From an uncultured virus (IMG/VR IMGVR_UViG_3300023117_001979) (lineage: Duplodnaviria > Heunggongvirae > Uroviricota > Caudoviricetes): a stretch of DNA of 64,000 nucleotides. How positions within the stretch are numbered: the first letter of the stretch is position 1; each line of letters begins with the position of its first letter. The stretch is from IMG/VR virus record IMGVR_UViG_3300023117_001979. One strand, written 5' to 3'. The notes beneath the pieces are model-generated. The model worked only from the letters and a program-made list of their open reading frames with translations. It was not told where the DNA came from and ran no database searches. The translations under genes were made by a program, and so were the position numbers. Positions 1 through 64,000 of the stretch are shown piece by piece.

Positions 1-32
1 CGATGACTAGGGGTTGATTGATATAAGTGAGA

Positions 33-61
33 GAGGAACCGAAAGGTTCCTCATTTTTTTT
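33..61 (+). terminator. Hairpin plus T-tract, probable terminator of a plus-strand transcript converging on the primase gene
   Basis: GAGGAACC-GAAA-GGTTCCTC perfect 8-bp stem with GNRA loop, followed by A and a run of T. Confidence 0.6.
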
Positions 62-64
62 GTC

Positions 65-1354
65 TTATTGTGAGCACAATAGGGCATAAGCAATGTGTTT
101 TGACACCTTATGCTCGCCGGGCTCATAGACGCCGTAGTAAGTATTAGCAGTCTTGGAAATAGAGACCTCCACTTCTTCGTCGCCTAGCAATTCCTTTTGC
201 AAATCGAGAACCCATGACATATCAGTTAGGTGCTGGATGCTTGGGACTTTGCAACATACCATGCCTGAGCCACCGTGTAGTGAGCCAGGAATTCGGAGGA
301 CTCTAGCCTTATCCGCAGTTACTCTCCTGTCCACAAATGCAGCATGGCGAAGTCGTGTGCGAGCTAAAGCGAAGGAAAGAAGCCGCTTTGCTTCGGCGTC
401 TTTCATTTGACGAATGTTTCCCCCTTTGAGAATTGAGTCACGATTCTCATTACACGCTGCCCTAAACCCTTCTATCACTTTTTGTGATGGAAGGGTTTTT
501 TTTGTGCCTTTGCGCTTTTTATCTTCATACCAAGGGGTGTAAAGACTTAGAATTTTAGTGAAGCTTTCCATGTCAGCATTAGCGGCCTTTAGCAAATATT
601 CAATGGATTGATTGAAGCGATAACCCCAACCTGATTCGTATGCCTTCAAGTGCCAAGTGTTTGCCCCATGAAGGTGTGCGTTGATTCTTAGGAAGTCCAT
701 AGTATTGAAGTCATAACCGGCTACATAGTTGATTAATGATTTTCTTACTGCCTCGTCGCTTGATGCTTTGTCAGAAAACAATCCGTGGCTAGTATTGACT
801 CTTATGTGAAATCCTTTCTTGCCTGAAAAGGTAATCTCAAAGTCGGAGTAATCAAAGCCGAAGTCCTTTACTAAAATAGTGGCCAAATTGACTGTTGACT
901 TGGCTGCTGCGCCTAGGTTTTCTCTTGGTGTTCGAGTTTCAGCACCTGGAATGTCCCCGTAGTCAATATCAAAGGCTAGTGTTTGGGCCCTCCTATCCTT
1001 TGCGTTTACATTGGCTCTTTCGTTTAGCGTCCCACACGAAGGGCAGGGCACTGACTGCTTGTTGGAAGAATAGGACTCTCCACATTCTTGACAGTCTATT
1101 GTCTTAATGTCAATGTCTTTTGGTGGTCGATAAGACGGGTCTAGATATTGAGAAAGACTCGCATAGATGGCCTTTGGAGCTCTTTTCTTTGCAAAATCAA
1201 TAATGCTGTCAGTACTGTTGTGTGACTGATGGCGAATCATGCGCCCATCCCAAGTCAAAAATGCAAATTCCCGACGAGGGACATTGTCGATTGACAACTC
1301 CGCCTTCCCGTAATACTCGCGGCATAACGCCAGCAAATTCTCTTTCCTAAGCAT
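65..1354 (-). CDS. priS: Archaeo-eukaryotic DNA primase catalytic subunit (PriS-like) with inserted zinc ribbon
   Basis: RREFAF N-terminus, FDIDYGD (motif I), FSGKKGFH (motif II), DRRVTADKARVLRIPGSLHG (motif III); CQECG...CPSCG insert. Confidence 0.9.
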   Translation of the reverse strand: MLRKENLLALCREYYGKAELSIDNVPRREFAFLTWDGRMIRHQSHNSTDSIIDFAKKRAPKAIYASLSQYLDPSYRPPKDIDIKTIDCQECGESYSSNKQSVPCPSCGTLNERANVNAKDRRAQTLAFDIDYGDIPGAETRTPRENLGAAAKSTVNLATILVKDFGFDYSDFEITFSGKKGFHIRVNTSHGLFSDKASSDEAVRKSLINYVAGYDFNTMDFLRINAHLHGANTWHLKAYESGWGYRFNQSIEYLLKAANADMESFTKILSLYTPWYEDKKRKGTKKTLPSQKVIEGFRAACNENRDSILKGGNIRQMKDAEAKRLLSFALARTRLRHAAFVDRRVTADKARVLRIPGSLHGGSGMVCCKVPSIQHLTDMSWVLDLQKELLGDEEVEVSISKTANTYYGVYEPGEHKVSKHIAYALLCSQ

Positions 1355-1391
1355 AGCTAAGCCTCTTTAGAGAGCCGTATAAACTATGGCC

Positions 1392-2132
1392 TCAAGCACT
1401 TGCCTTTTGCAATTCTTGAAGGTCCTTCAATTCAGAAATGATTGAAGAGGCCACCGTCTTGTCAATAGGGAGACATTCAGGGTCGTCTTTCTTGGTAATT
1501 TTTCCGAGGTCCTCTTCGGGGACACCACTTTTCTCAGAAAGCCATGCAACATCCCCTTTGTGACCAAGGTCGCTCAACAAGTACATGATGAGGCCTTTTT
1601 GTGCAGGTGAGCACTGACCATTACCGCCAAATGACTTTGGCGTTGCTGAGTTAGCTGGTGGCTGGTTTACTGATTCTGCTGCTTGAACCCAAGCTGGCTT
1701 GTCAGATGCTTCTTCATCGGAAGACTTGTGATAAAGGTCGAGGCCGATGCCTAGATGGGTAGCGGCTCGCTTTAGTGCATCGGTAAAGGCTGCTTTCCAT
1801 GCTTGACCAAAGTCGTTGCGGATAGATGAGGTTCCGAATTCTTCGATTCGACCCCAAGTTTCGCTAAGAAGCGCTCCATTCTTGTGGTTTTCATAAAGCG
1901 GGTATTCAACTGAAATGTGCAGAATTAGACTGCCGTTTTCGACTACATGGTTCAACACTTGGTATCGCATAGCGCCGTTGAAAACATTCAACATGGTTCG
2001 CTTGACATATTCTCCTGTGACATAGGACATTTCGAATCCACCGCCGGAGCGGGTAAGAATGTCTTCTTCAGGGGTCGGTTGTGTTAGGGCTTCAATTTGT
2101 GCCTCGTTGAGGCCGATTTTGTGGGTACTCAT
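1392..2132 (-). CDS. Rad52/Rad22-family single-strand annealing protein
   Basis: RSGGGFEMSYVTGEYV...LNVFNG and WKAAFTDALKRAATHLGIGLDLY match the Rad52 core; C-terminal SPAQ...ASSIISEL helical module. Confidence 0.85.
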   Translation of the reverse strand: MSTHKIGLNEAQIEALTQPTPEEDILTRSGGGFEMSYVTGEYVKRTMLNVFNGAMRYQVLNHVVENGSLILHISVEYPLYENHKNGALLSETWGRIEEFGTSSIRNDFGQAWKAAFTDALKRAATHLGIGLDLYHKSSDEEASDKPAWVQAAESVNQPPANSATPKSFGGNGQCSPAQKGLIMYLLSDLGHKGDVAWLSEKSGVPEEDLGKITKKDDPECLPIDKTVASSIISELKDLQELQKASA

Positions 2133-2216
2133 TTTGATACTCTCCGGTAATCAAATGTAGGGAAAAGTCCCTATTAAAGCTTCCTAAGACGCTTTTCGGA
2201 TAAACTGAAAGTAAAG

Positions 2217-4655
2217 TCATTCGTTGTCAAAACCCCAGTTTTTTCCGGACTTACGGAGCCCTCCATGTTGGGGGTGGCGCTTCCCAGTGCTGAGGAATCC
2301 CGTGACAGCTTGAACGATGGCGTCGCGCTTAGGTGCTTCGCCCTCATTTACATCTGACCAGTGGTTGCGAATGCCTTCGACTAAGTCTTCCATAGTGAAT
2401 TGTGATTTGTCTGTAATTGCGTAAAAGGTGTTTAGGGCATTCCAAATTGAATCGTCACGGTTTACCTGTTGCATGGTTTTACCACCTTCTGCGGCGGAAG
2501 GTGAAACATCCATGAGGGTCTTTGACATAATGTCAATAGCGAAGTCAGCATGTTCCTTAGTCACTGTTGTACTGAAAGAAATCTTGGCAGCAGCGCAGGC
2601 TAGGCGACCAATCGAGTTAATTCGTCGGTTGCTTACGCTATCGCCATCACTTCGGTTTAGTCGGCTTTGCACCTGTTCCTTTGCTATGTATTCGATAATG
2701 TCGTTAGGAATGCGCACTTCCGCAAATTCTCTAGCGATTGAAAAGAAGCACTGCATGAAGCGAAGATTGAGAATTTCACTGTCGGGGTTGTCTTCTCTAA
2801 AGTCGCCGTTGAGATTTTTTAGTGCTGCTATTGCTCGTAAGGTTTCTTCATCCTCTGACTGAAGGCTGTCCATCATTACAATTGGCACATCCAACCTTGA
2901 CATTGTCGATTCTTTCATCCCTGCTTGTTGGGCAAAGGTCAAGTGGCTACTTGGGTCAAATTTGGTATTGTTCCCTTTCTTTGGGTTTGCAGCAATCAAG
3001 ACCGGTGTCTTTGTAACGACTTTGCCTCCATCAACGAAAGTCAAAGGAACCCATTGAAGCTCAAGAGCCGTGTTTAACTCGTTGGTCAAATCCCGGCCAC
3101 CGGAGTCTAAGAAGTGGGCTTCGTCGATTACTGCGATTCCTCCTGGGCCAACAGAAGCCAAAATTCCCGGAACAATGACTTTCCTATCTCCGCTTGAAAA
3201 CAATTCTGATTTGTTGGACATGCCTCCAATCATACCTGGGATTGATGCTCGCTCTCCTGAAATATACTTGGAGGCTGGTGAAAGAGAGAGTGCATAATTT
3301 GACATGACGGTCTTTCCGGTGCCTGGGTCACCAAAAAGAGCGACATGAATATCACCTCTTTGTGCTAGTGAAGAACCACCAACCTGTTGAAGAATTAGGG
3401 CATGCTTGACATAATCGCGCCCAATAATTTGAGGGGCAAAGCTACGAGTCAATTCTGACATACGGTCTTTGAAGTTGCGGGCACTAGCCCATTCAAACAC
3501 CATTTCTCGCTCTTCGGGTAGTACTTCAACATCAGTCCGAACAGAATTAGACTCAATACCAGTTACTACGAGATAGACTTCGCGGTTTCGGTCTCGCTTT
3601 GAAGTCTTATTCATTGGTCGAGAGCGAACATAGCCAACGAGAATGACTTCTTCTCCCCCGGTAATCATGTCTGCTAATTCTTGTTGAAATTCGACTAACA
3701 CGGCAGGCGAGTCGCTGGTGGCGACCTGGGCACTTTGGATAAGGGCACGGCGAATGGTGATGGTTTTAGATTCCGGTGGTTCCATGAGGGTCCAACCGTT
3801 GTGGCCTTGGACTGAACAGGATAGTGGCATTAGCAAATCGTCATCATATGGGTTTTGAGAAACCATTTGAATTTCCGGCTCTTCACAGCGACTGCACTTG
3901 AAGGCTGCCTCGATAAACTGTGTTTTCTTAGGGGAGAGCATAGTAATCTGTCCGTGTACTCGAACCAAGCGCCCCAATTCGTTTGCACTTAGGGCTTGGT
4001 CGACTGTCCTATCTCGGTCACAATGAACACCAAGAACCTGAACGGAAGGCTGGCGGTAGTGTCGGTTTAGCTGGCGCTCAGTCCATGCTTGGTCAATTTG
4101 TGGGAGATAGTCGGGCAGCAAGTCCTGTAAAATGACCAAGACTGCATCTAAATCGTAAACGAGGTAAGAGGCAAGGTTGCGATAGTAATTGCAAAACTCA
4201 CCCCATGACTGATAGCCGCACCCGGCATCACCGGAAAATCGCTCATTGAATACTCGCAATTCTGCTTCGGGAATGTCGGAAAACCCAGGGAGATTGTAAC
4301 CAAGGGCGATAGCCTCGGTATCAAATGAAATTGGTGAAGGAGTAATGTCCTCTCCTAATTGTGTCCGTAGTGAAAACATGCTGCGTCGTCGGGCTTCGAC
4401 TGCACTATCCCAGCGGTAATGTCCTTCTCTTTGCATGCGCTCGGAGCTAGACGCCGCTGATTCGTCGATTGCGTCATGTGTCAAACCCCACTCGGAAAAT
4501 AGTCCTCCATGAAAACAAAGCCAGGCGTGTACTGAACGCTTCATTTCTCTAACTCGGTTTGCTACCAAAGCGTCATTCTCATCCTCAAGAACAAGGTCGC
4601 CAAGGTCAATATCGGGTTCTTCAATGTCCCAAACCGGGATTCCGTCGTTAGTCAT
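2217..4655 (-). CDS. mcm: MCM replicative helicase with N-terminal extension
   Basis: Zn motif CSRC...CSVQGH, FAPQIIG, RGDIHVALFGDPGTGKT Walker A, IAVIDE Walker B, AANPK, SRLD arginine finger. Confidence 0.93.
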   Translation of the reverse strand: MTNDGIPVWDIEEPDIDLGDLVLEDENDALVANRVREMKRSVHAWLCFHGGLFSEWGLTHDAIDESAASSSERMQREGHYRWDSAVEARRRSMFSLRTQLGEDITPSPISFDTEAIALGYNLPGFSDIPEAELRVFNERFSGDAGCGYQSWGEFCNYYRNLASYLVYDLDAVLVILQDLLPDYLPQIDQAWTERQLNRHYRQPSVQVLGVHCDRDRTVDQALSANELGRLVRVHGQITMLSPKKTQFIEAAFKCSRCEEPEIQMVSQNPYDDDLLMPLSCSVQGHNGWTLMEPPESKTITIRRALIQSAQVATSDSPAVLVEFQQELADMITGGEEVILVGYVRSRPMNKTSKRDRNREVYLVVTGIESNSVRTDVEVLPEEREMVFEWASARNFKDRMSELTRSFAPQIIGRDYVKHALILQQVGGSSLAQRGDIHVALFGDPGTGKTVMSNYALSLSPASKYISGERASIPGMIGGMSNKSELFSSGDRKVIVPGILASVGPGGIAVIDEAHFLDSGGRDLTNELNTALELQWVPLTFVDGGKVVTKTPVLIAANPKKGNNTKFDPSSHLTFAQQAGMKESTMSRLDVPIVMMDSLQSEDEETLRAIAALKNLNGDFREDNPDSEILNLRFMQCFFSIAREFAEVRIPNDIIEYIAKEQVQSRLNRSDGDSVSNRRINSIGRLACAAAKISFSTTVTKEHADFAIDIMSKTLMDVSPSAAEGGKTMQQVNRDDSIWNALNTFYAITDKSQFTMEDLVEGIRNHWSDVNEGEAPKRDAIVQAVTGFLSTGKRHPQHGGLRKSGKNWGFDNE

Positions 4656-5367
4656 TCTTCATCACTCCTGTATTTGTCTTTACGCTAATTTTGCCGTTGT
4701 GGACTGTGTATACCTTCAATGAAGGAGTAGCTTCACTTTGAGTCCTAATTTCTTCTTCGACTACTTTACACCACTCGATTAGGGACTCCTGTGAAACATC
4801 CGTGTAGCCAATGTTTTGAAGGGTGGAAATGAACCCTGGAATCTTAGTAAAGCCCACCTTTAGGACCTGCTCTTTGGTCAGTACTTGAGACACGAATTGT
4901 CGGGCTGTTTCAAGAGGTTCATTAACTATGCTACGGGACGCAACTGCTTTGACGACTTCTTCATTAAGCAGCTTCTCAAACCTCCGTGTTTTATCTCGGA
5001 ATACTTTGTGAGCCTGCCCCTTGCCGTCTTTTTTCCATCCTTTACCACTATCGCTGATGGCGCCCTCTTCTAAGAGTGGCTTTAGAATAGAACGGCGGAA
5101 AGTCGAAGCATCCATGTCGGGCAACACATGGACACGAGTCAGATAGCCGTTGTCACGGATGAATTTTCGACACATGTCAAGTGAAGTATTATGATTTTGA
5201 TTACTCCGGGAGGGGAAGACCATCTCCATGAAAGTGGAACGAGTGTAGCCCCAACTACTACAATTGAGGCCGACCGATTCAAAGAAAATACGGCGCTCTT
5301 GGCTACTCATGTTGTTCAAGTACACAATCAAATCAATCATCGCATCATCCGGTTCTTCTCGGCTCAT
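4648..5367 (-). CDS. Hypothetical protein, first gene of the replication operon; possible winged-helix origin-binding initiator
   Basis: Overlaps the MCM start; lies directly downstream of the repeat field; wHTH-like segment STFRRSILKPLLEEGAI; function is inference. Confidence 0.5.
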   Translation of the reverse strand: MSREEPDDAMIDLIVYLNNMSSQERRIFFESVGLNCSSWGYTRSTFMEMVFPSRSNQNHNTSLDMCRKFIRDNGYLTRVHVLPDMDASTFRRSILKPLLEEGAISDSGKGWKKDGKGQAHKVFRDKTRRFEKLLNEEVVKAVASRSIVNEPLETARQFVSQVLTKEQVLKVGFTKIPGFISTLQNIGYTDVSQESLIEWCKVVEEEIRTQSEATPSLKVYTVHNGKISVKTNTGVMKND

Positions 5368-5402
5368 AAATTACAAACCAAACAGAGTACCTTATGAACT
5401 TT

Positions 5403-5800
5403 CGCAAGGGTGGAAAATGGTTTTCCACTCTTTCAGGCAAAAGGGTGGAAAAAGGGTGGAAAATTGTTGTAAAAGGGTGGAAAAAAGGGTGGAAAAAAGG
5501 GTGGAAACATAACTTTCCACTCTTTTTGAGTACTGAGTATATAAAGAAAGGCTCAAAAATCTAGAATATACACCCCCCTTGGTACAAATTAGAAAAAAGG
5601 GTGGAAAATTTTTCTTGCCACCCTTTCAAAAAAGGGTGGAAAAAGGGTGGAAAATAAAAACCGCAATACTGCGAGCTATATTTCCGACTTCGAAAAAGGG
5701 TGGAAAAAGGGTGGTACCAGTCTTTTTTCCACCCTTTTAGTAAGCTAATCGTTATACTGCTTAGCTATGAGTAAAGGGTGGAAAGTTGTTTTCCACCGAT
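5403..5800. repeat. Iteron-like repeat field, candidate replication origin
   Basis: About 12 direct copies of AAGGGTGG(AAA) and about 5 inverted, partly degenerate copies (TTTCCACCC/TTTCCACTC) in a non-coding gap upstream of the replication genes. Confidence 0.8.
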
Positions 5801-5864
5801 TGCCTTGCGTGTGCGCGCGCGCGAAAGAAAATTATTTTACAGACTTTCAGATTCTGACATGTGA

Positions 5865-6539
5865 CTATTTTGTAGCCATATATTTCTCATACTTCGATTC
5901 ACCTTCTTCTTCGCTACCGAAGTAAAAGAAAGTCCTAAACTTGTTTGCTTTGAATGTCTTGACACCACACTTTTCGAGTAGGGCGTACACTTTCTTGCGG
6001 TCAGCATCAGAAATGTTATCCCTAAGCACCTCCTTCTTTTTCATTTCCTGATTTAGGATGCCTCCATAGGATTCTATGTAGGTAATTATCTCGCTAGCAT
6101 CAAGATGGTTGGGGTCGGTGTCGTTTAGTACTCCATATTGCAAATCTGTACCTTCACTGGGCAAGTCTAGAGGTTCCTCAACTTCTTCACCTTCTTTAGC
6201 TTTCATTGGCGCAGGTGCTACGAAACCTTTCACGCTAACAACATCATCCATAGTGAGGGGCTCGATAGGTTGGGGTTTTCGACCCAACAGCTCTTCAGGG
6301 CTCATCAAGTCAAATGCATTGGTAAATTCTTTCGAGGGCGCCTCGCTCAAGTCAACTCTAACTTCCGCCAACTGCTGTTCCAATGCGCGGACCCTTGTCA
6401 TTAGTGCCTCAATAGTACCGTAAAGCTCGGACTGAACATCATTAATTTTCTTTTCTAAATCGCTCAACTGCGTATCATTATTTGGGGTACTCCCAAAATT
6501 ATTACCTAAGTTACGGAATATCTTACCAATGTCTTCCAT
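5865..6539 (-). CDS. Hypothetical protein (coiled coil, acidic linker, possible C-terminal wHTH)
   Basis: 224-aa ORF with heptad-like N-terminal region. Confidence 0.6.
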   Translation of the reverse strand: MEDIGKIFRNLGNNFGSTPNNDTQLSDLEKKINDVQSELYGTIEALMTRVRALEQQLAEVRVDLSEAPSKEFTNAFDLMSPEELLGRKPQPIEPLTMDDVVSVKGFVAPAPMKAKEGEEVEEPLDLPSEGTDLQYGVLNDTDPNHLDASEIITYIESYGGILNQEMKKKEVLRDNISDADRKKVYALLEKCGVKTFKANKFRTFFYFGSEEEGESKYEKYMATK

Positions 6540-6600
6540 GGTACTACCACGCTAAGTAGTGAGGAAAAAGGTTATGCGAGTCAGGCCTCTAGCAGTGAAC

Positions 6601-6828
6601 ATGCCAGTCAAGCTTTTTGCCTTAACTGACGAAAACGAAAGTAAGCAGGCTATGTCTCTTTTAGAACAGGAAAAAATAGACTATGAATTAATTGAACCCG
6701 ATACTACTCTAATGGGCTACCAAGTAATGTTTGCAGTAACAGGGACTCATCGCACCCCTGTTCTATGTGTTGATGGGCGAGCGTATAGGAGGTTAGAGGG
6801 TGTCCAATCCTTTTTTGCAACCAGGTGA
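6601..6828 (+). CDS. Glutaredoxin-fold protein lacking CxxC
   Basis: Likely start ATG 6601; LLEQEKIDYELI...TGTHRTPVLCVDG pattern typical of Grx/NrdH, but ENES occupies the expected CxxC position. Confidence 0.55.
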   Translation: MPVKLFALTDENESKQAMSLLEQEKIDYELIEPDTTLMGYQVMFAVTGTHRTPVLCVDGRAYRRLEGVQSFFATR

Positions 6829-7687
6829 ATGCTTCATAGAGCTACCTGACAGTGAGTGCGGGGCATTTAATGACCGTGTTTCGTATTCACCACCCGAATA
6901 TACATGCAGAGATTGTGGATATGTGTTACTTGTCGAAACCGACATTGAAGGCGACACCGATAGTGACTTCCAACCGGGTGAAAAAGATGGGACCGACGGA
7001 GAAGGAGAAGATGACGAAGCATCCAGTGATACAGGCCCAGTTGACGAGCCCTTAGTTGACGACACACCGGAAGAAGCTATGACTCGCGATACTCAAAAAC
7101 AACTACGACAAATAATAGCCGAATTAGAAGAAAGTGACTTGCCCACGGACTTCTTTACTAGTTTTTTCATTGATAACTTCGACGAAGTCGTTCAGTTTTA
7201 CATGCTATTTACCAAATACGGGCCCTTCCCAGTAATATATCGCCCTGATAAAAAGAAAGAGGTCTTGGTGCAGACTTCATGTGCTTACATGATGTTAGAA
7301 CGAAAGTTAGTCCGTTTCCAAGTACTAGCTAAAGCAACTGGTTATAGCGAGCAGGGCTTGATACGACGGGCCTTGTTTTTCATTGAAACATACAAGGGAG
7401 AAGACTTTGGCAAGGGTGCATTCATGATTCCAAGTTATTCAAAGGCCCTCAAAGTACCAAGAAGCTTCAACGACCCCATGGAAAAAATGTGGCTGGAGCT
7501 ATCTCATCCTCGCGGAGCACTAAGAGACCGTGTGGTAGCATTCATCGTAGCCTATGCAAAACTGTCAGACCCTGACATAAAAATTTCACTACAAGGCGCT
7601 GCTGCAGCAACTGGGGTCACGAGAGGTACACTTTCACCTAAAGTCAAAGAGTACCGTGACATTATCACTGCATACCTAAACCAATGA
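6800..7687 (+). CDS. Divergent TFB/TFIIB-like transcription factor
   Basis: N-terminal Cys cluster ending CRDCGYVL, acidic linker, two helical repeats, C-terminal ISLQGAAAATGVTRGTLSPKVKEY resembling the TFB BRE-binding HTH. Confidence 0.6.
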   Translation: MSNPFLQPGECFIELPDSECGAFNDRVSYSPPEYTCRDCGYVLLVETDIEGDTDSDFQPGEKDGTDGEGEDDEASSDTGPVDEPLVDDTPEEAMTRDTQKQLRQIIAELEESDLPTDFFTSFFIDNFDEVVQFYMLFTKYGPFPVIYRPDKKKEVLVQTSCAYMMLERKLVRFQVLAKATGYSEQGLIRRALFFIETYKGEDFGKGAFMIPSYSKALKVPRSFNDPMEKMWLELSHPRGALRDRVVAFIVAYAKLSDPDIKISLQGAAAATGVTRGTLSPKVKEYRDIITAYLNQ

Positions 7688-7723
7688 GAAGTATTATCTT
7701 CACCATGATGTAGTAGTTGTATC

Positions 7724-8257
7724 ATGGACCTAACATGGACCCAATTTCGTCGAGCGCACAAAGGAACACCCCAAGCTGAAATTTCAGAATTGTGGGGACA
7801 GTACAAAGAGGGTAGCTACAAGCCAGAAAGCAGTGCTGATGAAGACCCCTATGAAGACTTCAATGAAGCATACAATATTGCTTACGGCGGAAAAGTAGCT
7901 TCTGACGAAGAGAAGTCGGCTGCTGTCAAAACTCTCAATGGACTTGTTGAACAGACAAGCCCATTTACAAATTATCGAGCAGGTGATTCCGATGGTTGGA
8001 CCCTGTGGCTTGGACCAACTAACAATGCAATCCTCGAAAACCACACTCAAAATGTAGCCTTTACCATTACTCGTGCATGGTGGCAAATGTTTGGAGTTGG
8101 TGCAGTGCGCGTTGACACCCAAGTATTCGATGAACAAGAACAAGTCATCAAAGTTAAAGAAAAGTTTGCACGAAGTAAGAGGCTCTTTACCCGCTATCCA
8201 CTAATTGGTAGTGAAGTCAAGTTTTCTAAAAATATGAATGACGCACCGGTTTATTGA
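7724..8257 (+). CDS. Hypothetical protein
   Basis: 177-aa ORF in a co-oriented cluster; N-terminal WTQFRRAHKG...ISELW motif. Confidence 0.6.
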   Translation: MDLTWTQFRRAHKGTPQAEISELWGQYKEGSYKPESSADEDPYEDFNEAYNIAYGGKVASDEEKSAAVKTLNGLVEQTSPFTNYRAGDSDGWTLWLGPTNNAILENHTQNVAFTITRAWWQMFGVGAVRVDTQVFDEQEQVIKVKEKFARSKRLFTRYPLIGSEVKFSKNMNDAPVY

Positions 8258-8702
8258 GGGAGTCAACTTGAACGAAGCTGACCTAATTGCACGACTAACT
8301 GCTTTAGAAGCAGCAGCGAAGCCTCCCCAAAAGCTACCTTCCTTTTGGGTCATTCACGACCCTGCCTTTGTCAAAATTTGGTGCCCAAAGTCTTCTTGCC
8401 CTAATTTGGGTCGAAAGCTAGAAGTTGAAACACTCAAAATTAAAGCATCCGAAGCTCAAGGGCTAACCGAATCAGGGGAAGTTGAAGAATTGGGAAACAG
8501 TGATGACATTATCGAATCCAAGTTGATTGTTGACAAAGGCCCGAACAAGGCACAACACCCATTAGGTGTGATTGCGGCATTCGCAACAGAAGCAGAAGCA
8601 TTAGTTTTTACTAAGAATTATTACAAAGTCAATCAAGAGCGCTTTTCAAAAATGGACAATCCACCCGCTTTGGAGTTAATTGAAATCCAGCTCACCGCGT
8701 AA
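8238..8702 (+). CDS. Hypothetical protein
   Basis: 154-aa ORF overlapping the upstream gene. Confidence 0.55.
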   Translation: MTHRFIEGVNLNEADLIARLTALEAAAKPPQKLPSFWVIHDPAFVKIWCPKSSCPNLGRKLEVETLKIKASEAQGLTESGEVEELGNSDDIIESKLIVDKGPNKAQHPLGVIAAFATEAEALVFTKNYYKVNQERFSKMDNPPALELIEIQLTA

Positions 8703-8748
8703 GCATAATAAGACTCCGTGCGTTCCAAAAGAACCCCGGTGTATTACT

Positions 8749-8982
8749 ATGTCCGATGTACGAAAAACTAAGCAAGCAAGAACCTTCAGAATAATCATTG
8801 AATTCCTAGAAAGAGAGCATACAGCATCTTTTACAGAAATCAAAGACTATGTCAATTCAAGGCTCAAGTATGGCGTGACTAAAGGACGCCTTAACAATAT
8901 TTTAGGCAAATACCCTGAGTTTGTAAAAGTAGGCCAAGTAAATAGAGGCTACAATGTCAGCGAATGGGCTTTAGCCGACTAA
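8749..8982 (+). CDS. Small winged-helix protein (DUF3860-like, archaeal)
   Basis: Likely start ATG 8749; IIEFLE...TEIKDYVNSRLKYGVTKGRLNNILGKYPEF...YNVSEWAL. Confidence 0.6.
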   Translation: MSDVRKTKQARTFRIIIEFLEREHTASFTEIKDYVNSRLKYGVTKGRLNNILGKYPEFVKVGQVNRGYNVSEWALAD

Positions 8983-9659
8983 AACAGCTCATCTAACCCG
9001 TCAAAGTCAAAGTCGCTTGGCTCGACTTCTTCAATTTCTTCAGGCATCTCGGTTTCAACTTCTTCCACGAGACCCTGATGTATCAATGCCTCTTTTTCTA
9101 AAATATAACCTTGGTCAAGCTTAAGACGCTGCGTTTTCAATTTGAAAGTTTCACCACTCATTTTAGTCATGTACTTTAGAGTAGCAGCAGTAGCCTTGTT
9201 CGCACCTAGCAAGTACCAATAAAGAAACCTAACAGCTATGTGGACAAGTAGTGGATAATTCAGCATGTCAGCATCTTTGTGGTTGAAAATATACATCCCC
9301 TTAACCTCGCTTTCCATCTGAAGAACCACATCAGCTGGAATATCTGCAAACATTCCCATTTTTTGCATACGCCTTAGAGCTTCCACATACCCGACAGTCG
9401 AAGAGGTAAGCCTAACCGCTTTTGGTTGGTGCCGTTCCCTATCAGGATGTTCGTCTGTAACATCACCATACATGTCTTGGAATATTTCTAGAAACTGAGC
9501 AGAACGAATTCGCTTCCAAGACTTTGTTTTACCCCTTCCACTTTCTTCTTCCAAGTCCAAAATGTCATCTTCTTCTGTTTCTTCATCTCCAGTGAATAAC
9601 TTGCGAAACTTTCGCTGCCCTCCCTTTTTGCGTTTCATCGTAATTCCGCCATGTGTCAA
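8979..9659 (-). CDS. Hypothetical protein
   Basis: 226-aa ORF with basic N-terminus and acidic C-terminus. Confidence 0.6.
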   Translation of the reverse strand: MTHGGITMKRKKGGQRKFRKLFTGDEETEEDDILDLEEESGRGKTKSWKRIRSAQFLEIFQDMYGDVTDEHPDRERHQPKAVRLTSSTVGYVEALRRMQKMGMFADIPADVVLQMESEVKGMYIFNHKDADMLNYPLLVHIAVRFLYWYLLGANKATAATLKYMTKMSGETFKLKTQRLKLDQGYILEKEALIHQGLVEEVETEMPEEIEEVEPSDFDFDGLDELF

Positions 9660-9841
9660 AATGACATTTGTGTTCCGTACTACGATTCGATGACGAAGTT
9701 AAACATATGCATTTGCAAAAGTAAGCTCAATTTATGCCCAGGAGTGTAAAGTGCATAAATACAAATCCATTTTACGACTTTCCTATCATGTAAAATGAAA
9801 CCGACCAGTCATTTTCTTTATGTTCATGGTGAAACTCTCGT

Positions 9842-10204
9842 ATGTTCATGCAGGCAACAACTGATACTGTAATTGTACGCGGACCCGACGGTGAGCCAAT
9901 CACTTTGAACAATGTAATTACCCTAGACACAGACTTCGGATTGATGATTAAAGGTGAAGATAAGGTTGAGATTTATACCTGGGAAAATGTCCTCTACCGG
10001 TGTTGGACTGACTTGAAAGCTCGTGAAGCAGTTTGGGCAGAAGCTCTTGCAGAAATTATTGCTGACGCTTTCGACGACGAGTGGGATGATGAGTTTGAAG
10101 ATGAAGAAGAGGAACCCGTCAAGCCCAAAGTCAAGAAAGAAGAGCCAAAGGCAGAAGAAGCAAGTGACAAAGATGACCCAAATGTTAATCCTTACAGCCA
10201 ATGA
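9842..10204 (+). CDS. Hypothetical acidic protein, probably leaderless
   Basis: TTTAT box about 25 nt upstream of ATG; heads an operon running to 13278. Confidence 0.65.
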   Translation: MFMQATTDTVIVRGPDGEPITLNNVITLDTDFGLMIKGEDKVEIYTWENVLYRCWTDLKAREAVWAEALAEIIADAFDDEWDDEFEDEEEEPVKPKVKKEEPKAEEASDKDDPNVNPYSQ

Positions 10205-10213
10205 GGTGTTTAA

Positions 10214-10684
10214 TTGCAACCCGAAGATTACATTCCTCCAAACCTCGATGCGTTACTAACTACGCACCAAAAGAGCATGGAGGCTGCATACTTAGCTCTA
10301 AAGGCTAACCCCTATCGGGCCGATGAACACATTAACACAATGCGTAAAGAAATTATCTCAACGCTAGTCACACTTATGGAAGCCAATATCCCAGTGGCTA
10401 TCCCCAAGAAAGAGCGCACACTTACTGATATTTTACAAGAAGCAGCCGCCGAATCTGCATCTATGCTTGGGTCTAATGCAGTAGCGAAAGGTGTGTCCTT
10501 TTTCCGCGATGTTAAAGAAAACATTCACAAGTCCAAGAACGCTATCCCAAGTGACGCTGAGGAAATTGTGATTTACGAAGATGAAGAAACTGGGGAGCTT
10601 TTCTTCATTGACACAGATGGAAACGAAGTAGTCTGTGATGAAAACGGCTTCCCACTCGAAGAGGATGATAACGATGATGAATGA
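10214..10684 (+). CDS. Hypothetical protein
   Basis: GAGGTG RBS before a TTG start. Confidence 0.65.
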   Translation: MQPEDYIPPNLDALLTTHQKSMEAAYLALKANPYRADEHINTMRKEIISTLVTLMEANIPVAIPKKERTLTDILQEAAAESASMLGSNAVAKGVSFFRDVKENIHKSKNAIPSDAEEIVIYEDEETGELFFIDTDGNEVVCDENGFPLEEDDNDDE

Positions 10685-10883
10685 AATGGTAGTCAAGCAC
10701 CTTAAAAATTTGAAAGACGGATATGCTAACCGAATGGACCAACTGCTACAAATGAAAGAGCAGCTAGAGAACCAGGTCGAACAAGCAACAGCCAATCTAG
10801 AGTTGCTCCAACAAGAAGTTGACCTTGTTAAGGAAAACCTCGATGAAGTCAATCAGATGATAGGCGAAGATGAGGAGGAGTGA
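10635..10883 (+). CDS. Small coiled-coil protein (true start probably near 10674)
   Basis: Heptad-rich; translational coupling with neighbours. Confidence 0.55.
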   Translation: MMKTASHSKRMITMMNEMVVKHLKNLKDGYANRMDQLLQMKEQLENQVEQATANLELLQQEVDLVKENLDEVNQMIGEDEEE

Positions 10884-12427
10884 ACATGGAAGACATAGAT
10901 ATGGACATGGGCAATAGTGACGGCCCCCAAAGTGAATGGGACCGACTTAGCTCGCAAGAACGGAAAGAATTGCTTCGAGCAGTTTTTGACGACAGTGAGT
11001 GGTATGATGGACCACCTTACCACGAAGGAGGTATGTACCACCCAGCACTAGGAGAAATTTCTTCAAAGCTTGGGTGTACCACTAGCGACATTAAGATGTA
11101 TTACGCTGCTTGGCTCCAAGCTAAAGGGTTTAGCAAAGAGCAAATTCAAGAGGCACTAAAAAGCGTACCAAAAACCAATGCCTTTTCAGATGTTGCCCCA
11201 GTAGTCTCTCCACTCCCCGACTCAATCAAAGTCGAGCCATCTAACGCATACAAACAACAAATGCAAAAAATGGAGTCCGAGGCCTTTTCAGACCCCAGTG
11301 TGGACAACGGAATGTTTTCTGTACAAGGTATGCCGACCCCAAGTGGTGGCGACTCAGTCTCTAACTCTATGAGTGCCATGATGCAGTTTATGATGATGCA
11401 ACAGCAAATTGCTGCTCGACAACAACATCAGCAACAAATGATGATGATGGAACAGCGCCGTCTTGACCAGCAAAGAGAATCCGAGCTTCGTCGCGAACAA
11501 CAGGCCCGTGACCAACAATTCTCCATGCAACAAATGAGCTTTATGCGAGAAATGCTACGCACCAAAGACAATGATGGCTTCTTCGACTCCGACATGAAGG
11601 GTATCTTCAAACAAAAGATGGTCGAAAATCTTCTAGATGGCGGAAGCTCTAACGAAAGTGCTCTTGAACGAGTAGCCGGGCGACTTCTGCAACCCGAAAT
11701 TTTGGGCGCAGTAGCTACTGGCGCTAGCGCAGCATTGGCTAAGAATCAGCCAGTCCGCCCTGCTGGGTATGATAGCCCCAACTACGACCCATATGCAGGT
11801 ACGCCTGTAAACACACCACCGCCCTTGCCACCAAGCCAACCAGTACCGTTCCAGGAGCCACAATTATCTACACCACCATCTAATGACATGTTCTTCGGAG
11901 AAAGCGAAGAAGAAGAAGATGGCAATAACTACGAAGAAGAAATTTTGGAAATGCAACCAAAACCTGACGAGTTTAAGGTAGCAATCATGGAACAGTTGAA
12001 AGCACAAATGGGTAGTGAATTGGAAGACCCTAAGAAGCTCCAAGCAGTACAACAACAGGTTTCAATTGCTGTTGACAATGTAATGGTTGAACATTCAAAC
12101 TACACAGTTGAGCAGAAACTAGAAGAAATTTCAAAGCGACTGGCATTCATTCGCTCAATTCGCGATATTGCACAAGGCCTGGAAAAGGCCATGCTAGAGG
12201 TACAGAACGGAACACCGGAAGGGGTTGTCCGTTCATACATCATTAGTCAGCTTAAGCAAAACCCGGTGTTTTGGGAAATCTTTTCACAAAACAACTACAC
12301 TGAGTTAATGGGACTTATCCAACCGTATGTCGAAACAGGCGGAGTCAAGTTTGACTATCAATTCCTTAGCCGTCCTGAAGTAGCAGACTTTTGCTCGCAA
12401 ATCATTAGTGAAATCCACGCACAATAG
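10880..12427 (+). CDS. Gln/Met/Pro-rich low-complexity protein
   Basis: 515 aa; MMQFMMMQQQ tract, Pro-rich and acidic segments; GAGGAG RBS. Confidence 0.75.
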   Translation: MNMEDIDMDMGNSDGPQSEWDRLSSQERKELLRAVFDDSEWYDGPPYHEGGMYHPALGEISSKLGCTTSDIKMYYAAWLQAKGFSKEQIQEALKSVPKTNAFSDVAPVVSPLPDSIKVEPSNAYKQQMQKMESEAFSDPSVDNGMFSVQGMPTPSGGDSVSNSMSAMMQFMMMQQQIAARQQHQQQMMMMEQRRLDQQRESELRREQQARDQQFSMQQMSFMREMLRTKDNDGFFDSDMKGIFKQKMVENLLDGGSSNESALERVAGRLLQPEILGAVATGASAALAKNQPVRPAGYDSPNYDPYAGTPVNTPPPLPPSQPVPFQEPQLSTPPSNDMFFGESEEEEDGNNYEEEILEMQPKPDEFKVAIMEQLKAQMGSELEDPKKLQAVQQQVSIAVDNVMVEHSNYTVEQKLEEISKRLAFIRSIRDIAQGLEKAMLEVQNGTPEGVVRSYIISQLKQNPVFWEIFSQNNYTELMGLIQPYVETGGVKFDYQFLSRPEVADFCSQIISEIHAQ

Positions 12428-12435
12428 GTGATTGA

Positions 12436-13278
12436 ATGTCTTGGGAAATGGAAGAAATGACCATAGAAGACGCCAAAGAAAAGTTTGGTAAAACAAATTG
12501 GCCAGGGTGGGTTTATGCCCTCCTATTCTTCCTCCCCGCAACTACAACCTTTGGAATCATGTATTTTGCAGTGCAAATGGATGCTCTCTTCTCCGGGATA
12601 GTTGCATTAGCAATTATGAATGGGTCGATTAACTCAGTGATTGCTTATATTACTATTAGGCTTGATGACAAGAGTAGTGAATCACTACAACACCTAGAAT
12701 TCATCAATAAAGAAATGGACAAGCTTGAAAGTACTTTAGAAGACGCCAATCAAAAAGTCGCAGGTTTTACTTCCGACCTAGAGGAGGCAAAGGATATTTT
12801 CCGCAAAGTCGGTGTCGACCTTACGGAGTTAGACCTTGATAGCGTAGCCGAAGTGGTTGAAAAGCTAAAAGAAAATAAAGAAGGACTTGGGGAAGTACTA
12901 GACAATCTCAAGCACATAGAAGTCAGCGAATATATCGACCAAGCAAAGCGAATCAACTGGAAGCAACTCCTTTCTGCCGCAGAAGAAATTATGGGCTTCA
13001 TCCAAGCAAGGAGTGAAGAAAAAATCCCTGAGCCACTAAAATTAGACACCTCCAACATAACCATCTCCGAAGTGCCTAGCTTACCCGAAGAAGAAGAGGA
13101 CTTGGAGTGGGTCCAGTACGCTACGCCAAACTTAGAAGGTAATTATTCATTGATGGACGAAGAAGAAGAAGAGCCAGTCAGGGAAATTAAAATTCCAAAA
13201 CCAACACCCAGGCTGAAGCGAGATAAAAAGCGACTAACTAGAGATTCAGCTCCTCGACCTTCACTACGGCGAGATTGA
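12436..13278 (+). CDS. Membrane protein (two N-terminal TM segments) with coiled coil
   Basis: Hydrophobic WVYALLFFLP... and LFSGIVALAI...; AGGTGA RBS. Confidence 0.7.
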   Translation: MSWEMEEMTIEDAKEKFGKTNWPGWVYALLFFLPATTTFGIMYFAVQMDALFSGIVALAIMNGSINSVIAYITIRLDDKSSESLQHLEFINKEMDKLESTLEDANQKVAGFTSDLEEAKDIFRKVGVDLTELDLDSVAEVVEKLKENKEGLGEVLDNLKHIEVSEYIDQAKRINWKQLLSAAEEIMGFIQARSEEKIPEPLKLDTSNITISEVPSLPEEEEDLEWVQYATPNLEGNYSLMDEEEEEPVREIKIPKPTPRLKRDKKRLTRDSAPRPSLRRD

Positions 13279-13678
13279 CATAAGGAGCTTCTCCTTGAGG
13301 CACGATTACTTTATCCATTAGCACCTTTACAATTTCTGAGTCCCGGTGGTATACGATACCTTCCATAGCATCGATTACGCCCTTGTATAAGTTGTCTAAG
13401 TCAGGGCGCTTCATGTGCCACATCATTGGTTTAGGGTTCTTACGGTGCTGGCTTTTTGGTAGTGGAAAGCCAAATCGAATTTTAACCATTAACGGACCAT
13501 CTAACGGAGTATCTAAGCCATGTTCTTTCATAGCTTTCTGTGCATAATCAGCCACGAAGGCCTTCCATGTCCTACTTTTTGGGGGGTCATATGCACGAGC
13601 AAACCCTCCTCGACTACTTAGCCGAGGCCTGCCCTGAGCAATTGGTTCAGCTGGTATGCTAATTAGTACCTTAACCAT
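13238..13678 (-). CDS. rusA: RusA-family Holliday junction resolvase
   Basis: PIAQGRPR, AYDP, KRPDLDNLYKGVIDAMEGIVYHRDSEIV catalytic motif. Confidence 0.9.
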   Translation of the reverse strand: MVKVLISIPAEPIAQGRPRLSSRGGFARAYDPPKSRTWKAFVADYAQKAMKEHGLDTPLDGPLMVKIRFGFPLPKSQHRKNPKPMMWHMKRPDLDNLYKGVIDAMEGIVYHRDSEIVKVLMDKVIVPQGEAPYVNLAVVKVEELNL

Positions 13679-13748
13679 GCATAGGCACTTTTCCCGCTGA
13701 CCTTAATACTTGGGTCACAATTAAGACATATGGTAGTATGGCCTTACT

Positions 13749-14459
13749 ATGGCCGACCGTATTCTGCGTGTTCGATACGGAGACAATGTTTCTCCTGAAC
13801 AGCGTTTCAAGTCGGTAGTCAAGTATTTGGTTGAGCTTATCGAAGATGGATTGCGTGATGAATATGTTCGTCAAAAAGCAATAAGCATTCTAAACCAAGC
13901 AGGCATTCATAGAGGACATAATGAGTTAGCTGAAATAAAGGCTATCGTCAAATGGGTGCAAAATAATGTTCGCTATGTCAAAGACCCTATCAATGTTGAG
14001 TACTTCATGACTGCGAGGCGACTAATCAAAGATGTTGAGGAAGGTCGGAGCGCAGCTGACTGTGATGATTTCGTAATCCTCGCTGGGGCACTATTGGGCT
14101 CTATTGGCTACCCAAGTGGTGCATTGATATGCGATTCAAATAATGATGGCGTGTTCAACCATGTCATGCTCCTAACACGAACCACTGCACCAACTAAGGA
14201 ATTTGGCTCTAAATGGATTCCCTGTGAGCTCATTTTCCCAAGCTTCAAATTAGGACAATCAGTAAAAATTAGCTCTGTGTACCCTTTAATTGCTGACCCC
14301 GGCAGCACTAGGGTGCCAGTAATGAAAAGACAAATCGCCGGACTTTCAGGAGTACCGACGCATTCATTTGGTAGTGGCGCTTCCCCTGGTTTAGGCGCAC
14401 TTACGCCGCGACCTATTGTATGGGCAAAACAGCTAGGTTTTTTAGGAGGAAGAAAGTAA
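13749..14459 (+). CDS. Transglutaminase-like (papain-fold) cysteine protease, candidate virion maturation protease
   Basis: WVQNNVRYVKDP, AADCDDFVILAGALLGSIG, FNHV, WIPCE give a Cys-His-Glu triad; first gene of the structural block. Confidence 0.8.
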   Translation: MADRILRVRYGDNVSPEQRFKSVVKYLVELIEDGLRDEYVRQKAISILNQAGIHRGHNELAEIKAIVKWVQNNVRYVKDPINVEYFMTARRLIKDVEEGRSAADCDDFVILAGALLGSIGYPSGALICDSNNDGVFNHVMLLTRTTAPTKEFGSKWIPCELIFPSFKLGQSVKISSVYPLIADPGSTRVPVMKRQIAGLSGVPTHSFGSGASPGLGALTPRPIVWAKQLGFLGGRK

Positions 14460-14830
14460 TGCATAAGCCATTCATGGGAGTTAACGCGGATAGCGAAGAT
14501 GGCCCAATCTTTGTACAAACAATGAATCAATCAGATAGTGGAAAACTAGTTTCCAACCTAGGTAATACTGATATGAAAGACTTCAAAACGGGGACTTCAG
14601 CTATGGAAATTGTCAACTCCCCGTCCGTAAGGAAAGAATTTAGCCTGGGTAGTGGCCCATCAGCGTCCACTAGCCCCGGTTCACCCACTCCAGCAACAAG
14701 AGTTGCACCTATTAAGTCCAAAAGAATGGGCGCTATTGATATGCGTAGCGGAGAATTTTGGGGAGTAGTAGGTCTTGGCTTTGCTGCTGGAATACTAGGA
14801 AAACACCTGTTTGACACATATGTGAAGTGA
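14459..14830 (+). CDS. Small putative virion membrane protein
   Basis: Likely start ATG 14459 coupled to the upstream stop; C-terminal TM FWGVVGLGFAAGILG; several [LFM]G motifs. Confidence 0.65.
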   Translation: MHKPFMGVNADSEDGPIFVQTMNQSDSGKLVSNLGNTDMKDFKTGTSAMEIVNSPSVRKEFSLGSGPSASTSPGSPTPATRVAPIKSKRMGAIDMRSGEFWGVVGLGFAAGILGKHLFDTYVK

Positions 14831-14834
14831 TATT

Positions 14835-15506
14835 ATGAGAACAAACCATCAATTAGCAAAACTCAAAGCCCATTCCCTAGGGAATATTGCCATTTTTGGC
14901 GACACCTATGAAAATGGAATCTTCTCGAAAATTAGTACCTTTGGGGGCGTACCAAAAGCCATCAAAGCACGGCGCGCCCAATCAGGCCGAGGTGTGGCGC
15001 TGGTATCAAGGAGTGATTCATTGAAGGATAATTTCCTGGTACCGACTCCTAGGTCCTCAGTTTCTCCTTCACGCGCAGCTCGCTCTTACGCTATGCCTGC
15101 GTCCGCTGACCTCTTTGACGCAGATTTCGCAGAAAGTGATTCAACTCTAGTCGGTAAAGCACTTCTAACATACACGGAATGGGATGCGGGAAACCCACCA
15201 CCTCGTACTGAGCAAGAGCTAATTGGTCGCCAAAATGCGTATGATGCTTACAAGTCAGCATGGAAAAGTGCTAACTCAACCAGCTCCACTCTTGGTAGCG
15301 GCCCTGCTAGTGCGGCTTACTTCGGTAGCGACCCTTCATTTGTCCGTAAAGAAGGAGGAATCATGAATTCTGTTACGACCTTTGGTAATGCAGATGCAGA
15401 TGCAGAAGAGCATAGCCATGTCCCTCAGTATCTTGCTGGTAGCGGTGGTACTGTACTTGCTCTTTTAGCCGGTTATTTTGCCCTGAAGTGGACCCGTCGT
15501 ATCTGA
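14835..15506 (+). CDS. Putative virion membrane protein
   Basis: C-terminal TM; repeated SLGN/IFGD/TFGG/TLGS/YFGS/TFGN motifs. Confidence 0.65.
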   Translation: MRTNHQLAKLKAHSLGNIAIFGDTYENGIFSKISTFGGVPKAIKARRAQSGRGVALVSRSDSLKDNFLVPTPRSSVSPSRAARSYAMPASADLFDADFAESDSTLVGKALLTYTEWDAGNPPPRTEQELIGRQNAYDAYKSAWKSANSTSSTLGSGPASAAYFGSDPSFVRKEGGIMNSVTTFGNADADAEEHSHVPQYLAGSGGTVLALLAGYFALKWTRRI

Positions 15507-15507
15507 G

Positions 15508-16218
15508 GTGCTCAGGTTGCTCGGCCAGGGACAATCAAGTGACCAGGCTCCGACCTGGCAAGACCCAGCGTACAAGCTGCGTCCGTCGACTCAATTTAGT
15601 TCCTATCTGAAGCAAAACACGGCTTTCCTCCTCAAGATGTATGATAAGGCATACAATGAGTACTTGGAAGCCGAAAAGCAGGTAGTAATCGCCCAAGGAA
15701 AGGTGGACCAGGCAAATATCCGTATTGCGCAGCTTGCAAAGGAAAAACAAGACATTTACGGTCAGCGTTCACAATACAAAGTAGCTTACGAGAAGGAACT
15801 GAGTAATTCTTACGCTCTCCAGCAAAACCTAACAACGGCTACGCAGCAAAGGGACGAGCTCCGAAACCGCCTCCAAAATGCCGGGCTAGCTACAAATGTA
15901 GACCTCAGCATGGTAATGATGGACTACGAGGCAGCAAAGTCTCAGCGAGATAATGCACAAGCAGCCCTCAGAGCCCTTCAAAACGAACATAACGATGCAC
16001 TAAAACAGCTTAGCGAAGTCGATAATCGGATTAATGCCGCAGTTGCTGCCAATAATAAAATGCACAGCAAAGAAAGTCCAATGGAGAGCTACTCAAAAAT
16101 GCAAATGAAGACTCTCAAAAGTATGGGGATTGGCTCTATTAGTAATCGCCAAAGTTTCGGGCTAGCAGGCCTTACTATGTTACTAGGTATTACTGCTATT
16201 ATCGGGAGGGTTGAATAA
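15508..16218 (+). CDS. Coiled-coil protein with C-terminal TM anchor
   Basis: Long heptad region; FGLAGLTMLLGITAII tail. Confidence 0.65.
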   Translation: MLRLLGQGQSSDQAPTWQDPAYKLRPSTQFSSYLKQNTAFLLKMYDKAYNEYLEAEKQVVIAQGKVDQANIRIAQLAKEKQDIYGQRSQYKVAYEKELSNSYALQQNLTTATQQRDELRNRLQNAGLATNVDLSMVMMDYEAAKSQRDNAQAALRALQNEHNDALKQLSEVDNRINAAVAANNKMHSKESPMESYSKMQMKTLKSMGIGSISNRQSFGLAGLTMLLGITAIIGRVE

Positions 16219-17771
16219 TGATTCGAAGCTTACAAGAGGTTGACACACTCAACATGACTATCAAAAAAGTTGACCTGCAAATTACAAAAATGCAGCGAGC
16301 AATTCGACGAAACCTCGTCCCCAATGTAGGTATCGCGCGAAAGCAACTAGAGATGTTGGTTCGCCAAAACAATGAACGAAAGGCGTACCTACACTATAAC
16401 CGTGGTCAAATTGAAGCTCTTTATCAAAGTACAGGAGGGCGTTTTACTCCTCTCCGCAACTCATTCATTACCCCTGATGGCCCTAAGTATAAGGGCGATA
16501 AGCGTAAACCATTCGTGTCAATCAATGACATGAAAGTAAAAACACCACAAACTCCAGCTTTAGCTCCACCACCTTCGCAGATTAAGAAGCAGTTACCACC
16601 GCCACCCGAAGTTATTGTAACCCCTCGCCCCATTAGTGTTCCTTCTGTCATTGAAAATAAACAAGCCCTCAATCGAGCCGCAGACAACCTCCGCCAAGAG
16701 CAGCTTGCCATTCAACAACGGGTTACACAAGCTGTAAAACAGAAAAAAGACGCTATCCGCGATGCGGAGTTAACAAAACAAGGCAAAGTTGACTTAGTAA
16801 TGAAGCGTCGTCAATCAGAAAAAAGGAGGCGACTCAATGAGCAGCGCCGACGACAACAACAAACAGGGCAACAAAGGCTAAACGATATGGTCTCAAATGC
16901 CCAAACTGCAGTACAAAGAGCCCAGCAACAAGCACAACGAATAGCAACTGACAAAGCATCACGCCGTCAAAGCACTCCAGTTAGCCCACCAGTATCGAGA
17001 AATCTACTGCAAGCCCAGCAACAAGCCCAGCAACAAGCACAAATTCTTTCTCAGTCTGATAAAAAGCGTACTCAGAACATCAACCAAGCTATTCGCAGTA
17101 AGAGCGAGGTAAATGAGAAAGCTATGAAGGAGCAATTTACTGAAGATTCCCGACAAGCAAAGCCACAAAAGGTTGGACCATCCGAAGAATTTAATCAATT
17201 TTTGAAACAAGCAAGTCAGTTGTATAGCAGTATCATGGAAGAAATTCAACAAGCTAAGGCAGGTAAGGGCTCATTTGGAGTCCATTACGAAAACCTAGGC
17301 ACAAAGAGGGGGGACTTTTGGGTAAACAAAGGTCAGGCATTTGTGACGCAACTTTACAATGATGTGAAAAACGATTTAACCCGCTGGGAACAAGGAGCTC
17401 TTAGTGCGGGAGTTGCCGTTAGCACTGACTCCCGTAGCCAAGCCAAAAGGAAAATGTCTATGCAAGAATTCGAAATGTACATTGAAAGTAAATACATGCC
17501 AAAAGTCGAAGAATTCATGAACAAACTAGGGGAAGAAAGTAGGCAAGCATTCAATCAAAGAAAAGCAGCTAGCCAACCAAAACAAACAAAGGTTGCCCTC
17601 AAAGAGTCTCTAGATGTAGGGCGACAGCGTATTTTGTCCGCTGCCGACAAAGCTCGTTCTCGCGGACGCCCAGTACAAACTGAGCAGCAGGGTCGCCAAA
17701 GCCAATCAGCACTTTTAGGCAGTTTATTCCCTGCACTGCGTAGCAGCATGCAGGGGGTACTTCGTAAATGA
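16218..17771 (+). CDS. Basic Gln/Arg-rich coiled-coil protein, putative structural
   Basis: 517 aa, translationally coupled on both sides. Confidence 0.7.
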   Translation: MIRSLQEVDTLNMTIKKVDLQITKMQRAIRRNLVPNVGIARKQLEMLVRQNNERKAYLHYNRGQIEALYQSTGGRFTPLRNSFITPDGPKYKGDKRKPFVSINDMKVKTPQTPALAPPPSQIKKQLPPPPEVIVTPRPISVPSVIENKQALNRAADNLRQEQLAIQQRVTQAVKQKKDAIRDAELTKQGKVDLVMKRRQSEKRRRLNEQRRRQQQTGQQRLNDMVSNAQTAVQRAQQQAQRIATDKASRRQSTPVSPPVSRNLLQAQQQAQQQAQILSQSDKKRTQNINQAIRSKSEVNEKAMKEQFTEDSRQAKPQKVGPSEEFNQFLKQASQLYSSIMEEIQQAKAGKGSFGVHYENLGTKRGDFWVNKGQAFVTQLYNDVKNDLTRWEQGALSAGVAVSTDSRSQAKRKMSMQEFEMYIESKYMPKVEEFMNKLGEESRQAFNQRKAASQPKQTKVALKESLDVGRQRILSAADKARSRGRPVQTEQQGRQSQSALLGSLFPALRSSMQGVLRK

Positions 17772-20614
17772 GACCAGCTGCACTTCAACGACGCAATTCT
17801 GCATTCGTCCGCTCTTCCGGCTTAGGGGAAATGCACAATACCCCTGTCATTGAGTCAGTCTCCATTAGGCGTGGTAATGTAAAACCAAGCGTAATCGTAA
17901 AAGATGGTACTATTTTCAAGCAAAAGCTTGCCTATCGCAAGTATGACCCAATTACCTTTGATGCCAAGGTAAGGGGCACTGGTTACTTTTACGGCACAGT
18001 AAACCATAATGGCCTAGAGCGCTTAATTTTCATTACCCCAGCCCAACCCAAAATTAGTTACACAATAGAGCTGGAACTCCCTCTTGAAGGTCTAAACTTC
18101 CACATTTCCCCTACCATTCCTACTACTCTTGACCCCACTTACTTAGATAGTGCTTCGAGAAATCTTCTAAAAAACAACCCAGCATCTTACTCAACTCTTG
18201 GCTTTTTTCCAACTGAACCTATGTTAGCTCAAAAAGACAGTGATACATGGAGTGGTAAGATTTCCGAGCATAGCTGGAAGTATGGCCGCAGTGGTACAGC
18301 AGTAACTAAGGGGCAAGATGTAAACTGGCAACCAAATTATGACGGTGGCTGGCTAGGCGCAGCTTCTGTGTACAAATATGACCCTAAAATTGGATGGGAA
18401 TGCGTTCAGCAAAATATTGCATACTTGCAGGTAGGCCAACCACATTGTATTGTAGGACAGTTAGTAGGTTATCGAGATACATACGGAGTAGGAGGCGAAT
18501 ACCACTATTATACCAACAGTGGCGGCGAAGCTTGGTCAGGAGGAGCTACTCTTCGAGGAGACAGAATCCGACTAATGAACCACTCTTATCGTAACTACTA
18601 TGGAGTAAAAGACCACGGAAAAAGGGCTGGAAAGAACAATTTCAAAATTCAGTCTTACCACGACTATGTAAATGGAGGCGAAGTACCACTCAATTTCACT
18701 AGTGGTTACTGGTTCCCAACCTCCGACCACCCCGATGGGGTCGATTCTGACCAATTTTGTGCTAAAGTTGAGTGGTGGAACCCGGAGACTAATGTTTGGA
18801 GTACACCATCAATTTACCCACCCTGGGAAAGCAAAATAAATGGCAAAGGTCAGTTTGCGTTTTACTTCCGATTTCCTCGTCAACTAACAGAACAAGACGA
18901 ATATTTTGAAAAGACTCCACAATGGAAAATTGACCAAACATGGCACTGCTACCCTTACCAAAACTCTGATTCAGGCTCAGACAACTTCCGAGGAGTTGAA
19001 TACGCACGAATAGGGCGACCTAACACCCCTGATGGCAAGTCAATTGCTATTGAAAAAAATGGTTACAAGCTAGTTTCAAGAGACACTAGTCCAGACTATG
19101 TAATAATGATAGCGCCCGAATCAAAGTCACAAGATGGCGACTATGAAGCCCATGAGAACCAAAAAAAGTGCTACATACCAGTAAGTGGTAATGTTACATA
19201 CCAAGCCGTTGACCCACACGCTTACAGTTACTCCGCTAACCCTGATATTCTCAAAGCATACTGGAAAAATGGTTCCTTCAAGCCAGGTGGCACCTTTATG
19301 CTAATGGGCCGAGCATGTGATTGGTTCCCGGCATACTGGATTTCAACAGATTCACTAAAAACAAAAGGAAAGACACCGATGGACCTGAACAAAGCACAGT
19401 TTGACTTGATTCGAGGAAGCCATAATCCTAACGACTACAGTGCCGACAAAATTTCATCAATAAAGTTTTTCAAGGCAACCGACATTGACGACCCCAAAAA
19501 GGTTTCACAATTTCAAAGCGCATGGGACGAATGCTTCCCAGGTGTCCCATTTACCAGGCCAATGTTAGTAGCGATGATTCGAGGCGACCAACTCCCTGAG
19601 CTAGAAGGCATAAAGTATGAACGACTGCCTGGGTTTATTGAAGACGACCCTCTCCGTTATGAAGTGGATTATGAAGGTGTCAAATACCGCCACCCTTACA
19701 GCCTTGCTCTTTGTAAAATCCCCGAAGGTTGGTGGGGCCCTACTATTTCAGAAGATAGTAATGTAAGCAGTGTCTATATTGGTGGACAGAATCACTATTA
19801 CTATATTTTTGAGGAATATGTCGACCTAGCAGAAGAAATTGCTGCACAAAAAGCTCTTGAAGAAGCTGGGCTAAACGCAGCGGAGCAGTTTGCAGCATCC
19901 GAGTTAGAGAATGAAATGAAAGATATTACATTCGACGCCTACAAAGCACACAATGATACAGTCAAAGAATCAGTCAACGCAGAAGTACCTAAAGAAGGAA
20001 GCTGGTTATTCCGCCGCGAGCCAGTAACACTACGACACCGTTATGTCTCACTTCTTGGTTCTGCCGGCACAGTTACGGATGTTACAGACCGATATAGCGC
20101 AGACCAAATTACAAGCCTTGATGGCTTGAGTGCTAAGAATACTCGCCAATATGGGTTTACCGACCTCTACTTAGTTAACGGTCCTTCAAAAGGTCCTTCA
20201 ACCGTAATTATGCCCCCAAAGGAACCAACAGGAAAGACACCACTCAAAGTAAGCAATACATCAGGCTTTGGAAACAGTGAACGCCAAGCACTAAAGGCAA
20301 GAGCACTAGGGAATGGAAACCCAATGAAATATAGTACCGAAGCTGAGCAAGACAGCAACAAACCCTCATTTGAAGCTGACCAAATGGGAAGCGCCTTTGA
20401 TGTAGTGTTAGGCGTAGAAGAAGGAACAGTAGCAGATGTAGCTACTACTGTTGGATGGGCATTAGCTGGATTAGCTACTGTTGGAGTACTCTTAAAAATA
20501 AAACCAACTCTCGACCGAATTGCAACCGCCGCTTCGGATAAAAGGGCAGCAAAGTATCGAGAACAAACTGCCCAAGCAGAAACAATATCTGCAATAAGAA
20601 AACTGAGAGAGTGA
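17768..20614 (+). CDS. Large aromatic/beta-rich protein with C-terminal TM, putative virion surface protein
   Basis: 948 aa, rich in W/Y/G; TM VGWALAGLATVGVLL near the C-terminus. Confidence 0.7.
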   Translation: MRPAALQRRNSAFVRSSGLGEMHNTPVIESVSIRRGNVKPSVIVKDGTIFKQKLAYRKYDPITFDAKVRGTGYFYGTVNHNGLERLIFITPAQPKISYTIELELPLEGLNFHISPTIPTTLDPTYLDSASRNLLKNNPASYSTLGFFPTEPMLAQKDSDTWSGKISEHSWKYGRSGTAVTKGQDVNWQPNYDGGWLGAASVYKYDPKIGWECVQQNIAYLQVGQPHCIVGQLVGYRDTYGVGGEYHYYTNSGGEAWSGGATLRGDRIRLMNHSYRNYYGVKDHGKRAGKNNFKIQSYHDYVNGGEVPLNFTSGYWFPTSDHPDGVDSDQFCAKVEWWNPETNVWSTPSIYPPWESKINGKGQFAFYFRFPRQLTEQDEYFEKTPQWKIDQTWHCYPYQNSDSGSDNFRGVEYARIGRPNTPDGKSIAIEKNGYKLVSRDTSPDYVIMIAPESKSQDGDYEAHENQKKCYIPVSGNVTYQAVDPHAYSYSANPDILKAYWKNGSFKPGGTFMLMGRACDWFPAYWISTDSLKTKGKTPMDLNKAQFDLIRGSHNPNDYSADKISSIKFFKATDIDDPKKVSQFQSAWDECFPGVPFTRPMLVAMIRGDQLPELEGIKYERLPGFIEDDPLRYEVDYEGVKYRHPYSLALCKIPEGWWGPTISEDSNVSSVYIGGQNHYYYIFEEYVDLAEEIAAQKALEEAGLNAAEQFAASELENEMKDITFDAYKAHNDTVKESVNAEVPKEGSWLFRREPVTLRHRYVSLLGSAGTVTDVTDRYSADQITSLDGLSAKNTRQYGFTDLYLVNGPSKGPSTVIMPPKEPTGKTPLKVSNTSGFGNSERQALKARALGNGNPMKYSTEAEQDSNKPSFEADQMGSAFDVVLGVEEGTVADVATTVGWALAGLATVGVLLKIKPTLDRIATAASDKRAAKYREQTAQAETISAIRKLRE

Positions 20615-20618
20615 TAAC

Positions 20619-22133
20619 ATGTTGGACCAACCAAGCTTTGAACGAGAAATTAACGCATATTTGTTAGATGTTGATGCTGTGCTTAAGTCAAAAGGACTTT
20701 TTCACGACAAAGGCAGTGCAAAGTTGAATTTAATCCAACAGGAAGTTGACATGACCTTAGACAAACTTAGGGCCATGCAGCGAGAACGAAAGCTATCGAG
20801 AGTTTCAGCCGGAGGACTTTCTAGCGACAGCATTAAGCGAGTGACAGTATTATCAGACCAAGTTCTTGATGGTGCTAATGTGCCATTCGGTGCAATCTTT
20901 GGTAGTGCCAGCAACGATTCAATTTTCACAGTACCTGAGTGGAAAACCGCATTTACCAGCGTATCAGCAGCCGTTTCTAACTTTACCAACACCTACGGAG
21001 TTTTAATTTCAAACATGGACAAAACATCGAGGACAAAAATCGACCAAGCACTAGCAACAATCATTGATAATGCACAAGTAGCATTTGAAAAAGACCAGTC
21101 TGCTTCAGGCGCAAGTCGTTACCTAACCGCAGCTATGCAGACCATCAACAACCTGGAAGCCAGCGCACAAACACAACAGGCACAATCAGCCGCAGGTATG
21201 CTAGAATTGGTAGTCAAAGAAAAAGACCAAGAGCGCATCCGACTTCTTTCGTCTATGAAAATTATTGAGCGGAGCCTAACTCCTGAGCAAATCACCGTAG
21301 TAAATGACGCTAACCGTCGAGTACTAGAGAAACTTGAAGACATTCTAAAGTCACAGACCAGCTATGACGCAGCTATCCGAAATAAAAAGCTTCAACTAGT
21401 CGATAGCGACCTTGAGATTATGCGAATAACAATTCAAAATCAAAACTTTGCAAGTAGGCTCGGAAAGGCATTACCACCTCCCCGTAATAGTGCTAGCAAG
21501 CTTGGCTATCTAAACAAGTACAAAATGATTGAAGATTTTCGCTACGCCCCCGCAAGTAATCTTGGCGGGGGCCTCGGAGTTTCATTCAAGCACATCGATA
21601 ATATGCAAGAAGCATCTCCTTACGAAATCTTAGCAACAGTAAAACACAATGCTGGAGTAATTAAGTCACAAGGAGCTATTTCAGTCGACGAGCGTCCAAT
21701 TTTTATGCGCCAAGTTAATTCACTAACTAAAGAAGCGTTTGGCAATAACATTGTGACCCTAACACAAGCCAAAAAACATTACCACTCTCTTCTAAAGTAT
21801 ACTAATGTCGGCAACCTAACTCTAAAGCAGATAGAGGATAAGCACCCTAAGGGTACTAAAAAAACACATATCGAAGCGATGCATAAAAACATGCAAGAAG
21901 GCATGGAATTTGGACCAGCTCATGACAAAGCCGTCGAAGACGGGTTTCCCGCTGGTAACTTAAGTGGAATACTTACTTTTGACAATCCAACTCTAGCAGC
22001 GCCAAATATCGTTAGGCTTGCTGGCTCCTTAGTGCTTTACTTGGTAATTCCAGCAACAGCAATTTACTTGGTTGGTAACCGTATAGCGGCTAAAAGGAAC
22101 CCATTGAATAGGTTAATGGGTGAAGAGGAGTGA
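20619..22133 (+). CDS. Helical protein with C-terminal TM, putative virion protein
   Basis: 504 aa; many [LF]G motifs; TM LAGSLVLYLVIPATAIYLVG. Confidence 0.7.
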   Translation: MLDQPSFEREINAYLLDVDAVLKSKGLFHDKGSAKLNLIQQEVDMTLDKLRAMQRERKLSRVSAGGLSSDSIKRVTVLSDQVLDGANVPFGAIFGSASNDSIFTVPEWKTAFTSVSAAVSNFTNTYGVLISNMDKTSRTKIDQALATIIDNAQVAFEKDQSASGASRYLTAAMQTINNLEASAQTQQAQSAAGMLELVVKEKDQERIRLLSSMKIIERSLTPEQITVVNDANRRVLEKLEDILKSQTSYDAAIRNKKLQLVDSDLEIMRITIQNQNFASRLGKALPPPRNSASKLGYLNKYKMIEDFRYAPASNLGGGLGVSFKHIDNMQEASPYEILATVKHNAGVIKSQGAISVDERPIFMRQVNSLTKEAFGNNIVTLTQAKKHYHSLLKYTNVGNLTLKQIEDKHPKGTKKTHIEAMHKNMQEGMEFGPAHDKAVEDGFPAGNLSGILTFDNPTLAAPNIVRLAGSLVLYLVIPATAIYLVGNRIAAKRNPLNRLMGEEE

Positions 22134-22184
22134 ATAACCGATGAGTCTATTACGAAAAGCGTACTGCGTGAAACATAGGGGGGC

Positions 22185-24650
22185 GTGAAAATGGTATTGA
22201 ATGTTAGTGGAAGCGAAGAATTTGACGACGAAGAAGATACGACTGAAGAAAGTGGCGTCTTTTATGGTGATGAAGAAAACTTCATTGATAGTGATATGAG
22301 TGACCTACACATGACACAAGGACCTGCACTAGCTAACCCACGAATCACTAACTTGTTTAGCACTCAACGCAGTTGGCGCGTATTGCGTCTTCCAGGAGGA
22401 AGAGCTGGTGAAGAGGGAGCAGGTGGACTTCGCGGGTTCACTAACTTCATGCTACAAATCATCCCAGGATGGCGTGGTCAAACCATTCGCGACAGCCCAT
22501 TCCGCCAAATGGTAACTGCTCGTATGTGGCAGCAATACATCAACAACATGGAACCAATTGACGATGCTCTTGAATTGCAAGCACCTTACAGCCCCGAAGA
22601 ATTGCTTTCACTTCGTATGTTTTGTGAAGAGTGGACAAATGACCCAGGCCATATTCAGTTTACACGGCGCTTAAGCACACACCCCAGTACTAACAATTCA
22701 GATGCCGTACTGAAAGGAAACATGGTTTATGACATTTGTACCGGGCAAATCCAACTACGCACTGCTCGCGGTGGCCGTGGCGATGGGAACATTCCAATCC
22801 GTCTTGCTCACGACATTCTTACTTCAATTCCCTTTACTGTTTACAACTTTTACACACTCAATAGCGTTCATGCACAAGAAGGGGCGGCAGTTTACGAAGG
22901 CTTCCTTAACCGCTATGTTCGTCTTTCCTCGACCGAAGTTGCTATGGTTGAAGAAATTGAAAATGGTATTCGTGGCGGTGGCCGTGGATATGCCACTATG
23001 TCAACCAACATTACAGGCGACCCAATCGAAGCATTTGCACTTATGCAACAAGTAATCGAAGCCATGGAGCTAGGCGATACTCTTACCGTAAGGGCTCACA
23101 TAAATGCTCTTCTTAGCCCACCATACAATTACAAGTCAATGGCACAACAAATTGATGTTGGAGGTACTCATGGTGGCCGCTTTGTTACCGGAGACCAAGT
23201 CCGCTATCATCAATTTAATGCCGGTAACTTAACGACTAATGCCACAACCAACAACAATACTCCAATGCGCTTGATGTACAGGCAAGGGCGTAATACCGCT
23301 GGCGAGTTGGTTATGTGGCCTGACAACCAACCAAGAACAGCCGCTGACGGCCATCCGCCACTTGGCTTTTACATGGAAGTCAATCAAAATGGAATCGGCG
23401 TTGCAAATGTTTGGGAAGTCTTCCAGGTTGGCTCCAACAAGCACATCCGAGTTGCTGATTACGATTCACAGGCTCGTGCTATTAGTGAGATGGTTGGAGG
23501 ATTCAATAACCAAGACCGCCAACGACGAGATGACCGAGCGCCAGGAGGAGCCCCTGACCGCGATGCTGCTGACCGTCGCCGTGGTGTTCGTGGTGGAGGC
23601 CCACGAGTCAACCCAACACGCTCTAATAAGGGGCATGCTTATTACCCCTATCCACCAGAAGATTTTGCAGGCAAGCCATCCCTTGGGCTATTTGGTAAGG
23701 CAGTGGAAATAGAACCAGTACCAAAAACCGAAAAAGGCAAATTCGCTATCGTATATACAGAGAACAATTACGACTGGTTTAACTTCTTTTTAGTAATGGG
23801 GTTAGGTACTAAAACAAAGGCCTGGCTCAAGAAGAATGAAGATGATTGGGCCCAACAAATCTTCGATGACCTCTTACCTTATGTTGAAGGTTACAAGAAA
23901 GTTTTACCTAAGAGAGCCGCAGAAGTACGCGAGGCCTTCCTTGAAGGTGGACACAAGAGCCCTGGTGAAATCATAATTTTCAAGGATAGTGCTATTATGT
24001 CCTACGACAATACCATCATTAACGCAAATGTAGCTGAGAAGCTAATTAACAAGGGTCTTGATTTGCTCGATGAAATGCGAGATACTCGCAGCAACCCTGA
24101 TTGTACGCTTCCTAATGGAATGACTCACACCTTTTCAGTACCCTCATCTTTCAAAGTCGATGTTCGCCGCTTTGGCTCTTCGACTAGCATGGGGCGTGGG
24201 AAATTTATCTATGTGCAGGTTCTTCCTAAGACTCAAGTTGAGTTTACTGGGAAATATAGGGGTAGCAAAAAGCAAACCCAATACTGGGAGCAAGGCGGAA
24301 CCAAAACTGGCGACAAGACTGGTCTAAACAAAGTGTACCCAGGTGGAATTAGTGGCGATGGCTATTTCATTAAAACGGCTTTGCATAAGCGAACCGGTGT
24401 TGAAGTACCTTGGCTAGTAGGACTCCCACGAAAGGACTTCCAAGCATTTACTGATAGTGAAGGCCGTAGGACAATTCGACCAAAGCGACGCAAGGCAGAA
24501 GCAGACCCGGCTTGGGAGAGGTTTACTCGATACTACGGAATCCCAACATACAAAGGCGGGACCAAAGGCAAGCAAAACCTATTCGCCATCAAGAGTAGCG
24601 ACGGAGGCCGCTTCTATGATGAGCTTAGGTCAAAACCAACTAAGAGGTGA
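22185..24650 (+). CDS. Modular NP-motif protein
   Basis: 821 aa; segments bounded by LANP, RVNP, RSNP. Confidence 0.7.
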   Translation: MKMVLNVSGSEEFDDEEDTTEESGVFYGDEENFIDSDMSDLHMTQGPALANPRITNLFSTQRSWRVLRLPGGRAGEEGAGGLRGFTNFMLQIIPGWRGQTIRDSPFRQMVTARMWQQYINNMEPIDDALELQAPYSPEELLSLRMFCEEWTNDPGHIQFTRRLSTHPSTNNSDAVLKGNMVYDICTGQIQLRTARGGRGDGNIPIRLAHDILTSIPFTVYNFYTLNSVHAQEGAAVYEGFLNRYVRLSSTEVAMVEEIENGIRGGGRGYATMSTNITGDPIEAFALMQQVIEAMELGDTLTVRAHINALLSPPYNYKSMAQQIDVGGTHGGRFVTGDQVRYHQFNAGNLTTNATTNNNTPMRLMYRQGRNTAGELVMWPDNQPRTAADGHPPLGFYMEVNQNGIGVANVWEVFQVGSNKHIRVADYDSQARAISEMVGGFNNQDRQRRDDRAPGGAPDRDAADRRRGVRGGGPRVNPTRSNKGHAYYPYPPEDFAGKPSLGLFGKAVEIEPVPKTEKGKFAIVYTENNYDWFNFFLVMGLGTKTKAWLKKNEDDWAQQIFDDLLPYVEGYKKVLPKRAAEVREAFLEGGHKSPGEIIIFKDSAIMSYDNTIINANVAEKLINKGLDLLDEMRDTRSNPDCTLPNGMTHTFSVPSSFKVDVRRFGSSTSMGRGKFIYVQVLPKTQVEFTGKYRGSKKQTQYWEQGGTKTGDKTGLNKVYPGGISGDGYFIKTALHKRTGVEVPWLVGLPRKDFQAFTDSEGRRTIRPKRRKAEADPAWERFTRYYGIPTYKGGTKGKQNLFAIKSSDGGRFYDELRSKPTKR

Positions 24651-24654
24651 TTAA

Positions 24655-25020
24655 GTGGCATATATCGATGACTTTCTAGCAAACAAGACACGACGCAAAG
24701 TTGTAGTAACCGGAATTATTGCAGGCGGAGCCGCTTTAGCAGCAGGCTTTGGTCGAGCAATAGATAAGAAATTTCCAGGCTACAAGCGTAGTAGTGATAC
24801 TTCCTACCTCTTTATGCGCGGTGCTTTGATTGGCGGGATTCTTTCACTCCCAGCAGCTGCTTATGCGGCCAACATGGGAGTCAACATTAATGCCTTTGGT
24901 ACTGCCCAGCGCCCAATGTGGCACGATTCAACACCAGCGACACCCGAAGGACACATGGTGTTCAAAAACGAAGTTGATGGAACATCTTATTTCCTACCAT
25001 CCCCTCCGAAGAATAAGTGA
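24655..25020 (+). CDS. Small two-TM membrane protein
   Basis: GAGGTGA RBS; two Gly/Ala-rich hydrophobic segments. Confidence 0.65.
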   Translation: MAYIDDFLANKTRRKVVVTGIIAGGAALAAGFGRAIDKKFPGYKRSSDTSYLFMRGALIGGILSLPAAAYAANMGVNINAFGTAQRPMWHDSTPATPEGHMVFKNEVDGTSYFLPSPPKNK

Positions 25021-28000
25021 GGGGTGGCGACATGCATATGCACTCAGTACCAAACAGCCTTTTGGGAGCTTCGCTAGGCGATGCTCACAAGTGGGTTCGC
25101 TCACAAATGGTACTCTCTAACCCACACAAGCCTATGGCCGATTATACCCTTACAAATGAAAATGGTACTACTATCAGTCTAAGTGACCTCACTAAGGGCA
25201 AAGCAAGCCATGTGACGATTAACGCCGCAGGTTCGGTTCGCTCTAATCCAGCAGCCCCAGGTGAACTTGTGGGTTTTATGGAAATACCCAAGCCTATGCA
25301 TTCAAGTCGTCTTACAGCCCTTACCCAAGATGATATTACCCCGGCGCTTTACGATGCTATGGTAAATCAATATGGGTTGTTTAGTGCAATTCAAACGCTT
25401 TCTATTCTTCTTACTCGTCCGGTTTCTCCTTCCCTCCACCACAGTCAAAAAACAATCAACCTCATTCGGGCTCGTCGAGGCGACTCTTTGATGCCACTCC
25501 ACCAATACTTGCCCTCACCGCAGAAGAAAGAGCGCAAGCGTGATGAAAATAAAAAGAAAGACAACCGTAACACGCGCCGTAACCCAGCACCAGCTGATGT
25601 AGTAACAGCAGCAGATAGCCTCAATCTAGCACCGGGTAATGTTGTACTTTCAGCTCAGCAGCTCAATCGCGCTGGTGGACTTGGGCTAAACCTAGACCGA
25701 ACCACTAATGATATTCGTCGAGAAGTTGACAAAATGCTTGATGACGCAGAAGACGCCTTTGAAGAAAATGAACATGGTGCTCTAATTTCAGTAGCCAATA
25801 AAATGTCACTCAAGTATGAAAACAGTGCTGAAATCTTTGATAATTTCGCACAACAAGTTTTAGCCCCTTACCTCATTACTAGCACTGCGAATGTAAACGC
25901 GCTAAAGTACATCAATGAATACATCCTTCCAGCTATGAGGGCAGTTATTGAAGATAAGCGTGGTAGCAGTGATAAGCAATTACGAAAACTCGACCGCCAG
26001 TACAAGCACATCGTTTCAAAGCTAGCAACAGACCCAAGGGACTTCTATATGGGTAGTGAGTTTGCCTTGATAGCACACCCTGGTTTTCTATTCCCCCGTG
26101 CAGGTCTAGCACTTATGCCAGTCCCAACTTCAACTAGAGACATGGCTTTCCGTGCCTTTGAACAAGCAGGTACGCCACCAACATATGACCCAGCCACGGG
26201 CTTTGTAGCCACTATTGCCCCATCTGACCGTGCCGGAGTAGCATACATTGGCCGAGAAACAATTCAAAGGATGGGGCGAAGGACATTCGGTCAAGGACGA
26301 AATATGCTCAATGTAAATCGAGTTATTGATAGTTTGATTGATGTAATTGAGCGCTTTGGTGAAACTGATAGTAGCGGCTTCAATGTACTAGTTAGAGATA
26401 CTCGAACAATGGCTTCTATAGCGGCTAACGCAGGTGAACAACTCTATCAGCGTATTGCCGGTATGCCAGTCTTTTACTTTGCAGACTTACCGGGCATTCG
26501 TCCTATTCCCACTAACTGGCCTCAAGGACTTATTCTCGCTATGATGGAAGTGCTCGCACAAAACCGAGACCGAATTACTGGACTTGGTGGTGGGGCCTTT
26601 AATGCTGCGGAATTTATGACTCCTAGTGGAATTAACCTTGCTACTGGTGGTTCCTTCGGAACATATGATAATTACGCCGCTTGGACCGCTGAGCGTAATC
26701 GGTTAGCAGGACTGCCCAATGCTGACCTAGCCGCCGGTGGTGCTGAAAATGAAAATGCTTTGAGGCTACTTGGCTCTCTAACTGATGTAGCAAGGCAAAG
26801 TGGGATAATGCTACGACAAACGATAGCTGGCTTTGCTAACCCCCAGGGACCCTTTGGGGATGTTCCCAACGACATAGCTGCTATTCGAGGGCTATATGGC
26901 GGTGCCTCACCTGAAGCACGGTCCCAATTCAAGTATCAAAATGGCTTAGCACCTGGTATTGCTGTCGCCGCCGGTGGGCGACTGATTGGAGCCTATACAA
27001 CACTAGCGGATTATCTTCAAAATGTTGTCAATGCTAACTTAGCAGACGGAGTTAACGCACCAATGAGTGGAGGCCACCCCCGACCAGGGTATGCAATTGA
27101 TATTGCCCGCGTCATCAATGTACTCGACCCTGCAAGCCCCTACATGGCAGCAATAAGCGCTCAATTTGTAAATGCTCAGCCACTTACTGCACAAAATACC
27201 TCTGATTCACCTTCAGTTTACCAAATTATGCTAGATGCAGTTGAGTTGTCTATGCGGAAGTACAACTACAATCCAAGCAAAGATGATATTTACTTCACTG
27301 TTGTCCTACTTTACTATTCCCTTCGCAATATGGGATTAGATGCCGAAGTTACTGGGTTTATGTCACGAATCTCCAATATTTTACAACAGGCTCGTCGTCG
27401 CGCTCTCAATGACTTCCTCGCAGATGTAGTAGCAGCGTTCCCGGCACCACCGCTGGGTGGAGCACCCATCGCACCTGCCGCTATGAATAATTACCTTGCA
27501 CTCAAGTTTGCTTATGACGCCTTCAACGACCCTACCTCAGATGCATTCAGGGCATTGACAGGAGTCAGGGTGAACCCAGCACCAGCGGCGGACTTAGTAG
27601 GAGAAGCGCAAATCAAGAACATCCGAGAAAGCCTAAAGGCTTCAATTGACATGTATGAAAATGCCCTTAAGCGTACAGGCCAAGACTCTAACGCAGAAGC
27701 TGTTGTTGACGCACTTCGAGAACTGGTTATGCCCCAAATCCTCAAGCAGATGAATGAAAACCCACATGCGTACTTTACCTATGTAGGGGCATCCGATACC
27801 CCAACGGAAAAAATTATTGAAACAGTTGATACCCTTTATGGCCAGTGTGACACTGCCATTTCGGAGCACATTGATTCTTTAGGAAACTTAGCCAATGTAC
27901 TGCAAGGAACGCTTCCCGGAGACCTATCAGACAATCTTCTGACAGCACTAACAGAACTACAAGAATCAAGTGAAAAGCTTGACTTACTTGACAAGACAGC

Positions 28001-29780
28001 CACAGCTCTTGATGATTTTATGAAATTCTTGCCTAAGAGCGTAACTAAAATTGAAAGAGCCTATGTTACTGCTATGAAGAGCTTTATGACTATTATTGCT
28101 GACGATATTCAGTTCGACAGTGAAACTACTAGTAACATGATTAAAGAAGTGAAGCAACATAAAGATGACCTTAACGCTGGTACTAAGATTGCCTATCCAG
28201 TAATTTCAACTCTAATTGATGAATTGAAAGAAATGCAAGATGTTGTTCGTGCTTATGACGAATCACTAGAGGCATATGACAATTATAACGCTGCAAGCAC
28301 TAATGCAGGTGAGCGTTACCCTAACGCACCTACTGCCGACCGCCGTAGTGTCCCAGTCTGGAGCCACCGCCAACGAGACCTGATTAAGGCGTATACTTCT
28401 TTACTACCAATGGTTTCCAGCTTTTGTAATTCAACACTTACCACTGACTACATTAAGAGAGAAGTGGCTTCAAAAGCTGACATTCCAATACGCATAGCCT
28501 CAACTGGCCTCAACGAACCCAATCCATTTGACTCGTTTATTCGGGGGCGCCGGTCCACTCCTTCTGCTCAAGCGTTTTACTTTGGAGAAGATTTGAAGAT
28601 AACTGGTCGCCAGCGTAGGGCTTACCTCGCTTTATTCGAAAGTGGGGATAACAAAGGGCGCCTACTTCTTGATATTCTCTCAGAAATCGCTGATGATGTA
28701 GGCTTTGTCGAACAGCGAGATTTCCTAAGCGCACTTGACAGGCGAATTAGGAACGAGGTTGACTCAGTTTACGCTAAGTATAAGACTCGAACCAAGATGG
28801 GTAAAGGTACAAAGTTACTCGCTGCAGATACTATCGCACTAGCTAAGGGTACTGGAAACTTACTGAAATTTGGTGGCAGGAGCCTAGTTGCAGGTACAGG
28901 TGCTATTCTAGGCGCGGGTGGTCAGGCTATTGTTGAAGGTACTAAAGCCGGTATAGGCTCAGTTAAAGGAATAGGCGCGGCAGCTGGTGGCGCTGTTGCT
29001 GGAACCGGGGCCGCATTAGGTGGCCTGTTTATTGGTACTGGTCTTGCACTTGGTGCCGCCTTAATATCAGGAGGAATAACTGCCGCAGGTCTAGCTGGAA
29101 GTTTAGGCATTAGTGCAATAGTAAGTACAGCCGCCTATTTCCAAAGTCGACGCGACTTAAAGAGAGCAATAATGCAAGACCCAGATTTTGTTCAAGGTAA
29201 AATAGATATTCTTACAGCTAAGCAACAAGAAAGGCTATCTAAGATGCAAGTAGCACAAGATGAACGAGAGCGAAGAGCCTTACAACTTCAGGCCGATATG
29301 GCTTACTTAGGCGCTCAGCGTCTAAGGTTCGCGGCTAAAGCAGCAGAAGCAGAACAGCGTCTTCAAGAAGCCGAAGCAGCCGCAGCAGAAGCAGAATTAG
29401 ACCGCATAGAGTTTGAGATAGCCCAAAAAGCAGAAGAAATGAAAGAAGCCCGTTTGCTTCGTGAAGAAAATTTGGCTACTGAAAGAATGGAAGCAGAAGA
29501 CCGAATAGAGCGAGCAAAACTAGAACGAAGAGCTGCACAAGTTGAAAGAGCTGCTGACTATGACAAGCTAAATGTCGACCTAGCTATGGCTAAAAAGCAG
29601 CGCCAAAACTTCATAAGTTCTATTGGAGGAAGGAATAAAGCCGAAAGTGATAATAGGAGAATGACTGGAGAAATGGCCCAAGTATATTCATCTGAGACTC
29701 CAGCACAATACTTACAACGCCTTGACCAAGATATTTTGACTATTGAAACTAAACTAAAAAGACTTCAAGGGGTGGTTTAG
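25017..29780 (+). CDS. Very large helical NP-motif protein with Gly-rich TM region and terminal coiled coil
   Basis: 1587 aa; LSNP, RSNP, RRNP, RVNP; long GxxxG-rich hydrophobic tract at about 28880-29140 followed by a charged coiled coil. Confidence 0.75.
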   Translation: MRGGDMHMHSVPNSLLGASLGDAHKWVRSQMVLSNPHKPMADYTLTNENGTTISLSDLTKGKASHVTINAAGSVRSNPAAPGELVGFMEIPKPMHSSRLTALTQDDITPALYDAMVNQYGLFSAIQTLSILLTRPVSPSLHHSQKTINLIRARRGDSLMPLHQYLPSPQKKERKRDENKKKDNRNTRRNPAPADVVTAADSLNLAPGNVVLSAQQLNRAGGLGLNLDRTTNDIRREVDKMLDDAEDAFEENEHGALISVANKMSLKYENSAEIFDNFAQQVLAPYLITSTANVNALKYINEYILPAMRAVIEDKRGSSDKQLRKLDRQYKHIVSKLATDPRDFYMGSEFALIAHPGFLFPRAGLALMPVPTSTRDMAFRAFEQAGTPPTYDPATGFVATIAPSDRAGVAYIGRETIQRMGRRTFGQGRNMLNVNRVIDSLIDVIERFGETDSSGFNVLVRDTRTMASIAANAGEQLYQRIAGMPVFYFADLPGIRPIPTNWPQGLILAMMEVLAQNRDRITGLGGGAFNAAEFMTPSGINLATGGSFGTYDNYAAWTAERNRLAGLPNADLAAGGAENENALRLLGSLTDVARQSGIMLRQTIAGFANPQGPFGDVPNDIAAIRGLYGGASPEARSQFKYQNGLAPGIAVAAGGRLIGAYTTLADYLQNVVNANLADGVNAPMSGGHPRPGYAIDIARVINVLDPASPYMAAISAQFVNAQPLTAQNTSDSPSVYQIMLDAVELSMRKYNYNPSKDDIYFTVVLLYYSLRNMGLDAEVTGFMSRISNILQQARRRALNDFLADVVAAFPAPPLGGAPIAPAAMNNYLALKFAYDAFNDPTSDAFRALTGVRVNPAPAADLVGEAQIKNIRESLKASIDMYENALKRTGQDSNAEAVVDALRELVMPQILKQMNENPHAYFTYVGASDTPTEKIIETVDTLYGQCDTAISEHIDSLGNLANVLQGTLPGDLSDNLLTALTELQESSEKLDLLDKTATALDDFMKFLPKSVTKIERAYVTAMKSFMTIIADDIQFDSETTSNMIKEVKQHKDDLNAGTKIAYPVISTLIDELKEMQDVVRAYDESLEAYDNYNAASTNAGERYPNAPTADRRSVPVWSHRQRDLIKAYTSLLPMVSSFCNSTLTTDYIKREVASKADIPIRIASTGLNEPNPFDSFIRGRRSTPSAQAFYFGEDLKITGRQRRAYLALFESGDNKGRLLLDILSEIADDVGFVEQRDFLSALDRRIRNEVDSVYAKYKTRTKMGKGTKLLAADTIALAKGTGNLLKFGGRSLVAGTGAILGAGGQAIVEGTKAGIGSVKGIGAAAGGAVAGTGAALGGLFIGTGLALGAALISGGITAAGLAGSLGISAIVSTAAYFQSRRDLKRAIMQDPDFVQGKIDILTAKQQERLSKMQVAQDERERRALQLQADMAYLGAQRLRFAAKAAEAEQRLQEAEAAAAEAELDRIEFEIAQKAEEMKEARLLREENLATERMEAEDRIERAKLERRAAQVERAADYDKLNVDLAMAKKQRQNFISSIGGRNKAESDNRRMTGEMAQVYSSETPAQYLQRLDQDILTIETKLKRLQGVV

Positions 29781-31966
29781 TGAAAGAATGCCAGCACTGT
29801 AACACGCACAACCCCCCGCAGGCATCTAACTGTCGCGTATGCAACCTTAACTTGCCGCGTAGTAATCAGCCTTCTATTATGCACACAACTGGGCGCCCAA
29901 AGATGGCAGTGTTTGACTTAGACTGGACTCTTTTCGACATTTCTCGCCGTGAACGAGCGGCTAATCGCCAAGGACTAAAGGCCGGTAGTGATGCTTGGTA
30001 TGACTTCCAAAACCAAAACAAATTCATTCTAAAAGACAGCCCTATTCCTGGGACACTTGCATTTGTCAGAGCACTCGCAGACGACGGCTATACAATTGCA
30101 TATCTTTCAGGTCGACCAAACAGTGTTCTTGCAGCTACTAAAGAAAGCCTACAACAAAATGGCTATCCAATCGATGCTCTTGAACGAGATTTAGTTTACC
30201 TGTTCAATGGAAAACCGTCCAAGAAAAATATCACAAGCTTCAAGAAAAGCATTCTGACACATCTCAAAAACACTTTTGACATACATTTCTTTTTTGACGA
30301 TACCGCAGAATTCCGGGAAGCAGCAAAATCGCTGTTCATTCCAGGCGTTTACCCGTCAATATCTTCGTATACCGGAAACGAGGAACGCACTTCCGACAAG
30401 ACGGCTTCAAAAAAAACAAGAAGTAATCCAGGCGCACTAATTAATCCACCCCCAATGCCTCGTAAGAAGCGCAATAAAGCGGGTAACATGGTCAAGGAGC
30501 CCATTAAGAATTACATGAGTCGTTTTATGGCTGACCCAAAGATGAATGAAGAATTCCCCGATAGCTCACAGCGCTTTGCTGTCGGCCTTTCTTATGCTCG
30601 CAAATTTTACGGTGATGCTGCCGTTGACAAGGCATACCCACCACGAAGCAACCCAAGTGACGATATAGAGGTACTAGACCTAGACCCCATTCCCATGTTG
30701 AGCAAAACTGCTCAAGCAAACTTAAGGAAAGCCGCCACTATGCTTGAGATGCAGCCTGAAGATTTGGACTTAGATGTTCCGGGCGACCAGTACAGCATGC
30801 AGCTATTGGCGGCAGTAAAGCGAGAAATCCAAAACCCCCCTGTTACGGGCCAGGATGCTACAAGGGCCCTAGAAATACACCACATGAATACTCACAAAGT
30901 CAAGTCTCACGACTTCACAAGGGAGGAACTCCAGCCATTTAGTCTACCCATTAACATTCTTACGAAAATGAAATCCTACCTACACGGAAGTCGCGAATAC
31001 GCGGGTTTCTTTGACATGGATAAGAGAGAGCTACTTGTAGGGACAGGTTTTGGAATAGGCAGCGTAGGAGTTGGCGAATCAGTAGCGAGGTACTGTATGG
31101 AGAAAAATGTACCACTAATGTTTCACACTCACCCAACTCGTAAGAATAAATATCTAGGGATGGACTTCGATTGGCAATTTCCTTCTGCACCTGACTACAT
31201 GTTTGTTCAGTGGTTTAGTATCTATGGGGGCGTAGGCATGCACTGTGTAGTAAACAAGTTTGGTATTCACATTTTAAGGCCTTATGTCAAGCCTAGGTCA
31301 AAGCTAGCAAAGCTTTTGGCACTACCAAAGAGCAAGTTTACCAAAGCAAAGGGCAAAGAGGCAGCCGAGTTGTTCAATGCGGATATAAGAGCATTAAACA
31401 GAAAGTTGAGAAACGGGTCTTTTTTTAGGGAGTACCTAGAAAGCCTCGGCTTAGACGAATTTCAAATGTTTGACCTTGAGCAAGGGGCTGATATTCAAAA
31501 CGCCTATATCAACTCAATATGGAAGTCATTAGCGATGAAGCATGACTTCTTTGCGTTCCCTATTGCTGGAGTCAAGTGGACAAAGAGAGACGAAAAAGGG
31601 TTATCAGGAAAATACTCATCAGTCCGTGCAAACCCAGGAAATGTGTCAGAAGCCAAAGAGATGTATAAGCAATTCCACCAAAAGAACCCTAGTAATGTTC
31701 AAAAGAAGAAGGTGGACTTTGGAGATACTTGGGTAGGACTTGGTAAGGCATGGTCTATTGGTTATCGGTCAGGTAAAGAAACTGGTAACGAGAGTCAAAA
31801 GTATATTCATAACTTCGGAGTTGATGAAGAAAGTGGAAAGCAATTCAAAGAGCCTGACTTGTATTATGTCAAGAACAAAGACGGCTCTCAAATGATGGTC
31901 ATTATGGGTGGCGACTGGTACATTGATGTTGATGAAGAAGGTAAAATGTCCTGGATTTACATTTGA
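29780..31966 (+). CDS. NP-delimited polyprotein: Zn ribbon, HAD (PNKP-type) phosphatase, small helical modules, JAB-like domain, C-terminal module
   Basis: CQHC/CRVC; FDLDWT, LSGR, FFDD (HAD motifs); REYAG...FHTHP...PSAPD (JAB); linkers RSNP, LINP, RSNP, IQNP, RANP. Confidence 0.8.
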   Translation: MKECQHCNTHNPPQASNCRVCNLNLPRSNQPSIMHTTGRPKMAVFDLDWTLFDISRRERAANRQGLKAGSDAWYDFQNQNKFILKDSPIPGTLAFVRALADDGYTIAYLSGRPNSVLAATKESLQQNGYPIDALERDLVYLFNGKPSKKNITSFKKSILTHLKNTFDIHFFFDDTAEFREAAKSLFIPGVYPSISSYTGNEERTSDKTASKKTRSNPGALINPPPMPRKKRNKAGNMVKEPIKNYMSRFMADPKMNEEFPDSSQRFAVGLSYARKFYGDAAVDKAYPPRSNPSDDIEVLDLDPIPMLSKTAQANLRKAATMLEMQPEDLDLDVPGDQYSMQLLAAVKREIQNPPVTGQDATRALEIHHMNTHKVKSHDFTREELQPFSLPINILTKMKSYLHGSREYAGFFDMDKRELLVGTGFGIGSVGVGESVARYCMEKNVPLMFHTHPTRKNKYLGMDFDWQFPSAPDYMFVQWFSIYGGVGMHCVVNKFGIHILRPYVKPRSKLAKLLALPKSKFTKAKGKEAAELFNADIRALNRKLRNGSFFREYLESLGLDEFQMFDLEQGADIQNAYINSIWKSLAMKHDFFAFPIAGVKWTKRDEKGLSGKYSSVRANPGNVSEAKEMYKQFHQKNPSNVQKKKVDFGDTWVGLGKAWSIGYRSGKETGNESQKYIHNFGVDEESGKQFKEPDLYYVKNKDGSQMMVIMGGDWYIDVDEEGKMSWIYI

Positions 31967-31975
31967 GGTGTTACT

Positions 31976-32359
31976 ATGTCAAACAGGAATAGTACCATCG
32001 ACGAGCAAATAGAAAAGAGGCTCGGTATCTCTATCAAAACTTGGGATAGAATAGAGCTAACTTCTTTGGGGCTTCTTGTCCTTATCACTCTTCGTGAAAC
32101 TATGGATGTTGTAGGTACAAATGGCGTATTTGGCTACGGCAAAAGCAAAAGGCTTCAACGCTACTCTCGCCTAGGATTTGAAAGAGATACATGGAGTAAC
32201 ATCAATGTAATTAGCACTCTTTTGGGTGCTGGCCTTCTTTTCAAGGGAGCAATCGACGCAGTCGAAACAAAGACAACCTTGCTACGACAGGCTACTAAGC
32301 CACGAACCACCTTCAAAGGGGCAAACATTCAAGGGTTCAACCGTAACAGGATTATTTGA
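31976..32359 (+). CDS. Small membrane protein
   Basis: GAGGTG RBS; two hydrophobic segments. Confidence 0.6.
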   Translation: MSNRNSTIDEQIEKRLGISIKTWDRIELTSLGLLVLITLRETMDVVGTNGVFGYGKSKRLQRYSRLGFERDTWSNINVISTLLGAGLLFKGAIDAVETKTTLLRQATKPRTTFKGANIQGFNRNRII

Positions 32360-32850
32360 GGGATAGTATGACACGAATTTATTCTCCCGGCACTCGTGGC
32401 TACCTCAATGTAACTACTGGTGTTGGTCGCCTTCTCTTAGTAATGACAGGTGTATACTTAATTTTCAAACCAAAAGAAGTAGTTGCACAAAGTAACCCTT
32501 ATGCCCAATACATGGAGAAGACCGAAATTACTTACTATTCCCCAATTAGCACTGAAGGAGTAGTTACTAAAGAAATCAAAGACGGAGACACAGTTCAAGG
32601 AGCGCGAGACCAAATTCAAGTTAGCTATCATATTACCGGGACTGACTTCGGGAAAGCCGTCATCAAATATGGTGACACTGAGAAAGTGATTGAAAGCCCA
32701 CAGTCATTTCCAGTCAGCTTTACCATCTCAAAGCCAACTGTAATTGCGGAGCTTGAAAAGAACAACTACCTACAAGTTCAAATTTCAGTAACCCCTGCGT
32801 CTGCTCAAGCGGAAGCGCATACTATGAGCTTCCGCTATGAGGGTGCATAA
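32356..32850 (+). CDS. N-terminally anchored beta-rich protein
   Basis: TM LLLVMTGVYLIF followed by QSNP and a beta-strand pattern. Confidence 0.6.
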   Translation: MRDSMTRIYSPGTRGYLNVTTGVGRLLLVMTGVYLIFKPKEVVAQSNPYAQYMEKTEITYYSPISTEGVVTKEIKDGDTVQGARDQIQVSYHITGTDFGKAVIKYGDTEKVIESPQSFPVSFTISKPTVIAELEKNNYLQVQISVTPASAQAEAHTMSFRYEGA

Positions 32851-35812
32851 AATGACCTTTGAACGAGCAGCAACACCTTTTGGGCAAGGTCGCTCTCGTG
32901 AAGCTATTGATTTTGGCCGCAGGGCCACTCAAAAATTACTCCCATGGATTAGAGAACACTATGAACTTTATACATCAGACCAAGCTAATTTTACTCCAGG
33001 TGGTCTTTTCAACTACCATCTAAGAGGAGATTACGCGCTTCAATTGACTACCAATAACCCCGATTATGAGCCTACGGGTCTTTATTCAGCGAACCCCGGA
33101 AGGCTAGTTTTAGAAGCATCACCAGTCCAAGTAGTGTTTAATTTCCCCGCATCAATCGACTTAGCTAACCGGCTACAAACTTTTGCAAATACCCATGCTT
33201 TTGGCGGTGGTGGGCTTGTCGATAGAAGGTTCGGCGTAATGGGTGCATCTGATACCGTAGCAGCCCCTCAACCTGAGCATTTTTTTGCCCGTGAAGTAGC
33301 AAATGGTTCTATTTTAACCGAGTTTTTATTTGCCGAGCAAGCAACTTTAGCATATCGACTATTACCTTACGAAAAGGACTTCCACACTAAAGTTAGAAAT
33401 TTTTTGGTAAATGAATCAATGCATTTTATCGAGAATATTCGCCTACTTACCAACGGCAGGGGGAATAACCAATTCGAGCATATTGCTCATGGCTTTAACT
33501 TAGATTTGGCACTTCTTGGGCCAGAGCTAGATAGGTTATTTGTAGCCGCTCCTAACACTTTAGGAACAATCAACATGCCAGGAGGTATTCCTAACATTAA
33601 CTTTGCAGCTCCACCACTTAATGCATTTGCTACTTGGACCGACCTTTGGGCAGACCCTACTACACCGAAACCAACATTCGTACTTCCAATTTGCTATGTC
33701 ATAGATGCTACCACAGAATACATTAATCTAAACGCTGCTGTTGCTAAAGGGGTCCACCCTGATACTGACGCTGTTCTTTGGCCGGTTTATCAAGACCTAC
33801 TTAGAGAAGCTATTATCGCTTCTTACCAAATTGGTGGCTACTATACAATAAACCCAGGAGCACCTGGACCAGCACCTGGAGCAGTAAATCCATCACACTT
33901 AGTACTAGATAACACAAATCACTTTACCGCATACTATCGTCAGCAGCATGGCGGTGCTTATTTTCTATGTAGCCAAAAAGCTGATAATTTCAATCCCAAT
34001 AATGTGCGAAATAGGCTTGGCAACTTCTTTGACACTTACTTTAACTTGGTTAATACTCCATTTCCGGTTGGTACCATTGTTCAGTTTAATATCCACAACA
34101 ATAACGCAGTAAACGAAGCCAATACTAATCAAGTTACTCCGCCTATCCCAAGAGCTAATTTAGTGGCACATATAACTGGGCCTAACAACAACTTGTTTAG
34201 GATTACAGGGACGAACCCACCAATACGACAGCGCAATCGCCCCAATATTCGCAGGTATCAAATGGAGTCCGTCGACGATACTGGCGCTACTAGAGGACTA
34301 GAGTTACAGAATATTCGCGAGTTTTGGAGAACAGACCAGGGGGAGATTCCATCCATTTTCATGCATCGCCCAGCTAACTTTGGTGTTAATGACCAGTCTA
34401 TTCACACCCCATTAAACCTCGTTGGTCGAACTTTGCTTAGTAGCTGTTATTATATTTTCAATATAGGCGCATACTACTCAGCTAGAAGAGATATGAGGAA
34501 ATTGACCAAAAGAGATGCTCCTGGCCACTATCCTCCTTTGAATGAAGCTATGCAAGCTGGGGTTGCTAATAACGCCGCGCGAAATGGTCACCAGCCAAAT
34601 CACGAGTTTGGTGTACTAGACTTGTATTCAGAATTACGCGCTGACCTGATGGCAGATTACCTAGCAGCTATGTATGACAACCTGAAAGGAAGTTATCGCG
34701 ACCAATTCGAAGCTTTCTATACAGGAGACTTCCACTCTAATGAGTTGGATTATTACACATCAGCGGTTTCTAATTACATTGACCCTCAAGTTATGCCTGA
34801 AGATGCTAATAGAGAGCAAGTACTAGTTGGACCAAGGTTGACTACTAGGCTCCCCCAGGAAACCACCTTAGTCGAGAGACAAAGAGCAGTCTATCCAGCT
34901 AACCACCCTGATGTGTTGGCCGGACTAGCAACAGCGGGAGACCCACTACCTGTTCAATCCCACAGGCAGGTTCAAAACTTCCGTAGCGCTGACCCTGAGT
35001 TAGTTTATTATCAAATGGATAGCCCACTGCTAAGGGAAATTCTCCGCGAGTTGAACGAGGCATTTTACCAATGGTATGTTACGCTAGCCGAAGACTTAGA
35101 CCGAGGTGCGCGAAATCTTCTTCGCGCAGGTAATTTAGAAGCAGACGACCCCACGCAACGAGCTTTACTAGTTCGTACTGGAAGAAGGGGAGACCCTGGC
35201 ACTGACCGCCGACCGATTAGGCCTACTAAACTAATTTTAGATTCTATGTGGCCTCTTCTTACAACACGGGCAACTAACGCAGTTGAGTCGGGTGAAGTAC
35301 CAGCTCATAACATGCTAAGGCGAATAGCAGTAGCACTAACCCAACATAGGACTCAAACCTCAATGGCAATACCAGCAGTGCCTATTTCTTTATCATCAGT
35401 TAATTTTGGGGAGCTACTTCGCTCACCCACTCAATACGCCCTCCCACCTAGTACTTCTGCTGAGGATGTTAAAGTGTTCTTAGACTATCTATCAAACACT
35501 TATTACAACGATTACGGTTTAATTGGCTTGCTAGCAGCTAATATTGAAACAGAGCGAACCGAGCTATATACCCAAGACCAACTTATTGCTGCATTCAAAA
35601 AGCAATACAAGTCATTCCGCGATACTCTTGTCTTAAATCGCTTCCACTTTTCTGCAACTGCCGAAGTTATCCTAGCCTTTAGGCGTATGATTGCTACTGA
35701 CCCTAATGCAAGAGCAATCGAAGCAGCCACACTAACTACATCACCTCCTGGAGACCCAGTGGAGCAGGCTGCCCCAGCTACCCCGATTCCTGAACCAATG
35801 AGGAGGATTTGA
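32837..35812 (+). CDS. Large hypothetical protein
   Basis: 991-aa ORF in the same operon, rich in Asn/Pro/Ala; no family recognised. Confidence 0.7.
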   Translation: MRVHKMTFERAATPFGQGRSREAIDFGRRATQKLLPWIREHYELYTSDQANFTPGGLFNYHLRGDYALQLTTNNPDYEPTGLYSANPGRLVLEASPVQVVFNFPASIDLANRLQTFANTHAFGGGGLVDRRFGVMGASDTVAAPQPEHFFAREVANGSILTEFLFAEQATLAYRLLPYEKDFHTKVRNFLVNESMHFIENIRLLTNGRGNNQFEHIAHGFNLDLALLGPELDRLFVAAPNTLGTINMPGGIPNINFAAPPLNAFATWTDLWADPTTPKPTFVLPICYVIDATTEYINLNAAVAKGVHPDTDAVLWPVYQDLLREAIIASYQIGGYYTINPGAPGPAPGAVNPSHLVLDNTNHFTAYYRQQHGGAYFLCSQKADNFNPNNVRNRLGNFFDTYFNLVNTPFPVGTIVQFNIHNNNAVNEANTNQVTPPIPRANLVAHITGPNNNLFRITGTNPPIRQRNRPNIRRYQMESVDDTGATRGLELQNIREFWRTDQGEIPSIFMHRPANFGVNDQSIHTPLNLVGRTLLSSCYYIFNIGAYYSARRDMRKLTKRDAPGHYPPLNEAMQAGVANNAARNGHQPNHEFGVLDLYSELRADLMADYLAAMYDNLKGSYRDQFEAFYTGDFHSNELDYYTSAVSNYIDPQVMPEDANREQVLVGPRLTTRLPQETTLVERQRAVYPANHPDVLAGLATAGDPLPVQSHRQVQNFRSADPELVYYQMDSPLLREILRELNEAFYQWYVTLAEDLDRGARNLLRAGNLEADDPTQRALLVRTGRRGDPGTDRRPIRPTKLILDSMWPLLTTRATNAVESGEVPAHNMLRRIAVALTQHRTQTSMAIPAVPISLSSVNFGELLRSPTQYALPPSTSAEDVKVFLDYLSNTYYNDYGLIGLLAANIETERTELYTQDQLIAAFKKQYKSFRDTLVLNRFHFSATAEVILAFRRMIATDPNARAIEAATLTTSPPGDPVEQAAPATPIPEPMRRI

Positions 35813-35813
35813 T

Positions 35814-38800
35814 ATGGAGTTAGGCCCTCTTTTGGAAGAGTTCGAGCGTTATGCCAAAAACTCGTATATTGCTAACATTAAGTTGGGTGTACCCGATATT
35901 AAGGAGTTTCTTTTGCAATTCTTTACTCGTCGTACCTTTTTCATTAATGGAATAATGTATTACGGGGCTTCAAGCAAGCTAGATGGAGAACCACGATTTG
36001 TATTTACAGAACCCGACTATACTACTGATGATTACATAGAAGCAGTCTTACCCGAATTAATTCAGCTTTACACCAACGCTTACGGGGCTCCTAGCGATAC
36101 TCCATTCTCTAAAGAGTGGTCGCCCAAACCATTCAAAGCCGAAACTGAGCGTGAAAAGCAACAGGCCGCTATTATGAAAGAGCGCATCATGGAGTACAAC
36201 CAGCGAACCTTACCTTTTCGCCTAAGTAAAACAATGTACCACCCTATTTCGACTGTTTGGTTTAGTAGCTCTTCAGGGACAGTCGGTACGAAAGGAAAGG
36301 TTGGTGAAGTAACTATTACTTCGCAAGAAGAAATTGAAGAATTTATTGACTCCACCTCGTTTTACAGTTTAGTGGGTGGAAAAGATGCCTCACTAAGAGA
36401 CCTATGGTTTGAAGCTCTCAATGATGAAAAGAGCAACCCTAAGTTTGGTTGGTTTGATATTGACAACCCCGCAGACCTAAGTGAAAAGGAGCACAAAGAA
36501 GTAGTTTCTAAGATTAGCAAAATGCTAAGCGAAGCTGACCGCAAGCATATTATCATGTTTACTGGGCGTAATTACCAAATTTGGTTTGCCCCTAAGAAAG
36601 GCGAGCGTTTTGATTACGCTATGGATGTAAAGACCATAGTTGAAGGGTATGGTGCAAAGGCAGGTGCCCTTGTAGGAAACGGCACTGCTTATCGAAATAA
36701 AGCAGTAGCAAATGGCAAAATTTGGGTGGACACCGGCGTTTACAAGAAAAATCAAAAACTTGGTTTCTTTTTCGGTATGCACTTTAAACCAGGCCGCCTT
36801 GAGGACTCAACTGGCTTAGTACGAGTTCCAGTAAAGCGAAGCGAGCTAAGTGCATTTGACCCCTTAGTGGACGCTCACCCTGAAAATGTATTACTTCGCT
36901 TTGACGAATTGAAGGCTCGTGTTGATATGTTTTGTCAAGAAGTGGAGCTAGGCGAAGGCTTCCCATACAAAGACAGGGGCTACCCCTGCTATCGTTCTGC
37001 ACGAGGCAATAATGATACTAAGAACCCACTAGCAAAGCGTCTAGAAGAATGGAAGAAACCAAAAATGAAAGAATTTTCAAAAAGTGTTGCGGGTGAAGAA
37101 GTCTTACAGCACGAGTCTATTACAGTCATGCCTAAGCTAGATGGCTGGCTCGGAGGTATGGCCTTCAACATTTCAGGTGGCTTCAAAGTAAACGGGCAAG
37201 ACCTAGACGGTTTGCAAGAAATTGAAGGCATGATTCAGTCTATTCAAACAGAAAAGCAAAGAGCCCTAATGTGTACTAAAGGTGGAATCTTTAGTTGGGA
37301 CAGCTACCTAACACATGCATTTGAAAACGCATGCCGTAGTATTGGAGTAACCGAGGCTATTGTAACAGGTGAAATTGTCACTTACAATGACCTAGGCAAA
37401 GTAGCGGGAAGGGAAGGGGTTGCTAGTGTCCTAAACCGCCAAGAAGCAGAACCGGTAAATAAAGTCTCGACACATGATACTCACGATTTCCGCAAACTGA
37501 AGTTTGTAATTCATGATGTTCTCTCGCTAGATGGTAGTGATGTAAGTCGAGATATTCCAATTGCACAGCGACTAGCACTATTTTCCGAAGTAAGTAATGA
37601 CCGCATTTCTGTAATTCCACACGAGGTAGTAACTGAAGACCTTTTTACTAACTTTGAAGCACTATGGAAAAAACATGTCCAAGAAGAACAAAATGAAGGC
37701 TTAGTTGTATACGGTGGAGGAAAGAGGTACAAAATTAAGCGTCGTTATACCCTTGACGCAGCCATTATTGGGATTGATACTGATGCGAAGCACTGGCAAG
37801 ACCAAAAAGAAATGCTATCAACAGTAATCGTCGCAGTTTCAAAGAATACGGGAAAGGGCCCGACATTTTTTGCCTTTCAGCGAATTGGTAATTTCCGACT
37901 GCCTGACGAAGTGCGCAAAGATTTGTTTCACAAGGTTTTAGGAGACCGTAAGAACGAAGAGTGGAGTAGGAACAGTTTTGCTAATGTTTTACCATACGAA
38001 AATAAGCAAAACCCAAACATTTACTGGGTGGACCCAAAAGTAGTAGTTGAAATTGAATATGAATCGCTTGGTAACGAAACCAAGCCAGCATTCATGTTTT
38101 ACCGAGAACAGGTGCAAAAAAGCACAGCAGACTCACGAAGTCTAGAAAGAGGCTACCGTCTATCACCTATTGTAAAACCAGCCGCTAGTCGTAGGCTAAA
38201 AGGACCACCAGTTATCTTATCTGAAAGAATGGATAAGAGTACTTTCAACCCAGTTGACATTTCTCATGAGCAAGCTGAAGGTGCTGGGGGTTTGCAAATT
38301 TCGTCAAAAGTGACGAAAATAGCTTCAGAAGAATTGGAGAACCCGTCAAAGATTAAAGTGACACATGTCAGAACGAATCCTATGTATGGTTACGCTCGTG
38401 GCCCCCGGTGGATTGCAGGCGGAGGAATGTCCGAATCTTCTCCTACCGAAGCATTCCGACTAGGTACGCATAAGGGCCCAGGCCATATTTCCTTCGATGA
38501 TGTAAAGCTAACAATGGAACAAGAATTTATCGAACCACTACGAGATGTTCCAGGAGCCACTACACGAGGAAAATCAGGGTGGCAGCCAAACTACAAACCA
38601 ATTTGGGACCAAGCTCGACAGCACCCACAAACAGGAGTTAACTTCTATCCTGAAATGACTGGGATGGCCTTTTCTTCTGCTGACGCTATCTTTGATGAAC
38701 GGGGCCCTAACATTCCTGGTGGGCGCAAGGGAATTATTGAATCACAATCTTCTAAGTATAGTCTTAAACGCCTACTAAGTGATGAGTACCATCATGGTGG

Positions 38801-39332
38801 TGAGCAACTTGAAGAAGATGCTAAGCAATTAGGGAGGGCACTAGGCAAAGAGCTTCTTCACGCTCCTAAAGCTAGTAATGACGCCAGCGACATGCTGTAC
38901 CAATTAGTCGAAAAGGACATTTCAGAAGCTGATAAAATTAAAGAAATCGACTCAAAGATGGGTAGCAAGAATTTTTCATCTTCAAAAGGTTTCAGCAAAT
39001 TAGAAAGAAGCCCAGTGAGGTCAAACCCGGCTTCTTCAAATTCTAGGTGGAATCAGCGCACTAAAGAATACCGCAAAGAATACCAAGAGTGGCTAAAAGA
39101 ACCCGAACCTAAGCAAAGCTGGAAAGCCCATGCTCTCAAAAGGTACGAAGCATGGGAAATTCCACTACTCGAAAAAGGCAGGCAGTTTATGGACGCTGAG
39201 GATAACTTCCTCTATTCCGATTCCGAAGAAGCAATAATACATGGTCGCTTCCCATCACTTGACGGGGAAGACGAAGGCCACATTTTTTCGGTCATTACCT
39301 TAGGAGATGATGATGATGAGTTCGAGAGTTGA
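35814..39332 (+). CDS. AEP (primase-polymerase)-like domain fused to an ATP-dependent DNA ligase (LigD-like architecture), plus NP-delimited C-terminal modules
   Basis: WFDIDNP and MFTGRNYQIW (AEP-like); PKLDG (ligase motif I), VTGEIV (III), FVIHDVL (IIIa), EGLVV (IV), YKIKR (V), OB-fold VDPKVVVEIEYE; LENP, RTNP, RSNP linkers. Confidence 0.8.
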   Translation: MELGPLLEEFERYAKNSYIANIKLGVPDIKEFLLQFFTRRTFFINGIMYYGASSKLDGEPRFVFTEPDYTTDDYIEAVLPELIQLYTNAYGAPSDTPFSKEWSPKPFKAETEREKQQAAIMKERIMEYNQRTLPFRLSKTMYHPISTVWFSSSSGTVGTKGKVGEVTITSQEEIEEFIDSTSFYSLVGGKDASLRDLWFEALNDEKSNPKFGWFDIDNPADLSEKEHKEVVSKISKMLSEADRKHIIMFTGRNYQIWFAPKKGERFDYAMDVKTIVEGYGAKAGALVGNGTAYRNKAVANGKIWVDTGVYKKNQKLGFFFGMHFKPGRLEDSTGLVRVPVKRSELSAFDPLVDAHPENVLLRFDELKARVDMFCQEVELGEGFPYKDRGYPCYRSARGNNDTKNPLAKRLEEWKKPKMKEFSKSVAGEEVLQHESITVMPKLDGWLGGMAFNISGGFKVNGQDLDGLQEIEGMIQSIQTEKQRALMCTKGGIFSWDSYLTHAFENACRSIGVTEAIVTGEIVTYNDLGKVAGREGVASVLNRQEAEPVNKVSTHDTHDFRKLKFVIHDVLSLDGSDVSRDIPIAQRLALFSEVSNDRISVIPHEVVTEDLFTNFEALWKKHVQEEQNEGLVVYGGGKRYKIKRRYTLDAAIIGIDTDAKHWQDQKEMLSTVIVAVSKNTGKGPTFFAFQRIGNFRLPDEVRKDLFHKVLGDRKNEEWSRNSFANVLPYENKQNPNIYWVDPKVVVEIEYESLGNETKPAFMFYREQVQKSTADSRSLERGYRLSPIVKPAASRRLKGPPVILSERMDKSTFNPVDISHEQAEGAGGLQISSKVTKIASEELENPSKIKVTHVRTNPMYGYARGPRWIAGGGMSESSPTEAFRLGTHKGPGHISFDDVKLTMEQEFIEPLRDVPGATTRGKSGWQPNYKPIWDQARQHPQTGVNFYPEMTGMAFSSADAIFDERGPNIPGGRKGIIESQSSKYSLKRLLSDEYHHGGEQLEEDAKQLGRALGKELLHAPKASNDASDMLYQLVEKDISEADKIKEIDSKMGSKNFSSSKGFSKLERSPVRSNPASSNSRWNQRTKEYRKEYQEWLKEPEPKQSWKAHALKRYEAWEIPLLEKGRQFMDAEDNFLYSDSEEAIIHGRFPSLDGEDEGHIFSVITLGDDDDEFES

Positions 39333-42300
39333 AATTATTCTCGACAACACACCATTTCCAGGTGCAGGTCAACAAATTGGCGGCTACGAGGTAATAGAGT
39401 CAATGCTTGACATAGATGGTAAAAACTGGGCAGTGTACTTGAAAGGTAAGTTAAACCAAGCCCAAGCTAAATTGGCCTTGAAAGACCTCACAAACAAGCA
39501 CCATGTACTCCCAGTACAGGATGAATTTAGTTTGGTTTCTTTCAAGTCCAAAGGAATGCTGCATGCCCGCACTAATCCGCCTGGGGATGTTACAGTAGTT
39601 AGAGGACATATGTACTATGCCCGCCCTAATCCAATTACTACTTCAGACTTTCATAATGAAATGAATGAAATGCTAATAGATAACCCTGAGAAGCACTTCA
39701 CAAGGTATACGGTAAAGACTACTGAGCAACTTCACGACCGCTTGTGGAAAGGAGTAAGCTATGCCGGTGAATCCTATGGGTGGAAAAGGGGTGACGACCT
39801 TTGGCACCGTCGCGCCTCTTTCATTATGCCTAAAATTAAAATTAACAAAGCACTGGAAGGTGCTACGATGTTTTACCATACACACCCAGCAAAAGACGAG
39901 CCAAGTTTGACTTCTGCTGACGATATTCAGTTTTACTTAGACTTGCACTTTGCTTGGGGGATAAAGAGCTTTTACACTATTATGAAGCATAAGCTCGACC
40001 ACTTTACTATAACTAGTAAAGCAGGTGGGAAAGAAAAATACCTCCGAATGGAGGAAGAGGCATTCATAGATACTGTTGATGGTATGATTGAAGAAGGAGA
40101 AAAAGTGGCCAAAAAGGAGGTGGGGAACGATAGGCCTGAGATTGAATTTCAAAACAGAATTACCAAAGAAATGGTTGACCTGTTCAATAAGAAGTTCAAA
40201 TCAATTGCAAAGATTTCCTTTCGTCCCAAGGCCAAGAACCCAGCCAGCAAACTTGCTCGAAAACCTTCCAACAACCCCATCGCCGCACTCGTTAACCCAG
40301 CACCAAATCCACCAATCAAAGTCGACGATAGGTTCGTGGCAAAGGCTCTAGATGAGCTAAAGGGACTAGACTATGCTCATGAGCATTACGGGGCTGATGA
40401 ATATGGTCATACAATGTATGTGTACTGGTGGCTTAAGCATCATCTAGCTCCTACTACTCAATTTCCTAAAGGGCGCCTTTGGAAACTAAATGAATACGGT
40501 ATGGATAGTGACACGCGCAAAAAGTTGAGAGCCTACCTATCGCAACCAGTACTTGGTAATTACAACTACATGGATATTGTTTACCTGTTAGCTCTTTACC
40601 ACGACATAGCTAAGCTCCGAGAAAAAGGAGTCAAAGAAACTGGCTGGGAAATAGGAGCAGAAATGTTCCGTAATGAGATTGGCCCTGAAATTGGTCTGCC
40701 CTCTAAGCTAACTGAAGATATTGCATTTTTACTTGACACTGATGTAGGGCGTAAAGGAATCACTGACAAAGACTTCTTGACTCAAGCAGGGGACTACTAC
40801 GGCGCTAGTAAGCTACTCCATATGGCTGACATGATTACCCACCACCCAACTATGTACAAAGGTGGAGATAGCATGAAGCAAGAGCTGATGGTAAATTTCA
40901 TTGACCAGCTAAGAGATTTCCTTGACCACCACTATGTTATTCCCAACCCACCTCCACAAGTGGCTACGCTAAAGTGGGTGGCCGATTACGGAATTAGTGA
41001 CCTTTATTATGAAGAAGTTGACGAGTTACTAGGCGTGTTCCACCAAAGCGTAGTACCTGATAATGACGGTAAAACAAAAAGCGCAGAAGACCGAAGCTCA
41101 GGCGGTCACCTTTACCGCCTGCGGTTTAATTCATCACTAGTACCAGGACTTACACGCTATTATGCTGGTAATCTTGCATTAAGCTCAAGCAAGCTAGTAA
41201 TAGATGTAGGCGCCCCTGTTCCTGATGACTTAGGAAAGGCAGATGCTAACTTGATTTACCGAGCAGTAGGAGAGCGATTGAAAGAATCATACCCCGAATT
41301 AGTAATTGAAGAAGTCGAACCGGAGTCACTAGTAAACCCCCGACACGCAAATAAAATTCAAGTGATTTCTATTAGTGGCCCTTCAGGTGGTGGAAAGAGT
41401 ACAGTACTTCGCTACTTGAATAAACACATTCCTGATTCAAGCACCCCACCTACTTTCACTACTCGCCCCAAGCGCCCAACAGATGGTGCTGACCGAAGGT
41501 TTGTTTCAAAGACTACTTTCAAGAAGATGATAGAACAAGGGCAGTTTGTTGAATATACCGTAAGTGGCGCTGGACACTACTATGGTAGGAGGTTCAAAGA
41601 CTTCTATGGCAAGGTTGCTATCATCGAAGTTTCTCTAGACGGCAAGAAGCACTACGAAAGTCGTTTTGCAAATGTGTTTAGTGTATATCTAGACCCTGAC
41701 CCATCTATTACAGAAGAGGAACGAGCAAAGGCAATTTACAAGCGCGGAGGACTAACTAAAGAAGAAGCTAAGCGTCGTGCAAAGATAGCAACAGAAACAG
41801 TTGAGCGTTCTAAGAAAATGCAATTCGATTTGCGCGTTACAATGATGAAAGGTAAGTATGAAGATGGCGCTAAGAAGGTTCTATCAGAAATACCACTAGT
41901 CAATCCAGCATCTACATTCATGCTTTTAGAAGAGCCATTCCGACCAGCACAACTAGACTTAGATGGGAACCTTTTACCATTGACCCCACTTCAGTTAAAC
42001 CGAAACGCACAAATTCGAACATACAATACACGACAGCAAGACGCCTATAATGCAGGCACCCATATTCCTTGGACAATGGCACATAGAAGTGATTTTCCAG
42101 TGAACGCTATTTTACCCCCAGCATGGTTTCACGACTTAGTGAAAGGAGTAAAGTATGGATTAGTGCCTGCTAACATAGTTAATACAGTTGCCCCCATTGA
42201 ATCATGGGGTAATCCTTCAAAGAAAGAGCTATTCGATTGGTTCGAAGACTGGGTTAAACTAGTCAACATGAAGAACAAGGAACTCAAAACTTTCCTTGAC

Positions 42301-45285
42301 TCAGACTGGGGCAAAGTAGCAGGGCTTTCACCTCAAGAAGCAAAGGACTGGAACAACATCAAGAGTGGCAGAGTCAGTGGTCGTCGCATTCTCAAAATGC
42401 GTAAAAAATTAGGCCTAACTGGCCCAAAGGACTACATTGACCCTAACAAACCTAGAATCCTAGAAGACTACTATGAGAAAGCACTCAACAACTGGACTGG
42501 TCCAAGTGACGATATGCAGAAGGGTGAAACTGACTGGGACTGGTGTAAGCGTCAAGTACGATTCAACAAGCGCTTCATGGGTGATGTATTCGGTGAACGC
42601 AAAGGGCCACTTGTCAGAAAACAAAAGACACAAAATCAACCTTCCCGTCGTTTGCTTTCTCTTTGGGTTTGGGGCCACGACCCCTGGCGCTACGCACGAA
42701 AGGTCGAGAAGCGCGAGCGAATGCCTAAGTGTCCTAGTGTACCTTGGGTAGGAATGACCGAGAAGCGCAAGTGGGGAGTAATCGAAGTCATTCCTGGGCC
42801 TAAGAACAAACCAAAGAAGAACCCAGCATGGCCCGAAGAGTGGCAGAGTAATCCGTATGTGACCCTCATTGAGCCCTGGACAGGCATGGAGGTCATGATT
42901 GATGAAGAGATAGCTCCACTTATTCAGGCGATGTGGGGCAAAGATATTCAGACCATTAACAGCAATCAAGCGACAAGTAGTTGGGGCTACATTGCCGTTA
43001 AAGGTAGCTTTGACAAAATTAAAGCTGTGGTACCTGAAATGGAGCTTCATCAACCAGCCATGCAAGTAGAAGTTGACCACGGAGTTCAGACAGCATTGAC
43101 AGAGAAAGCAAAAAATGACTTTAGGAGCAAAGGCTACATCGCTTTGGTCAATGTAAAGAAAGGAGCCTTCTCAGAACATCCAATTATGGGGCCCATGTGG
43201 GACACTGACTATCTCATACTCTTCACAAAGGAAGGACAAAATGCACTTCACACTGCTTTCGGTATTCCACTACCTAACCCTATGGTACGAGTCAAGAAAG
43301 ACGAGTATCGCTCTTACTTCATGGATGAAGAAGGAAATGATTTGACTTCTATTCCATTTGAAAGCGTCAGCTTCACCGCAGGCCAAAATGTAGCTAACTT
43401 TGGAGAACCCATGACAAGGAAAGAGGCATTAACTGAGCGGGAGGGAACCTGGTGGAGAGTGAATGTTTCCGCATACAAAGGCCGAAAACCAATTATTGAA
43501 GTGGCTCCAATTAAGCATTTTACAAGCCCTGGAGAATATAATAGGTTCGTGACCAGGGGGCGTACCTTTTACAAAAATTTCTCTATGGAGGGACCAGTGT
43601 TCCCTACAATGCTTACTCACATGGCACAAGAGCCATCAGCTATCTTGATAGTACAAGGGGACTTGAAGAGTTTTGGCGAAGAAGAATTAAGGTCTGACAT
43701 TACTGATTGGAAAGGAGTCAGTAAAGGTGAAGGCAAGCTTCCTGTTTACGAAAGCGGCGAAATAGTCGCAGTGGATTCTGAGCAACTGATGGTTACTTTC
43801 ACTCCTGTTAAAAACGAGCTAAGGGTAGAGGCACACATCGTAAATCACACCAAGAATGTTAGTGAACAAGTCTCTGTGCTAAGGTTGGAAGATAGGGGAG
43901 ACCATTACTGGCTTCACGAAATTCAGGTTTCGCCAGAACACCGAGGACAAAATTGGTTTAGGTGGGGGGTAGAAACAATGTTGTTCAACTTGGTCGACCG
44001 AATCCCTGACTACCCTAACAAAAAGCCTGTCCGTACACTAGCACGAGTAGTCGAAGGTATTCCACAAAAAGAGCTAGTTAGAGTCCTTGAAGAAACTGGG
44101 TTCAAGAAGATAGAAGAAGTTGATGGCGGGGTTTTGATGGAATTCGATTACCACTTATTCGAAGAGGTCTTTGCTAACCCATCCCACACTCCTTCTCGCT
44201 CTAATCCACCAACGCCCCATGACGGGGACGCTATCATCACAGTAAATGAAGTACCCTGGGGCACACAAATAATTGCAGAATGTCCATTTGATGGAACAAA
44301 GTGGGCAGTGGACTCATCAATGGAAGATGCTTGTAACCATATTTACCCTGAATGTGGCCATGTTCTAAGAATCAATCCTGACAAGCCATGTTGCTGTGAA
44401 AACTCAGAACATCCACCAACACACCCCGACCACTGGCCCAATACTCGTGATAACCCCCCCATCATTCCGATTCACCATGCCTACCATGCTACCCCAACGC
44501 GTAATGTGCCATCAATCATGAAAGAGGGGCTCCGTTTGTCTCACTATGAAAGAACAAAAATCGAGCCCGCCGTGTATCTGACCTATACCGAAACGCAGGG
44601 GCGAAAGATGGCAAAATGGAGGGAAGAGAAGAGCGGGGAAGAGCACACTGTTCTCAAAATCGACCTCGCCACCTTCACGAATGAGGATGTTGGTGCGGAG
44701 CCTTGGGAGTATGATTCTTTCCCGGTGTTAGACCAACGAATGAAGGAAAACATCACAAACACAAACCAACTGATGATAACCCGACCTATCCCCCCTGAGT
44801 TTATCGAGGTCTTGGAGAGAGTAAACCCTCGTACAAAGAAGGGTCGTAAGTTTCCTAGTAAGTACCTCAAAGGTCTAACCGCTACGGAGAAAGCTATTGC
44901 CAAATACGAAATAGACAAAGGCTACGAATACAGCATGGATGACCCTGAAGCATACAAGTTTTGGAAGTCTGACATTAAAGCAAAGGCGAGGGGCATGGAA
45001 ATTCTCCCCTCTAAGTGGCGAAACAAGTTTGCTCGCAAGTATGGACCTCTCAAAGACGGCTATGACTTCCTAGACAGAATGAGTAAAACAACGGGCATTA
45101 AGAGAAAATACCTGAAGAAAATCCAAGACAAGGGCCTAGCAGCATGGAGAATTGGACACCGACCTGGAGTAACTCAAATGCAGTGGGCTAGAGGAAGAGT
45201 GTATGCATTCGTAATGGCGGCACCTTCATCAACAGCTCCAGGTAAGCCTGACCATAAACTGGCAGTGGAAGCAGGGGTGAGATGA
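39307..45285 (+). CDS. Giant NP-delimited polyvalent protein: JAB, HD-like, guanylate kinase, DUF3140-like, GNAT-like, ADP-ribosyltransferase-like and DUF5824-like domains
   Basis: FYHTHP..SADD; LYHDIAK..HMAD; ISGPSGGGKS..TTRPKR..YYG; LVNMKNKEL..SGRRI..WGHDP; IQVSPEHRGQ; AYHATP..SIMKEGL..VYLT..IPPEFI; GLAAWRIGHRPGVTQMQWARGRV. Confidence 0.85.
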   Translation: MMMMSSRVEIILDNTPFPGAGQQIGGYEVIESMLDIDGKNWAVYLKGKLNQAQAKLALKDLTNKHHVLPVQDEFSLVSFKSKGMLHARTNPPGDVTVVRGHMYYARPNPITTSDFHNEMNEMLIDNPEKHFTRYTVKTTEQLHDRLWKGVSYAGESYGWKRGDDLWHRRASFIMPKIKINKALEGATMFYHTHPAKDEPSLTSADDIQFYLDLHFAWGIKSFYTIMKHKLDHFTITSKAGGKEKYLRMEEEAFIDTVDGMIEEGEKVAKKEVGNDRPEIEFQNRITKEMVDLFNKKFKSIAKISFRPKAKNPASKLARKPSNNPIAALVNPAPNPPIKVDDRFVAKALDELKGLDYAHEHYGADEYGHTMYVYWWLKHHLAPTTQFPKGRLWKLNEYGMDSDTRKKLRAYLSQPVLGNYNYMDIVYLLALYHDIAKLREKGVKETGWEIGAEMFRNEIGPEIGLPSKLTEDIAFLLDTDVGRKGITDKDFLTQAGDYYGASKLLHMADMITHHPTMYKGGDSMKQELMVNFIDQLRDFLDHHYVIPNPPPQVATLKWVADYGISDLYYEEVDELLGVFHQSVVPDNDGKTKSAEDRSSGGHLYRLRFNSSLVPGLTRYYAGNLALSSSKLVIDVGAPVPDDLGKADANLIYRAVGERLKESYPELVIEEVEPESLVNPRHANKIQVISISGPSGGGKSTVLRYLNKHIPDSSTPPTFTTRPKRPTDGADRRFVSKTTFKKMIEQGQFVEYTVSGAGHYYGRRFKDFYGKVAIIEVSLDGKKHYESRFANVFSVYLDPDPSITEEERAKAIYKRGGLTKEEAKRRAKIATETVERSKKMQFDLRVTMMKGKYEDGAKKVLSEIPLVNPASTFMLLEEPFRPAQLDLDGNLLPLTPLQLNRNAQIRTYNTRQQDAYNAGTHIPWTMAHRSDFPVNAILPPAWFHDLVKGVKYGLVPANIVNTVAPIESWGNPSKKELFDWFEDWVKLVNMKNKELKTFLDSDWGKVAGLSPQEAKDWNNIKSGRVSGRRILKMRKKLGLTGPKDYIDPNKPRILEDYYEKALNNWTGPSDDMQKGETDWDWCKRQVRFNKRFMGDVFGERKGPLVRKQKTQNQPSRRLLSLWVWGHDPWRYARKVEKRERMPKCPSVPWVGMTEKRKWGVIEVIPGPKNKPKKNPAWPEEWQSNPYVTLIEPWTGMEVMIDEEIAPLIQAMWGKDIQTINSNQATSSWGYIAVKGSFDKIKAVVPEMELHQPAMQVEVDHGVQTALTEKAKNDFRSKGYIALVNVKKGAFSEHPIMGPMWDTDYLILFTKEGQNALHTAFGIPLPNPMVRVKKDEYRSYFMDEEGNDLTSIPFESVSFTAGQNVANFGEPMTRKEALTEREGTWWRVNVSAYKGRKPIIEVAPIKHFTSPGEYNRFVTRGRTFYKNFSMEGPVFPTMLTHMAQEPSAILIVQGDLKSFGEEELRSDITDWKGVSKGEGKLPVYESGEIVAVDSEQLMVTFTPVKNELRVEAHIVNHTKNVSEQVSVLRLEDRGDHYWLHEIQVSPEHRGQNWFRWGVETMLFNLVDRIPDYPNKKPVRTLARVVEGIPQKELVRVLEETGFKKIEEVDGGVLMEFDYHLFEEVFANPSHTPSRSNPPTPHDGDAIITVNEVPWGTQIIAECPFDGTKWAVDSSMEDACNHIYPECGHVLRINPDKPCCCENSEHPPTHPDHWPNTRDNPPIIPIHHAYHATPTRNVPSIMKEGLRLSHYERTKIEPAVYLTYTETQGRKMAKWREEKSGEEHTVLKIDLATFTNEDVGAEPWEYDSFPVLDQRMKENITNTNQLMITRPIPPEFIEVLERVNPRTKKGRKFPSKYLKGLTATEKAIAKYEIDKGYEYSMDDPEAYKFWKSDIKAKARGMEILPSKWRNKFARKYGPLKDGYDFLDRMSKTTGIKRKYLKKIQDKGLAAWRIGHRPGVTQMQWARGRVYAFVMAAPSSTAPGKPDHKLAVEAGVR

Positions 45286-45767
45286 TGGAAGCACGAGAGT
45301 ACCCAAGCTATACCGTAATAGGTGTTAGTGGAAATATTGCTATTGCTACCTTATCCCATAACGAATGGGTTGAATTTGTAAACGGCCAGCTAAATGCCGA
45401 AAACCGAGAATGGTATTCAACGCCTACAATGCGCCAAGTGCATAATTTTACTGGGAGAGGTTATTTTCCAAGAGGGATTACGCTCGGTGATGAAAGTGGC
45501 GCTTTAATTGTAATAGATGGCACCTATGCTAATGATGAGCGTCTTCTTGCTCATGAGTACGGTCATGCTCTTGGACTTGGTCATACTTCTTATCCTACTA
45601 CAATGAACCCAGTTAGTCACATGAGACTGTTTGATTCAGAAGGCCTCATTCCTAAATTTAGGCAAGCATTCCCTGAACTAGCACAGGCAGTAAGAGAAAG
45701 GAAACCAATACAAATTCCCACTGCACTGCTCACAGGTGCCTTTTTGTTTTTCTTTCTCAAGGGCTAA
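45282..45767 (+). CDS. Zincin (metzincin-like) metalloprotease with C-terminal membrane anchor
   Basis: AHEYGHALGLGH (HExxHxxGxxH) and Met-turn-like TMNP; hydrophobic tail. Confidence 0.85.
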   Translation: MMEAREYPSYTVIGVSGNIAIATLSHNEWVEFVNGQLNAENREWYSTPTMRQVHNFTGRGYFPRGITLGDESGALIVIDGTYANDERLLAHEYGHALGLGHTSYPTTMNPVSHMRLFDSEGLIPKFRQAFPELAQAVRERKPIQIPTALLTGAFLFFFLKG

Positions 45768-45797
45768 GCTTTTCTTCGTCGCGTACCTGCGAGTATC

Positions 45798-46526
45798 ATG
45801 GTAGCTAAGCGGTTGCTCGATAATATCAGTCGGCGCCATACAGCAATCGTTGGACAAACTCGTTCAGGTAAGACATATGCTACTAGGTTCATTCTAAAGA
45901 AACTCCAAGCTCAAGGAATACATACTATCTTCTTTGACCCTAAGCACGATGACGATTATGCTGACTTAGGGGTAATCTGCTACACCCCTATGCAAGTATA
46001 TGCAAAGCTGCTTTCTAAAACATCTGCAATTGTTTACCGACCAAACCCGGAAAAGAACAAGAGGTTTGAAGAACTGACACGCGTCATTAACTTGACATTT
46101 GAAGTCTCAAAAACAAGGGGCTACCAAAGAATAAAGAGAGTCTTTGCTATTGACGAAGTACAATTAATGGTAAAGAAAGGTGGAAACGATGGAATTGAAA
46201 GGCTATGGACAGTAGGAGCAGGTCAAGGAATCTTAGGGCTAGCGATTACTCAGCGTATTCAGTTACTAAACGAAACAATTTGGTCTCAGTCAGAAAACAA
46301 GATTCTCTTCAAAGTCGAAGACCGACCTGAATACCTTCGTTCACGCAATCTTGACCATTATGCGGAGTTACTTCCCTTTTTCCAGGCTCCTGAAAATAGG
46401 TACTGGTTTTACGCCACCGTAGGTGACGGCGTTTGGAAAAAGCACCCTCCTGTTGGGGAAAAGGAAGAAAATACCGACAGAAAGAATAACCTAAGGCGGC
46501 TACGCTTATCACGATGGCAGTCTTAA
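45798..46526 (+). CDS. FtsK/HerA-superfamily ATPase, probable A32/P9-like genome-packaging ATPase
   Basis: IVGQTRSGKT Walker A, IFFDPK, FAIDEVQ Walker B, ITQR; 242 aa, the size of packaging ATPases of tailless icosahedral viruses. Confidence 0.8.
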   Translation: MVAKRLLDNISRRHTAIVGQTRSGKTYATRFILKKLQAQGIHTIFFDPKHDDDYADLGVICYTPMQVYAKLLSKTSAIVYRPNPEKNKRFEELTRVINLTFEVSKTRGYQRIKRVFAIDEVQLMVKKGGNDGIERLWTVGAGQGILGLAITQRIQLLNETIWSQSENKILFKVEDRPEYLRSRNLDHYAELLPFFQAPENRYWFYATVGDGVWKKHPPVGEKEENTDRKNNLRRLRLSRWQS

Positions 46527-47140
46527 TTACCATCCCGCATGGTTCCACCCCCAATGGTGATGGAGAACATAATAGCGACATAGGAGCATTAGAATTCCTT
46601 TCTTACTTAGAAGAAGCACTAAATGATATAGACATTCCTTTTACCACTCTTATAGGAAAAACAAACCGAGATATTCTAGACCTCAACAGACTTCGCGCCC
46701 ATTCACATCCATGGGTAAAAGAAGTAAGGAAAGAAATGTTAAAGGCAGAAATTCACATAGATTTGCATTCATTTCCATTTTATGAAGAGCCAACTAAAAC
46801 TAGTACAGGCTATTCACTAGATGTATGGGGGCGATTTGATGTTGTATTGTTTAATACACCTGAGATTACAGACCAAGTGTTCCTAAAGACTATTGAAGCT
46901 GAACTAGAAGAAATGAGTATAAGGACAGGAGAAGAGCAGGGTGGCTTTGAGAATTACATTAGCAATATGGCTACTGTACTATTTGACCTTCCTTCATTAG
47001 TAATAGAAATTAACGAGGCGGCTGGCCAAAATTATCCCCAGGTGGCCTCGTCCCTGGCGGTGGGAATATTGAACCACCTTGAGTACCTTTCCGAGCCGCT
47101 TCCTCTAGACGACGAGCCTCTTCCTGTTGAATACGCATAA
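46514..47140 (+). CDS. Zn-dependent hydrolase, N-formylglutamate amidohydrolase/M14 carboxypeptidase-like
   Basis: LITIPHG, DLNR, HIDLHSF, LVIEIN motifs. Confidence 0.65.
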   Translation: MAVLITIPHGSTPNGDGEHNSDIGALEFLSYLEEALNDIDIPFTTLIGKTNRDILDLNRLRAHSHPWVKEVRKEMLKAEIHIDLHSFPFYEEPTKTSTGYSLDVWGRFDVVLFNTPEITDQVFLKTIEAELEEMSIRTGEEQGGFENYISNMATVLFDLPSLVIEINEAAGQNYPQVASSLAVGILNHLEYLSEPLPLDDEPLPVEYA

Positions 47141-47309
47141 TATGAGCTACATGTTGCCTAAGTAACTGCAAAGCCCAAGCTACTGCATGGCTTCGACTTT
47201 GAAACACCCTATGCTGAATCCCTTGGTCCATGAAGTTAATATCGTTCATGTCCAGGGTAATAGAAATTGCCTGCTTCCTCAGCTTATCGCGCTCAGGGTG
47301 CCGGGCCAT
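47010..47309 (-). CDS. Ribbon-helix-helix (CopG-like) transcription regulator
   Basis: KQAISITLD...FMDQGI...FQSRSHAVAWAL. Confidence 0.7.
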   Translation of the reverse strand: MARHPERDKLRKQAISITLDMNDINFMDQGIQHRVFQSRSHAVAWALQLLRQHVAHIMRIQQEEARRLEEAARKGTQGGSIFPPPGTRPPGDNFGQPPR

Positions 47310-47444
47310 TAGTAAGGGGCATTATGTCTATGGTTATGATACTTGGGATAGTAAAGTAAAGTATCTATCTATGTGATTCTATCATATACTATCACAGGGG
47401 CCTTTATACCCTAGTGCTCGATGCCCCTAACACAGGTGGCGGAA

Positions 47445-48467
47445 ATGGCTCTCCAAGAATTGGTGATTGTCAATCCTAAAAGGAAAAGTCGTCGAGCCGC
47501 CACAACCAAAAGAAAAAAGGTGAATACAATGGCTCGTCGAAGAACAACCCGAAGAAAAACTGCCCCAAAGCGTCGCGCAACCACTCGTCGACGCACGACC
47601 ACAAAGCGCCGCGCTGCGCCAAAGCGCCGTCGTACTACTCGTCGCAAGACGACTACTCGACGCCGCGCTGCACCAAAGCGCCGTCGTACTACTCGTCGCA
47701 AGACGACTCGACGCCGTGCTGCACCAAAGCGTCGCCGCACGACCCGTCGCAAGTCAACGACCCGTCGTCGTCGTAGCCCAGCTCGTCGCCGCAAGACGAC
47801 CCGCCGTCGTCGTCGTAGCCCAGCTCGCCGCAAGACGACCCGCCGTCGCCGCCGCAGCCCAGCTCGCCGCAAGACGACCCGTCGCCGTCGCCGCAGCCCA
47901 GCTCGTCGCCGCACGACCCGTCGCCGCACGACCCGTCGTCGTTCCACCACTCGCTCTCGTAAGATGAGCATGAAAGGAATGTACAACTTCATCATGAACA
48001 ACATGACTGCTTTCGAGGCTATCGCTGCTCTCGGTGTCGGTCTTGTTGCTGGTCTCAAGCTCCCTGCTCTTGCTGAGAAAGCTGTTGCTAAAGTCATGGG
48101 TCGTACCATCACTCTTACTGAGGGATGGAAAGGACCTCTTGTCGGTGCTGCCCTCGCTGGTGCTCTTGGCTACTCGCTCTATGGAATGAAGCTTGTCAAC
48201 TTCAATGTCGCGTCCACCATCGCTCTTGCTGGTGCAACCGTCGGTATGTTGAACCTTGCTAACACTTACCTTAACCTCCCACTTCCAGGTGTGGCTCTTA
48301 TGAACCCATCCGGTAGTGCTGGTTTCGGCTTCTTGGCTGGCTCTAACACGCTTCACGACAATGTCAGTGCTTTCGGCTACCTTGGCGAAGCCCCATTCGA
48401 ACCTTTCGGTATGACTGATGGCTCCCACGGTTACCATGACATGGGCCGCGTCGTCAATGTTTTCTGA
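47445..48467 (+). CDS. Protamine-like Arg-rich core protein with C-terminal membrane domain
   Basis: TTTATA box at 47403 and AGGTGG RBS favour ATG 47445; about 150 aa of R/K/T/S/A/P repeats, then hydrophobic helices. Confidence 0.8.
   Translation: MALQELVIVNPKRKSRRAATTKRKKVNTMARRRTTRRKTAPKRRATTRRRTTTKRRAAPKRRRTTRRKTTTRRRAAPKRRRTTRRKTTRRRAAPKRRRTTRRKSTTRRRRSPARRRKTTRRRRRSPARRKTTRRRRRSPARRKTTRRRRRSPARRRTTRRRTTRRRSTTRSRKMSMKGMYNFIMNNMTAFEAIAALGVGLVAGLKLPALAEKAVAKVMGRTITLTEGWKGPLVGAALAGALGYSLYGMKLVNFNVASTIALAGATVGMLNLANTYLNLPLPGVALMNPSGSAGFGFLAGSNTLHDNVSAFGYLGEAPFEPFGMTDGSHGYHDMGRVVNVF
47530..47960 (+). repeat. Coding tandem repeats (RRRAAPKRRRTTRRK x3; RRRRRSPARR(R)K/TT x4)
   Basis: Imperfect tandem nucleotide repeats built from CGT/CGC codons. 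Confidence 0.85.
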
Positions 48468-48476
48468 GGTGAGCGT

Positions 48477-48662
48477 GTGAACGCTTACCGTAGCAACTTT
48501 GGCGCTGCACATGACCCATACATGGATGGCTCAGGCGGCATTCTCGATGGCGACAACAAAGTGATGAACACCCTCAACAGAGGAGTCTATGCGGGCTTCG
48601 ATGTTGGCCACATCGCTCTTGCTGTTGCCGGGCTTGTTGTCTTCATGAAGCTCCGCAAGTGA
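48477..48662 (+). CDS. Small membrane protein
   Basis: GAGGTGA RBS; C-terminal TM followed by basic residues. Confidence 0.7.
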   Translation: MNAYRSNFGAAHDPYMDGSGGILDGDNKVMNTLNRGVYAGFDVGHIALAVAGLVVFMKLRK

Positions 48663-48735
48663 AACTAGGCTAAGCCTAGTGGCGTTGGCGATACCAATAG
48701 AGCGTAAGCTCTAGAGGCCTCCTAGTGCCTTGCCG
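48663..48735 (+). other. Multi-hairpin element
   Basis: ACTAGGC-TAA-GCCTAGT, TTGG-CGATA-CCAA and TAGAGC-GTAA-GCTCTA hairpins in tandem. Confidence 0.6.
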
Positions 48736-48758
48736 ATTGCTTTATGACTTGAGACTTA

Positions 48759-49628
48759 TTGGGAGCACTGATAGCGATGCCGGAATATACACCCCCTGGT
48801 TCAAGTGGCACCATTGATGGAACACTTACCAGTAATCGTATTCCGTTTGCATCCGACAGTGACACGCTGACAGATGATGCCGACTTTACCTATGACTCAA
48901 CAAATGACTTACTACAAGTCACTAAGACTCTCACGCAGGTCGTCGTTGATGTTCATAACGCGACAGGCAGTGCGATTGCGGCTGGAACGCCAGTCTATGT
49001 GACGGGAAGCGTAACTGCAAACAAGCCCAATGTTGAGCCATCTGATGCCGATAATGCAAGCACGATGCCCTCAGCAGGTATTGTCACAAATCAAATTGGC
49101 GCGGGTTCCGCTGGCTATATGGCAATTAGCGGAGTAATCAATGGTATTTCATTATCAGTCATCACGGATGTTTCTCCTTCTGCGGGCGATACTCTTTATG
49201 TTTCCACGACCACTGGAGAACTCACGGTCACAAAGCCAACAGGGGCAACCTCACAAATCCAGAATGTCGGTCGAATTATCAGCACCAACGGCGGAAATTT
49301 CAGAATGACGGTCAATAACATTGGCCGAACAAACGATGTTCCTAACCAATTTCAAATGCGAAGCGCACTAGTGGTAACTGATAATTCTAACCCAGGCGCT
49401 TCTGCTGCGGATTCAGGTAAATACTTCTATCGAACATCAGGTGCAACATTTACCCTACCTGCTGATTCTTATATTGGTGAACAATATGTGTTGCTTAACA
49501 ACACTGGAAGTGCGGTAACTATTGCTTCGACAGGTGGTGACACTATTATTGGTTCCACTTCTATCGATGACGACAAAGCAGCAACTATTGTTTGCGTTGC
49601 AGCAAATACTTGGTTTGTAGTAGGTTGA
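48759..49628 (+). CDS. Beta-rich spike/fibre-like virion protein
   Basis: Thr/Ser/Gly-rich; NATGSAIAAGTPVYV, GDTLYVS..GELT, TLPA..GEQY..N, TWFVVG patterns typical of viral fibre domains. Confidence 0.65.
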   Translation: MGALIAMPEYTPPGSSGTIDGTLTSNRIPFASDSDTLTDDADFTYDSTNDLLQVTKTLTQVVVDVHNATGSAIAAGTPVYVTGSVTANKPNVEPSDADNASTMPSAGIVTNQIGAGSAGYMAISGVINGISLSVITDVSPSAGDTLYVSTTTGELTVTKPTGATSQIQNVGRIISTNGGNFRMTVNNIGRTNDVPNQFQMRSALVVTDNSNPGASAADSGKYFYRTSGATFTLPADSYIGEQYVLLNNTGSAVTIASTGGDTIIGSTSIDDDKAATIVCVAANTWFVVG

Positions 49629-49632
49629 TACT

Positions 49633-50082
49633 ATGCTACCTACAATGGTTGGTTGCGCTCAACAAGGGTCAGGCTCTCCTCTAGCAGCAACGGTTAGTAC
49701 ACCAAGCGACTTACTAATACCAGTCTTTGCGGATTCTTCCCCAGGAACGACTTCAGCAGCAGGCGAGATAAGCTCGACTGTTACGGCCAGTGGGGGAACC
49801 CCACCCTATGTTTACTCATGGTCTCTTTCTGAGGAAGGCGATGATGAGGATGGCTTTGACATAGCAAGTCAAGGTAGCCCAACAAATCAGACCACCTACA
49901 ACACTGCTACCATTTCCACCACATTTACCAATCCAAGCCCAGCTCCACCACCTGCCCCACCGCCATCTCCCCCACCTGCGGCGGCAACATACAGGGTCAC
50001 ATGTCAAGTGACAGACCAAAATGGTGCAGGCGATACGGTGTCTGCTTACCAAGACTTTACGGTAGAGGCTGTTCCAGCATGA
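49633..50082 (+). CDS. Ig-like beta protein, putative spike accessory
   Basis: TASGGTPPYVYSW and YRVTCQVTD motifs. Confidence 0.6.
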   Translation: MLPTMVGCAQQGSGSPLAATVSTPSDLLIPVFADSSPGTTSAAGEISSTVTASGGTPPYVYSWSLSEEGDDEDGFDIASQGSPTNQTTYNTATISTTFTNPSPAPPPAPPPSPPPAAATYRVTCQVTDQNGAGDTVSAYQDFTVEAVPA

Positions 50083-50264
50083 TGTTACTTTATAGCTGAG
50101 TAAAGTAAGCCACCATAATCTTTGAATACACCGAGCTCGTGCTTTGGCTCGCCTGGGAGGAACGAGGATAAACAGGTGCTTCCAGGTGGGTCTCTTTCCT
50201 TCTCACCCCTCCACACCTGCCTCACCCTTTATCTTTATAGTCAGACTGAAACTCATACAGTTTC

Positions 50265-50444
50265 ATGGCAAGCGTACTAGCCCAACTTGAAGAAATTGCA
50301 GAACAACTAAATGAACTCGCAGCTGACGCAGCAAAAGTCGACAAAGGACAGAAAGCTGCTGGCACTCGTGTGCGTAAGGGATTGCAAGATGTTAAGAAAG
50401 CATGCGACTCCCTTCGAAAGCATATCTTGACCCTTCGAGAGTGA
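50265..50444 (+). CDS. Histone H1-like protein Hc1 N-terminal domain homolog (59 aa, not in ORF track)
   Basis: Own translation: MASVLAQLEEIAEQLNELAADAAKVDKGQKAAGTRVRKGLQDVKKACDSLRKHILTLRE; GxKAAGTRxRK signature; TTTATA box about 30 nt upstream. Confidence 0.75.
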   Translation: MASVLAQLEEIAEQLNELAADAAKVDKGQKAAGTRVRKGLQDVKKACDSLRKHILTLRE

Positions 50445-50449
50445 GATTA

Positions 50450-50650
50450 TTGACTGATGGTCTTTATCACATAGTGATAGGTGACACCGTCAGCGACCTT
50501 ATTCTCAAAGTCAACCATATGATGGAAAGTGGCTGGGTCCCGCAAGGTGGTGTTTACAAAGAGCAAGGTAGGCACATACCTCTCACCGCTATTGTATGGT
50601 ATCAAGCCATGATTCGACCACTAATAACAAATCAAGCCCTTGTAGTGTAG
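50450..50650 (+). CDS. DUF1737-like small protein
   Basis: Likely TTG start at 50450; LKVNHMMESGWVPQGG...YQAM pattern; 3' end overlaps the tRNA. Confidence 0.55.
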   Translation: MTDGLYHIVIGDTVSDLILKVNHMMESGWVPQGGVYKEQGRHIPLTAIVWYQAMIRPLITNQALVV

Positions 50651-50712
50651 CTTGGATAACACTCTGGCCTGCGGAGCCGGTACCCCAGGTTCAAATCCTG
50701 GCAGGGGCGCCA
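50636..50712 (+). tRNA. tRNA-Arg (anticodon GCG), with encoded CCA
   Basis: Acceptor GCCCTTG/CAGGGGC, D arm GTGT/ACAC, anticodon arm CTGGC-CTGCGGA-GCCGG, T arm CCAGG-TTCAAAT-CCTGG, ends GCCA. Confidence 0.92.
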
Positions 50713-50714
50713 AC

Positions 50715-50927
50715 CTACAATAGTAGCGTAAGCGCATTTCCTAATAGACCAACTGCAATTAGTACTTGAGTAATATACCACCTTCGGTCGATTTTATCCA
50801 CCGTTTCTTTTGTCATCTGTTTGACTTCTTCTCGAATAAGGTCAATCTTTTCATTAACGCTATCACTTAACTCGACCTTCATGGTCATTCCTTCGGCAAT
50901 AAACCGAGCTGCATCAGCCATATTCAT
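50715..50927 (-). CDS. Small protein with C-terminal TM
   Basis: Coupled to the upstream RHH gene; hydrophobic tail. Confidence 0.55.
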   Translation of the reverse strand: MNMADAARFIAEGMTMKVELSDSVNEKIDLIREEVKQMTKETVDKIDRRWYITQVLIAVGLLGNALTLLL

Positions 50928-51148
50928 TAAAATGTCACATCCGGTCGTGAAGTGTTAAGTCGATTTAGTTTGGCTACCACATCTTCTTCTAAGAGCGTAA
51001 GCTTACCCTTAGTATACTGAATGAGGATAGAACGAATGTAAGTGGCTAAAGCCAGGCCGTTCTCATCTGCTAGCAACTTTAGTTTTTCAAAAACCTCTTC
51101 ATCCATGCGAATTTGGACTTGCTGGTTCTTGCTCATAGTAACAACCAT
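50927..51148 (-). CDS. Ribbon-helix-helix DNA-binding protein
   Basis: QVQIRMDEEVFEKLKLLADENGLALATYIRSIL. Confidence 0.75.
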   Translation of the reverse strand: MVVTMSKNQQVQIRMDEEVFEKLKLLADENGLALATYIRSILIQYTKGKLTLLEEDVVAKLNRLNTSRPDVTF

Positions 51149-51267
51149 GCTTTCATGGCGACCTTAATGGTTTCTAGTGGTAGTCGTTTGAAAAGAATAA
51201 AAATACAAAATTATACGAAGTAAAGAAAAGTAATGATAGTGATATTATTTGCTACTCAAGTAAATCC

Positions 51268-51284
51268 ACCCCTTTAAGAGGGGT
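51268..51284. promoter_or_regulatory. Inverted repeat enclosing a TATA-like box upstream of the capsid candidate
   Basis: ACCCCT-TTAAG-AGGGGT in an AT-rich divergent intergenic region. Confidence 0.45.
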
Positions 51285-51355
51285 AGCCTCTTAGACCTAA
51301 TCAACCGCAACACAAGAAACGCGGGGATAACAAAAAACAATGGAGATGAACAAAC

Positions 51356-51967
51356 ATGGAACTACGACCATATTATGACCGACCAATTAGCACGATTGAT
51401 GCATATGTTACCGAGATTCTCGGTGCAGTTGCTGCGAACTTCCGCCACTGGGGCGAATACAAGTATGTGTGGCCTAAGCAAGGCTACGGTAAGGGTGTTC
51501 TCCGCGCTGACCAATTCTCACTCTTGGGAACCTTCGGACAGTGGCTCGTTCCTTCGTCCGGCTCGTCCGGTAACCCCAACTCAGTGACTGTTGACTCCTA
51601 CGGCTGGGCTCAGCGTGTTTTGGACTTCAAGACCCTTGAGGAATTCTACTACCTCATCATGGGAATCCAATACCCTGTTTCTCCCCTCCTGATTACGGAA
51701 CACCAATGGCGCATCTCAGGTGTGGAAACGCCTGTCATCGACCAGCAGCTCTTTGAAGTGCTAGAAGAACCATTCGTTTGGTATGAAATGCCCGTGATTG
51801 TCGAGCCAGAGAAAACAATCGTCTGTGCTCACCGCGTCGTCGGTGGACTTGCAAACTACGGTAACTCGACCATCGCTGGTGCTGAGAAGTGGCGTGTGAT
51901 TGGTTCAGTCATTGGACAACACCACGAATTGATTCAGCAGCGTCAAAGCATTGGGGAGCTTAGCTGA
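51356..51967 (+). CDS. Candidate single jelly-roll major capsid protein
   Basis: 203 aa, beta-rich; LRADQF..W..IMGIQY..P..ITE..WRISG..WYEMPVIVEPE..IGSVI resembles single jelly-roll MCPs of SH1/P23-77-like viruses; GGAGATG RBS and strongly biased codon usage. Confidence 0.55.
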   Translation: MELRPYYDRPISTIDAYVTEILGAVAANFRHWGEYKYVWPKQGYGKGVLRADQFSLLGTFGQWLVPSSGSSGNPNSVTVDSYGWAQRVLDFKTLEEFYYLIMGIQYPVSPLLITEHQWRISGVETPVIDQQLFEVLEEPFVWYEMPVIVEPEKTIVCAHRVVGGLANYGNSTIAGAEKWRVIGSVIGQHHELIQQRQSIGELS

Positions 51968-52011
51968 TTCCCTTACGGGACTCAGAAATTCTACTACGGA
52001 GGTGAAAAGAT

Positions 52012-52797
52012 ATGGCAACAATTGCAGGAATGGACCTGGGATATGGTTCACAAGTCAAACTAGTCCGCACCAACTACCTCGTTATCCGTGTGGGTAACGG
52101 TGTAACTGCTGCTACCACTATCAACCTTACCGCAGCTGCAAACTTCTTGAGCATTGTTCAGAACAAATTCCACGGCCAAGTGTGCCGCCCTGACTACATC
52201 GTAGTTACTGGTAGCACCGCCGCTGCTGGTTCTTATGCCTTGACCAACGCAGATTTGCACCCGAATGTTATCGCTAACACGAGCACACTACCAAGCGCCG
52301 CAAATACTGCTGCTGCTGCACCTGGTCCTGTGCCTCTTGCAGGCCCAAGCCAAAGCGCTCTAGCACAAGCAAGCGGTCTTCCAGCAGAAGCCAACACTGC
52401 TGCTGAGAACCTTGGTAACCCGAAAATCCAGGCTATCCTGAATGTCGGTGTTATCGAGTTTACTGCTAACACTCTTGCTGCTGGTCTAGTTGTCGAAGGT
52501 GTAGGTACTGCTGCTGACGCATCACAATTGGCTCACGCTAACTTGCTTCTTGATGCTGCTGCTGACATTGACACCAATGGTGACGCAATCCGCTTGGCTG
52601 ACCTTGATGCTGCATTCACTGATGCTCTTGGTGCTATTACTGCGGCAAATGTTGTCGACATGACTGATGCTAACTTGCTTGCTTCCTTCGTTGAAGTCGG
52701 TAATGCTAGCGGTACTACTGCTACGGAGCTCACTGATGTTTCCATCGGTGCTAACTCTTGTGCTCTTGTCAGTGCTGTCGCATTGGTTACAGTCTGA
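52012..52797 (+). CDS. Ala/Thr-rich structural protein, probably highly expressed
   Basis: Perfect GGAGGTGA RBS, biased codons, co-transcribed with the capsid candidate. Confidence 0.7.
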   Translation: MATIAGMDLGYGSQVKLVRTNYLVIRVGNGVTAATTINLTAAANFLSIVQNKFHGQVCRPDYIVVTGSTAAAGSYALTNADLHPNVIANTSTLPSAANTAAAAPGPVPLAGPSQSALAQASGLPAEANTAAENLGNPKIQAILNVGVIEFTANTLAAGLVVEGVGTAADASQLAHANLLLDAAADIDTNGDAIRLADLDAAFTDALGAITAANVVDMTDANLLASFVEVGNASGTTATELTDVSIGANSCALVSAVALVTV

Positions 52798-52799
52798 GA

Positions 52800-52990
52800 C
52801 CAGCAACGGTTTGAAGGTGACTTGCTTACCCCCATGAGCGTAAGCTCTAGGGATAGTACAGGAAGCTCGATTGCTAACCTCAGTGCATACGCGTTTGAAG
52901 CAAAACAGTAACTAGAGGCTAAACACCCCTAGTAGCGTAAGCTCTAGCCGATAGGCACTAAGCATAAGCGAGCAGTACCCTATCCAAAGG
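52800..52990 (+). ncRNA. Candidate structured RNA or DNA-hairpin element
   Basis: GAGC-GTAA-GCTC, AGC-GTAA-GCT and GCC-GATA-GGC hairpins, ACTAG..CTAGT stem, long-range GGATAG/CTATCC pairing. Confidence 0.4.
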
Positions 52991-53062
52991 GGTTATATCC
53001 TTGTCTAGCCTGGGAGTAACTAGGTCCGCCCGAAGGCGAGCCACCACCACACACAAACAAAG

Positions 53063-54028
53063 GTGAAAATTATGACGAATGCAAACCAAACAAACAGGCC
53101 AGGAAACTTGTTCGGTACCCCCTTCGGTGCCGGATATGGAAATAACGGAATAGAATACGCCCTTAAGCCAGGGTACATTGTTAAGGCACGAAATAACTTC
53201 TATGTTATTGAAGCTCGTGAAGCCTTGACGGTTGACCTTTTCTTTAGCGAAACACACTCGCTTTCTGCCAGTGGTAACCTCATCACTAGCGCACCGCTTG
53301 TTCGCTACGGTCAAAACTCAATCACCGCTTTGATGAGCCCCAACCACGGTGGGACTGTCGTCACCGGTGATTTCACTTCTTCCGTCTTGAGCCCTTCGTT
53401 TGACTCAGGCTACATCAAGTTTGACGATTTGGAACCTTCATTTGGGCACTTGTATCAACTTTGTCCAACTTTGCCCTTCCAACCCAAGTTTATTGACGCA
53501 AATGGTGAATTCCTGATTGATGATGCTGCTACTGGGACCGCTACTGAGCTTCCTTCAAATGGCGGTAGTCCAGTTGGGTTCGAAATTCAAGGAGGTACTG
53601 CTAGCGTAATTACCGCACCTGTTGGTACTGTTTCCGCAAAGCTGTACATCAAGCACCCCGTTGGTTCTCCAATCAATGTGCTAGACCAAGCCCCTGAAGG
53701 TGATTCAGGTTCCGCCGCTGTCGGTTCTCTTCTCGGTCTTAGCGGTTTCTTGGACTATACTATGAGCCCAATTGAAAACCCTAACTGGAATTACTCCTTG
53801 TTCATCGAGCATGGAGAGAATAACCTTCCTAGCTTCAAGTTGTGCAACGACTCAGAAGAGTACATCCTCGATGGCCGTGTGCGCTTGACTGGCTGGAAGT
53901 ATTCCATCGCTGAGTTGAGCATGAGCCAGTTGTCAGAATTGCAGTCTAAAGGAAAGGTTACTTACGCAGTAATTAACCCACAGGGAATCCCAACCTCTAG
54001 TAGCTTGAGCGGCCCCTTCCTAAAGTGA
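53063..54028 (+). CDS. Beta-rich structural protein, candidate second capsid protein
   Basis: 321 aa, biased codons, own promoter-like AAAGGGGTTATAT at about 52986; terminal VRLTGWKY strand reminiscent of jelly-roll ends. Confidence 0.5.
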   Translation: MKIMTNANQTNRPGNLFGTPFGAGYGNNGIEYALKPGYIVKARNNFYVIEAREALTVDLFFSETHSLSASGNLITSAPLVRYGQNSITALMSPNHGGTVVTGDFTSSVLSPSFDSGYIKFDDLEPSFGHLYQLCPTLPFQPKFIDANGEFLIDDAATGTATELPSNGGSPVGFEIQGGTASVITAPVGTVSAKLYIKHPVGSPINVLDQAPEGDSGSAAVGSLLGLSGFLDYTMSPIENPNWNYSLFIEHGENNLPSFKLCNDSEEYILDGRVRLTGWKYSIAELSMSQLSELQSKGKVTYAVINPQGIPTSSSLSGPFLK

Positions 54029-54040
54029 GGAGGCCTTTAA

Positions 54041-55231
54041 ATGTCTGACGAGCAGTTTGTGTACTTGGGGAATCTAACCTCCGAAGTGTCACGAAAGGCA
54101 TCTATTGTTCGTGAAGATAAGCGAACAGTTACAGTTCGTCAGTCAGGGTTGAGCCTAACTTCCAAAGGAGCCGGTAGCACTCTTAGGTTAGTTGACCAAA
54201 AAGGAAAGGGTCGACTGCTAAGCATTAAGATTGTTACTGACAACCCATATGCTCAATTGGTTCTTGAGATTGATGACTGGCGTAATGAGGGAGAAACTGC
54301 GGCTGAGCTACTCTATGGTGGAACCGGCAAACAAGACTACGGCTTGTATGCTATGGGCGGAGGCAACCCTGCTACGGGATATACACTAATGTACACCCCT
54401 ATGGGCGGAGAGGCATTCGATGGCAAACTCCGTATTTTCTTGCGCAACCGACTGCCTACTACAAATGCAGTCTATGGTAACGCAGACCGAGTTAGTTTTG
54501 GAGGAAACCTACCTATCCCAGTAAACAATGGTCATTCCGGTGGAGATTCTTTTTCAGCCCCTGCCCTTGCTAATGAATCTCTTACTGATATTGCAAACGC
54601 TATGGCTACTCCTCACTTTGGAAAGCCTTACATTTCTAGCCGAATCAATTCAGCCGCACTTGGAGCTACCACTAAGGTTGGTATTGACCACCCGTATGTA
54701 GGACAAGCAGGGAAGCCAACATTCACTAACGCAAGCCTTTCATTTGCTATGAATGGTGCAGGGACACTAGACACAGTACATACTGCATTTATAGGCCCCC
54801 GTACTGCAAGTGGTGGAAATTCATTCAGCCAAGTAATTTACTTTACTAATATTGCTGATGATGCACTAGGAGTAGTAACTCACAACTTCGCTTCGGGCCA
54901 AAAGCTGTTTATTAGAGATGGGGGCACCATTTACTTTGCAGGCGAGGTCACTAATGTCGACCTGACTTCCGGTGATAACCTAACTGCTACTGGAACAGAT
55001 TTACCAAGTGGTACATTTGGTGAAGTACTCACTGGCGCCTCGCAGGTTAAAGCATTACAAGTTACAGTTTCCCCAGGAATTGAAACCCCACCAGGCCCTA
55101 TTACCTCATCTTATACCGGCAGCACTCCTGATGGCTTCGGTACTGTTGTTAGTGCTGCTGAAACAGACCCAGTTATTGCTATCAAGTCTATTGAAATCAA
55201 ATACCAATTGGAGGTAAGTTACGATGGCTAA
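54041..55231 (+). CDS. Beta-rich structural protein (penton/vertex candidate)
   Basis: GAGGAGG RBS; Gly/Thr-rich. Confidence 0.6.
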   Translation: MSDEQFVYLGNLTSEVSRKASIVREDKRTVTVRQSGLSLTSKGAGSTLRLVDQKGKGRLLSIKIVTDNPYAQLVLEIDDWRNEGETAAELLYGGTGKQDYGLYAMGGGNPATGYTLMYTPMGGEAFDGKLRIFLRNRLPTTNAVYGNADRVSFGGNLPIPVNNGHSGGDSFSAPALANESLTDIANAMATPHFGKPYISSRINSAALGATTKVGIDHPYVGQAGKPTFTNASLSFAMNGAGTLDTVHTAFIGPRTASGGNSFSQVIYFTNIADDALGVVTHNFASGQKLFIRDGGTIYFAGEVTNVDLTSGDNLTATGTDLPSGTFGEVLTGASQVKALQVTVSPGIETPPGPITSSYTGSTPDGFGTVVSAAETDPVIAIKSIEIKYQLEVSYDG

Positions 55232-55904
55232 ATTCAAACACCCAGTAGTACAATGGGCGCACGAACACCCAGTCTTGTTTGCTCTTTTTGGCACGACTAT
55301 TTTCTTTTACATGCCTGCTAGGCTAATTGGTAAAACAATTCGCACTGCTAAATACGGAGACCCATCACTAGGCAATCTCCCAGGGTTAATGTCCGAAGAA
55401 GAAAGAAGTCGCTTTACAGGGACAGGAGTTTCAAACATTCATCAGCTTGGTGCTATTCCAGCTCCTTCTGATGGCCCAATTACTGGTGGTGCTTTGTTCC
55501 GTGCTATTCACGAAGAAATGTGCGATAGAGCAGAAAAAGGAGAAATTCCACGAGAACATGTTCAATACTTTACCACTGCTAAGTACAACAAACTAATGAA
55601 CGACGGTCAATACAATATTGTAATCAAGACTGCACCCGGCCCCGACCAAGGGTATAATTCAGGTGACTTCTATCGTGACTCTCGACATAATCAGAAGATT
55701 TACCCATCTAAGTCCCCATACAATCCTGATAAGTCACAACGCGACCACCGTGAAGGAGGGAGTATTGCACCACCTTATGCTGGTAAACTATACAGTGAAC
55801 ACTCTTCTTCTCCTGGCTCTTTTGCTGTTAGTTCTTCAATGAAAGACCTTCTTGGAGAAAACAGTGTCTTTGCTGGCCTAGGTGCATTAGAAAAACTAAG
55901 GTGA
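55224..55904 (+). CDS. Putative virion membrane protein
   Basis: N-terminal TM after EHP; SLGN, QLGA, GLGA motifs. Confidence 0.65.
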   Translation: MAKFKHPVVQWAHEHPVLFALFGTTIFFYMPARLIGKTIRTAKYGDPSLGNLPGLMSEEERSRFTGTGVSNIHQLGAIPAPSDGPITGGALFRAIHEEMCDRAEKGEIPREHVQYFTTAKYNKLMNDGQYNIVIKTAPGPDQGYNSGDFYRDSRHNQKIYPSKSPYNPDKSQRDHREGGSIAPPYAGKLYSEHSSSPGSFAVSSSMKDLLGENSVFAGLGALEKLR

Positions 55905-55908
55905 TTAA

Positions 55909-56718
55909 ATGAAAATGCATAGCGACTTAGGAAAGATGTATCGCCGTAACTACATGGTGAAGTCTCAACTTAACTCGCTGGAAGCAAAGAGTCGTGCATT
56001 GAATGAAAAGATTGGCGACCAAACAAAAATAGACGAGTGGGCGGAGTCTTACATCACTCGTGCTGACGCACAAATAGATGATGTTCACGACTACATGAAC
56101 TTCCGCAATATTGCTAGCCTAGGGCATGTGCGTATGAGACCTCAAGTCACAATGGCCCTACCAGCCCCTAAGCTTCCTGTATATGGCCAAGAGCGAGTCC
56201 CAGCTGACGAAGTACCAACCCTGCAACCCGAAAGCTTGCCTCCTGGAACCACCGAGCTTCTCAACACCCTTTGGAAACAGTACAGAAGTGGTATGCTTGC
56301 AGACTCCAACAACGACTCAGAAGTAGTGTCTCTATTAGGCCAAATAGAAGCCTATATCCGAAAGGAGAAACTCACAAGAGATAGTATTGACAAAGACCAA
56401 CATAAGTCTGTTATTGGGCCACTTATTCAGCGAATAGCTCAGCGTATTAGCGAACTGGAAGGAGTTGACAACTTAGGTTGGACAGAAGCCCTTCCTCAAG
56501 TCGGTTTGTGGAATACATTTGGCTCCGTATTGACATTGGGACTTATGGGTGCTACCTATGGAGTTATTTCCTATGATGAATACCAAAATAAAGGAAACAT
56601 GTGGGCTATGTGGAAGCCTCGTCTAGAAAATGCCGCCTTTTATGCAGGTATCGGGGCTCTAATTGCAGTAGGTTATCAGGGAGTAGTAGGAACAGGACAA
56701 TGGACAGGTGGTTACTGA
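55909..56718 (+). CDS. Putative virion membrane protein with N-terminal helical module
   Basis: DLGK...SLGH...NLGW segmentation; two C-terminal TM segments. Confidence 0.65.
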   Translation: MKMHSDLGKMYRRNYMVKSQLNSLEAKSRALNEKIGDQTKIDEWAESYITRADAQIDDVHDYMNFRNIASLGHVRMRPQVTMALPAPKLPVYGQERVPADEVPTLQPESLPPGTTELLNTLWKQYRSGMLADSNNDSEVVSLLGQIEAYIRKEKLTRDSIDKDQHKSVIGPLIQRIAQRISELEGVDNLGWTEALPQVGLWNTFGSVLTLGLMGATYGVISYDEYQNKGNMWAMWKPRLENAAFYAGIGALIAVGYQGVVGTGQWTGGY

Positions 56719-57311
56719 TGCTTCCTAGCAGAAAAGAAATGATGAGCTATTGGTTTGAACATCCTATTGCAGGCAGTTTGATTGCATTTGGTATGGTTGA
56801 AGGCATAAAAACTGTATGGGAATCTCTAGTGAATCCTAAAGGAAGTAGCCCATTCAGTACTTACTCCGATGTAAGAAGTGGCTATATTCTAGATGAGCTA
56901 GGACACGGCGGCCAAGCTGCTAATTTAGTCGAAGCCGAGCTTCATCACGCTCAGCACTACAACAATCACAAACCTGCCGTTTCACTAGGCTCCACTTCGA
57001 CAACAACTTCCACTTCTTCTGCTCACGGGGGAACGGAGAAGGTTCCAACTGGTTCAACATGGGACAAGCATAACTTTGCTGGAGAAAGGCCTGTTATGTT
57101 TGGTGGACCAAAGCACAAGGGTTCAGTACTAATGGGGCCTCCTTCTATGCGTCGTCGCATCTCTTTGAACTCAATTACTCTAGGAGGCCTCTCTAAGGCC
57201 CCTCAAGAGCTTGGAAAGGAAGAAGAAGCCCTACCTACTAGTGAACACTTTGGCTTGCTAGGAATGATGCCTGAGCAGTCAGATGATGCAACAGACAACC
57301 CATGGGTGTGA
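56718..57311 (+). CDS. Putative virion membrane protein
   Basis: Likely start ATG 56718 overlapping the upstream TGA; N-terminal WFEHPI plus hydrophobic stretch similar to 55224; many [LFM]G motifs. Confidence 0.6.
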   Translation: MLPSRKEMMSYWFEHPIAGSLIAFGMVEGIKTVWESLVNPKGSSPFSTYSDVRSGYILDELGHGGQAANLVEAELHHAQHYNNHKPAVSLGSTSTTTSTSSAHGGTEKVPTGSTWDKHNFAGERPVMFGGPKHKGSVLMGPPSMRRRISLNSITLGGLSKAPQELGKEEEALPTSEHFGLLGMMPEQSDDATDNPWV

Positions 57312-57868
57312 AGATAATGAAAAACCGACAGAATATAGTAATATGGCCTTTGCTTGGTGTGGCTGCCTTGGCAATCGCCTTTGGAAATTCCCGTAAAGGA
57401 ACATACACTAGTGATACAATATGGAACCAAGTAACAACAGGGCCATATGGGCCACGCCCAGGTATGACAAAGGGTACAGTTGACATCGTCTTCCCGTATC
57501 AACAACTCCAAGCAAATAGCACTTACAAGCAAGAAGTTGCTGAATTTGAAGACAACCCAAACCGAGTACTTCCCCTCTATCTTGTCAGGGACTTGTTTGC
57601 CGCCCACCCAAATATTAACTGGAGGCAGTCCTACTTGGACGAACTGACTAAGGCTCTCCAAATTTTCAAGTACGGTTATGTCTTCAAAGATGAGCGCCAT
57701 CTAGTCGAGTACATTATGGGGATGGCTCTAATTGGAAATACCGACAAGTGGCAGCATTACTTTAGGAGCTACAACGACTTCCCGATTGACTACGCTAACG
57801 ACGACCTAGGAAGAAACCCTGCTCCTTCTATGGTAGATAGCACTAAGTCGCGTCTACGAACCAACTAG
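57302..57868 (+). CDS. N-terminally anchored protein
   Basis: TM IWPLLGVAALAIAFG. Confidence 0.6.
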   Translation: MGVKIMKNRQNIVIWPLLGVAALAIAFGNSRKGTYTSDTIWNQVTTGPYGPRPGMTKGTVDIVFPYQQLQANSTYKQEVAEFEDNPNRVLPLYLVRDLFAAHPNINWRQSYLDELTKALQIFKYGYVFKDERHLVEYIMGMALIGNTDKWQHYFRSYNDFPIDYANDDLGRNPAPSMVDSTKSRLRTN

Positions 57869-57883
57869 CGATAAGGTGTGATT

Positions 57884-58006
57884 ATGGAAAGCACAATGGA
57901 TATGGCTAAGCATGCTGCTATCATCGGGCTAGCAGCCTTCCTTTACATGGGCGTCTTCGGCCATGGACTGCCAAACAAACTAAGAGGACCATTTTTTAAC
58001 AGGTGA
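57884..58006 (+). CDS. 40-aa single-TM protein (not in ORF track)
   Basis: AGGTG RBS; MESTMDMAKHAAIIGLAAFLYMGVFGHGLPNKLRGPFFNR fills the gap exactly. Confidence 0.6.
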   Translation: MESTMDMAKHAAIIGLAAFLYMGVFGHGLPNKLRGPFFNR

Positions 58007-58010
58007 TATT

Positions 58011-58448
58011 ATGAACCCACATAACAGCCTAAGCCACTTCGAATTCACAGAATTGAACAATCTTGTTCTAAAGAACGGGGGAAGCGTTGCAGCTCCTCGT
58101 AGCAAGCGTAATGTCCCATATACTGCACCGCGAGACCTACCACACAATTGGTTTGGTGGTACCTCTCTTCATAATGGTACTGCAACCTTAGATTTGCCCC
58201 CTCACATGTTTGGTAAAATTACTAGCGAAGAAGGACTAGTCCTAGCTGGTAGCGCACCAATCATTATCGGTACAACCGCTGCTTTGTTTGCAGTCGGGGG
58301 GATATTTGAAGCTTGGAGCCAGGAGTTTTTCATTGGAAACAAGCGTAGCATTACCTACAAGCAAGTAGCAATTCGCAACGGCATCCTTGGAGCCGTTTTC
58401 GGAGCTATCGGAGTAGCATCTCTTGGTGCCGCGATGGCACGAAGTTAG
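58011..58448 (+). CDS. Two-TM membrane protein
   Basis: AGGTGA RBS; two hydrophobic segments. Confidence 0.65.
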   Translation: MNPHNSLSHFEFTELNNLVLKNGGSVAAPRSKRNVPYTAPRDLPHNWFGGTSLHNGTATLDLPPHMFGKITSEEGLVLAGSAPIIIGTTAALFAVGGIFEAWSQEFFIGNKRSITYKQVAIRNGILGAVFGAIGVASLGAAMARS

Positions 58449-58450
58449 AT

Positions 58451-58624
58451 TTACTCAGGCTTTGCGAGGCCGCCGGAAGAGATAGTAAGCAAGTCGCACT
58501 GCTTCTTCATCGCAGCGATACCGTCTTCAATTCCAACATTGGGGATAATACGAGTCAAGCTGGTCTTAACTCCATCATACACAATTTCCATCGTCACAGT
58601 TGTTTCGTTCATTTCTTTTGCCAT
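58451..58624 (-). CDS. 57-aa hypothetical protein (not in ORF track)
   Basis: AGGTGA RBS; MAKEMNETTVTMEIVYDGVKTSLTRIIPNVGIEDGIAAMKKQCDLLTISSGGLAKPE. Confidence 0.55.
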   Translation of the reverse strand: MAKEMNETTVTMEIVYDGVKTSLTRIIPNVGIEDGIAAMKKQCDLLTISSGGLAKPE

Positions 58625-58626
58625 TT

Positions 58627-59238
58627 TCAATCACCTTTTTTTGTTTTTTTGGGTTTTTTCCGGAAGCGAGGCATCTTTTGTTCATCCTTGTTGGGTTTCC
58701 ATGTAATCGTACTTGGGTCCGACTTGGCTATGCCTTCCTCCGGCTTGTTACTATGTATCTTGCGCTTGGCTTTATATGTTTTGGCTCGAAGCTTAGCTTT
58801 AGGGTCATATTTCTCTTGTCCTTTCCTAAGCCCAACCGCATGCTCATTCGACCAACCAATAGCATGCTGAAGCTCAGCAGAACGATGCATAGGGCGGTCT
58901 AAGCCATCTCCCATGATTTCATCCCAGGGCCTACCCAGGCAGGGAACCGAGCCAGCAGTTTTCTTCCAGCTACATGACATACACTCAACCGTACCTTGAT
59001 GTGTCCAAAGTTGTGTTTGACCAGTGATAGAAGTCCTTGCTGATTCAACAGCACCTATTCGCCAAAAGAAGCGAATCTCAAGGTGGCCACAAGAAGGACA
59101 AAAGAATGGGTTTTTAGTCCCAGGGATGAAAACCTGGTCGCCATCGTCGTTAATTTTGCCCTCTTTAATATCCTCACATACAGGACAACGCTTGCTTAAG
59201 TCCCACTCTTTGCCTTTTACTCTTTCATCATGTGCCAT
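58627..59238 (-). CDS. Zn-finger protein with basic tail
   Basis: CPVC, CPSC, CMSC motifs. Confidence 0.65.
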   Translation of the reverse strand: MAHDERVKGKEWDLSKRCPVCEDIKEGKINDDGDQVFIPGTKNPFFCPSCGHLEIRFFWRIGAVESARTSITGQTQLWTHQGTVECMSCSWKKTAGSVPCLGRPWDEIMGDGLDRPMHRSAELQHAIGWSNEHAVGLRKGQEKYDPKAKLRAKTYKAKRKIHSNKPEEGIAKSDPSTITWKPNKDEQKMPRFRKKPKKTKKGD

Positions 59239-59477
59239 TATTCATTCCCCTCTAGTGTAAAGCCAAAACCAGCGTCAATTGGGTTATTAGCCATTGAGTT
59301 TAGCATAATCTCCATCCAAGCAGCCATAGATAGGTAAGCAAGTGACTTACTAGCTCCTCGAAAACTGAATGCAGTACCGTTACCAGCTCCCACTGCTATA
59401 AGTACATCTTCCACACCTATTTCAGATAGTCGCTGACGACAATCGTCTATGATAGCCATAGCTGCTTCACTAGTCAC
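59238..59477 (-). CDS. Hypothetical protein
   Basis: Coupled within the minus-strand operon. Confidence 0.55.
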   Translation of the reverse strand: MTSEAAMAIIDDCRQRLSEIGVEDVLIAVGAGNGTAFSFRGASKSLAYLSMAAWMEIMLNSMANNPIDAGFGFTLEGNE

Positions 59478-59914
59478 TCTTCTTCACCACCAATTAGTGC
59501 ATTACGGATTTTATTGACAATAGTAAACTCATCATCTGTTAAGTCTTTGTCAAAGCCATAGTAATTCCAAGACTTGAGAAACTTCTTGATGCGAGTCATA
59601 TACGAAGTTGGCTCAGAAATCCAGGTTTCTTTGTGCTTATTCATGAATTTGACTGCCTTTTCTTTTTTATTCAACCAACAACGGTGGCACATACATGTCT
59701 TTTGGCTGTGAAGCCGGTAGCGAATCACTACTGTTTCTTCCTCTTCTTCGTCAACCTTTTTCTTACGATGTTGATATTCTTCCAGCTCCTCTTCCCATAC
59801 TTCTTCGTATTCTTCATATTCTGCTGTTTCTAAGACATGGCTTCGTGTACCACACCCACAGTTGACACAAGGAACATAACCACCCTTAACATCGGGTCGC
59901 TCAACTATTCGCAT
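59474..59914 (-). CDS. Cys-containing hypothetical protein
   Basis: CVNC and CHRC pairs around an acidic insert. Confidence 0.6.
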   Translation of the reverse strand: MRIVERPDVKGGYVPCVNCGCGTRSHVLETAEYEEYEEVWEEELEEYQHRKKKVDEEEEETVVIRYRLHSQKTCMCHRCWLNKKEKAVKFMNKHKETWISEPTSYMTRIKKFLKSWNYYGFDKDLTDDEFTIVNKIRNALIGGEEE

Positions 59915-60000
59915 ATTACCTATTGAGATTCACTATGAACATAAATGAGAGGTCCTTTCAAAAAGAAAGGGCTATTAGCAGGTACAGCCTGAGCCATTAC

Positions 60001-60453
60001 ATGGCCGATGAAACGACTATTACCGCACCAAGCACCAAGACCGCTCAAAAGGTCCCAATTGGCGCAGAAGTCACTCCTGGAGAGTCCTCCGGAAAACTCC
60101 GAGTCTTTGATAGCGGTGTTGATGATTTTCCTAGCACAGGTTCGCTAGGATTTGCCGCTGTTTACCTTAACACCGCCAATACACGCTCTCTTGCTAGCCT
60201 TCTAGGTTCTGAATCGGGGGCATTTCCTCAAAACTTCAAAGCAAAGCGTTCTATTACACTTTTAGCTGATAGCGCCAACACTGCCCCTGTTTATGTAGGG
60301 GACATTAATACGAGTGCAAATGCTACTGGGAATGCTGCGATTGGTTTTCCGCTAACCGCAGGTGCAAGTATTACTCTTGAGATTACTAACCCAGCTAAGA
60401 TTTACCTTGATGTTCATGTTACTGGTCAAACTATCTATTGGATTGCTGTATGA
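60001..60453 (+). CDS. Small beta-sandwich virion protein
   Basis: Likely start ATG 60001; ADSANTAPVYVG..GFPLTAGASITL..IY..YWI pattern. Confidence 0.6.
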   Translation: MADETTITAPSTKTAQKVPIGAEVTPGESSGKLRVFDSGVDDFPSTGSLGFAAVYLNTANTRSLASLLGSESGAFPQNFKAKRSITLLADSANTAPVYVGDINTSANATGNAAIGFPLTAGASITLEITNPAKIYLDVHVTGQTIYWIAV

Positions 60454-60464
60454 GGTGAAGCCTC

Positions 60465-62279
60465 ATGCCAAACGCAAACCCCGCACCTACTTTAGTAACT
60501 CCCGAAAGTAAAGTAACCGGCACATTCGACAGCAGTGGTGCTTTATCTATCCGTTTAGCGAGCAACACTGACGGTGGCTTCGTTCCAAACGATATAGTTA
60601 CCTTGAGTGGCTGTACCCAGCAAAACGGTAGTCATGAGATTCAAACTACTGGTGTTGATGGCACAGGTGTGTATCTTGTTACTACTACGCCATACGGAGG
60701 GACCGATGGCTCAGGTGGAAAACTTTCGGGTCCAAGAGTAGCACTCCTAAAATTACGACCTGACACAGAAAGCAATATTGATATTGTTGAAGATACTACT
60801 GAAGCTAATACCTTTCTTATTCAATCTCGCTCAAGTGGTGGCGGTGGCGGTGGCGTAACTCTAGACGGAGCCTATGACTTTGGGGGTGCTGGTGGTGGCC
60901 GCCAAATTAATGCTGATAGTGGTCCAGTTACCATAGCTGGTAGCGGTGCTAATGCAGCTTTGTCAGTTAACCATGCTGATAATCAGACAACGACAGTTAT
61001 CTCCGGTGATGCTTCATCAAAAACGAATCCTACTCTTAGTGTAACGGCGGCCAACCATGATAATGACAATGTTCCGGCTTTACAAGTTGCAACTGGAAGA
61101 GCTGGTACGGCTGCAACAAAATTCGAAGTACGAGAAACGGGGGCCTTTGTAACTGGAGAAACTTCAACAGCACAACTGCAAGTAGAGTCTTCAAATGCAG
61201 CAGTTAACGCACAGGTCAGCCTAAAAAGCAATTCTAATACCTCGACAATAGTGTCTAACCCTGCTGGCGCTCTTACAATCACAGGGGCTGATACTGCTGC
61301 ACTCACTGGTACAACTTCCGCCACAGTTGGAGCAAGTGACGGAGATTTGTCTTTAAGTGCCACCAAGACTGTTTCCCCAACTGCTAATGTTGTTGTAAAC
61401 GCAGATGGCTTTTCTGTTGGAGCAGCACCAACTACAATGAATACCAATGGAGCTGCCATAGGAGGCCCGCATACGAGCGTTATCGAGCGCTCACTTGTAG
61501 TGGGGCAAGGAAATACAGCTACTGATGATTCTTTAGCAGTAGGAGAAAACTGTACTGCTGCTGTCAATTCAGTTGCAATAGGAAATGCAGCTGATACTAG
61601 CGGTTACGGTGGTGGTAGTGTACTTTGTTTAGCTGCGAATAATAACATACCCTTAAGCGCTTCTCCTAATACACTCGTCTTAGATTCAGGGAACAACCCA
61701 CCAGGTGGTTCTGTTGCAATAGCGCCTGGAACCCCACCAGGGGGCGGAGTGGGGAATGTATATTCTGACGCAGGTACATTTTACAGTGGCAATGCCGACT
61801 ACGCCGAGATGTTTGAGTGGGATGATGGAAATACAAATTCTGCGGACCGGAGAGGATTCTTTGTTTCTTTAGTTAATGGGAACAAAATTGAAATTGGAAA
61901 CTCCGATGTTATAGGAGTTGTTTCAGTCCGACCAGTAGTAGTCGGTGACGCTAACGAATTGAGCTGGCAAGGAAAGTACGACACTGATGAATTTGGAGCC
62001 CTTCAATACGACTTGATAGACGGAGTACAGGTTCCGCGCATTAGCTCAAGCTATAACCCGACTCAAACTTACACTCCTCGAAGAGCAAGAAAAGAATGGA
62101 GCTCGATTGGTTTAGTAGGAAAACTCTATGTCAGGTCAGCTCAAGCATTAAACGCTGGGAGTAAGTGTAGTGCCAATTCTTCGGGTTATGCTGTAAGTGG
62201 AAATGACTATCGCATTCTAAGAGTAATTAGGCAAGCTACATCGACTAACTATGGGATTATTGAAATTTTAATGAAGTGA
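60465..62279 (+). CDS. Spike/receptor-binding protein with C-terminal Peptidase_G2-like intramolecular chaperone domain
   Basis: Beta-rich body; ADYAEMFEWDDGN...IGVVS.RP.VVGD..W.GKY..DEFG...YTPR..RKEW..IGLVGKL tail. Confidence 0.75.
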   Translation: MPNANPAPTLVTPESKVTGTFDSSGALSIRLASNTDGGFVPNDIVTLSGCTQQNGSHEIQTTGVDGTGVYLVTTTPYGGTDGSGGKLSGPRVALLKLRPDTESNIDIVEDTTEANTFLIQSRSSGGGGGGVTLDGAYDFGGAGGGRQINADSGPVTIAGSGANAALSVNHADNQTTTVISGDASSKTNPTLSVTAANHDNDNVPALQVATGRAGTAATKFEVRETGAFVTGETSTAQLQVESSNAAVNAQVSLKSNSNTSTIVSNPAGALTITGADTAALTGTTSATVGASDGDLSLSATKTVSPTANVVVNADGFSVGAAPTTMNTNGAAIGGPHTSVIERSLVVGQGNTATDDSLAVGENCTAAVNSVAIGNAADTSGYGGGSVLCLAANNNIPLSASPNTLVLDSGNNPPGGSVAIAPGTPPGGGVGNVYSDAGTFYSGNADYAEMFEWDDGNTNSADRRGFFVSLVNGNKIEIGNSDVIGVVSVRPVVVGDANELSWQGKYDTDEFGALQYDLIDGVQVPRISSSYNPTQTYTPRRARKEWSSIGLVGKLYVRSAQALNAGSKCSANSSGYAVSGNDYRILRVIRQATSTNYGIIEILMK

Positions 62280-62283
62280 TATT

Positions 62284-62580
62284 ATGGCGTTGCAAATGCA
62301 GAAATCGTTCCCCAAATATGGGTTTAGTGCCCCAAATGCATATTTGAAAATTGGTAATATGCAGGTTAATTCATACCCTGGAGGATGGAATGTATCTTTT
62401 GAATTGAAGATGTACTTTAGCTCAACTGCAAAAGCAAACGGGAACGCACCAATAGAAATAAGCAGGCATGTAATGAATTATGCTACTAACAGTGCTAATC
62501 AAGACCAATACAATATTGTCAAGGCAGCCTATGAGTATTTGAAAACTCTAAACGAATTTTCTGGCGCTTCTGATGTGTAA
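62284..62580 (+). CDS. Small fibre-associated protein
   Basis: MAL...NAYLKI...AYEYLKTLNEFSGASDV, a pattern commonly seen next to viral fibre genes. Confidence 0.6.
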   Translation: MALQMQKSFPKYGFSAPNAYLKIGNMQVNSYPGGWNVSFELKMYFSSTAKANGNAPIEISRHVMNYATNSANQDQYNIVKAAYEYLKTLNEFSGASDV

Positions 62581-62622
62581 TCGCCGTTTCCTTTATCTTC
62601 ACCCCCAAGCTGATTAGCTATT

Positions 62623-64000
62623 ATGACAGTAACTGATGCGACGCAACAGACAAGCCAAAGTGCATTGTCTATGAACATTGAACACGCACAAGTAGTAGCC
62701 AATACAGTTAGGAGTACACTTGGCCCGAAAGGACTAGACAAAATGCTTACCGATGCTGGTGGCCGTGTTACCATTACTAATGACGGTGCTACTATTCTTC
62801 GTAATGTAAACTGGGTCTCACCAATTGCTAAGAAGATTGTTGAGGTTGCTCGTACCCAAGAAGAGCAGTGCTACGATGGGACGACTACGGCAATTATTTT
62901 GACTGCTGAGTTGCTCAAGAAAGCAGAATTACTTCTTGAAAGCGGTGTTCATCCAACTACTATTGTTGAAGGTTATAGGACAGCAGCTTTGAAGAGTAAG
63001 GACTTCCTTACTGAGATGGTAATTGACCCTGATGAAGAAATGCTTCTTGCTATTGCAAAGACCGCTATGACCGGTAAAAGTGCAGAAGGTGAAAGGGATT
63101 TGTTGGCCAAACTTTGCTTAGAAGTCGTCGAAGCATCACGCCCTGAAGCAGTTCATATTATGACACGAACCGGCTCTCCTATTTCCGAATCATTTTCTCC
63201 TAACGGTATTGTCATCGGGCGACAAAAGTTTCATTCTGCTATGCCCACCGAGCTGACACATGTCAAAGTTGCACTTCTTGACGGCGGATTGGAATTGGAA
63301 GCCTTTGGGCAAGGAGTAAATTTGAACCTTGGCTCATATAGCGAGTCACTAGAATACCAAAAGGGCCGAAAAGAAGCCCTAAAGTCAATGGCTGACCATT
63401 TCATTAACTTGGGTGCAAACCTAGTCCTGGTAACGAAAAATATTGACCCATGGATTGCGGAGTACTTTGCTCGCCAAGGCGTTTTAGCTGCTCGTCGATG
63501 CGCTGCCTCTAACTTAGAAGCAGTTGCCCAAGCCACTGACGGTTTGATTGTATCAGGCTATGAAGATTTAGAAGAAAGCGACCTAGGTACTGCCGGTCGC
63601 CTTGAAGAGATTCTCCAAGAAGGCCAGCCACCATTTATGTTGCTTCACGATACTCCTAACAATGATGCCTCTTCTCTTGTTATTTGTGCGCCTACTGAAG
63701 AAGTAGCCAATGAAATCCGCCGAGCGATGGATGATGCTATGGGAGTAGTGTGGGTTGCTAAGAATGAAGGCAAAATTGTTCCTGGCGGTAGCGCTCCTCA
63801 AGTTGAAATGGCTAACCGGCTACGGACTTACGCTGCTTCTGTCGGTGGGCGTGAATCTTTGGCTGTCGAAGCGTTTGCTGATTCACTAGAAATTGTTCCT
63901 AGGACTCTTGCTGAAAATGCGGGCCTATCTCCTATTGACACCCTAATGGAGCTTAGGAAAGCACATAGCAACTCAGATGGAAAGACTTCTAGTATGAGTT
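62623..64000 (+). CDS. ths: Group II chaperonin (thermosome subunit), truncated by the window end; not in ORF track
   Basis: Own translation: TVRSTLGPKGLDKML, ITNDGATIL, EEQCYDGTTT, GVHPTTI, AKTAMTGK, VPGGSAPQ, FADSLEIVPRTLAENAG. Confidence 0.93.
   Translation, partial: MTVTDATQQTSQSALSMNIEHAQVVANTVRSTLGPKGLDKMLTDAGGRVTITNDGATILRNVNWVSPIAKKIVEVARTQEEQCYDGTTTAIILTAELLKKAELLLESGVHPTTIVEGYRTAALKSKDFLTEMVIDPDEEMLLAIAKTAMTGKSAEGERDLLAKLCLEVVEASRPEAVHIMTRTGSPISESFSPNGIVIGRQKFHSAMPTELTHVKVALLDGGLELEAFGQGVNLNLGSYSESLEYQKGRKEALKSMADHFINLGANLVLVTKNIDPWIAEYFARQGVLAARRCAASNLEAVAQATDGLIVSGYEDLEESDLGTAGRLEEILQEGQPPFMLLHDTPNNDASSLVICAPTEEVANEIRRAMDDAMGVVWVAKNEGKIVPGGSAPQVEMANRLRTYAASVGGRESLAVEAFADSLEIVPRTLAENAGLSPIDTLMELRKAHSNSDGKTSSMS

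Follow-up and report, generated by a model that had tools for sequence, protein, structure and literature searches.

A giant modular protein with conserved Asn-Pro joints in an uncultured marine virus carrying archaeal-type genes

The giant gene and its surroundings

The window, a 64-kb stretch (64,000 nucleotides) of DNA from an uncultured marine archaeal-type virus, contains an open reading frame (ORF) with an ATG start that encodes a protein of 1992 aa (39307..45285, plus strand). It overlaps both of its neighbours, by 26 nt with an upstream ORF of 1172 aa and by 4 nt with the downstream ORF. A preliminary description of the sequence had placed the frame at exactly these coordinates, had interpreted its product as a polyvalent protein of about ten unrelated modules, and had suggested read mapping as a check against a chimeric assembly. 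The modules of the giant protein and the two genes that follow it are listed in Table 1.

Table 1. Features of the giant gene and its downstream neighbours
Feature	Position in the window	Strand	Residues and remarks
N1 module, alpha/beta domain	39307..39630	+	1-108; ends at the invariant Asn108-Pro109
JAB/JAMM-like metallo-hydrolase module (predicted)	39631..40239	+	109-311; fold core 137-309
Asn-Pro-rich flexible linker	40240..40308	+	312-334; Asn-Pro at 311, 323, 330 and 334
HD phosphohydrolase module (predicted)	40309..40947	+	335-547
U1 core module	40948..41337	+	548-677; Asn-Pro-bounded
Guanylate-kinase-like NMP kinase module	41338..41904	+	678-866
U2 accessory module	41905..42213	+	867-969
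DUF3140-like basic core module	42214..42822	+	970-1172
Accessory module 'IDEEIAPLI'	42823..43278	+	1173-1324
Accessory 300-aa unit	43279..44178	+	N-part 1325-1480 and GNAT-like part 1481-1624
Cys/His-rich accessory module	44206..44454	+	1634-1716
ART-like accessory module	44455..44826	+	1717-1840; sub-threshold resemblance to the NAD-binding lobe of Tpt1/KptA
DUF5824 basic helical module and stop codon	44827..45285	+	1841-1992
Metzincin-like protease	45282..45767	+	161 aa; C-terminal hydrophobic anchor; directly downstream of the giant gene
HerA/FtsK-type ATPase, putative genome-packaging	45798..46526	+	242 aa; Pfam DUF87, phrog_2666

The giant ORF is one intact gene and not a chimera. Contigs from all four of the other sequencing runs match it at 95% identity or more, with neither joints nor indels. 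Identity is at least 99% in 53 of the 58 contigs aligned to it, and a single contig of 5291 bp from another run covers positions 42358-45285 unbroken. Bins that lack contig cover in single runs (39707-39906 in X13 and 42907-43306 in X19) are uninformative about the ORF. The identical protein is also present in another collection (P0002) and is encoded on a contig of 135,676 bp. At least 133 large homologues (E ≤ 0.001), on contigs of up to ~143 kb, keep the same 6-kb frame open. Some relatives are represented on long contigs by short fragments, as might be expected if the giant gene were a chimeric assembly or a set of separate genes fused by sequencing errors. In these fragments, however, the similarity breaks off midway through a module, as after a frameshift, and together with the open frames and the four concordant runs this leaves an artefact a practically negligible probability. 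Giant-gene sequence is also present in RNA libraries; presence alone does not prove transcription.

The ORF that follows the giant gene reads HEYGHALGLGH and then, further on, MNP; it matches Pfam Peptidase_M10 (E 7.2e-5) with 23.1 bits, just below the cut-off of 24 bits. The HExxHxxGxxH motif, the MNP and the hydrophobic tail are kept in five of five related loci, always directly 3' of the giant gene. The gene order 728-aa ORF, 1172-aa ORF, giant gene, metzincin-like ORF, ATPase and 208-aa ORF is likewise the same in five of five distant loci, so the association with a putative packaging ATPase, already pointed out in the preliminary description, extends to distant relatives. The ATPase matches DUF87 with E 4.8e-8 and phrog_2666 with E 1.1e-16. 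Of 50,697 phage records it matches only eight, all from the haloarchaeal sphaerolipoviruses SH1, HHIV-2, HCIV-1 and PH1, the best match to a sphaerolipovirus packaging ATPase having E 7e-5 and 25.7% identity over 66% of the query.

Archaeal-type genes for MCM, an archaeo-eukaryotic primase and a group II chaperonin are encoded in the window, and the contig of one relative was binned with an archaeal metagenome-assembled genome. The virus that harbours the giant gene has a genome of ~136 kb, archaeal-type replication genes and a packaging ATPase of the sphaerolipovirus type. The ATPase connects this genome to the ~30-kb sphaerolipoviruses and, if the connection is true, the size range of that virus group would be greatly extended. 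The capsid proteins of SH1 have no match in the window. Four related records lacked matches to Pfam Terminase_6N and Phage_capsid, a result of little weight, as these records are just 47-79% complete.

Evidence for the individual modules

The giant protein consists of at least 12 units bounded by Asn-Pro, and folds were assigned to five of them: guanylate kinase, HD, GNAT, JAB and DUF5824. N1, the JAB/JAMM-like, HD and U1 modules and the guanylate-kinase-like module form a fixed N-terminal core of the family; the basic DUF3140-like and DUF5824 modules are conserved as well. The accessory run of the window comprises U2, the 'IDEEIAPLI' module, the two-part GNAT unit, the Cys/His unit and the ART-like unit. 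The borders of the ten modules named beforehand correspond to Asn-Pro-bounded units that act as independent homology blocks. Two units were missing from that list, residues 867-969 and residues 1325-1480, the latter joined to the GNAT-like part.

The model of N1 is mostly well defined (pLDDT 81-96), with values below 50 at residues 107-109. Its fold matches are weak (Z 5-6.5) and include Listeria antigen B, ribosomal protein S6 and many phage neck, tail-terminator and tail-completion proteins.

The AlphaFold model that covers the JAB-like module has a pLDDT of 82.7. In two VIA-align searches, all listed rows that fall on residues 137-309 (24 of 50 and 41 of 50) are JAMM/MPN proteins. The best structure, JAMM1 of P. 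furiosus (5lda_A), reaches Z 7.0 with an rmsd of 3.6 over 105 aligned residues; VIA-align itself regards a Z below 8 as possibly just a common arrangement. None of 44 sequences deviates at E155, H191, H193, S200, S203 or D206. Nine residues separate HxH from S here, compared with seven in the classical JAMM motif. A Foldseek search of the PDB with the JAB-containing model returned nothing at E ≤ 0.001, and a PDB sequence-profile search returned nothing significant, the best match being a nucleoside deaminase (E 0.056). In hhalign comparisons with archaeal Prok-JAB, the HxHP motif alone was aligned (P 0.0093 and 0.0077). Foldseek against BFVD gave 20 matches to the JAB-like domain at E ≤ 0.001, five of which are named "Minor capsid protein" (E 1.6e-6 to 8.5e-4); these names are automatic, and the likeness is a lead from predicted folds and a language model only. 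The model and the motif support the assignment of residues 137-309 as a JAB/JAMM-like domain, with a predicted MPN alpha/beta fold and the E..HxH..S..D motif, as the preliminary description had suspected from its HxH..SxxD pattern. The linker that follows (residues 312-335) has a pLDDT below 50.

For the HD segment of the window protein, Pfam HD gives E 0.0089 and 16.7 bits, under the cut-off of 22, and NCBIfam HDIG gives E 0.017. At the equivalent position Pfam HD passes its cut-off in four of 21 homologues (P0046, P0059, P0081 and P0099), and the residues H, HD, D and HH are invariant in seven sequences. A PDB profile search found no match for this module. Through the orthologous positions of the relatives and the ligand residues, the segment is assigned to the HD family (PF01966). 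U1, present in 91 of 121 family proteins, has no family match in Pfam or NCBIfam.

The kinase module carries the P-loop GPSGGGKST, and its residues 687-842 match Pfam Guanylate_kin (PF00625) with E 3.4e-12 and 46.9 bits, above the cut-off of 25.2. The guanylate kinase PHROG gives E 5.2e-20, and NCBIfam TIGR03263 gives E 1.4e-21, yet with 76.9 bits the module stays below the equivalog cut-off of 160. For this reason it is called a member of the PF00625 family by sequence, and true guanylate kinase activity is putative.

Catalytic residues in the JAB, HD and kinase modules do not vary even among relatives of just 33-87% identity, which suggests selection for enzyme activity. This bears on the idea that the giant protein is chiefly a structural virion protein, in which part of the particle would be built or anchored by the conserved core and the basic modules, with the enzyme cassettes as minor passengers. 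Such a role is suggested by the sphaerolipoviruses HHIV-2 and HCIV-1, in which a giant VP1 (1777 and 1608 aa, respectively) is annotated a few ORFs from the same type of packaging ATPase; in HHIV-2 it is labelled virion protein 1, a structural gene. The resemblance of N1 to neck and tail-terminator proteins and that of the JAB-like domain to "Minor capsid protein" entries point in the same direction. These fold matches are weak, however, and VP1 (1390-1777 aa), encoded in genomes of ~30 kb, has no detectable sequence similarity to the giant protein of the ~136-kb genome. With the invariant catalytic residues added, a chiefly structural counterpart of VP1 appears quite improbable.

The accessory module U2 is rare, occurring in nine of 121 family proteins (10 BLAST subjects), and has no family match in Pfam or NCBIfam. 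The DUF3140-like module, by contrast, is the best conserved part of the giant protein: in the homologue L006 it is 75% identical, vs 37% for the N-terminal core. It has no match in named phages. Pfam DUF3140 (PF11338) matches with E 1.2e-4 and 18.4-22.8 bits, under the cut-off of 25. This match is limited to the first ~50 residues of the module (profile positions 1-49 of 92) and recurs below threshold, with 19.3-21.5 bits, in five relatives (four of 21 homologues and P0125). The unit proposed in the preliminary description is therefore real, whereas its name, at 22.8 bits at best, denotes a sub-threshold likeness and not membership of the family.

The 'IDEEIAPLI' module (19 BLAST subjects) lacks a family match in Pfam and NCBIfam. 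In the following 300-aa unit there is no Asn-Pro between the N-part and the GNAT-like part, and both co-occur in 20 proteins. The GNAT-like segment has no direct Pfam match. In hhalign it aligns with Pfam-verified GNAT modules of relatives with a probability of 96.7% and E 3.4e-10 over 93 columns (controls, P 0.087-0.36), and BLAST links it to P0022 and P0033 (E 1.5e-4 and 3.5e-4). A PDB profile search gave 14 matches at E ≤ 10 (best E 0.061), seven of which have the acetyltransferase (GNAT) fold, one of the seven being a structure that we take to have it. Homology of residues 1481-1624 to GNAT acetyltransferases is thus confirmed at the level of profile-profile comparison.

The Cys/His-rich module has 18 BLAST subjects with 46-95% identity and varies in position between proteins, abutting the DUF3140-like module in L001, L008 and L013. 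Like the 'IDEEIAPLI' unit and other unnamed units, it is a real conserved unit. The model of residues 1634-1992 has a pLDDT of 46.8, with low confidence over the Cys/His module and values below 50 over the ART-like module.

Tpt1/KptA RNA 2'-phosphotransferases consist of an N-terminal RNA-binding lobe and a C-terminal NAD-binding ART lobe. Only the region of the C-lobe resembles the ART-like module, always below threshold, and a unit of 124 aa is too small to hold the N-lobe. The values are E 0.005 for the NCBIfam RNA 2'-phosphotransferase, and E 0.0019 and 0.1 for Pfam DUF7002 and PTS_2-RNA; Tpt1 takes the first three places of the PDB profile search (E 0.48 over 21 residues). The hhalign comparison with archaeal Tpt1 is not significant (P 0.017, 54 columns), and BLAST found just six subjects. 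The border of this unit had been placed correctly; the ART name of residues 1717-1840 is a weak one.

Residues 1850-1974 match DUF5824 (PF19141) with E 2.8e-19 and 70 bits, far above the cut-off of 25. The model of this module is all-helical (pLDDT 60-90), and its last 70 residues weakly resemble sigma-factor region 2 (rmsd 2.5, 54 aligned), with a Z of 5.6 that is below the level the structure tool trusts for helical models. Among the fold names given beforehand, guanylate kinase, DUF5824, HD, GNAT and JAB have held.

Asn-Pro joints and the exchange of modules

The window protein contains 19 Asn-Pro, vs 5.8 expected and a maximum of 14 in 2000 shuffles. Across 121 family proteins, 1888 were counted vs 573 expected (3.3-fold), and the ratio is never lower than 2.2 in any of them; for the other 47 ORFs of the window it is 1.38. 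The upstream 1172-aa protein is punctuated more weakly, just two Asn-Pro sites being kept in five to six of six sequences.

Asn-Pro is the family's most conserved feature and is nearly invariant between modules. The preliminary description had proposed splitting the protein at these motifs, and this division proved sound; their standing as the most conserved feature had gone unrecognised. Among the 121 sequences, the Asn-Pro at 108, 547, 677 and 866 are kept in 90-98% (98% at 108) and their flanks vary, while those of the linker are kept in 72% (330) and 80% (334). Ser, Thr or Asp does not replace the joint Asn in these sequences. Besides Asn-Pro, the joints conserve only the character of position -2, which is hydrophobic or basic; the motif NPTH is absent from them. 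A short conserved motif at every joint, as a polyprotein would have, is provided by Asn-Pro: the five core joints are conserved in 81-98% of the sequences, and in 18 homologues 38 of 41 Pfam domains are bracketed by Asn-Pro within 50 aa (random mean 3.9, maximum 11) and none of the 41 contains one (random mean 19.4, maximum 29). The Asn-Pro at 108 and the cluster at 311-334 lie in stretches with a pLDDT below 50. At 90 and 126 the model is well folded (pLDDT blocks 88-91), which shows that some Asn-Pro are not exposed linkers. The codons of Asn-Pro vary synonymously, with six different codon pairs; this and the variable flanks rule out a recombination signal at the DNA level.

When the 121 proteins were split at Asn-Pro, 1449 units (median length 150 aa) were obtained, which fall into 118 clusters, seven of them core. 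Among 120 homologues, residues 26-850 are covered in 111-117 and residues 976-1150 in 109-110, residues 1851-1992 in 87-90, and residues 1176-1825 in 4-34 only. The Pfam domain sets differ among 21 homologues, and the cassettes of relatives include NDK, Ham1/ITPase, NUDIX, glutaredoxin, PAP2, SET, DUF7831 and others. DUF5824 follows the DUF3140-like module in the window and in L006, and precedes it in L002, L003/L004, L005 and L007, an inverted order in five of six loci (L003 and L004 gave identical rows in this comparison). In run X16, the contigs of a co-occurring relative diverge from the window at 44188, 44452/44456 and 42806, which are module borders. Modules are thus gained, lost and reordered exactly at Asn-Pro points, and the difference in module content and order that the preliminary description had expected between related contigs is borne out. 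The family comprises at least 133 clusters, with proteins of up to ~3000 aa and more than 100 families of accessory modules. The giant protein is very probably a modular cassette protein.

The DUF7831 cassettes of relatives were considered as proteases resembling Pro-Pro endopeptidases because of weak ATLF matches, and were ruled out since they lack HExxH; the window holds no copy of DUF7831.

The joints might serve an uncleaved chain. The protein would then be a cytoplasmic multi-enzyme scaffold, a covalent factory of nucleotide metabolism, and Asn-Pro would act as rigid, protease-resistant hinge or capping motifs that prevent misfolding between modules. This would suit the verified modules, most of which are enzymes of nucleotide metabolism (in the window protein guanylate kinase and HD, in relatives NDK, Ham1, NUDIX and glutaredoxin), and the position of Asn-Pro 90 and 126 in folded regions; no protease of Asn|Pro specificity was identified, and the group II chaperonin encoded in the window could help giant chains to fold. 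Plain linkers, however, are normally the least conserved parts of a protein, yet Asn and Pro are kept here among varying flanks, with no stand-in for Asn. More than 100 cassette families are freely exchanged and reordered, which is also at odds with a fixed assembly line, and the SET, GNAT and ART-like cassettes do not belong to the enzymes of the nucleotide pool. An uncleaved scaffold is therefore regarded as rather unlikely.

Comparison with known systems and possible processing

Named phages show no sequence match to the N-terminal core, and the published literature searched on DUF5824, archaeal-virus polyvalent proteins and related topics yielded no paper on the giant-protein family. The closest concept is that of the polyvalent proteins. 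In the sections of Iyer et al. 2017 (PMC5512222) considered here, these are proteins of phages and conjugative elements with 2 to 15 domains per polypeptide, typically including MPTase, MuF, methylase and helicase domains. An embedded metallopeptidase is predicted to cut the chains into working units. The phage carriers are of the terminase-portal class, and the proteins are scarce in archaea, nearly all of those above 1000 aa being bacterial. The giant protein resembles them in that many unrelated domains lie in one viral polypeptide, architectures vary among relatives and the gene adjoins virion and packaging genes. The giant family also has counterparts, the ART one below threshold, of JAB-clade, GNAT, NUDIX and ART-type domains, which are known in polyvalent proteins (PMC5512222). 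It differs in its mainly nucleotide-pool enzymes and in its ATPase, which in general Pfam and PHROG scans of the 64-kb window is of the HerA/FtsK type and not that of a portal-terminase system. MPTase, MuF, methylase, SNF2 helicase and ArdC-N domains were not found in the giant protein with Pfam, PHROGs and NCBIfam, and HExxH is absent from it. Invariant Asn-Pro punctuation is not mentioned for polyvalent proteins in the sections of PMC5512222 considered. Of the proposal that the protein is an archaeal-virus polyvalent counterpart, the multi-module character and the archaeal-type genes thus stand, whereas no terminase-portal setting appeared in the general scans of the window and the typical domains did not appear in the sequence searches. 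Entry of the protein into the cell together with the genome, to disarm the host, is a conjecture.

Other systems share single traits. In African swine fever virus, the structural polyproteins pp220 and pp62 are cut at Gly-Gly-X. Like them, the giant protein combines a long ORF, a short conserved motif at the joints and a protease gene in the same genome; unlike them, it has Asn-Pro as the motif and shuffled enzyme modules instead of a fixed structural set, and its cleavage is putative. FlhB/YscU undergo autocleavage at NPTH, and reovirus mu1 is cleaved at Asn42-Pro43. Pro-Pro endopeptidases are described, in the source excerpts considered, as acting on VNPPVP-type sites. In all three, Asn-Pro lies at or next to the scissile bond, as it would at the putative cleavage sites of the giant protein; on these precedents such bonds are cleavable, by cyclisation of Asn or by a metalloprotease. 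These systems rely on a defined fold or a longer motif, unlike the joints described here, which offer Asn-Pro with the residue at -2 and no NPTH. In gp130 of the marine Pelagibacter phage HTVC008M, DUF5824 is likewise the C-terminal partner of an enzyme domain. This protein of a bacterial myovirus, however, has two domains only, one cytidylyltransferase-like and DUF5824, and no Asn-Pro punctuation (3 vs 1.5 expected, none at the joint).

The reading preferred here, with slightly better than even confidence, takes the giant protein as a polyvalent-type multi-enzyme cassette protein in which the Asn-Pro joints are functional. Such a protein would reshape the nucleotide pool of the host and modify host or viral macromolecules. 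Its synthesis would accompany that of the morphogenetic gene products, and the virion may contain it, as it does VP1 in sphaerolipoviruses; packaging or delivery, argued by this analogy, is a tentative suggestion. Several points count against the preferred reading. The verified enzymes belong mainly to nucleotide metabolism, a type that phages normally make in the cell and do not inject, and VP1 shares neither sequence similarity nor Asn-Pro enrichment with the giant protein (SH1 ORF13, 2 vs 1.6 expected).

In the preferred reading, the Asn-Pro joints may be where the chain is processed into its units, a step that is plausible but falls somewhat short of probable. Candidates for the cutter are the downstream metzincin-like protease, the JAMM-like module and self-cleavage driven by Asn. 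Characterised JAMM enzymes cut after the Gly-Gly of ubiquitin-like tails, and to our knowledge neither JAMM nor metzincin enzymes cut Asn|Pro. More speculatively, Asn-Pro may be true cleavage signals of "programmable" polyproteins, with a constant core and exchangeable cassettes of more than 100 families, each freed by a cut at Asn|Pro once translated or within the particle, possibly through a dedicated membrane-anchored metzincin or through Asn-driven self-cleavage. Such a polyprotein strategy would be new for dsDNA viruses of prokaryotes, and a punctuation of two residues would let recombination swap effectors with processing undisturbed.

A lineage with archaeal-type genes that is abundant in marine and estuarine waters appears to use the polyvalent idea at a large scale, with at least 133 clusters and more than 100 cassette families. 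In contrast, the sections of PMC5512222 considered report few polyvalent multi-effector proteins from archaea and archaeal viruses, and the enzyme repertoire found here is a different one. The Asn-Pro punctuation leads to a simple, directly testable prediction on the processing of giant chains, and it offers a practical rule for dividing such proteins into domains for annotation and expression. Full cutting at all Asn-Pro sites of the window protein would yield, among its products, two peptides of 18 residues, a point against cutting at every one of them.

The giant gene and its family

The giant protein is a modular, cassette-shuffled protein with conserved core enzyme residues and invariant Asn-Pro pairs at its joints. 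Its gene, an ORF with an ATG start on the + strand and, as the preliminary description had it, 1992 codons, closes a series of large ORFs, among them one of 728 aa that carries a HAD/PNKP-type phosphatase and one of 1172 aa that carries an ATP-dependent DNA ligase domain. The giant ORF shares 26 nt with the 1172-aa ORF upstream; 4 nt before its end, the downstream ORF begins.

The ORF is neither an assembly artefact nor a chimera. Contigs from all four sequencing runs compared match the gene at 95% identity or more, and 53 of the 58 at 99% or more, with no joint or indel. One 5291-bp contig spans positions 42358-45285, the identical protein is recorded elsewhere (P0002), and a 135,676-bp metagenome contig matches the window at 100% identity (517 residues queried). 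The giant-gene stretch, or at least half of its sampled words, is present in 20 of the 24 listed runs, and every one is a salt-marsh metagenome. RNA libraries make up six of the 24; presence in them is not proof of transcription.

A search limited to proteins of 1095-3486 aa returned at least 133 homologues at E ≤ 0.001, located on contigs of up to ~143 kb, and relatives also occur at seven IMG/VR loci. The protein consists of a fixed frame and a variable stretch. In a BLAST comparison with the 120 homologues listed, 111-117 cover aa 26-850, 109-110 cover aa 976-1150 and 87-90 cover aa 1851-1992, whereas just 4-34 extend over aa 1176-1825. With phmmer, 1.84 billion representatives yielded no more than 26 matches to aa 1175-1840. 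The 38 shorter proteins matching the N-terminal 680 aa are all 38-92% identical to the giant protein, and no distant stand-alone form was found among them, since those inspected are fragments of the giant-protein family.

Coordinates of the features discussed, in nucleotides of the window
Feature	Position	Strand
Upstream giant ORFs	25017-39332	
Giant-protein ORF	39307..45285	+
N-terminal 105-aa domain of the giant protein	39307-39630	
DUF5824 module	44827-45282	
242-aa HerA/FtsK ATPase	45798-46526	
208-aa ORF	46514-47140	
348-aa ORF	47421-48467	
tRNA-Arg (anticodon GCG)	50636-50712	
203-aa ORF	51356-51967	
604-aa ORF	60465-62279	
Group II chaperonin (thermosome type)	62623-63999	

Asn-Pro punctuation and cassette shuffling

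A split at the Asn-Pro motifs had been proposed as a check; no feature of the family proved stronger than these motifs. The giant protein contains 19 Asn-Pro pairs against 5.8 expected (maximum of 2000 shuffles, 14). The pair is enriched in all 121 family members (1888 versus 573, a ratio of 3.3 that never falls below 2.2), and the ratio in the other 47 ORFs of the window is 1.38. In an alignment of the 121 sequences, with identity down to ~30% and variable columns flanking the motif, the pair is kept in 98% at residue 108, 95% at 547, 98% at 677, 90% at 866 and 81% at 969. Selection acts here on the protein rather than on the DNA, because the codons at these sites differ. Of the 41 instances of Pfam domains in 18 homologues, none contains an Asn-Pro pair (random-placement mean, 19.4), and 38 have one no more than 50 aa away on each side (random-placement mean, 3.9). 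In a structural model of the N-terminal part, Asn-Pro 108 and the cluster at 311-334 lie in low-confidence loops, and Asn-Pro 90 and 126 in folded parts. The upstream giant ORFs show a milder enrichment (7 versus 2.4, 8 versus 2.3 and, for a 1587-aa ORF, 8 versus 3.7); in the family of the 1172-aa ORF, only two sites are kept in five or six of six sequences.

Cutting the 121 proteins at Asn-Pro yields 1449 units with a median of 150 aa, which fall into 118 clusters. Seven clusters form a core, each present in 88-118 proteins; the others are accessory, 55 of them occurring in fewer than three proteins. Accessory cassettes with a Pfam name include glutaredoxin, DUF7831, GNAT, SET, NUDIX, DUF5754, Ham1, PAP2 and NDK. 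Comparison of the module order across relatives, likewise proposed beforehand, revealed shuffling: DUF5824 lies before the DUF3140-like module at the related loci L002, L003/L004, L005 and L007 but after it in the window and at L006, and the Cys/His unit directly adjoins the DUF3140-like unit at L001, L008 and L013. In sequencing run X16, contigs of a co-occurring relative leave the window sequence at 44188, 44452/44456 and 42806, all of which are module borders.

Module identities and a possible processing mechanism

Two modules lie above their Pfam cut-offs: the guanylate kinase (E 3.4e-12, aa 687-842) and DUF5824 (E 2.8e-19, aa 1850-1974). The kinase also matches a PHROG and an NCBIfam, the NCBIfam match scoring under the equivalog cut-off. 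The HD assignment is weak on the giant protein itself (E 0.0089), but it exceeds the cut-off at the equivalent position in four of 21 homologues, and the module's H, HD, D and HH residues do not vary. No Pfam match falls directly on the GNAT-like part; a profile of 22 such modules nevertheless aligns with one of six Pfam-verified GNAT modules from relatives at 96.7% probability (E 3.4e-10, 93 columns), against P values of 0.087-0.36 for three unrelated control profiles. Sequence-profile searches of the JAB-like part recovered only its HxHP motif. In an AlphaFold model of aa 1-335 (44 sequences, pLDDT 82.7), the structural matches to residues 137-309 are without exception JAMM/MPN proteins (24 of 50 rows in a wide search, 41 of 50 in a second), including P. 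furiosus JAMM1, Rpn11, BRCC36, CSN5, AMSH, Cap3 and RadC. The Z values are modest (best match Z 7.0, rmsd 3.6, 105 aligned residues). Because of these matches and the invariant residues E155, H191, H193, S203 and D206, the predicted JAMM/MPN fold is accepted. A weak likeness to neck, tail-terminator and tail-completion proteins of phages (Z 5-6.5) is seen in the N-terminal 105-aa domain.

For the name DUF3140-like, the profile score does not reach the Pfam cut-off. The name Tpt1/KptA-type ART is based on one short motif, sub-threshold in four libraries, and the model of aa 1634-1992 (pLDDT 46.8) is too poor to test the fold. Of the 41 genomes sampled from the archaeal class that includes a metagenome-assembled genome (MAG) linked to the window by a syntenic contig, 40 encode a Tpt1/KptA of their own; a Tpt1-like ART module brought by the virus would therefore double a host function or rival it. 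At the end of DUF5824, the last three helices (model residues 287-359) bear a weak likeness to sigma-factor region 2 (Z 5.6, rmsd 2.5, 54 aligned), with sigma factors in at least 14 of 50 rows; this lies under the tool's trust level for helical models and is a lead only. DUF5824 also ends the 596-aa gp130 of the cultured marine myovirus Pelagibacter phage HTVC008M (L017, 1268-3058), behind a cytidylyltransferase-like domain, and occurs in Methylophilales phage Melnitz; these two cultured phages offer a handle for studying it.

The joints may be processing sites, since punctuation that survives every reshuffling fits a cleavage signal rather than a passive linker. Candidates for the cutting agent are the JAMM-like module, a metzincin-like protein encoded downstream, and self-cleavage driven by Asn. 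Asn-Pro bonds are cut in FlhB/YscU and reovirus mu1. Pro-Pro endopeptidases recognise VNPPVP-type sites. Once released, the units would change the nucleotide pool, through the kinase and HD modules in this protein and through NDK, Ham1 and NUDIX in its relatives; GNAT and the ART-like unit in this protein, and SET in its relatives, would modify macromolecules. The only hints of packaging into the particle are the position of the gene and the weak structural likeness of N-terminal domains to phage virion proteins.

The preliminary description saw here an archaeal-virus counterpart of polyvalent proteins, for which Iyer et al. 2017 (PMC5512222) predicted processing by a peptidase and noted a paucity in archaea. 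The comparison stands insofar as the giant protein appears to work like one. However, the polyvalent family as defined has portal-terminase carriers, which this virus does not appear to be, and none of its hallmark domains was found in the giant protein by sequence. The Asn-Pro punctuation, found in none of the papers searched, is combined here with a very large cassette repertoire.

The kind of virus and the gene neighbourhood

The window encodes an archaeo-eukaryotic primase, a Rad52-like protein, MCM, RusA and a group II chaperonin (E 5.5e-104 to ancestral group II chaperonin). A 9.7-kb contig syntenic with window 55.9-64 kb carries an 88% identical chaperonin and has been binned in an archaeal MAG titled 'Methanobacteriota archaeon' (L018-L023); the contig is apparently viral and shares the bin of a possible host.

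At all five distant loci, the giant gene is followed by the gene of a metzincin-like protein of 161 aa (with HExxHxxGxxH, MNP and a hydrophobic tail) and then by that of the 242-aa HerA/FtsK ATPase, a putative packaging enzyme. This ATPase matches only eight of 50,697 phage records, all haloarchaeal sphaerolipoviruses (SH1, HHIV-2, HCIV-1 and PH1), at the gene of their packaging ATPase, which bears the annotation 'ORF 17', 'putative ATPase' or 'terminase large subunit' (best match E 7e-5, 25.7% identity). The sphaerolipovirus-group order is ATPase, small capsid protein, large capsid protein, the capsid proteins being vertical single jelly-rolls, and the order of the ATPase, 208-aa and 348-aa ORFs of the window resembles it. 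These viruses also encode a giant protein a few ORFs from the ATPase: VP1 in HHIV-2 (1777 aa, annotated as structural and part of the virion), VP1 in HCIV-1 (1608 aa) and ORF13 in SH1 (1390 aa). It shows neither sequence similarity to the 1992-aa protein nor Asn-Pro enrichment. Four related, incomplete records yielded no profile match to a terminase or an HK97 capsid. The virus may belong with the sphaerolipoviruses as a very large relative: the contig measures ~136 kb, against ~30 kb for that family according to its ICTV profile (PMC12643093).

The 203-aa ORF, which has no family match, is the most conserved protein of its block, being 77-81% identical in five of five distant relatives, whose other proteins are ~20-64% identical. 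The tRNA-Arg lies within a block of small late-type ORFs. The 604-aa ORF ends in a Peptidase_G2/intramolecular-chaperone autocleavage domain (E 1.1e-30), of the kind present in spikes and pre-neck appendages of phages, and probably encodes a receptor-binding spike.

Follow-up and report, generated by a model that had tools for sequence, protein, structure and literature searches.

A virus-borne tRNA-Arg whose anticodon follows the arginine codons of a poly-arginine late gene in a probable magrovirus group D family

Viral tRNAs and their matching genes

T4-type phages, chloroviruses and prasinoviruses carry tRNA genes suited to the codons that prevail in their late or structural genes. For phages and giant viruses, such a match is described in the available text of PMC3673656 and 10.1101/2020.07.06.190819. 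The family treated here resembles them in that the codons of the tRNA are enriched in apparently highly expressed viral genes, which can be read as a boost to translation. It is unlike them in that a single tRNA for one amino acid is involved, in probable archaeal viruses and with mainly one poly-Arg gene as its counterpart, and in that a related lineage switched codons and anticodon together.

In the silk gland, the pool of tRNA-Gly and tRNA-Ala is adapted to fibroin, and the likeness is that the supply of isoacceptors would here also be tuned to one repetitive, compositionally extreme and mass-produced protein. The silk gland is a case of cellular regulation, whereas the tRNA gene of the present family is part of the viral genome and lies 2.2 kb from its consumer in the clade of the window, i.e. 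of the 64-kb stretch of DNA that was analysed. The consumer itself recalls the adenovirus proteins VII and mu, protamine-like or core proteins that condense the viral DNA. Like these, it has a long Arg tract without acidic residues and is encoded in a structural block, a likeness of composition and gene context, but unlike these it has a C-terminal hydrophobic domain, which suggests an attachment to an internal membrane.

Philosof et al. (2017, PMC5434244) describe magroviruses of group D as marine contigs of 110-140 kb with genes for DNA polymerase B, RNA polymerase subunit A, thermosome and a resolvase, and Xu et al. (2023, PMC10160649) report that the cellular size fraction is enriched in them. 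In the available text of these two accounts and of PMC11706807 (2025), it is left open whether group D is a virus, a plasmid or another element, and no morphogenetic block is described. The likeness to group D lies in the size of 110-140 kb, the marine origin, and PolB, thermosome, resolvase and the large RNA polymerase subunit, all of which are found in the related genome G004; unlike the published accounts, the window has a particle-building block. The word arginine is absent from the main texts of the three papers, no mention of codon usage or of a group D tRNA was found in their available text, and full-text literature searches, judged by titles and abstract openings, returned no published report of the pairing of tRNA and codons described below.

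The arginine-rich gene and its codons

47421..48467, plus strand: Arg-rich gene, 348 aa, an open reading frame with homologs in all relatives and conserved N and C termini
47529..47963, plus strand: poly-Arg domain, aa 37-181, recognized by composition, with tandem 39- to 54-bp repeats
47964..48464, plus strand: C-terminal Gly/Ala-rich domain of the same gene, conserved across lineages

The Arg-rich gene matched no Pfam or PHROGs family. Translation may in fact begin at the Met at 47445, as relatives begin with MAL.E..IVNP. The poly-Arg domain contains 70 Arg, 13 Lys and 33 Thr and not a single acidic residue (net charge +83), with up to five consecutive Arg, and the tandem-repeat stretch extends over 47538-47938. 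The C-terminal domain has hydrophobic segments at aa 191-219 and 258-277 (Kyte-Doolittle scan) and may be a membrane anchor, and the protein would condense or anchor DNA and be abundant.

The 76 Arg codons of the gene are 32 CGT, 34 CGC, 6 CGA, no CGG, 3 AGA and 1 AGG. CGY thus makes up 66/76 (87%), against 438/1059 (41%) in the 57 other ORFs of a greedy non-overlapping gene set of the window, where CGA accounts for 24%, AGA for 13% and AGG for 17%. Fisher's exact test gives p = 2.6e-15 for this difference, with the 76 codons not being independent, as the repeats copy codons; the CGY share is 59/66 within the tandem repeats and 7/10 outside. For Thr, the share of ACY is 65% in the gene and 62% in the background, and the bias is specific to this gene and to arginine. 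The sequence-only reading had stated that the repeats are mostly encoded by CGT and CGC, unlike other genes, and had named a CGY bias equal to the background as what would speak against its proposal; the tabulation bears out the former and finds nothing of the latter.

The tRNA gene

50636..50712, plus strand: tRNA-Arg(GCG), 77 nt, identified by ARAGORN and Rfam RF00005, with A20, C35, G36, discriminator G and encoded CCA

This is the sole tRNA of the 64-kb window by ARAGORN and Rfam, and its RF00005 score of 55.6 bits lies well above the gathering score of 29. That it is the only one, that it is intact, and that it lies about 2.2 kb downstream of the Arg-rich gene had been read from the sequence before, and all three points hold, the measured gap being 2,169 bp. 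The 3' CCA is encoded in the DNA. A20 in the D loop is an identity nucleotide for Arg, and in the D loop of this tRNA, AGCTTGGATAA, the A follows G18 and G19, so that together with the anticodon G34-C35-G36 a charging with arginine is predicted. Archaea decode CGU and CGC with a tRNA-Arg of this G34 type, whereas most bacteria use ICG.

The tRNA is real and structurally conserved: in a comparison of seven viral copies, compensatory changes in 9 of the 23 consensus pairs preserve the cloverleaf. A TATA-like CTTTAT box is found about 25-30 nt 5' of the tRNA in 8 of 13 copies, as judged by eye, and together with the compensatory pairs this makes the tRNA look functional.

Anticodon and codon class across the family

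All family tRNAs that were found are tRNA-Arg. The whole records G001, G002, G003 and G006 have one GCG tRNA each, G004 has one CCG tRNA, and the bounded record G008 has one GCG match; among 80 metagenome loci, 26 carry a tRNA, with 27 tRNAs in total (26 GCG and 1 UCU). The UCU tRNA is carried in addition to a GCG tRNA by L129, the Arg-rich gene of which has only 4 AGA codons. Of 39 distinct Arg-rich genes, 26 are CGY-type, 5 CGG-type (lineages that include L163 and L167), 1 AGA-type (L176) and 7 mixed. Fifteen of them have a tRNA on the same DNA, and these comprise 14 pairs of CGY with GCG, one pair of CGG with CCG and no mismatch, the statistical weight of which is that of two lineages, since members within a clade are not independent and the G004 clade is the single case in which a switch of codons can be set beside a known tRNA. 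Anticodon and codon class thus covary across the virus family. On the available DNA, tRNAs for the 7 mixed-codon genes and for the AGA-rich gene (48/81 AGA) were not found.

Every sufficiently long record but one keeps a tRNA. The exception is G005, in which no tRNA was found in the 72.8-kb fragment (52% complete), despite an Arg-rich gene with 54/61 CGY (89%); the fragment includes the recombinase locus, where relatives keep their tRNA. In the window clade, the tRNA lies between the Arg-rich gene and the late gene A2 in all 23 of the 23 loci that extend 1.4 kb or more upstream of A2, and the tRNA is beside the Arg-rich gene also in L148, L157 and L159. The genomic position of the tRNA varies across the family.

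A lineage with CGG codons and a CCG tRNA

51356..51967, plus strand: A2, late gene, 203 aa, 74-100% identity across the family

G004 is a complete genome of 140,336 bp with a 55-bp terminal repeat, and its sole tRNA is tRNA-Arg(CCG). In its Arg-rich gene, CGG accounts for 49/69 Arg codons (71%) from the annotated start, or 51/74 in the open frame, against a background of 204/2473 (8%), in which AGA makes up 28% and CGA 22%. Other G-ending codons are low in this gene (ACG 5%, CCG 8%, TCG 5%, GCG 12%), and hence the rise of CGG is not a general third-position bias.

The shift is not confined to the Arg-rich gene. A2 is better conserved than any other late gene of the family, with a predicted structure that is unreliable (pLDDT 35). 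It has CGY for 7/9 Arg codons in the window, and among its orthologs CGG makes up 15/30 Arg codons in the CGG lineage and 3/224 in the CGY lineages. With 5/10 CGG, the A2 of G004 has the highest share (50%) among called genes with at least 5 Arg codons, in a gene list that omits the Arg-rich gene, a gene running across the ends of the contig. The codons of the respective tRNA are enriched in both lineages (87% vs 41% in the window, 71% vs 8% in G004), with A2 shifting likewise. A tree of A2 places the CGG clade within CGC-type lineages (support 95/90 and 96/86), and aligned Arg positions between the types comprise 33 CGG/CGC and 7 CGG/CGT pairs. A comparison of two CGG-type genes shows CGG kept at 35 aligned Arg positions, against synonymous differences at 63/237 identical non-Arg residues; in a comparison of two CGY-type genes, the Arg codons remain CGY, against synonymous differences at 91/207 such residues.

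Neighbouring genes and expression of the late block

45798..46526, plus strand: FtsK/HerA-type packaging ATPase (PF01935, 4.8e-08; phrog_2666, 1.1e-16)
50265..50444, plus strand: Hc1-like (histone H1-like) ORF, 59 aa (PF07432, E = 3.3e-15, 56.1 bits, cut-off 23.5)
50715-50927, minus strand: 70-aa protein with a hydrophobic tail, ORF just 3' of the tRNA
50927-51148, minus strand: ribbon-helix-helix protein (RHH matches below the Pfam cut-offs; phrog_582, Arc-like, 3e-05)

The packaging ATPase is 25-26% identical to the ATPases of the haloarchaeal viruses SH1 and HCIV-1, and its presence assigns the Arg-rich gene to a particle-building block. About 190 bp upstream of the tRNA, the Hc1-like ORF encodes a candidate second DNA-condensing protein. 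At the antisense ORFs (50715..51148), a 37% BLAST match to the tRNA-adjacent ORF in G003 was seen in one of two comparisons. Other CGY-rich late genes of the window are found at 52012-52797 (4/4 Arg codons) and 53063-54028 (4/6).

In four metatranscriptomes, contigs with A2 transcripts start at 51332 in 4/4 runs. The mean word depth of RNA contigs in runs X1-X3 was 63-135 for 48036-49600, 104-330 for 51332-52833 and 2-10 for 50004-51337, with a depth of about 10 for the contig covering the tRNA, and although contig depth is a poor measure of expression by the tool's own warning, these values are a weak hint in favour of a strong late-gene expression.

Virus identity and host

G004 has the markers of magrovirus group D, namely PolB (PF00136, 2.3e-28), thermosome (PF00118, 1.6e-134), resolvase (PF00239, 4.7e-26) and Rpb1 domain 2 (4.7e-26). 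The window holds the thermosome and is syntenic with G004, and via G004 its gene content agrees with group D; it is part of a virus of marine archaea of about 140 kb, which probably belongs to this group, placed there by gene content alone.

An archaeal host had been proposed from the anticodon and is supported by further data. The window encodes an MCM, an archaeo-eukaryotic primase and a thermosome, and a search of 185,579 species genomes with the pattern of the tRNA 5' half (D arm) and GCG gave 33 matches, of which 32 are in archaeal records and the 33rd is a contig of this virus family mis-binned with a Flavobacteriales MAG. In this search, close relatives of the tRNA, which has the archaeal-type G34 for CGY decoding, were found in archaea and none in bacteria.

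A proposed tRNA supply for late genes and its alternatives

The covariation is probably best explained by the viral tRNA-Arg supplying the isoacceptor for late genes with a strong codon bias, of which the poly-Arg gene would draw on it most. The virus encodes one tRNA-Arg(GCG) that reads CGU and CGC, the poly-Arg gene and at least one other late gene concentrate their Arg on just these codons, and the viral tRNA would enlarge this single isoacceptor pool during late infection, so that ribosomes would not stall for want of a scarce host tRNA at runs of up to five same-class Arg codons, in a protein that would be needed in many copies. Such a role presumes a viral tRNA that is expressed, charged and limiting. 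The earlier proposal, that the virus supplies the tRNA which would be drained by translating the poly-Arg protein, is supported, and in 15/15 Arg-rich genes with a tRNA the anticodon matches. Its link to that single gene fits for the poly-Arg gene but has been widened, as the codons of A2 match too; a further refinement is that G005 has its CGY-rich gene with no tRNA in the 72.8-kb fragment. Besides G005, points against such a supply are that concerted evolution of tandem repeats can multiply one codon in the absence of selection, that L129 has a UCU tRNA with just 4 AGA codons in its Arg-rich gene, and that some Arg-rich genes are mixed or AGA-rich in their codons.

A narrower form, which is conceivable but doubtful, is a private translation channel in which the viral tRNA gates the poly-Arg protein and the main late gene. 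Nearly all Arg codons of a potentially toxic DNA-condensing protein, and of the main late gene, would be put on one class that the host reads poorly (CGG makes up 8% of Arg codons elsewhere in G004), and bulk synthesis would take place only after the virus's own promoter-driven tRNA has built up, amounting to a virus-borne timing switch of the bldA type. Such a channel would be re-assignable: the lineage nested among CGC types would have moved both genes to CGG, with a CCG tRNA in the same slot.

Rather unlikely is a general compensation for a difference in Arg usage between virus and host, genome-wide and without a special link to the Arg-rich gene, a role that has been put forward for many tRNAs of phages and giant viruses. 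CGY is indeed the largest background class of Arg codons in GCG-bearing genomes (41-53%), and a GCG tRNA would therefore help many genes; in the window, late genes besides the Arg-rich one are CGY-rich (7/9, 4/4 and 4/6), and the Arg-rich gene holds just 66 of the 504 CGY codons of the gene set. The tRNA of G004, however, reads CGG, the share of which rises from 8% in the background to 50% in A2 and 71% in the Arg-rich gene, where a genome-wide compensation would predict a match to AGA (28%) or CGA (22%), and the tRNAs of the family are all for arginine, the residue that forms 22% of one protein. Tandem repeats could also have amplified a founding codon by chance, the tRNA being an unrelated passenger, and 59 of the 66 CGY codons do lie inside the 39- to 54-bp repeats of the Arg domain. 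This coincidence is highly improbable, for the codons outside the repeats (7/10 CGY) and the non-repetitive A2 follow the same class, the A2 result in particular having weakened it; the codon class persists where 27-48% of the other synonymous sites have changed, and the tRNA, always a tRNA-Arg, is kept in all sufficiently long records but one. Bacteria are known to have defences that target tRNAs, which some phage tRNAs evade, and a replacement copy for a host tRNA-Arg that is cleaved by an anticodon nuclease or lost in shut-off would fit the restriction to arginine across the family, as if one tRNA species were targeted. Such a counter-defence is nevertheless very unlikely, as it accounts neither for an anticodon that tracks the codons of one or two viral genes nor for a codon choice that differs between close relatives.

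tRNA genes are integration sites of archaeal viruses and plasmids, as set out in the available text of PMC8371274, and the tRNA might accordingly be an attP or the target of a serine recombinase, with an anticodon that mirrors the host tRNA gene. The likeness is that a mobile element carries a tRNA-Arg sequence which, in most lineages, has a site-specific recombinase close by; unlike such sites, the tRNA is here of full length and without a tyrosine integrase, and its position in the genome varies. A serine recombinase (PF00239 and PF07508) lies 0.5-2.2 kb from the tRNA in G001, G002, G003, G004, G006 and G008, an adjacency that holds at 26-34% recombinase identity and with both anticodons, but at about 290 aa it is presumably short for a large serine integrase, and there is no recombinase in the 64-kb window, where the tRNA adjoins the Arg-rich gene. 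The enrichment of group D in the cellular size fraction, as given in the available text of PMC10160649, also counts for integration, as does the identity of the 3' 26 nt of the window tRNA to an intron-bearing tRNA of the cellular archaeal genome G082. Since 23 of these 26 nt (T arm and acceptor) are common to tRNA-Gln genes, the identity is ordinary T-arm conservation; no host-identical segment was found beyond the T arm, and the best cellular match over most of the tRNA length is about 81-82%. The tRNA is moreover complete, with compensatory stem changes and its own TATA-like box in most lineages, and a tyrosine integrase (PF00589) was found in 0/5 related records, one of them a complete genome. 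The sequence-only reading had named a host-identical 3' half together with an integrase elsewhere as evidence against itself, and neither such a half nor a tyrosine integrase turned up in these searches. As an attP role also does not predict a codon bias of late genes, it is very unlikely that the tRNA is there as an integration site, although the small serine recombinase nearby in most relatives leaves some slight probability for a role in recombination.

Meaning for the virus family

The usual explanation of virus-borne tRNAs draws on the codon statistics of whole genomes, which seldom allow a clean test. This virus family is a natural experiment, with one tRNA per genome, always for arginine, and one dominant consumer gene, and as the codons of two late genes and the anticodon changed jointly in one lineage, the hypothesis of supply and demand is directly testable. 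It also predicts a UCU anticodon for the AGA-rich L176 type. The packaging ATPase, the candidate genome-condensing protein and the strongly represented late genes lend further support to a viral nature of magrovirus group D.

tRNA-Arg and the codons of the Arg-rich gene

The single tRNA that ARAGORN finds in the 64-kb window is a tRNA-Arg(GCG) at 50636-50712 (+). It scores 55.6 bits with the Rfam tRNA model (gathering score 29), its CCA end is encoded in the gene, and no other sequence in the whole 64-kb window scores above an Rfam threshold. The tRNA begins 2,169 bp after the end of the Arg-rich ORF at 47421-48467 (+), and the sequence-only reading was thus right to place the window's only tRNA about 2.2 kb downstream of the Arg-rich gene. 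The ORF contains 76 Arg codons (CGT 32, CGC 34, CGA 6, CGG 0, AGA 3, AGG 1), whereas in a greedy non-overlapping set of the other 57 window ORFs CGT and CGC, which are both read by a G34 tRNA-Arg(GCG) and are together called CGY here, make up 438 of 1059 Arg codons, with CGA at 24%, AGA at 13% and AGG at 17%. This agrees with what had been claimed for the Arg repeats and for the other genes, and tabulated per gene the CGY bias of the Arg-rich ORF lies above background with p = 2.6e-15 (Fisher's test), although its Arg codons are not independent, because the Arg tract consists of 39- to 54-bp tandem repeats. Outside these repeats, CGY accounts for 7 of 10 Arg codons, and the Thr, Lys and Ser codons of the ORF show no shift comparable to that of Arg. 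Arg-rich antisense ORFs over the repeats (e.g. 47411-48112, -) were rejected as mirror artefacts of the CGN repeats, because only the plus frame keeps the conserved N and C termini across lineages.

The encoded protein of 348 aa has 70 Arg, 13 Lys, 33 Thr and no acidic residue in its residues 37-181, with Arg runs of up to five, followed by a part rich in Gly and Ala (residues 182-348) with hydrophobic segments at 191-219 and 258-277. It matches no family in Pfam or PHROGs, and in every relative its gene lies between the packaging ATPase and the conserved late genes. We infer that the protein would condense the genome or tether it at an internal membrane. About 190 bp upstream of the tRNA, a 59-aa ORF (50265-50444, +) matches Pfam Hc1 (E = 3.3e-15), the family of a chlamydial histone H1-like, DNA-condensing protein; the BLAST tables contain no homolog of it in the related IMG/VR records G001-G007, and it is a candidate for a second DNA-compacting protein beside the poly-Arg gene.

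Codon class and anticodon across the family

Across the family, 39 distinct near-full-length Arg-rich genes were found, which differ in the Arg codons they prefer.

Codon classes of the Arg-rich genes
CGY-type: at least 75% CGY, 26 genes
CGG-type: at least 55% CGG, 5 genes, the diverged lineages L163 and L167 included
AGA-type: at least 55% AGA, 1 gene, from L176, with AGA at 48 of 81 Arg codons
Mixed: in none of these classes, 7 genes, from lineages such as L036-L039 and G007

A tRNA on the same DNA accompanies 15 of the 39 genes, in 14 cases a GCG tRNA with a CGY-type gene and in one case a CCG tRNA with a CGG-type gene. The anticodon fits the codon class in 15 of 15 genes and there is no mismatch, one of the 14 CGY/GCG pairs having a UCU tRNA in addition. 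The CCG tRNA belongs to G004, a complete genome of 140,336 bp that has a terminal repeat of 55 bp and is syntenic with the window. Its Arg-rich gene, which spans the contig ends, uses CGG for 49 of 69 Arg codons, compared with 204 of 2473 elsewhere in G004 (p about 1e-35), and other G-ending codons are not raised in this gene (ACG 5%, CCG 8%, TCG 5%, GCG 12%). This codon-anticodon switch with a known tRNA is one event, and the members within clades are not independent.

The gene of A2, a 203-aa protein (window 51356-51967, +) and the family's most conserved late gene product, offers an independent test of the codon shift, because the gene is non-repetitive and the protein is 74-100% identical across the family. 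In the CGG lineage, three distinct A2 sequences each have CGG at 5 of 10 Arg codons, compared with 3 of 224 in the CGY lineages, and among the called genes of G004 with at least 5 Arg codons A2 has the top CGG share. The A2 tree places the CGG clade within lineages that use CGC (support 95/90 and 96/86), and at aligned Arg positions of CGG-type and CGY-type genes there are 33 CGG/CGC and 7 CGG/CGT pairs. The Arg codon class is also stable over time: a pair of CGG-type genes retains CGG at 35 aligned positions despite synonymous differences at 63 of 237 identical non-Arg residues, and a pair of CGY-type genes retains Arg codons within CGY despite such differences at 91 of 207 identical non-Arg residues. 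Within the CGY-type genes, the CGT:CGC ratio tracks genome GC, which ranges within the family from 40 to 57% at an A2 identity of 74-100% (G005 56.5%, G006 52.5%, the window 45%, G007 40.3%).

All tRNAs found in the family are tRNA-Arg. One tRNA each, with anticodon GCG, is present on the whole records of G001, G002, G003 and G006, the bounded record G008 has one GCG match, and G004 has only the CCG tRNA; among 80 metagenome loci, 26 have 27 tRNAs (26 GCG and one UCU). No tRNA was found in seven short contigs of 4-12 kb or in the fragments G005 (52% complete) and G007 (44% complete), and this although the Arg-rich gene of G005 is 89% CGY (54 of 61) and the fragment comprises 72.8 kb. For the tRNAs of the AGA-type and mixed lineages, the family D arm combined with the other four Arg anticodons gave zero matches in viral_contigs, and a search for a mixed-lineage tRNA with a protein from the end of G007 returned only G007 itself. 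The UCU tRNA (L129, window clade, 3864-4020) lies in tandem behind a GCG tRNA, 6 nt apart, and as the T arms are identical and the D arms near-identical, the pair looks like a duplication followed by an anticodon change. It has no matching codon bias, the Arg-rich gene there holding only 4 AGA codons.

In seven viral copies of the tRNA, the cloverleaf is kept by compensatory changes at 9 of 23 pairs. On visual inspection, a CTTTAT-like box precedes 8 of 13 copies by about 25-30 nt, where archaeal TATA boxes usually lie; in the window clade the box is missing and the tRNA directly follows an ORF. The tRNA lies 21-29 kb downstream of A2 in G001-G004, G006 and G008, but between the Arg-rich gene and A2 in 23 of 23 window-clade loci whose sequence extends 1.4 kb or more upstream of A2 (in the 9 loci of this clade without tRNA it extends at most 1.07 kb) as well as in L148, L157 and L159. 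A 100,964-bp contig in a MAG labelled Flavobacteriales (G016:C22, with loci L069 and L097) encodes the A2 protein of the family (E = 1.9e-140) together with a tRNA-Arg(GCG) of the same sequence as the G008 copy, and is a virus contig binned with a bacterial genome.

Alternative roles of the tRNA

A virus-borne tRNA may also be an integration site, and the sequence-only reading had itself named such an attP role as what would speak against it. This is unlikely here: the tRNA gene is full length and its structure is under selection, PF00589 was found in none of 5 related records, one of them complete, and the best cellular match over most of the tRNA, from a BLAST search of 151 genomes in the phylum to which one marine archaeal MAG belongs, has 81-82% identity. 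An intron-bearing tRNA that ARAGORN missed (Rfam 45.3 bits; L205, 155-258, in G082:C5, from a cellular archaeon with a genome of about 0.7 Mb) has an Arg(GCG)-type 5' half and shares its 3' 26 nt exactly with the window tRNA; 23 nt of this overlap are common to tRNA-Gln genes of the same phylum, and the match may be a pointer to the host lineage or ordinary T-arm conservation. A recombination role through an adjacent serine recombinase has a small probability. In its favour, a recombinase of about 290 aa (Resolvase and Recombinase domains) recurs 0.5-2.2 kb from the tRNA-Arg in G001-G004, G006 and G008, and this proximity holds at 26-34% protein identity and with both anticodons, order and orientation being variable. 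Examples are:

L021 3007-3873 (-), serine recombinase
L013 11609-12499 (+), serine recombinase

A scan based on the recombinase yielded new records only from lineages already found. The loci L188-L198 are of doubtful family membership, because their recombinases are distant; among them, a tRNA-Arg is present only in L189 (which is G006), and L198 has a tRNA-Ala.

That the viral tRNA compensates for codon usage in general is consistent with the GCG lineages, but is at odds with G004, whose tRNA reads a codon seldom used elsewhere in that genome. A coincidence of codon class and tRNA driven by the repeats is weakened by the A2 result, and a role in counter-defence predicts none of the codon patterns. 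The proposal that the tRNA is supplied for the demand of the poly-Arg gene is in turn supported by the match of codon class and anticodon, G004 included, and by the shift in A2.

Gene content and relatives

The window encodes the following archaeal hallmarks, as found with Pfam:

65-1354 (-), archaeo-eukaryotic primase
2217-4655 (-), MCM helicase
45798-46526, FtsK/HerA-type ATPase
62623-63999, group II chaperonin
Rad52-like protein
DNA ligase domain
Guanylate kinase domain, within a 1,992-aa protein

The FtsK/HerA-type ATPase matches phrog_2666 (PHROG "terminase large subunit") and is 25-26% identical to the packaging ATPases of SH1 and HCIV-1, membrane-containing haloarchaeal viruses, and 51-64% identical in IMG/VR relatives. 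Upstream of it lie very large ORFs of 1,992 aa (39307-45285, +), 1,587 aa (25017-29780, +) and 1,172 aa (35814-39332, +) in which guanylate kinase, DUF5824 and DNA ligase domains are embedded, along with a single weak tape-measure family match.

G004 encodes a DNA polymerase B, a thermosome, a serine recombinase and an RNA polymerase large-subunit domain. This Rpb1 domain 2 is found in ORFs of 1,671 aa (G004) and 1,621 aa (G006), and the family therefore encodes its own RNA polymerase large subunit:

G004:C1 41301-42014 (-), Rpb1 domain 2
G006:C1 34964-35530 (+), Rpb1 domain 2

The same gene content is described for magrovirus group D in the available text of Philosof et al. 2017 (PMC5434244), a likeness at the level of gene content, as seen in G004. 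As far as the text of that paper and of two later ones (PMC10160649, PMC11706807) goes, the virus status of group D is undecided, because no morphogenetic genes are known. A scan of metagenomes with the A2 protein gave 387 relatives, which come from marine and estuarine assemblies. One of them, the 135,676-bp contig L099, agrees with the window in its A2 protein, in the codon counts of its Arg-rich gene and in the spacing of its tRNA, and is probably the source of the window. An exact 40-nt pattern from the end of the window has no match in viral_contigs, nor did megablast of window 44000-64000 give any hit in the phage collection. The AlphaFold model of A2 was unusable (mean pLDDT 35.4).

RNA signal of the late region

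Parts of 47300-52000 are present in 24 metatranscriptome runs. With the contigs of four runs placed on window 42000-61999, the runs X1-X3 have a mean word depth of 63-135 over 48036-49600, where the Arg-rich gene has its 3' half and two further ORFs follow, and of 104-330 over 51332-52833, which holds A2 and the gene behind it. The depth is 2-10 over 50004-51337 and at most about 25 in most flanking bins. These depths are a hint only, because expression is poorly measured by the depth of contigs and DNA is possible in RNA libraries; the unevenness argues against simple DNA carry-over. In all four runs a contig starts at 51332. This position, 24 nt before the start codon of A2, may be a transcript start. 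In one run, a single contig with a depth of about 10 covers the tRNA, which has no bearing on tRNA expression.

Implications

That viral tRNAs match the codons of late genes is already known, and the pairing of a tRNA with poly-Arg codons including a matched switch was not found in the literature searched. The archaeal viruses described here add a variant in which a single tRNA, always for Arg, is linked to a protamine-like gene and in which codons and anticodon have switched to match. The best reading of the sequences is that the virus-borne tRNA-Arg would be co-adapted with the codon choice of strongly biased late genes, by far the largest consumer among which is the poly-Arg protein.
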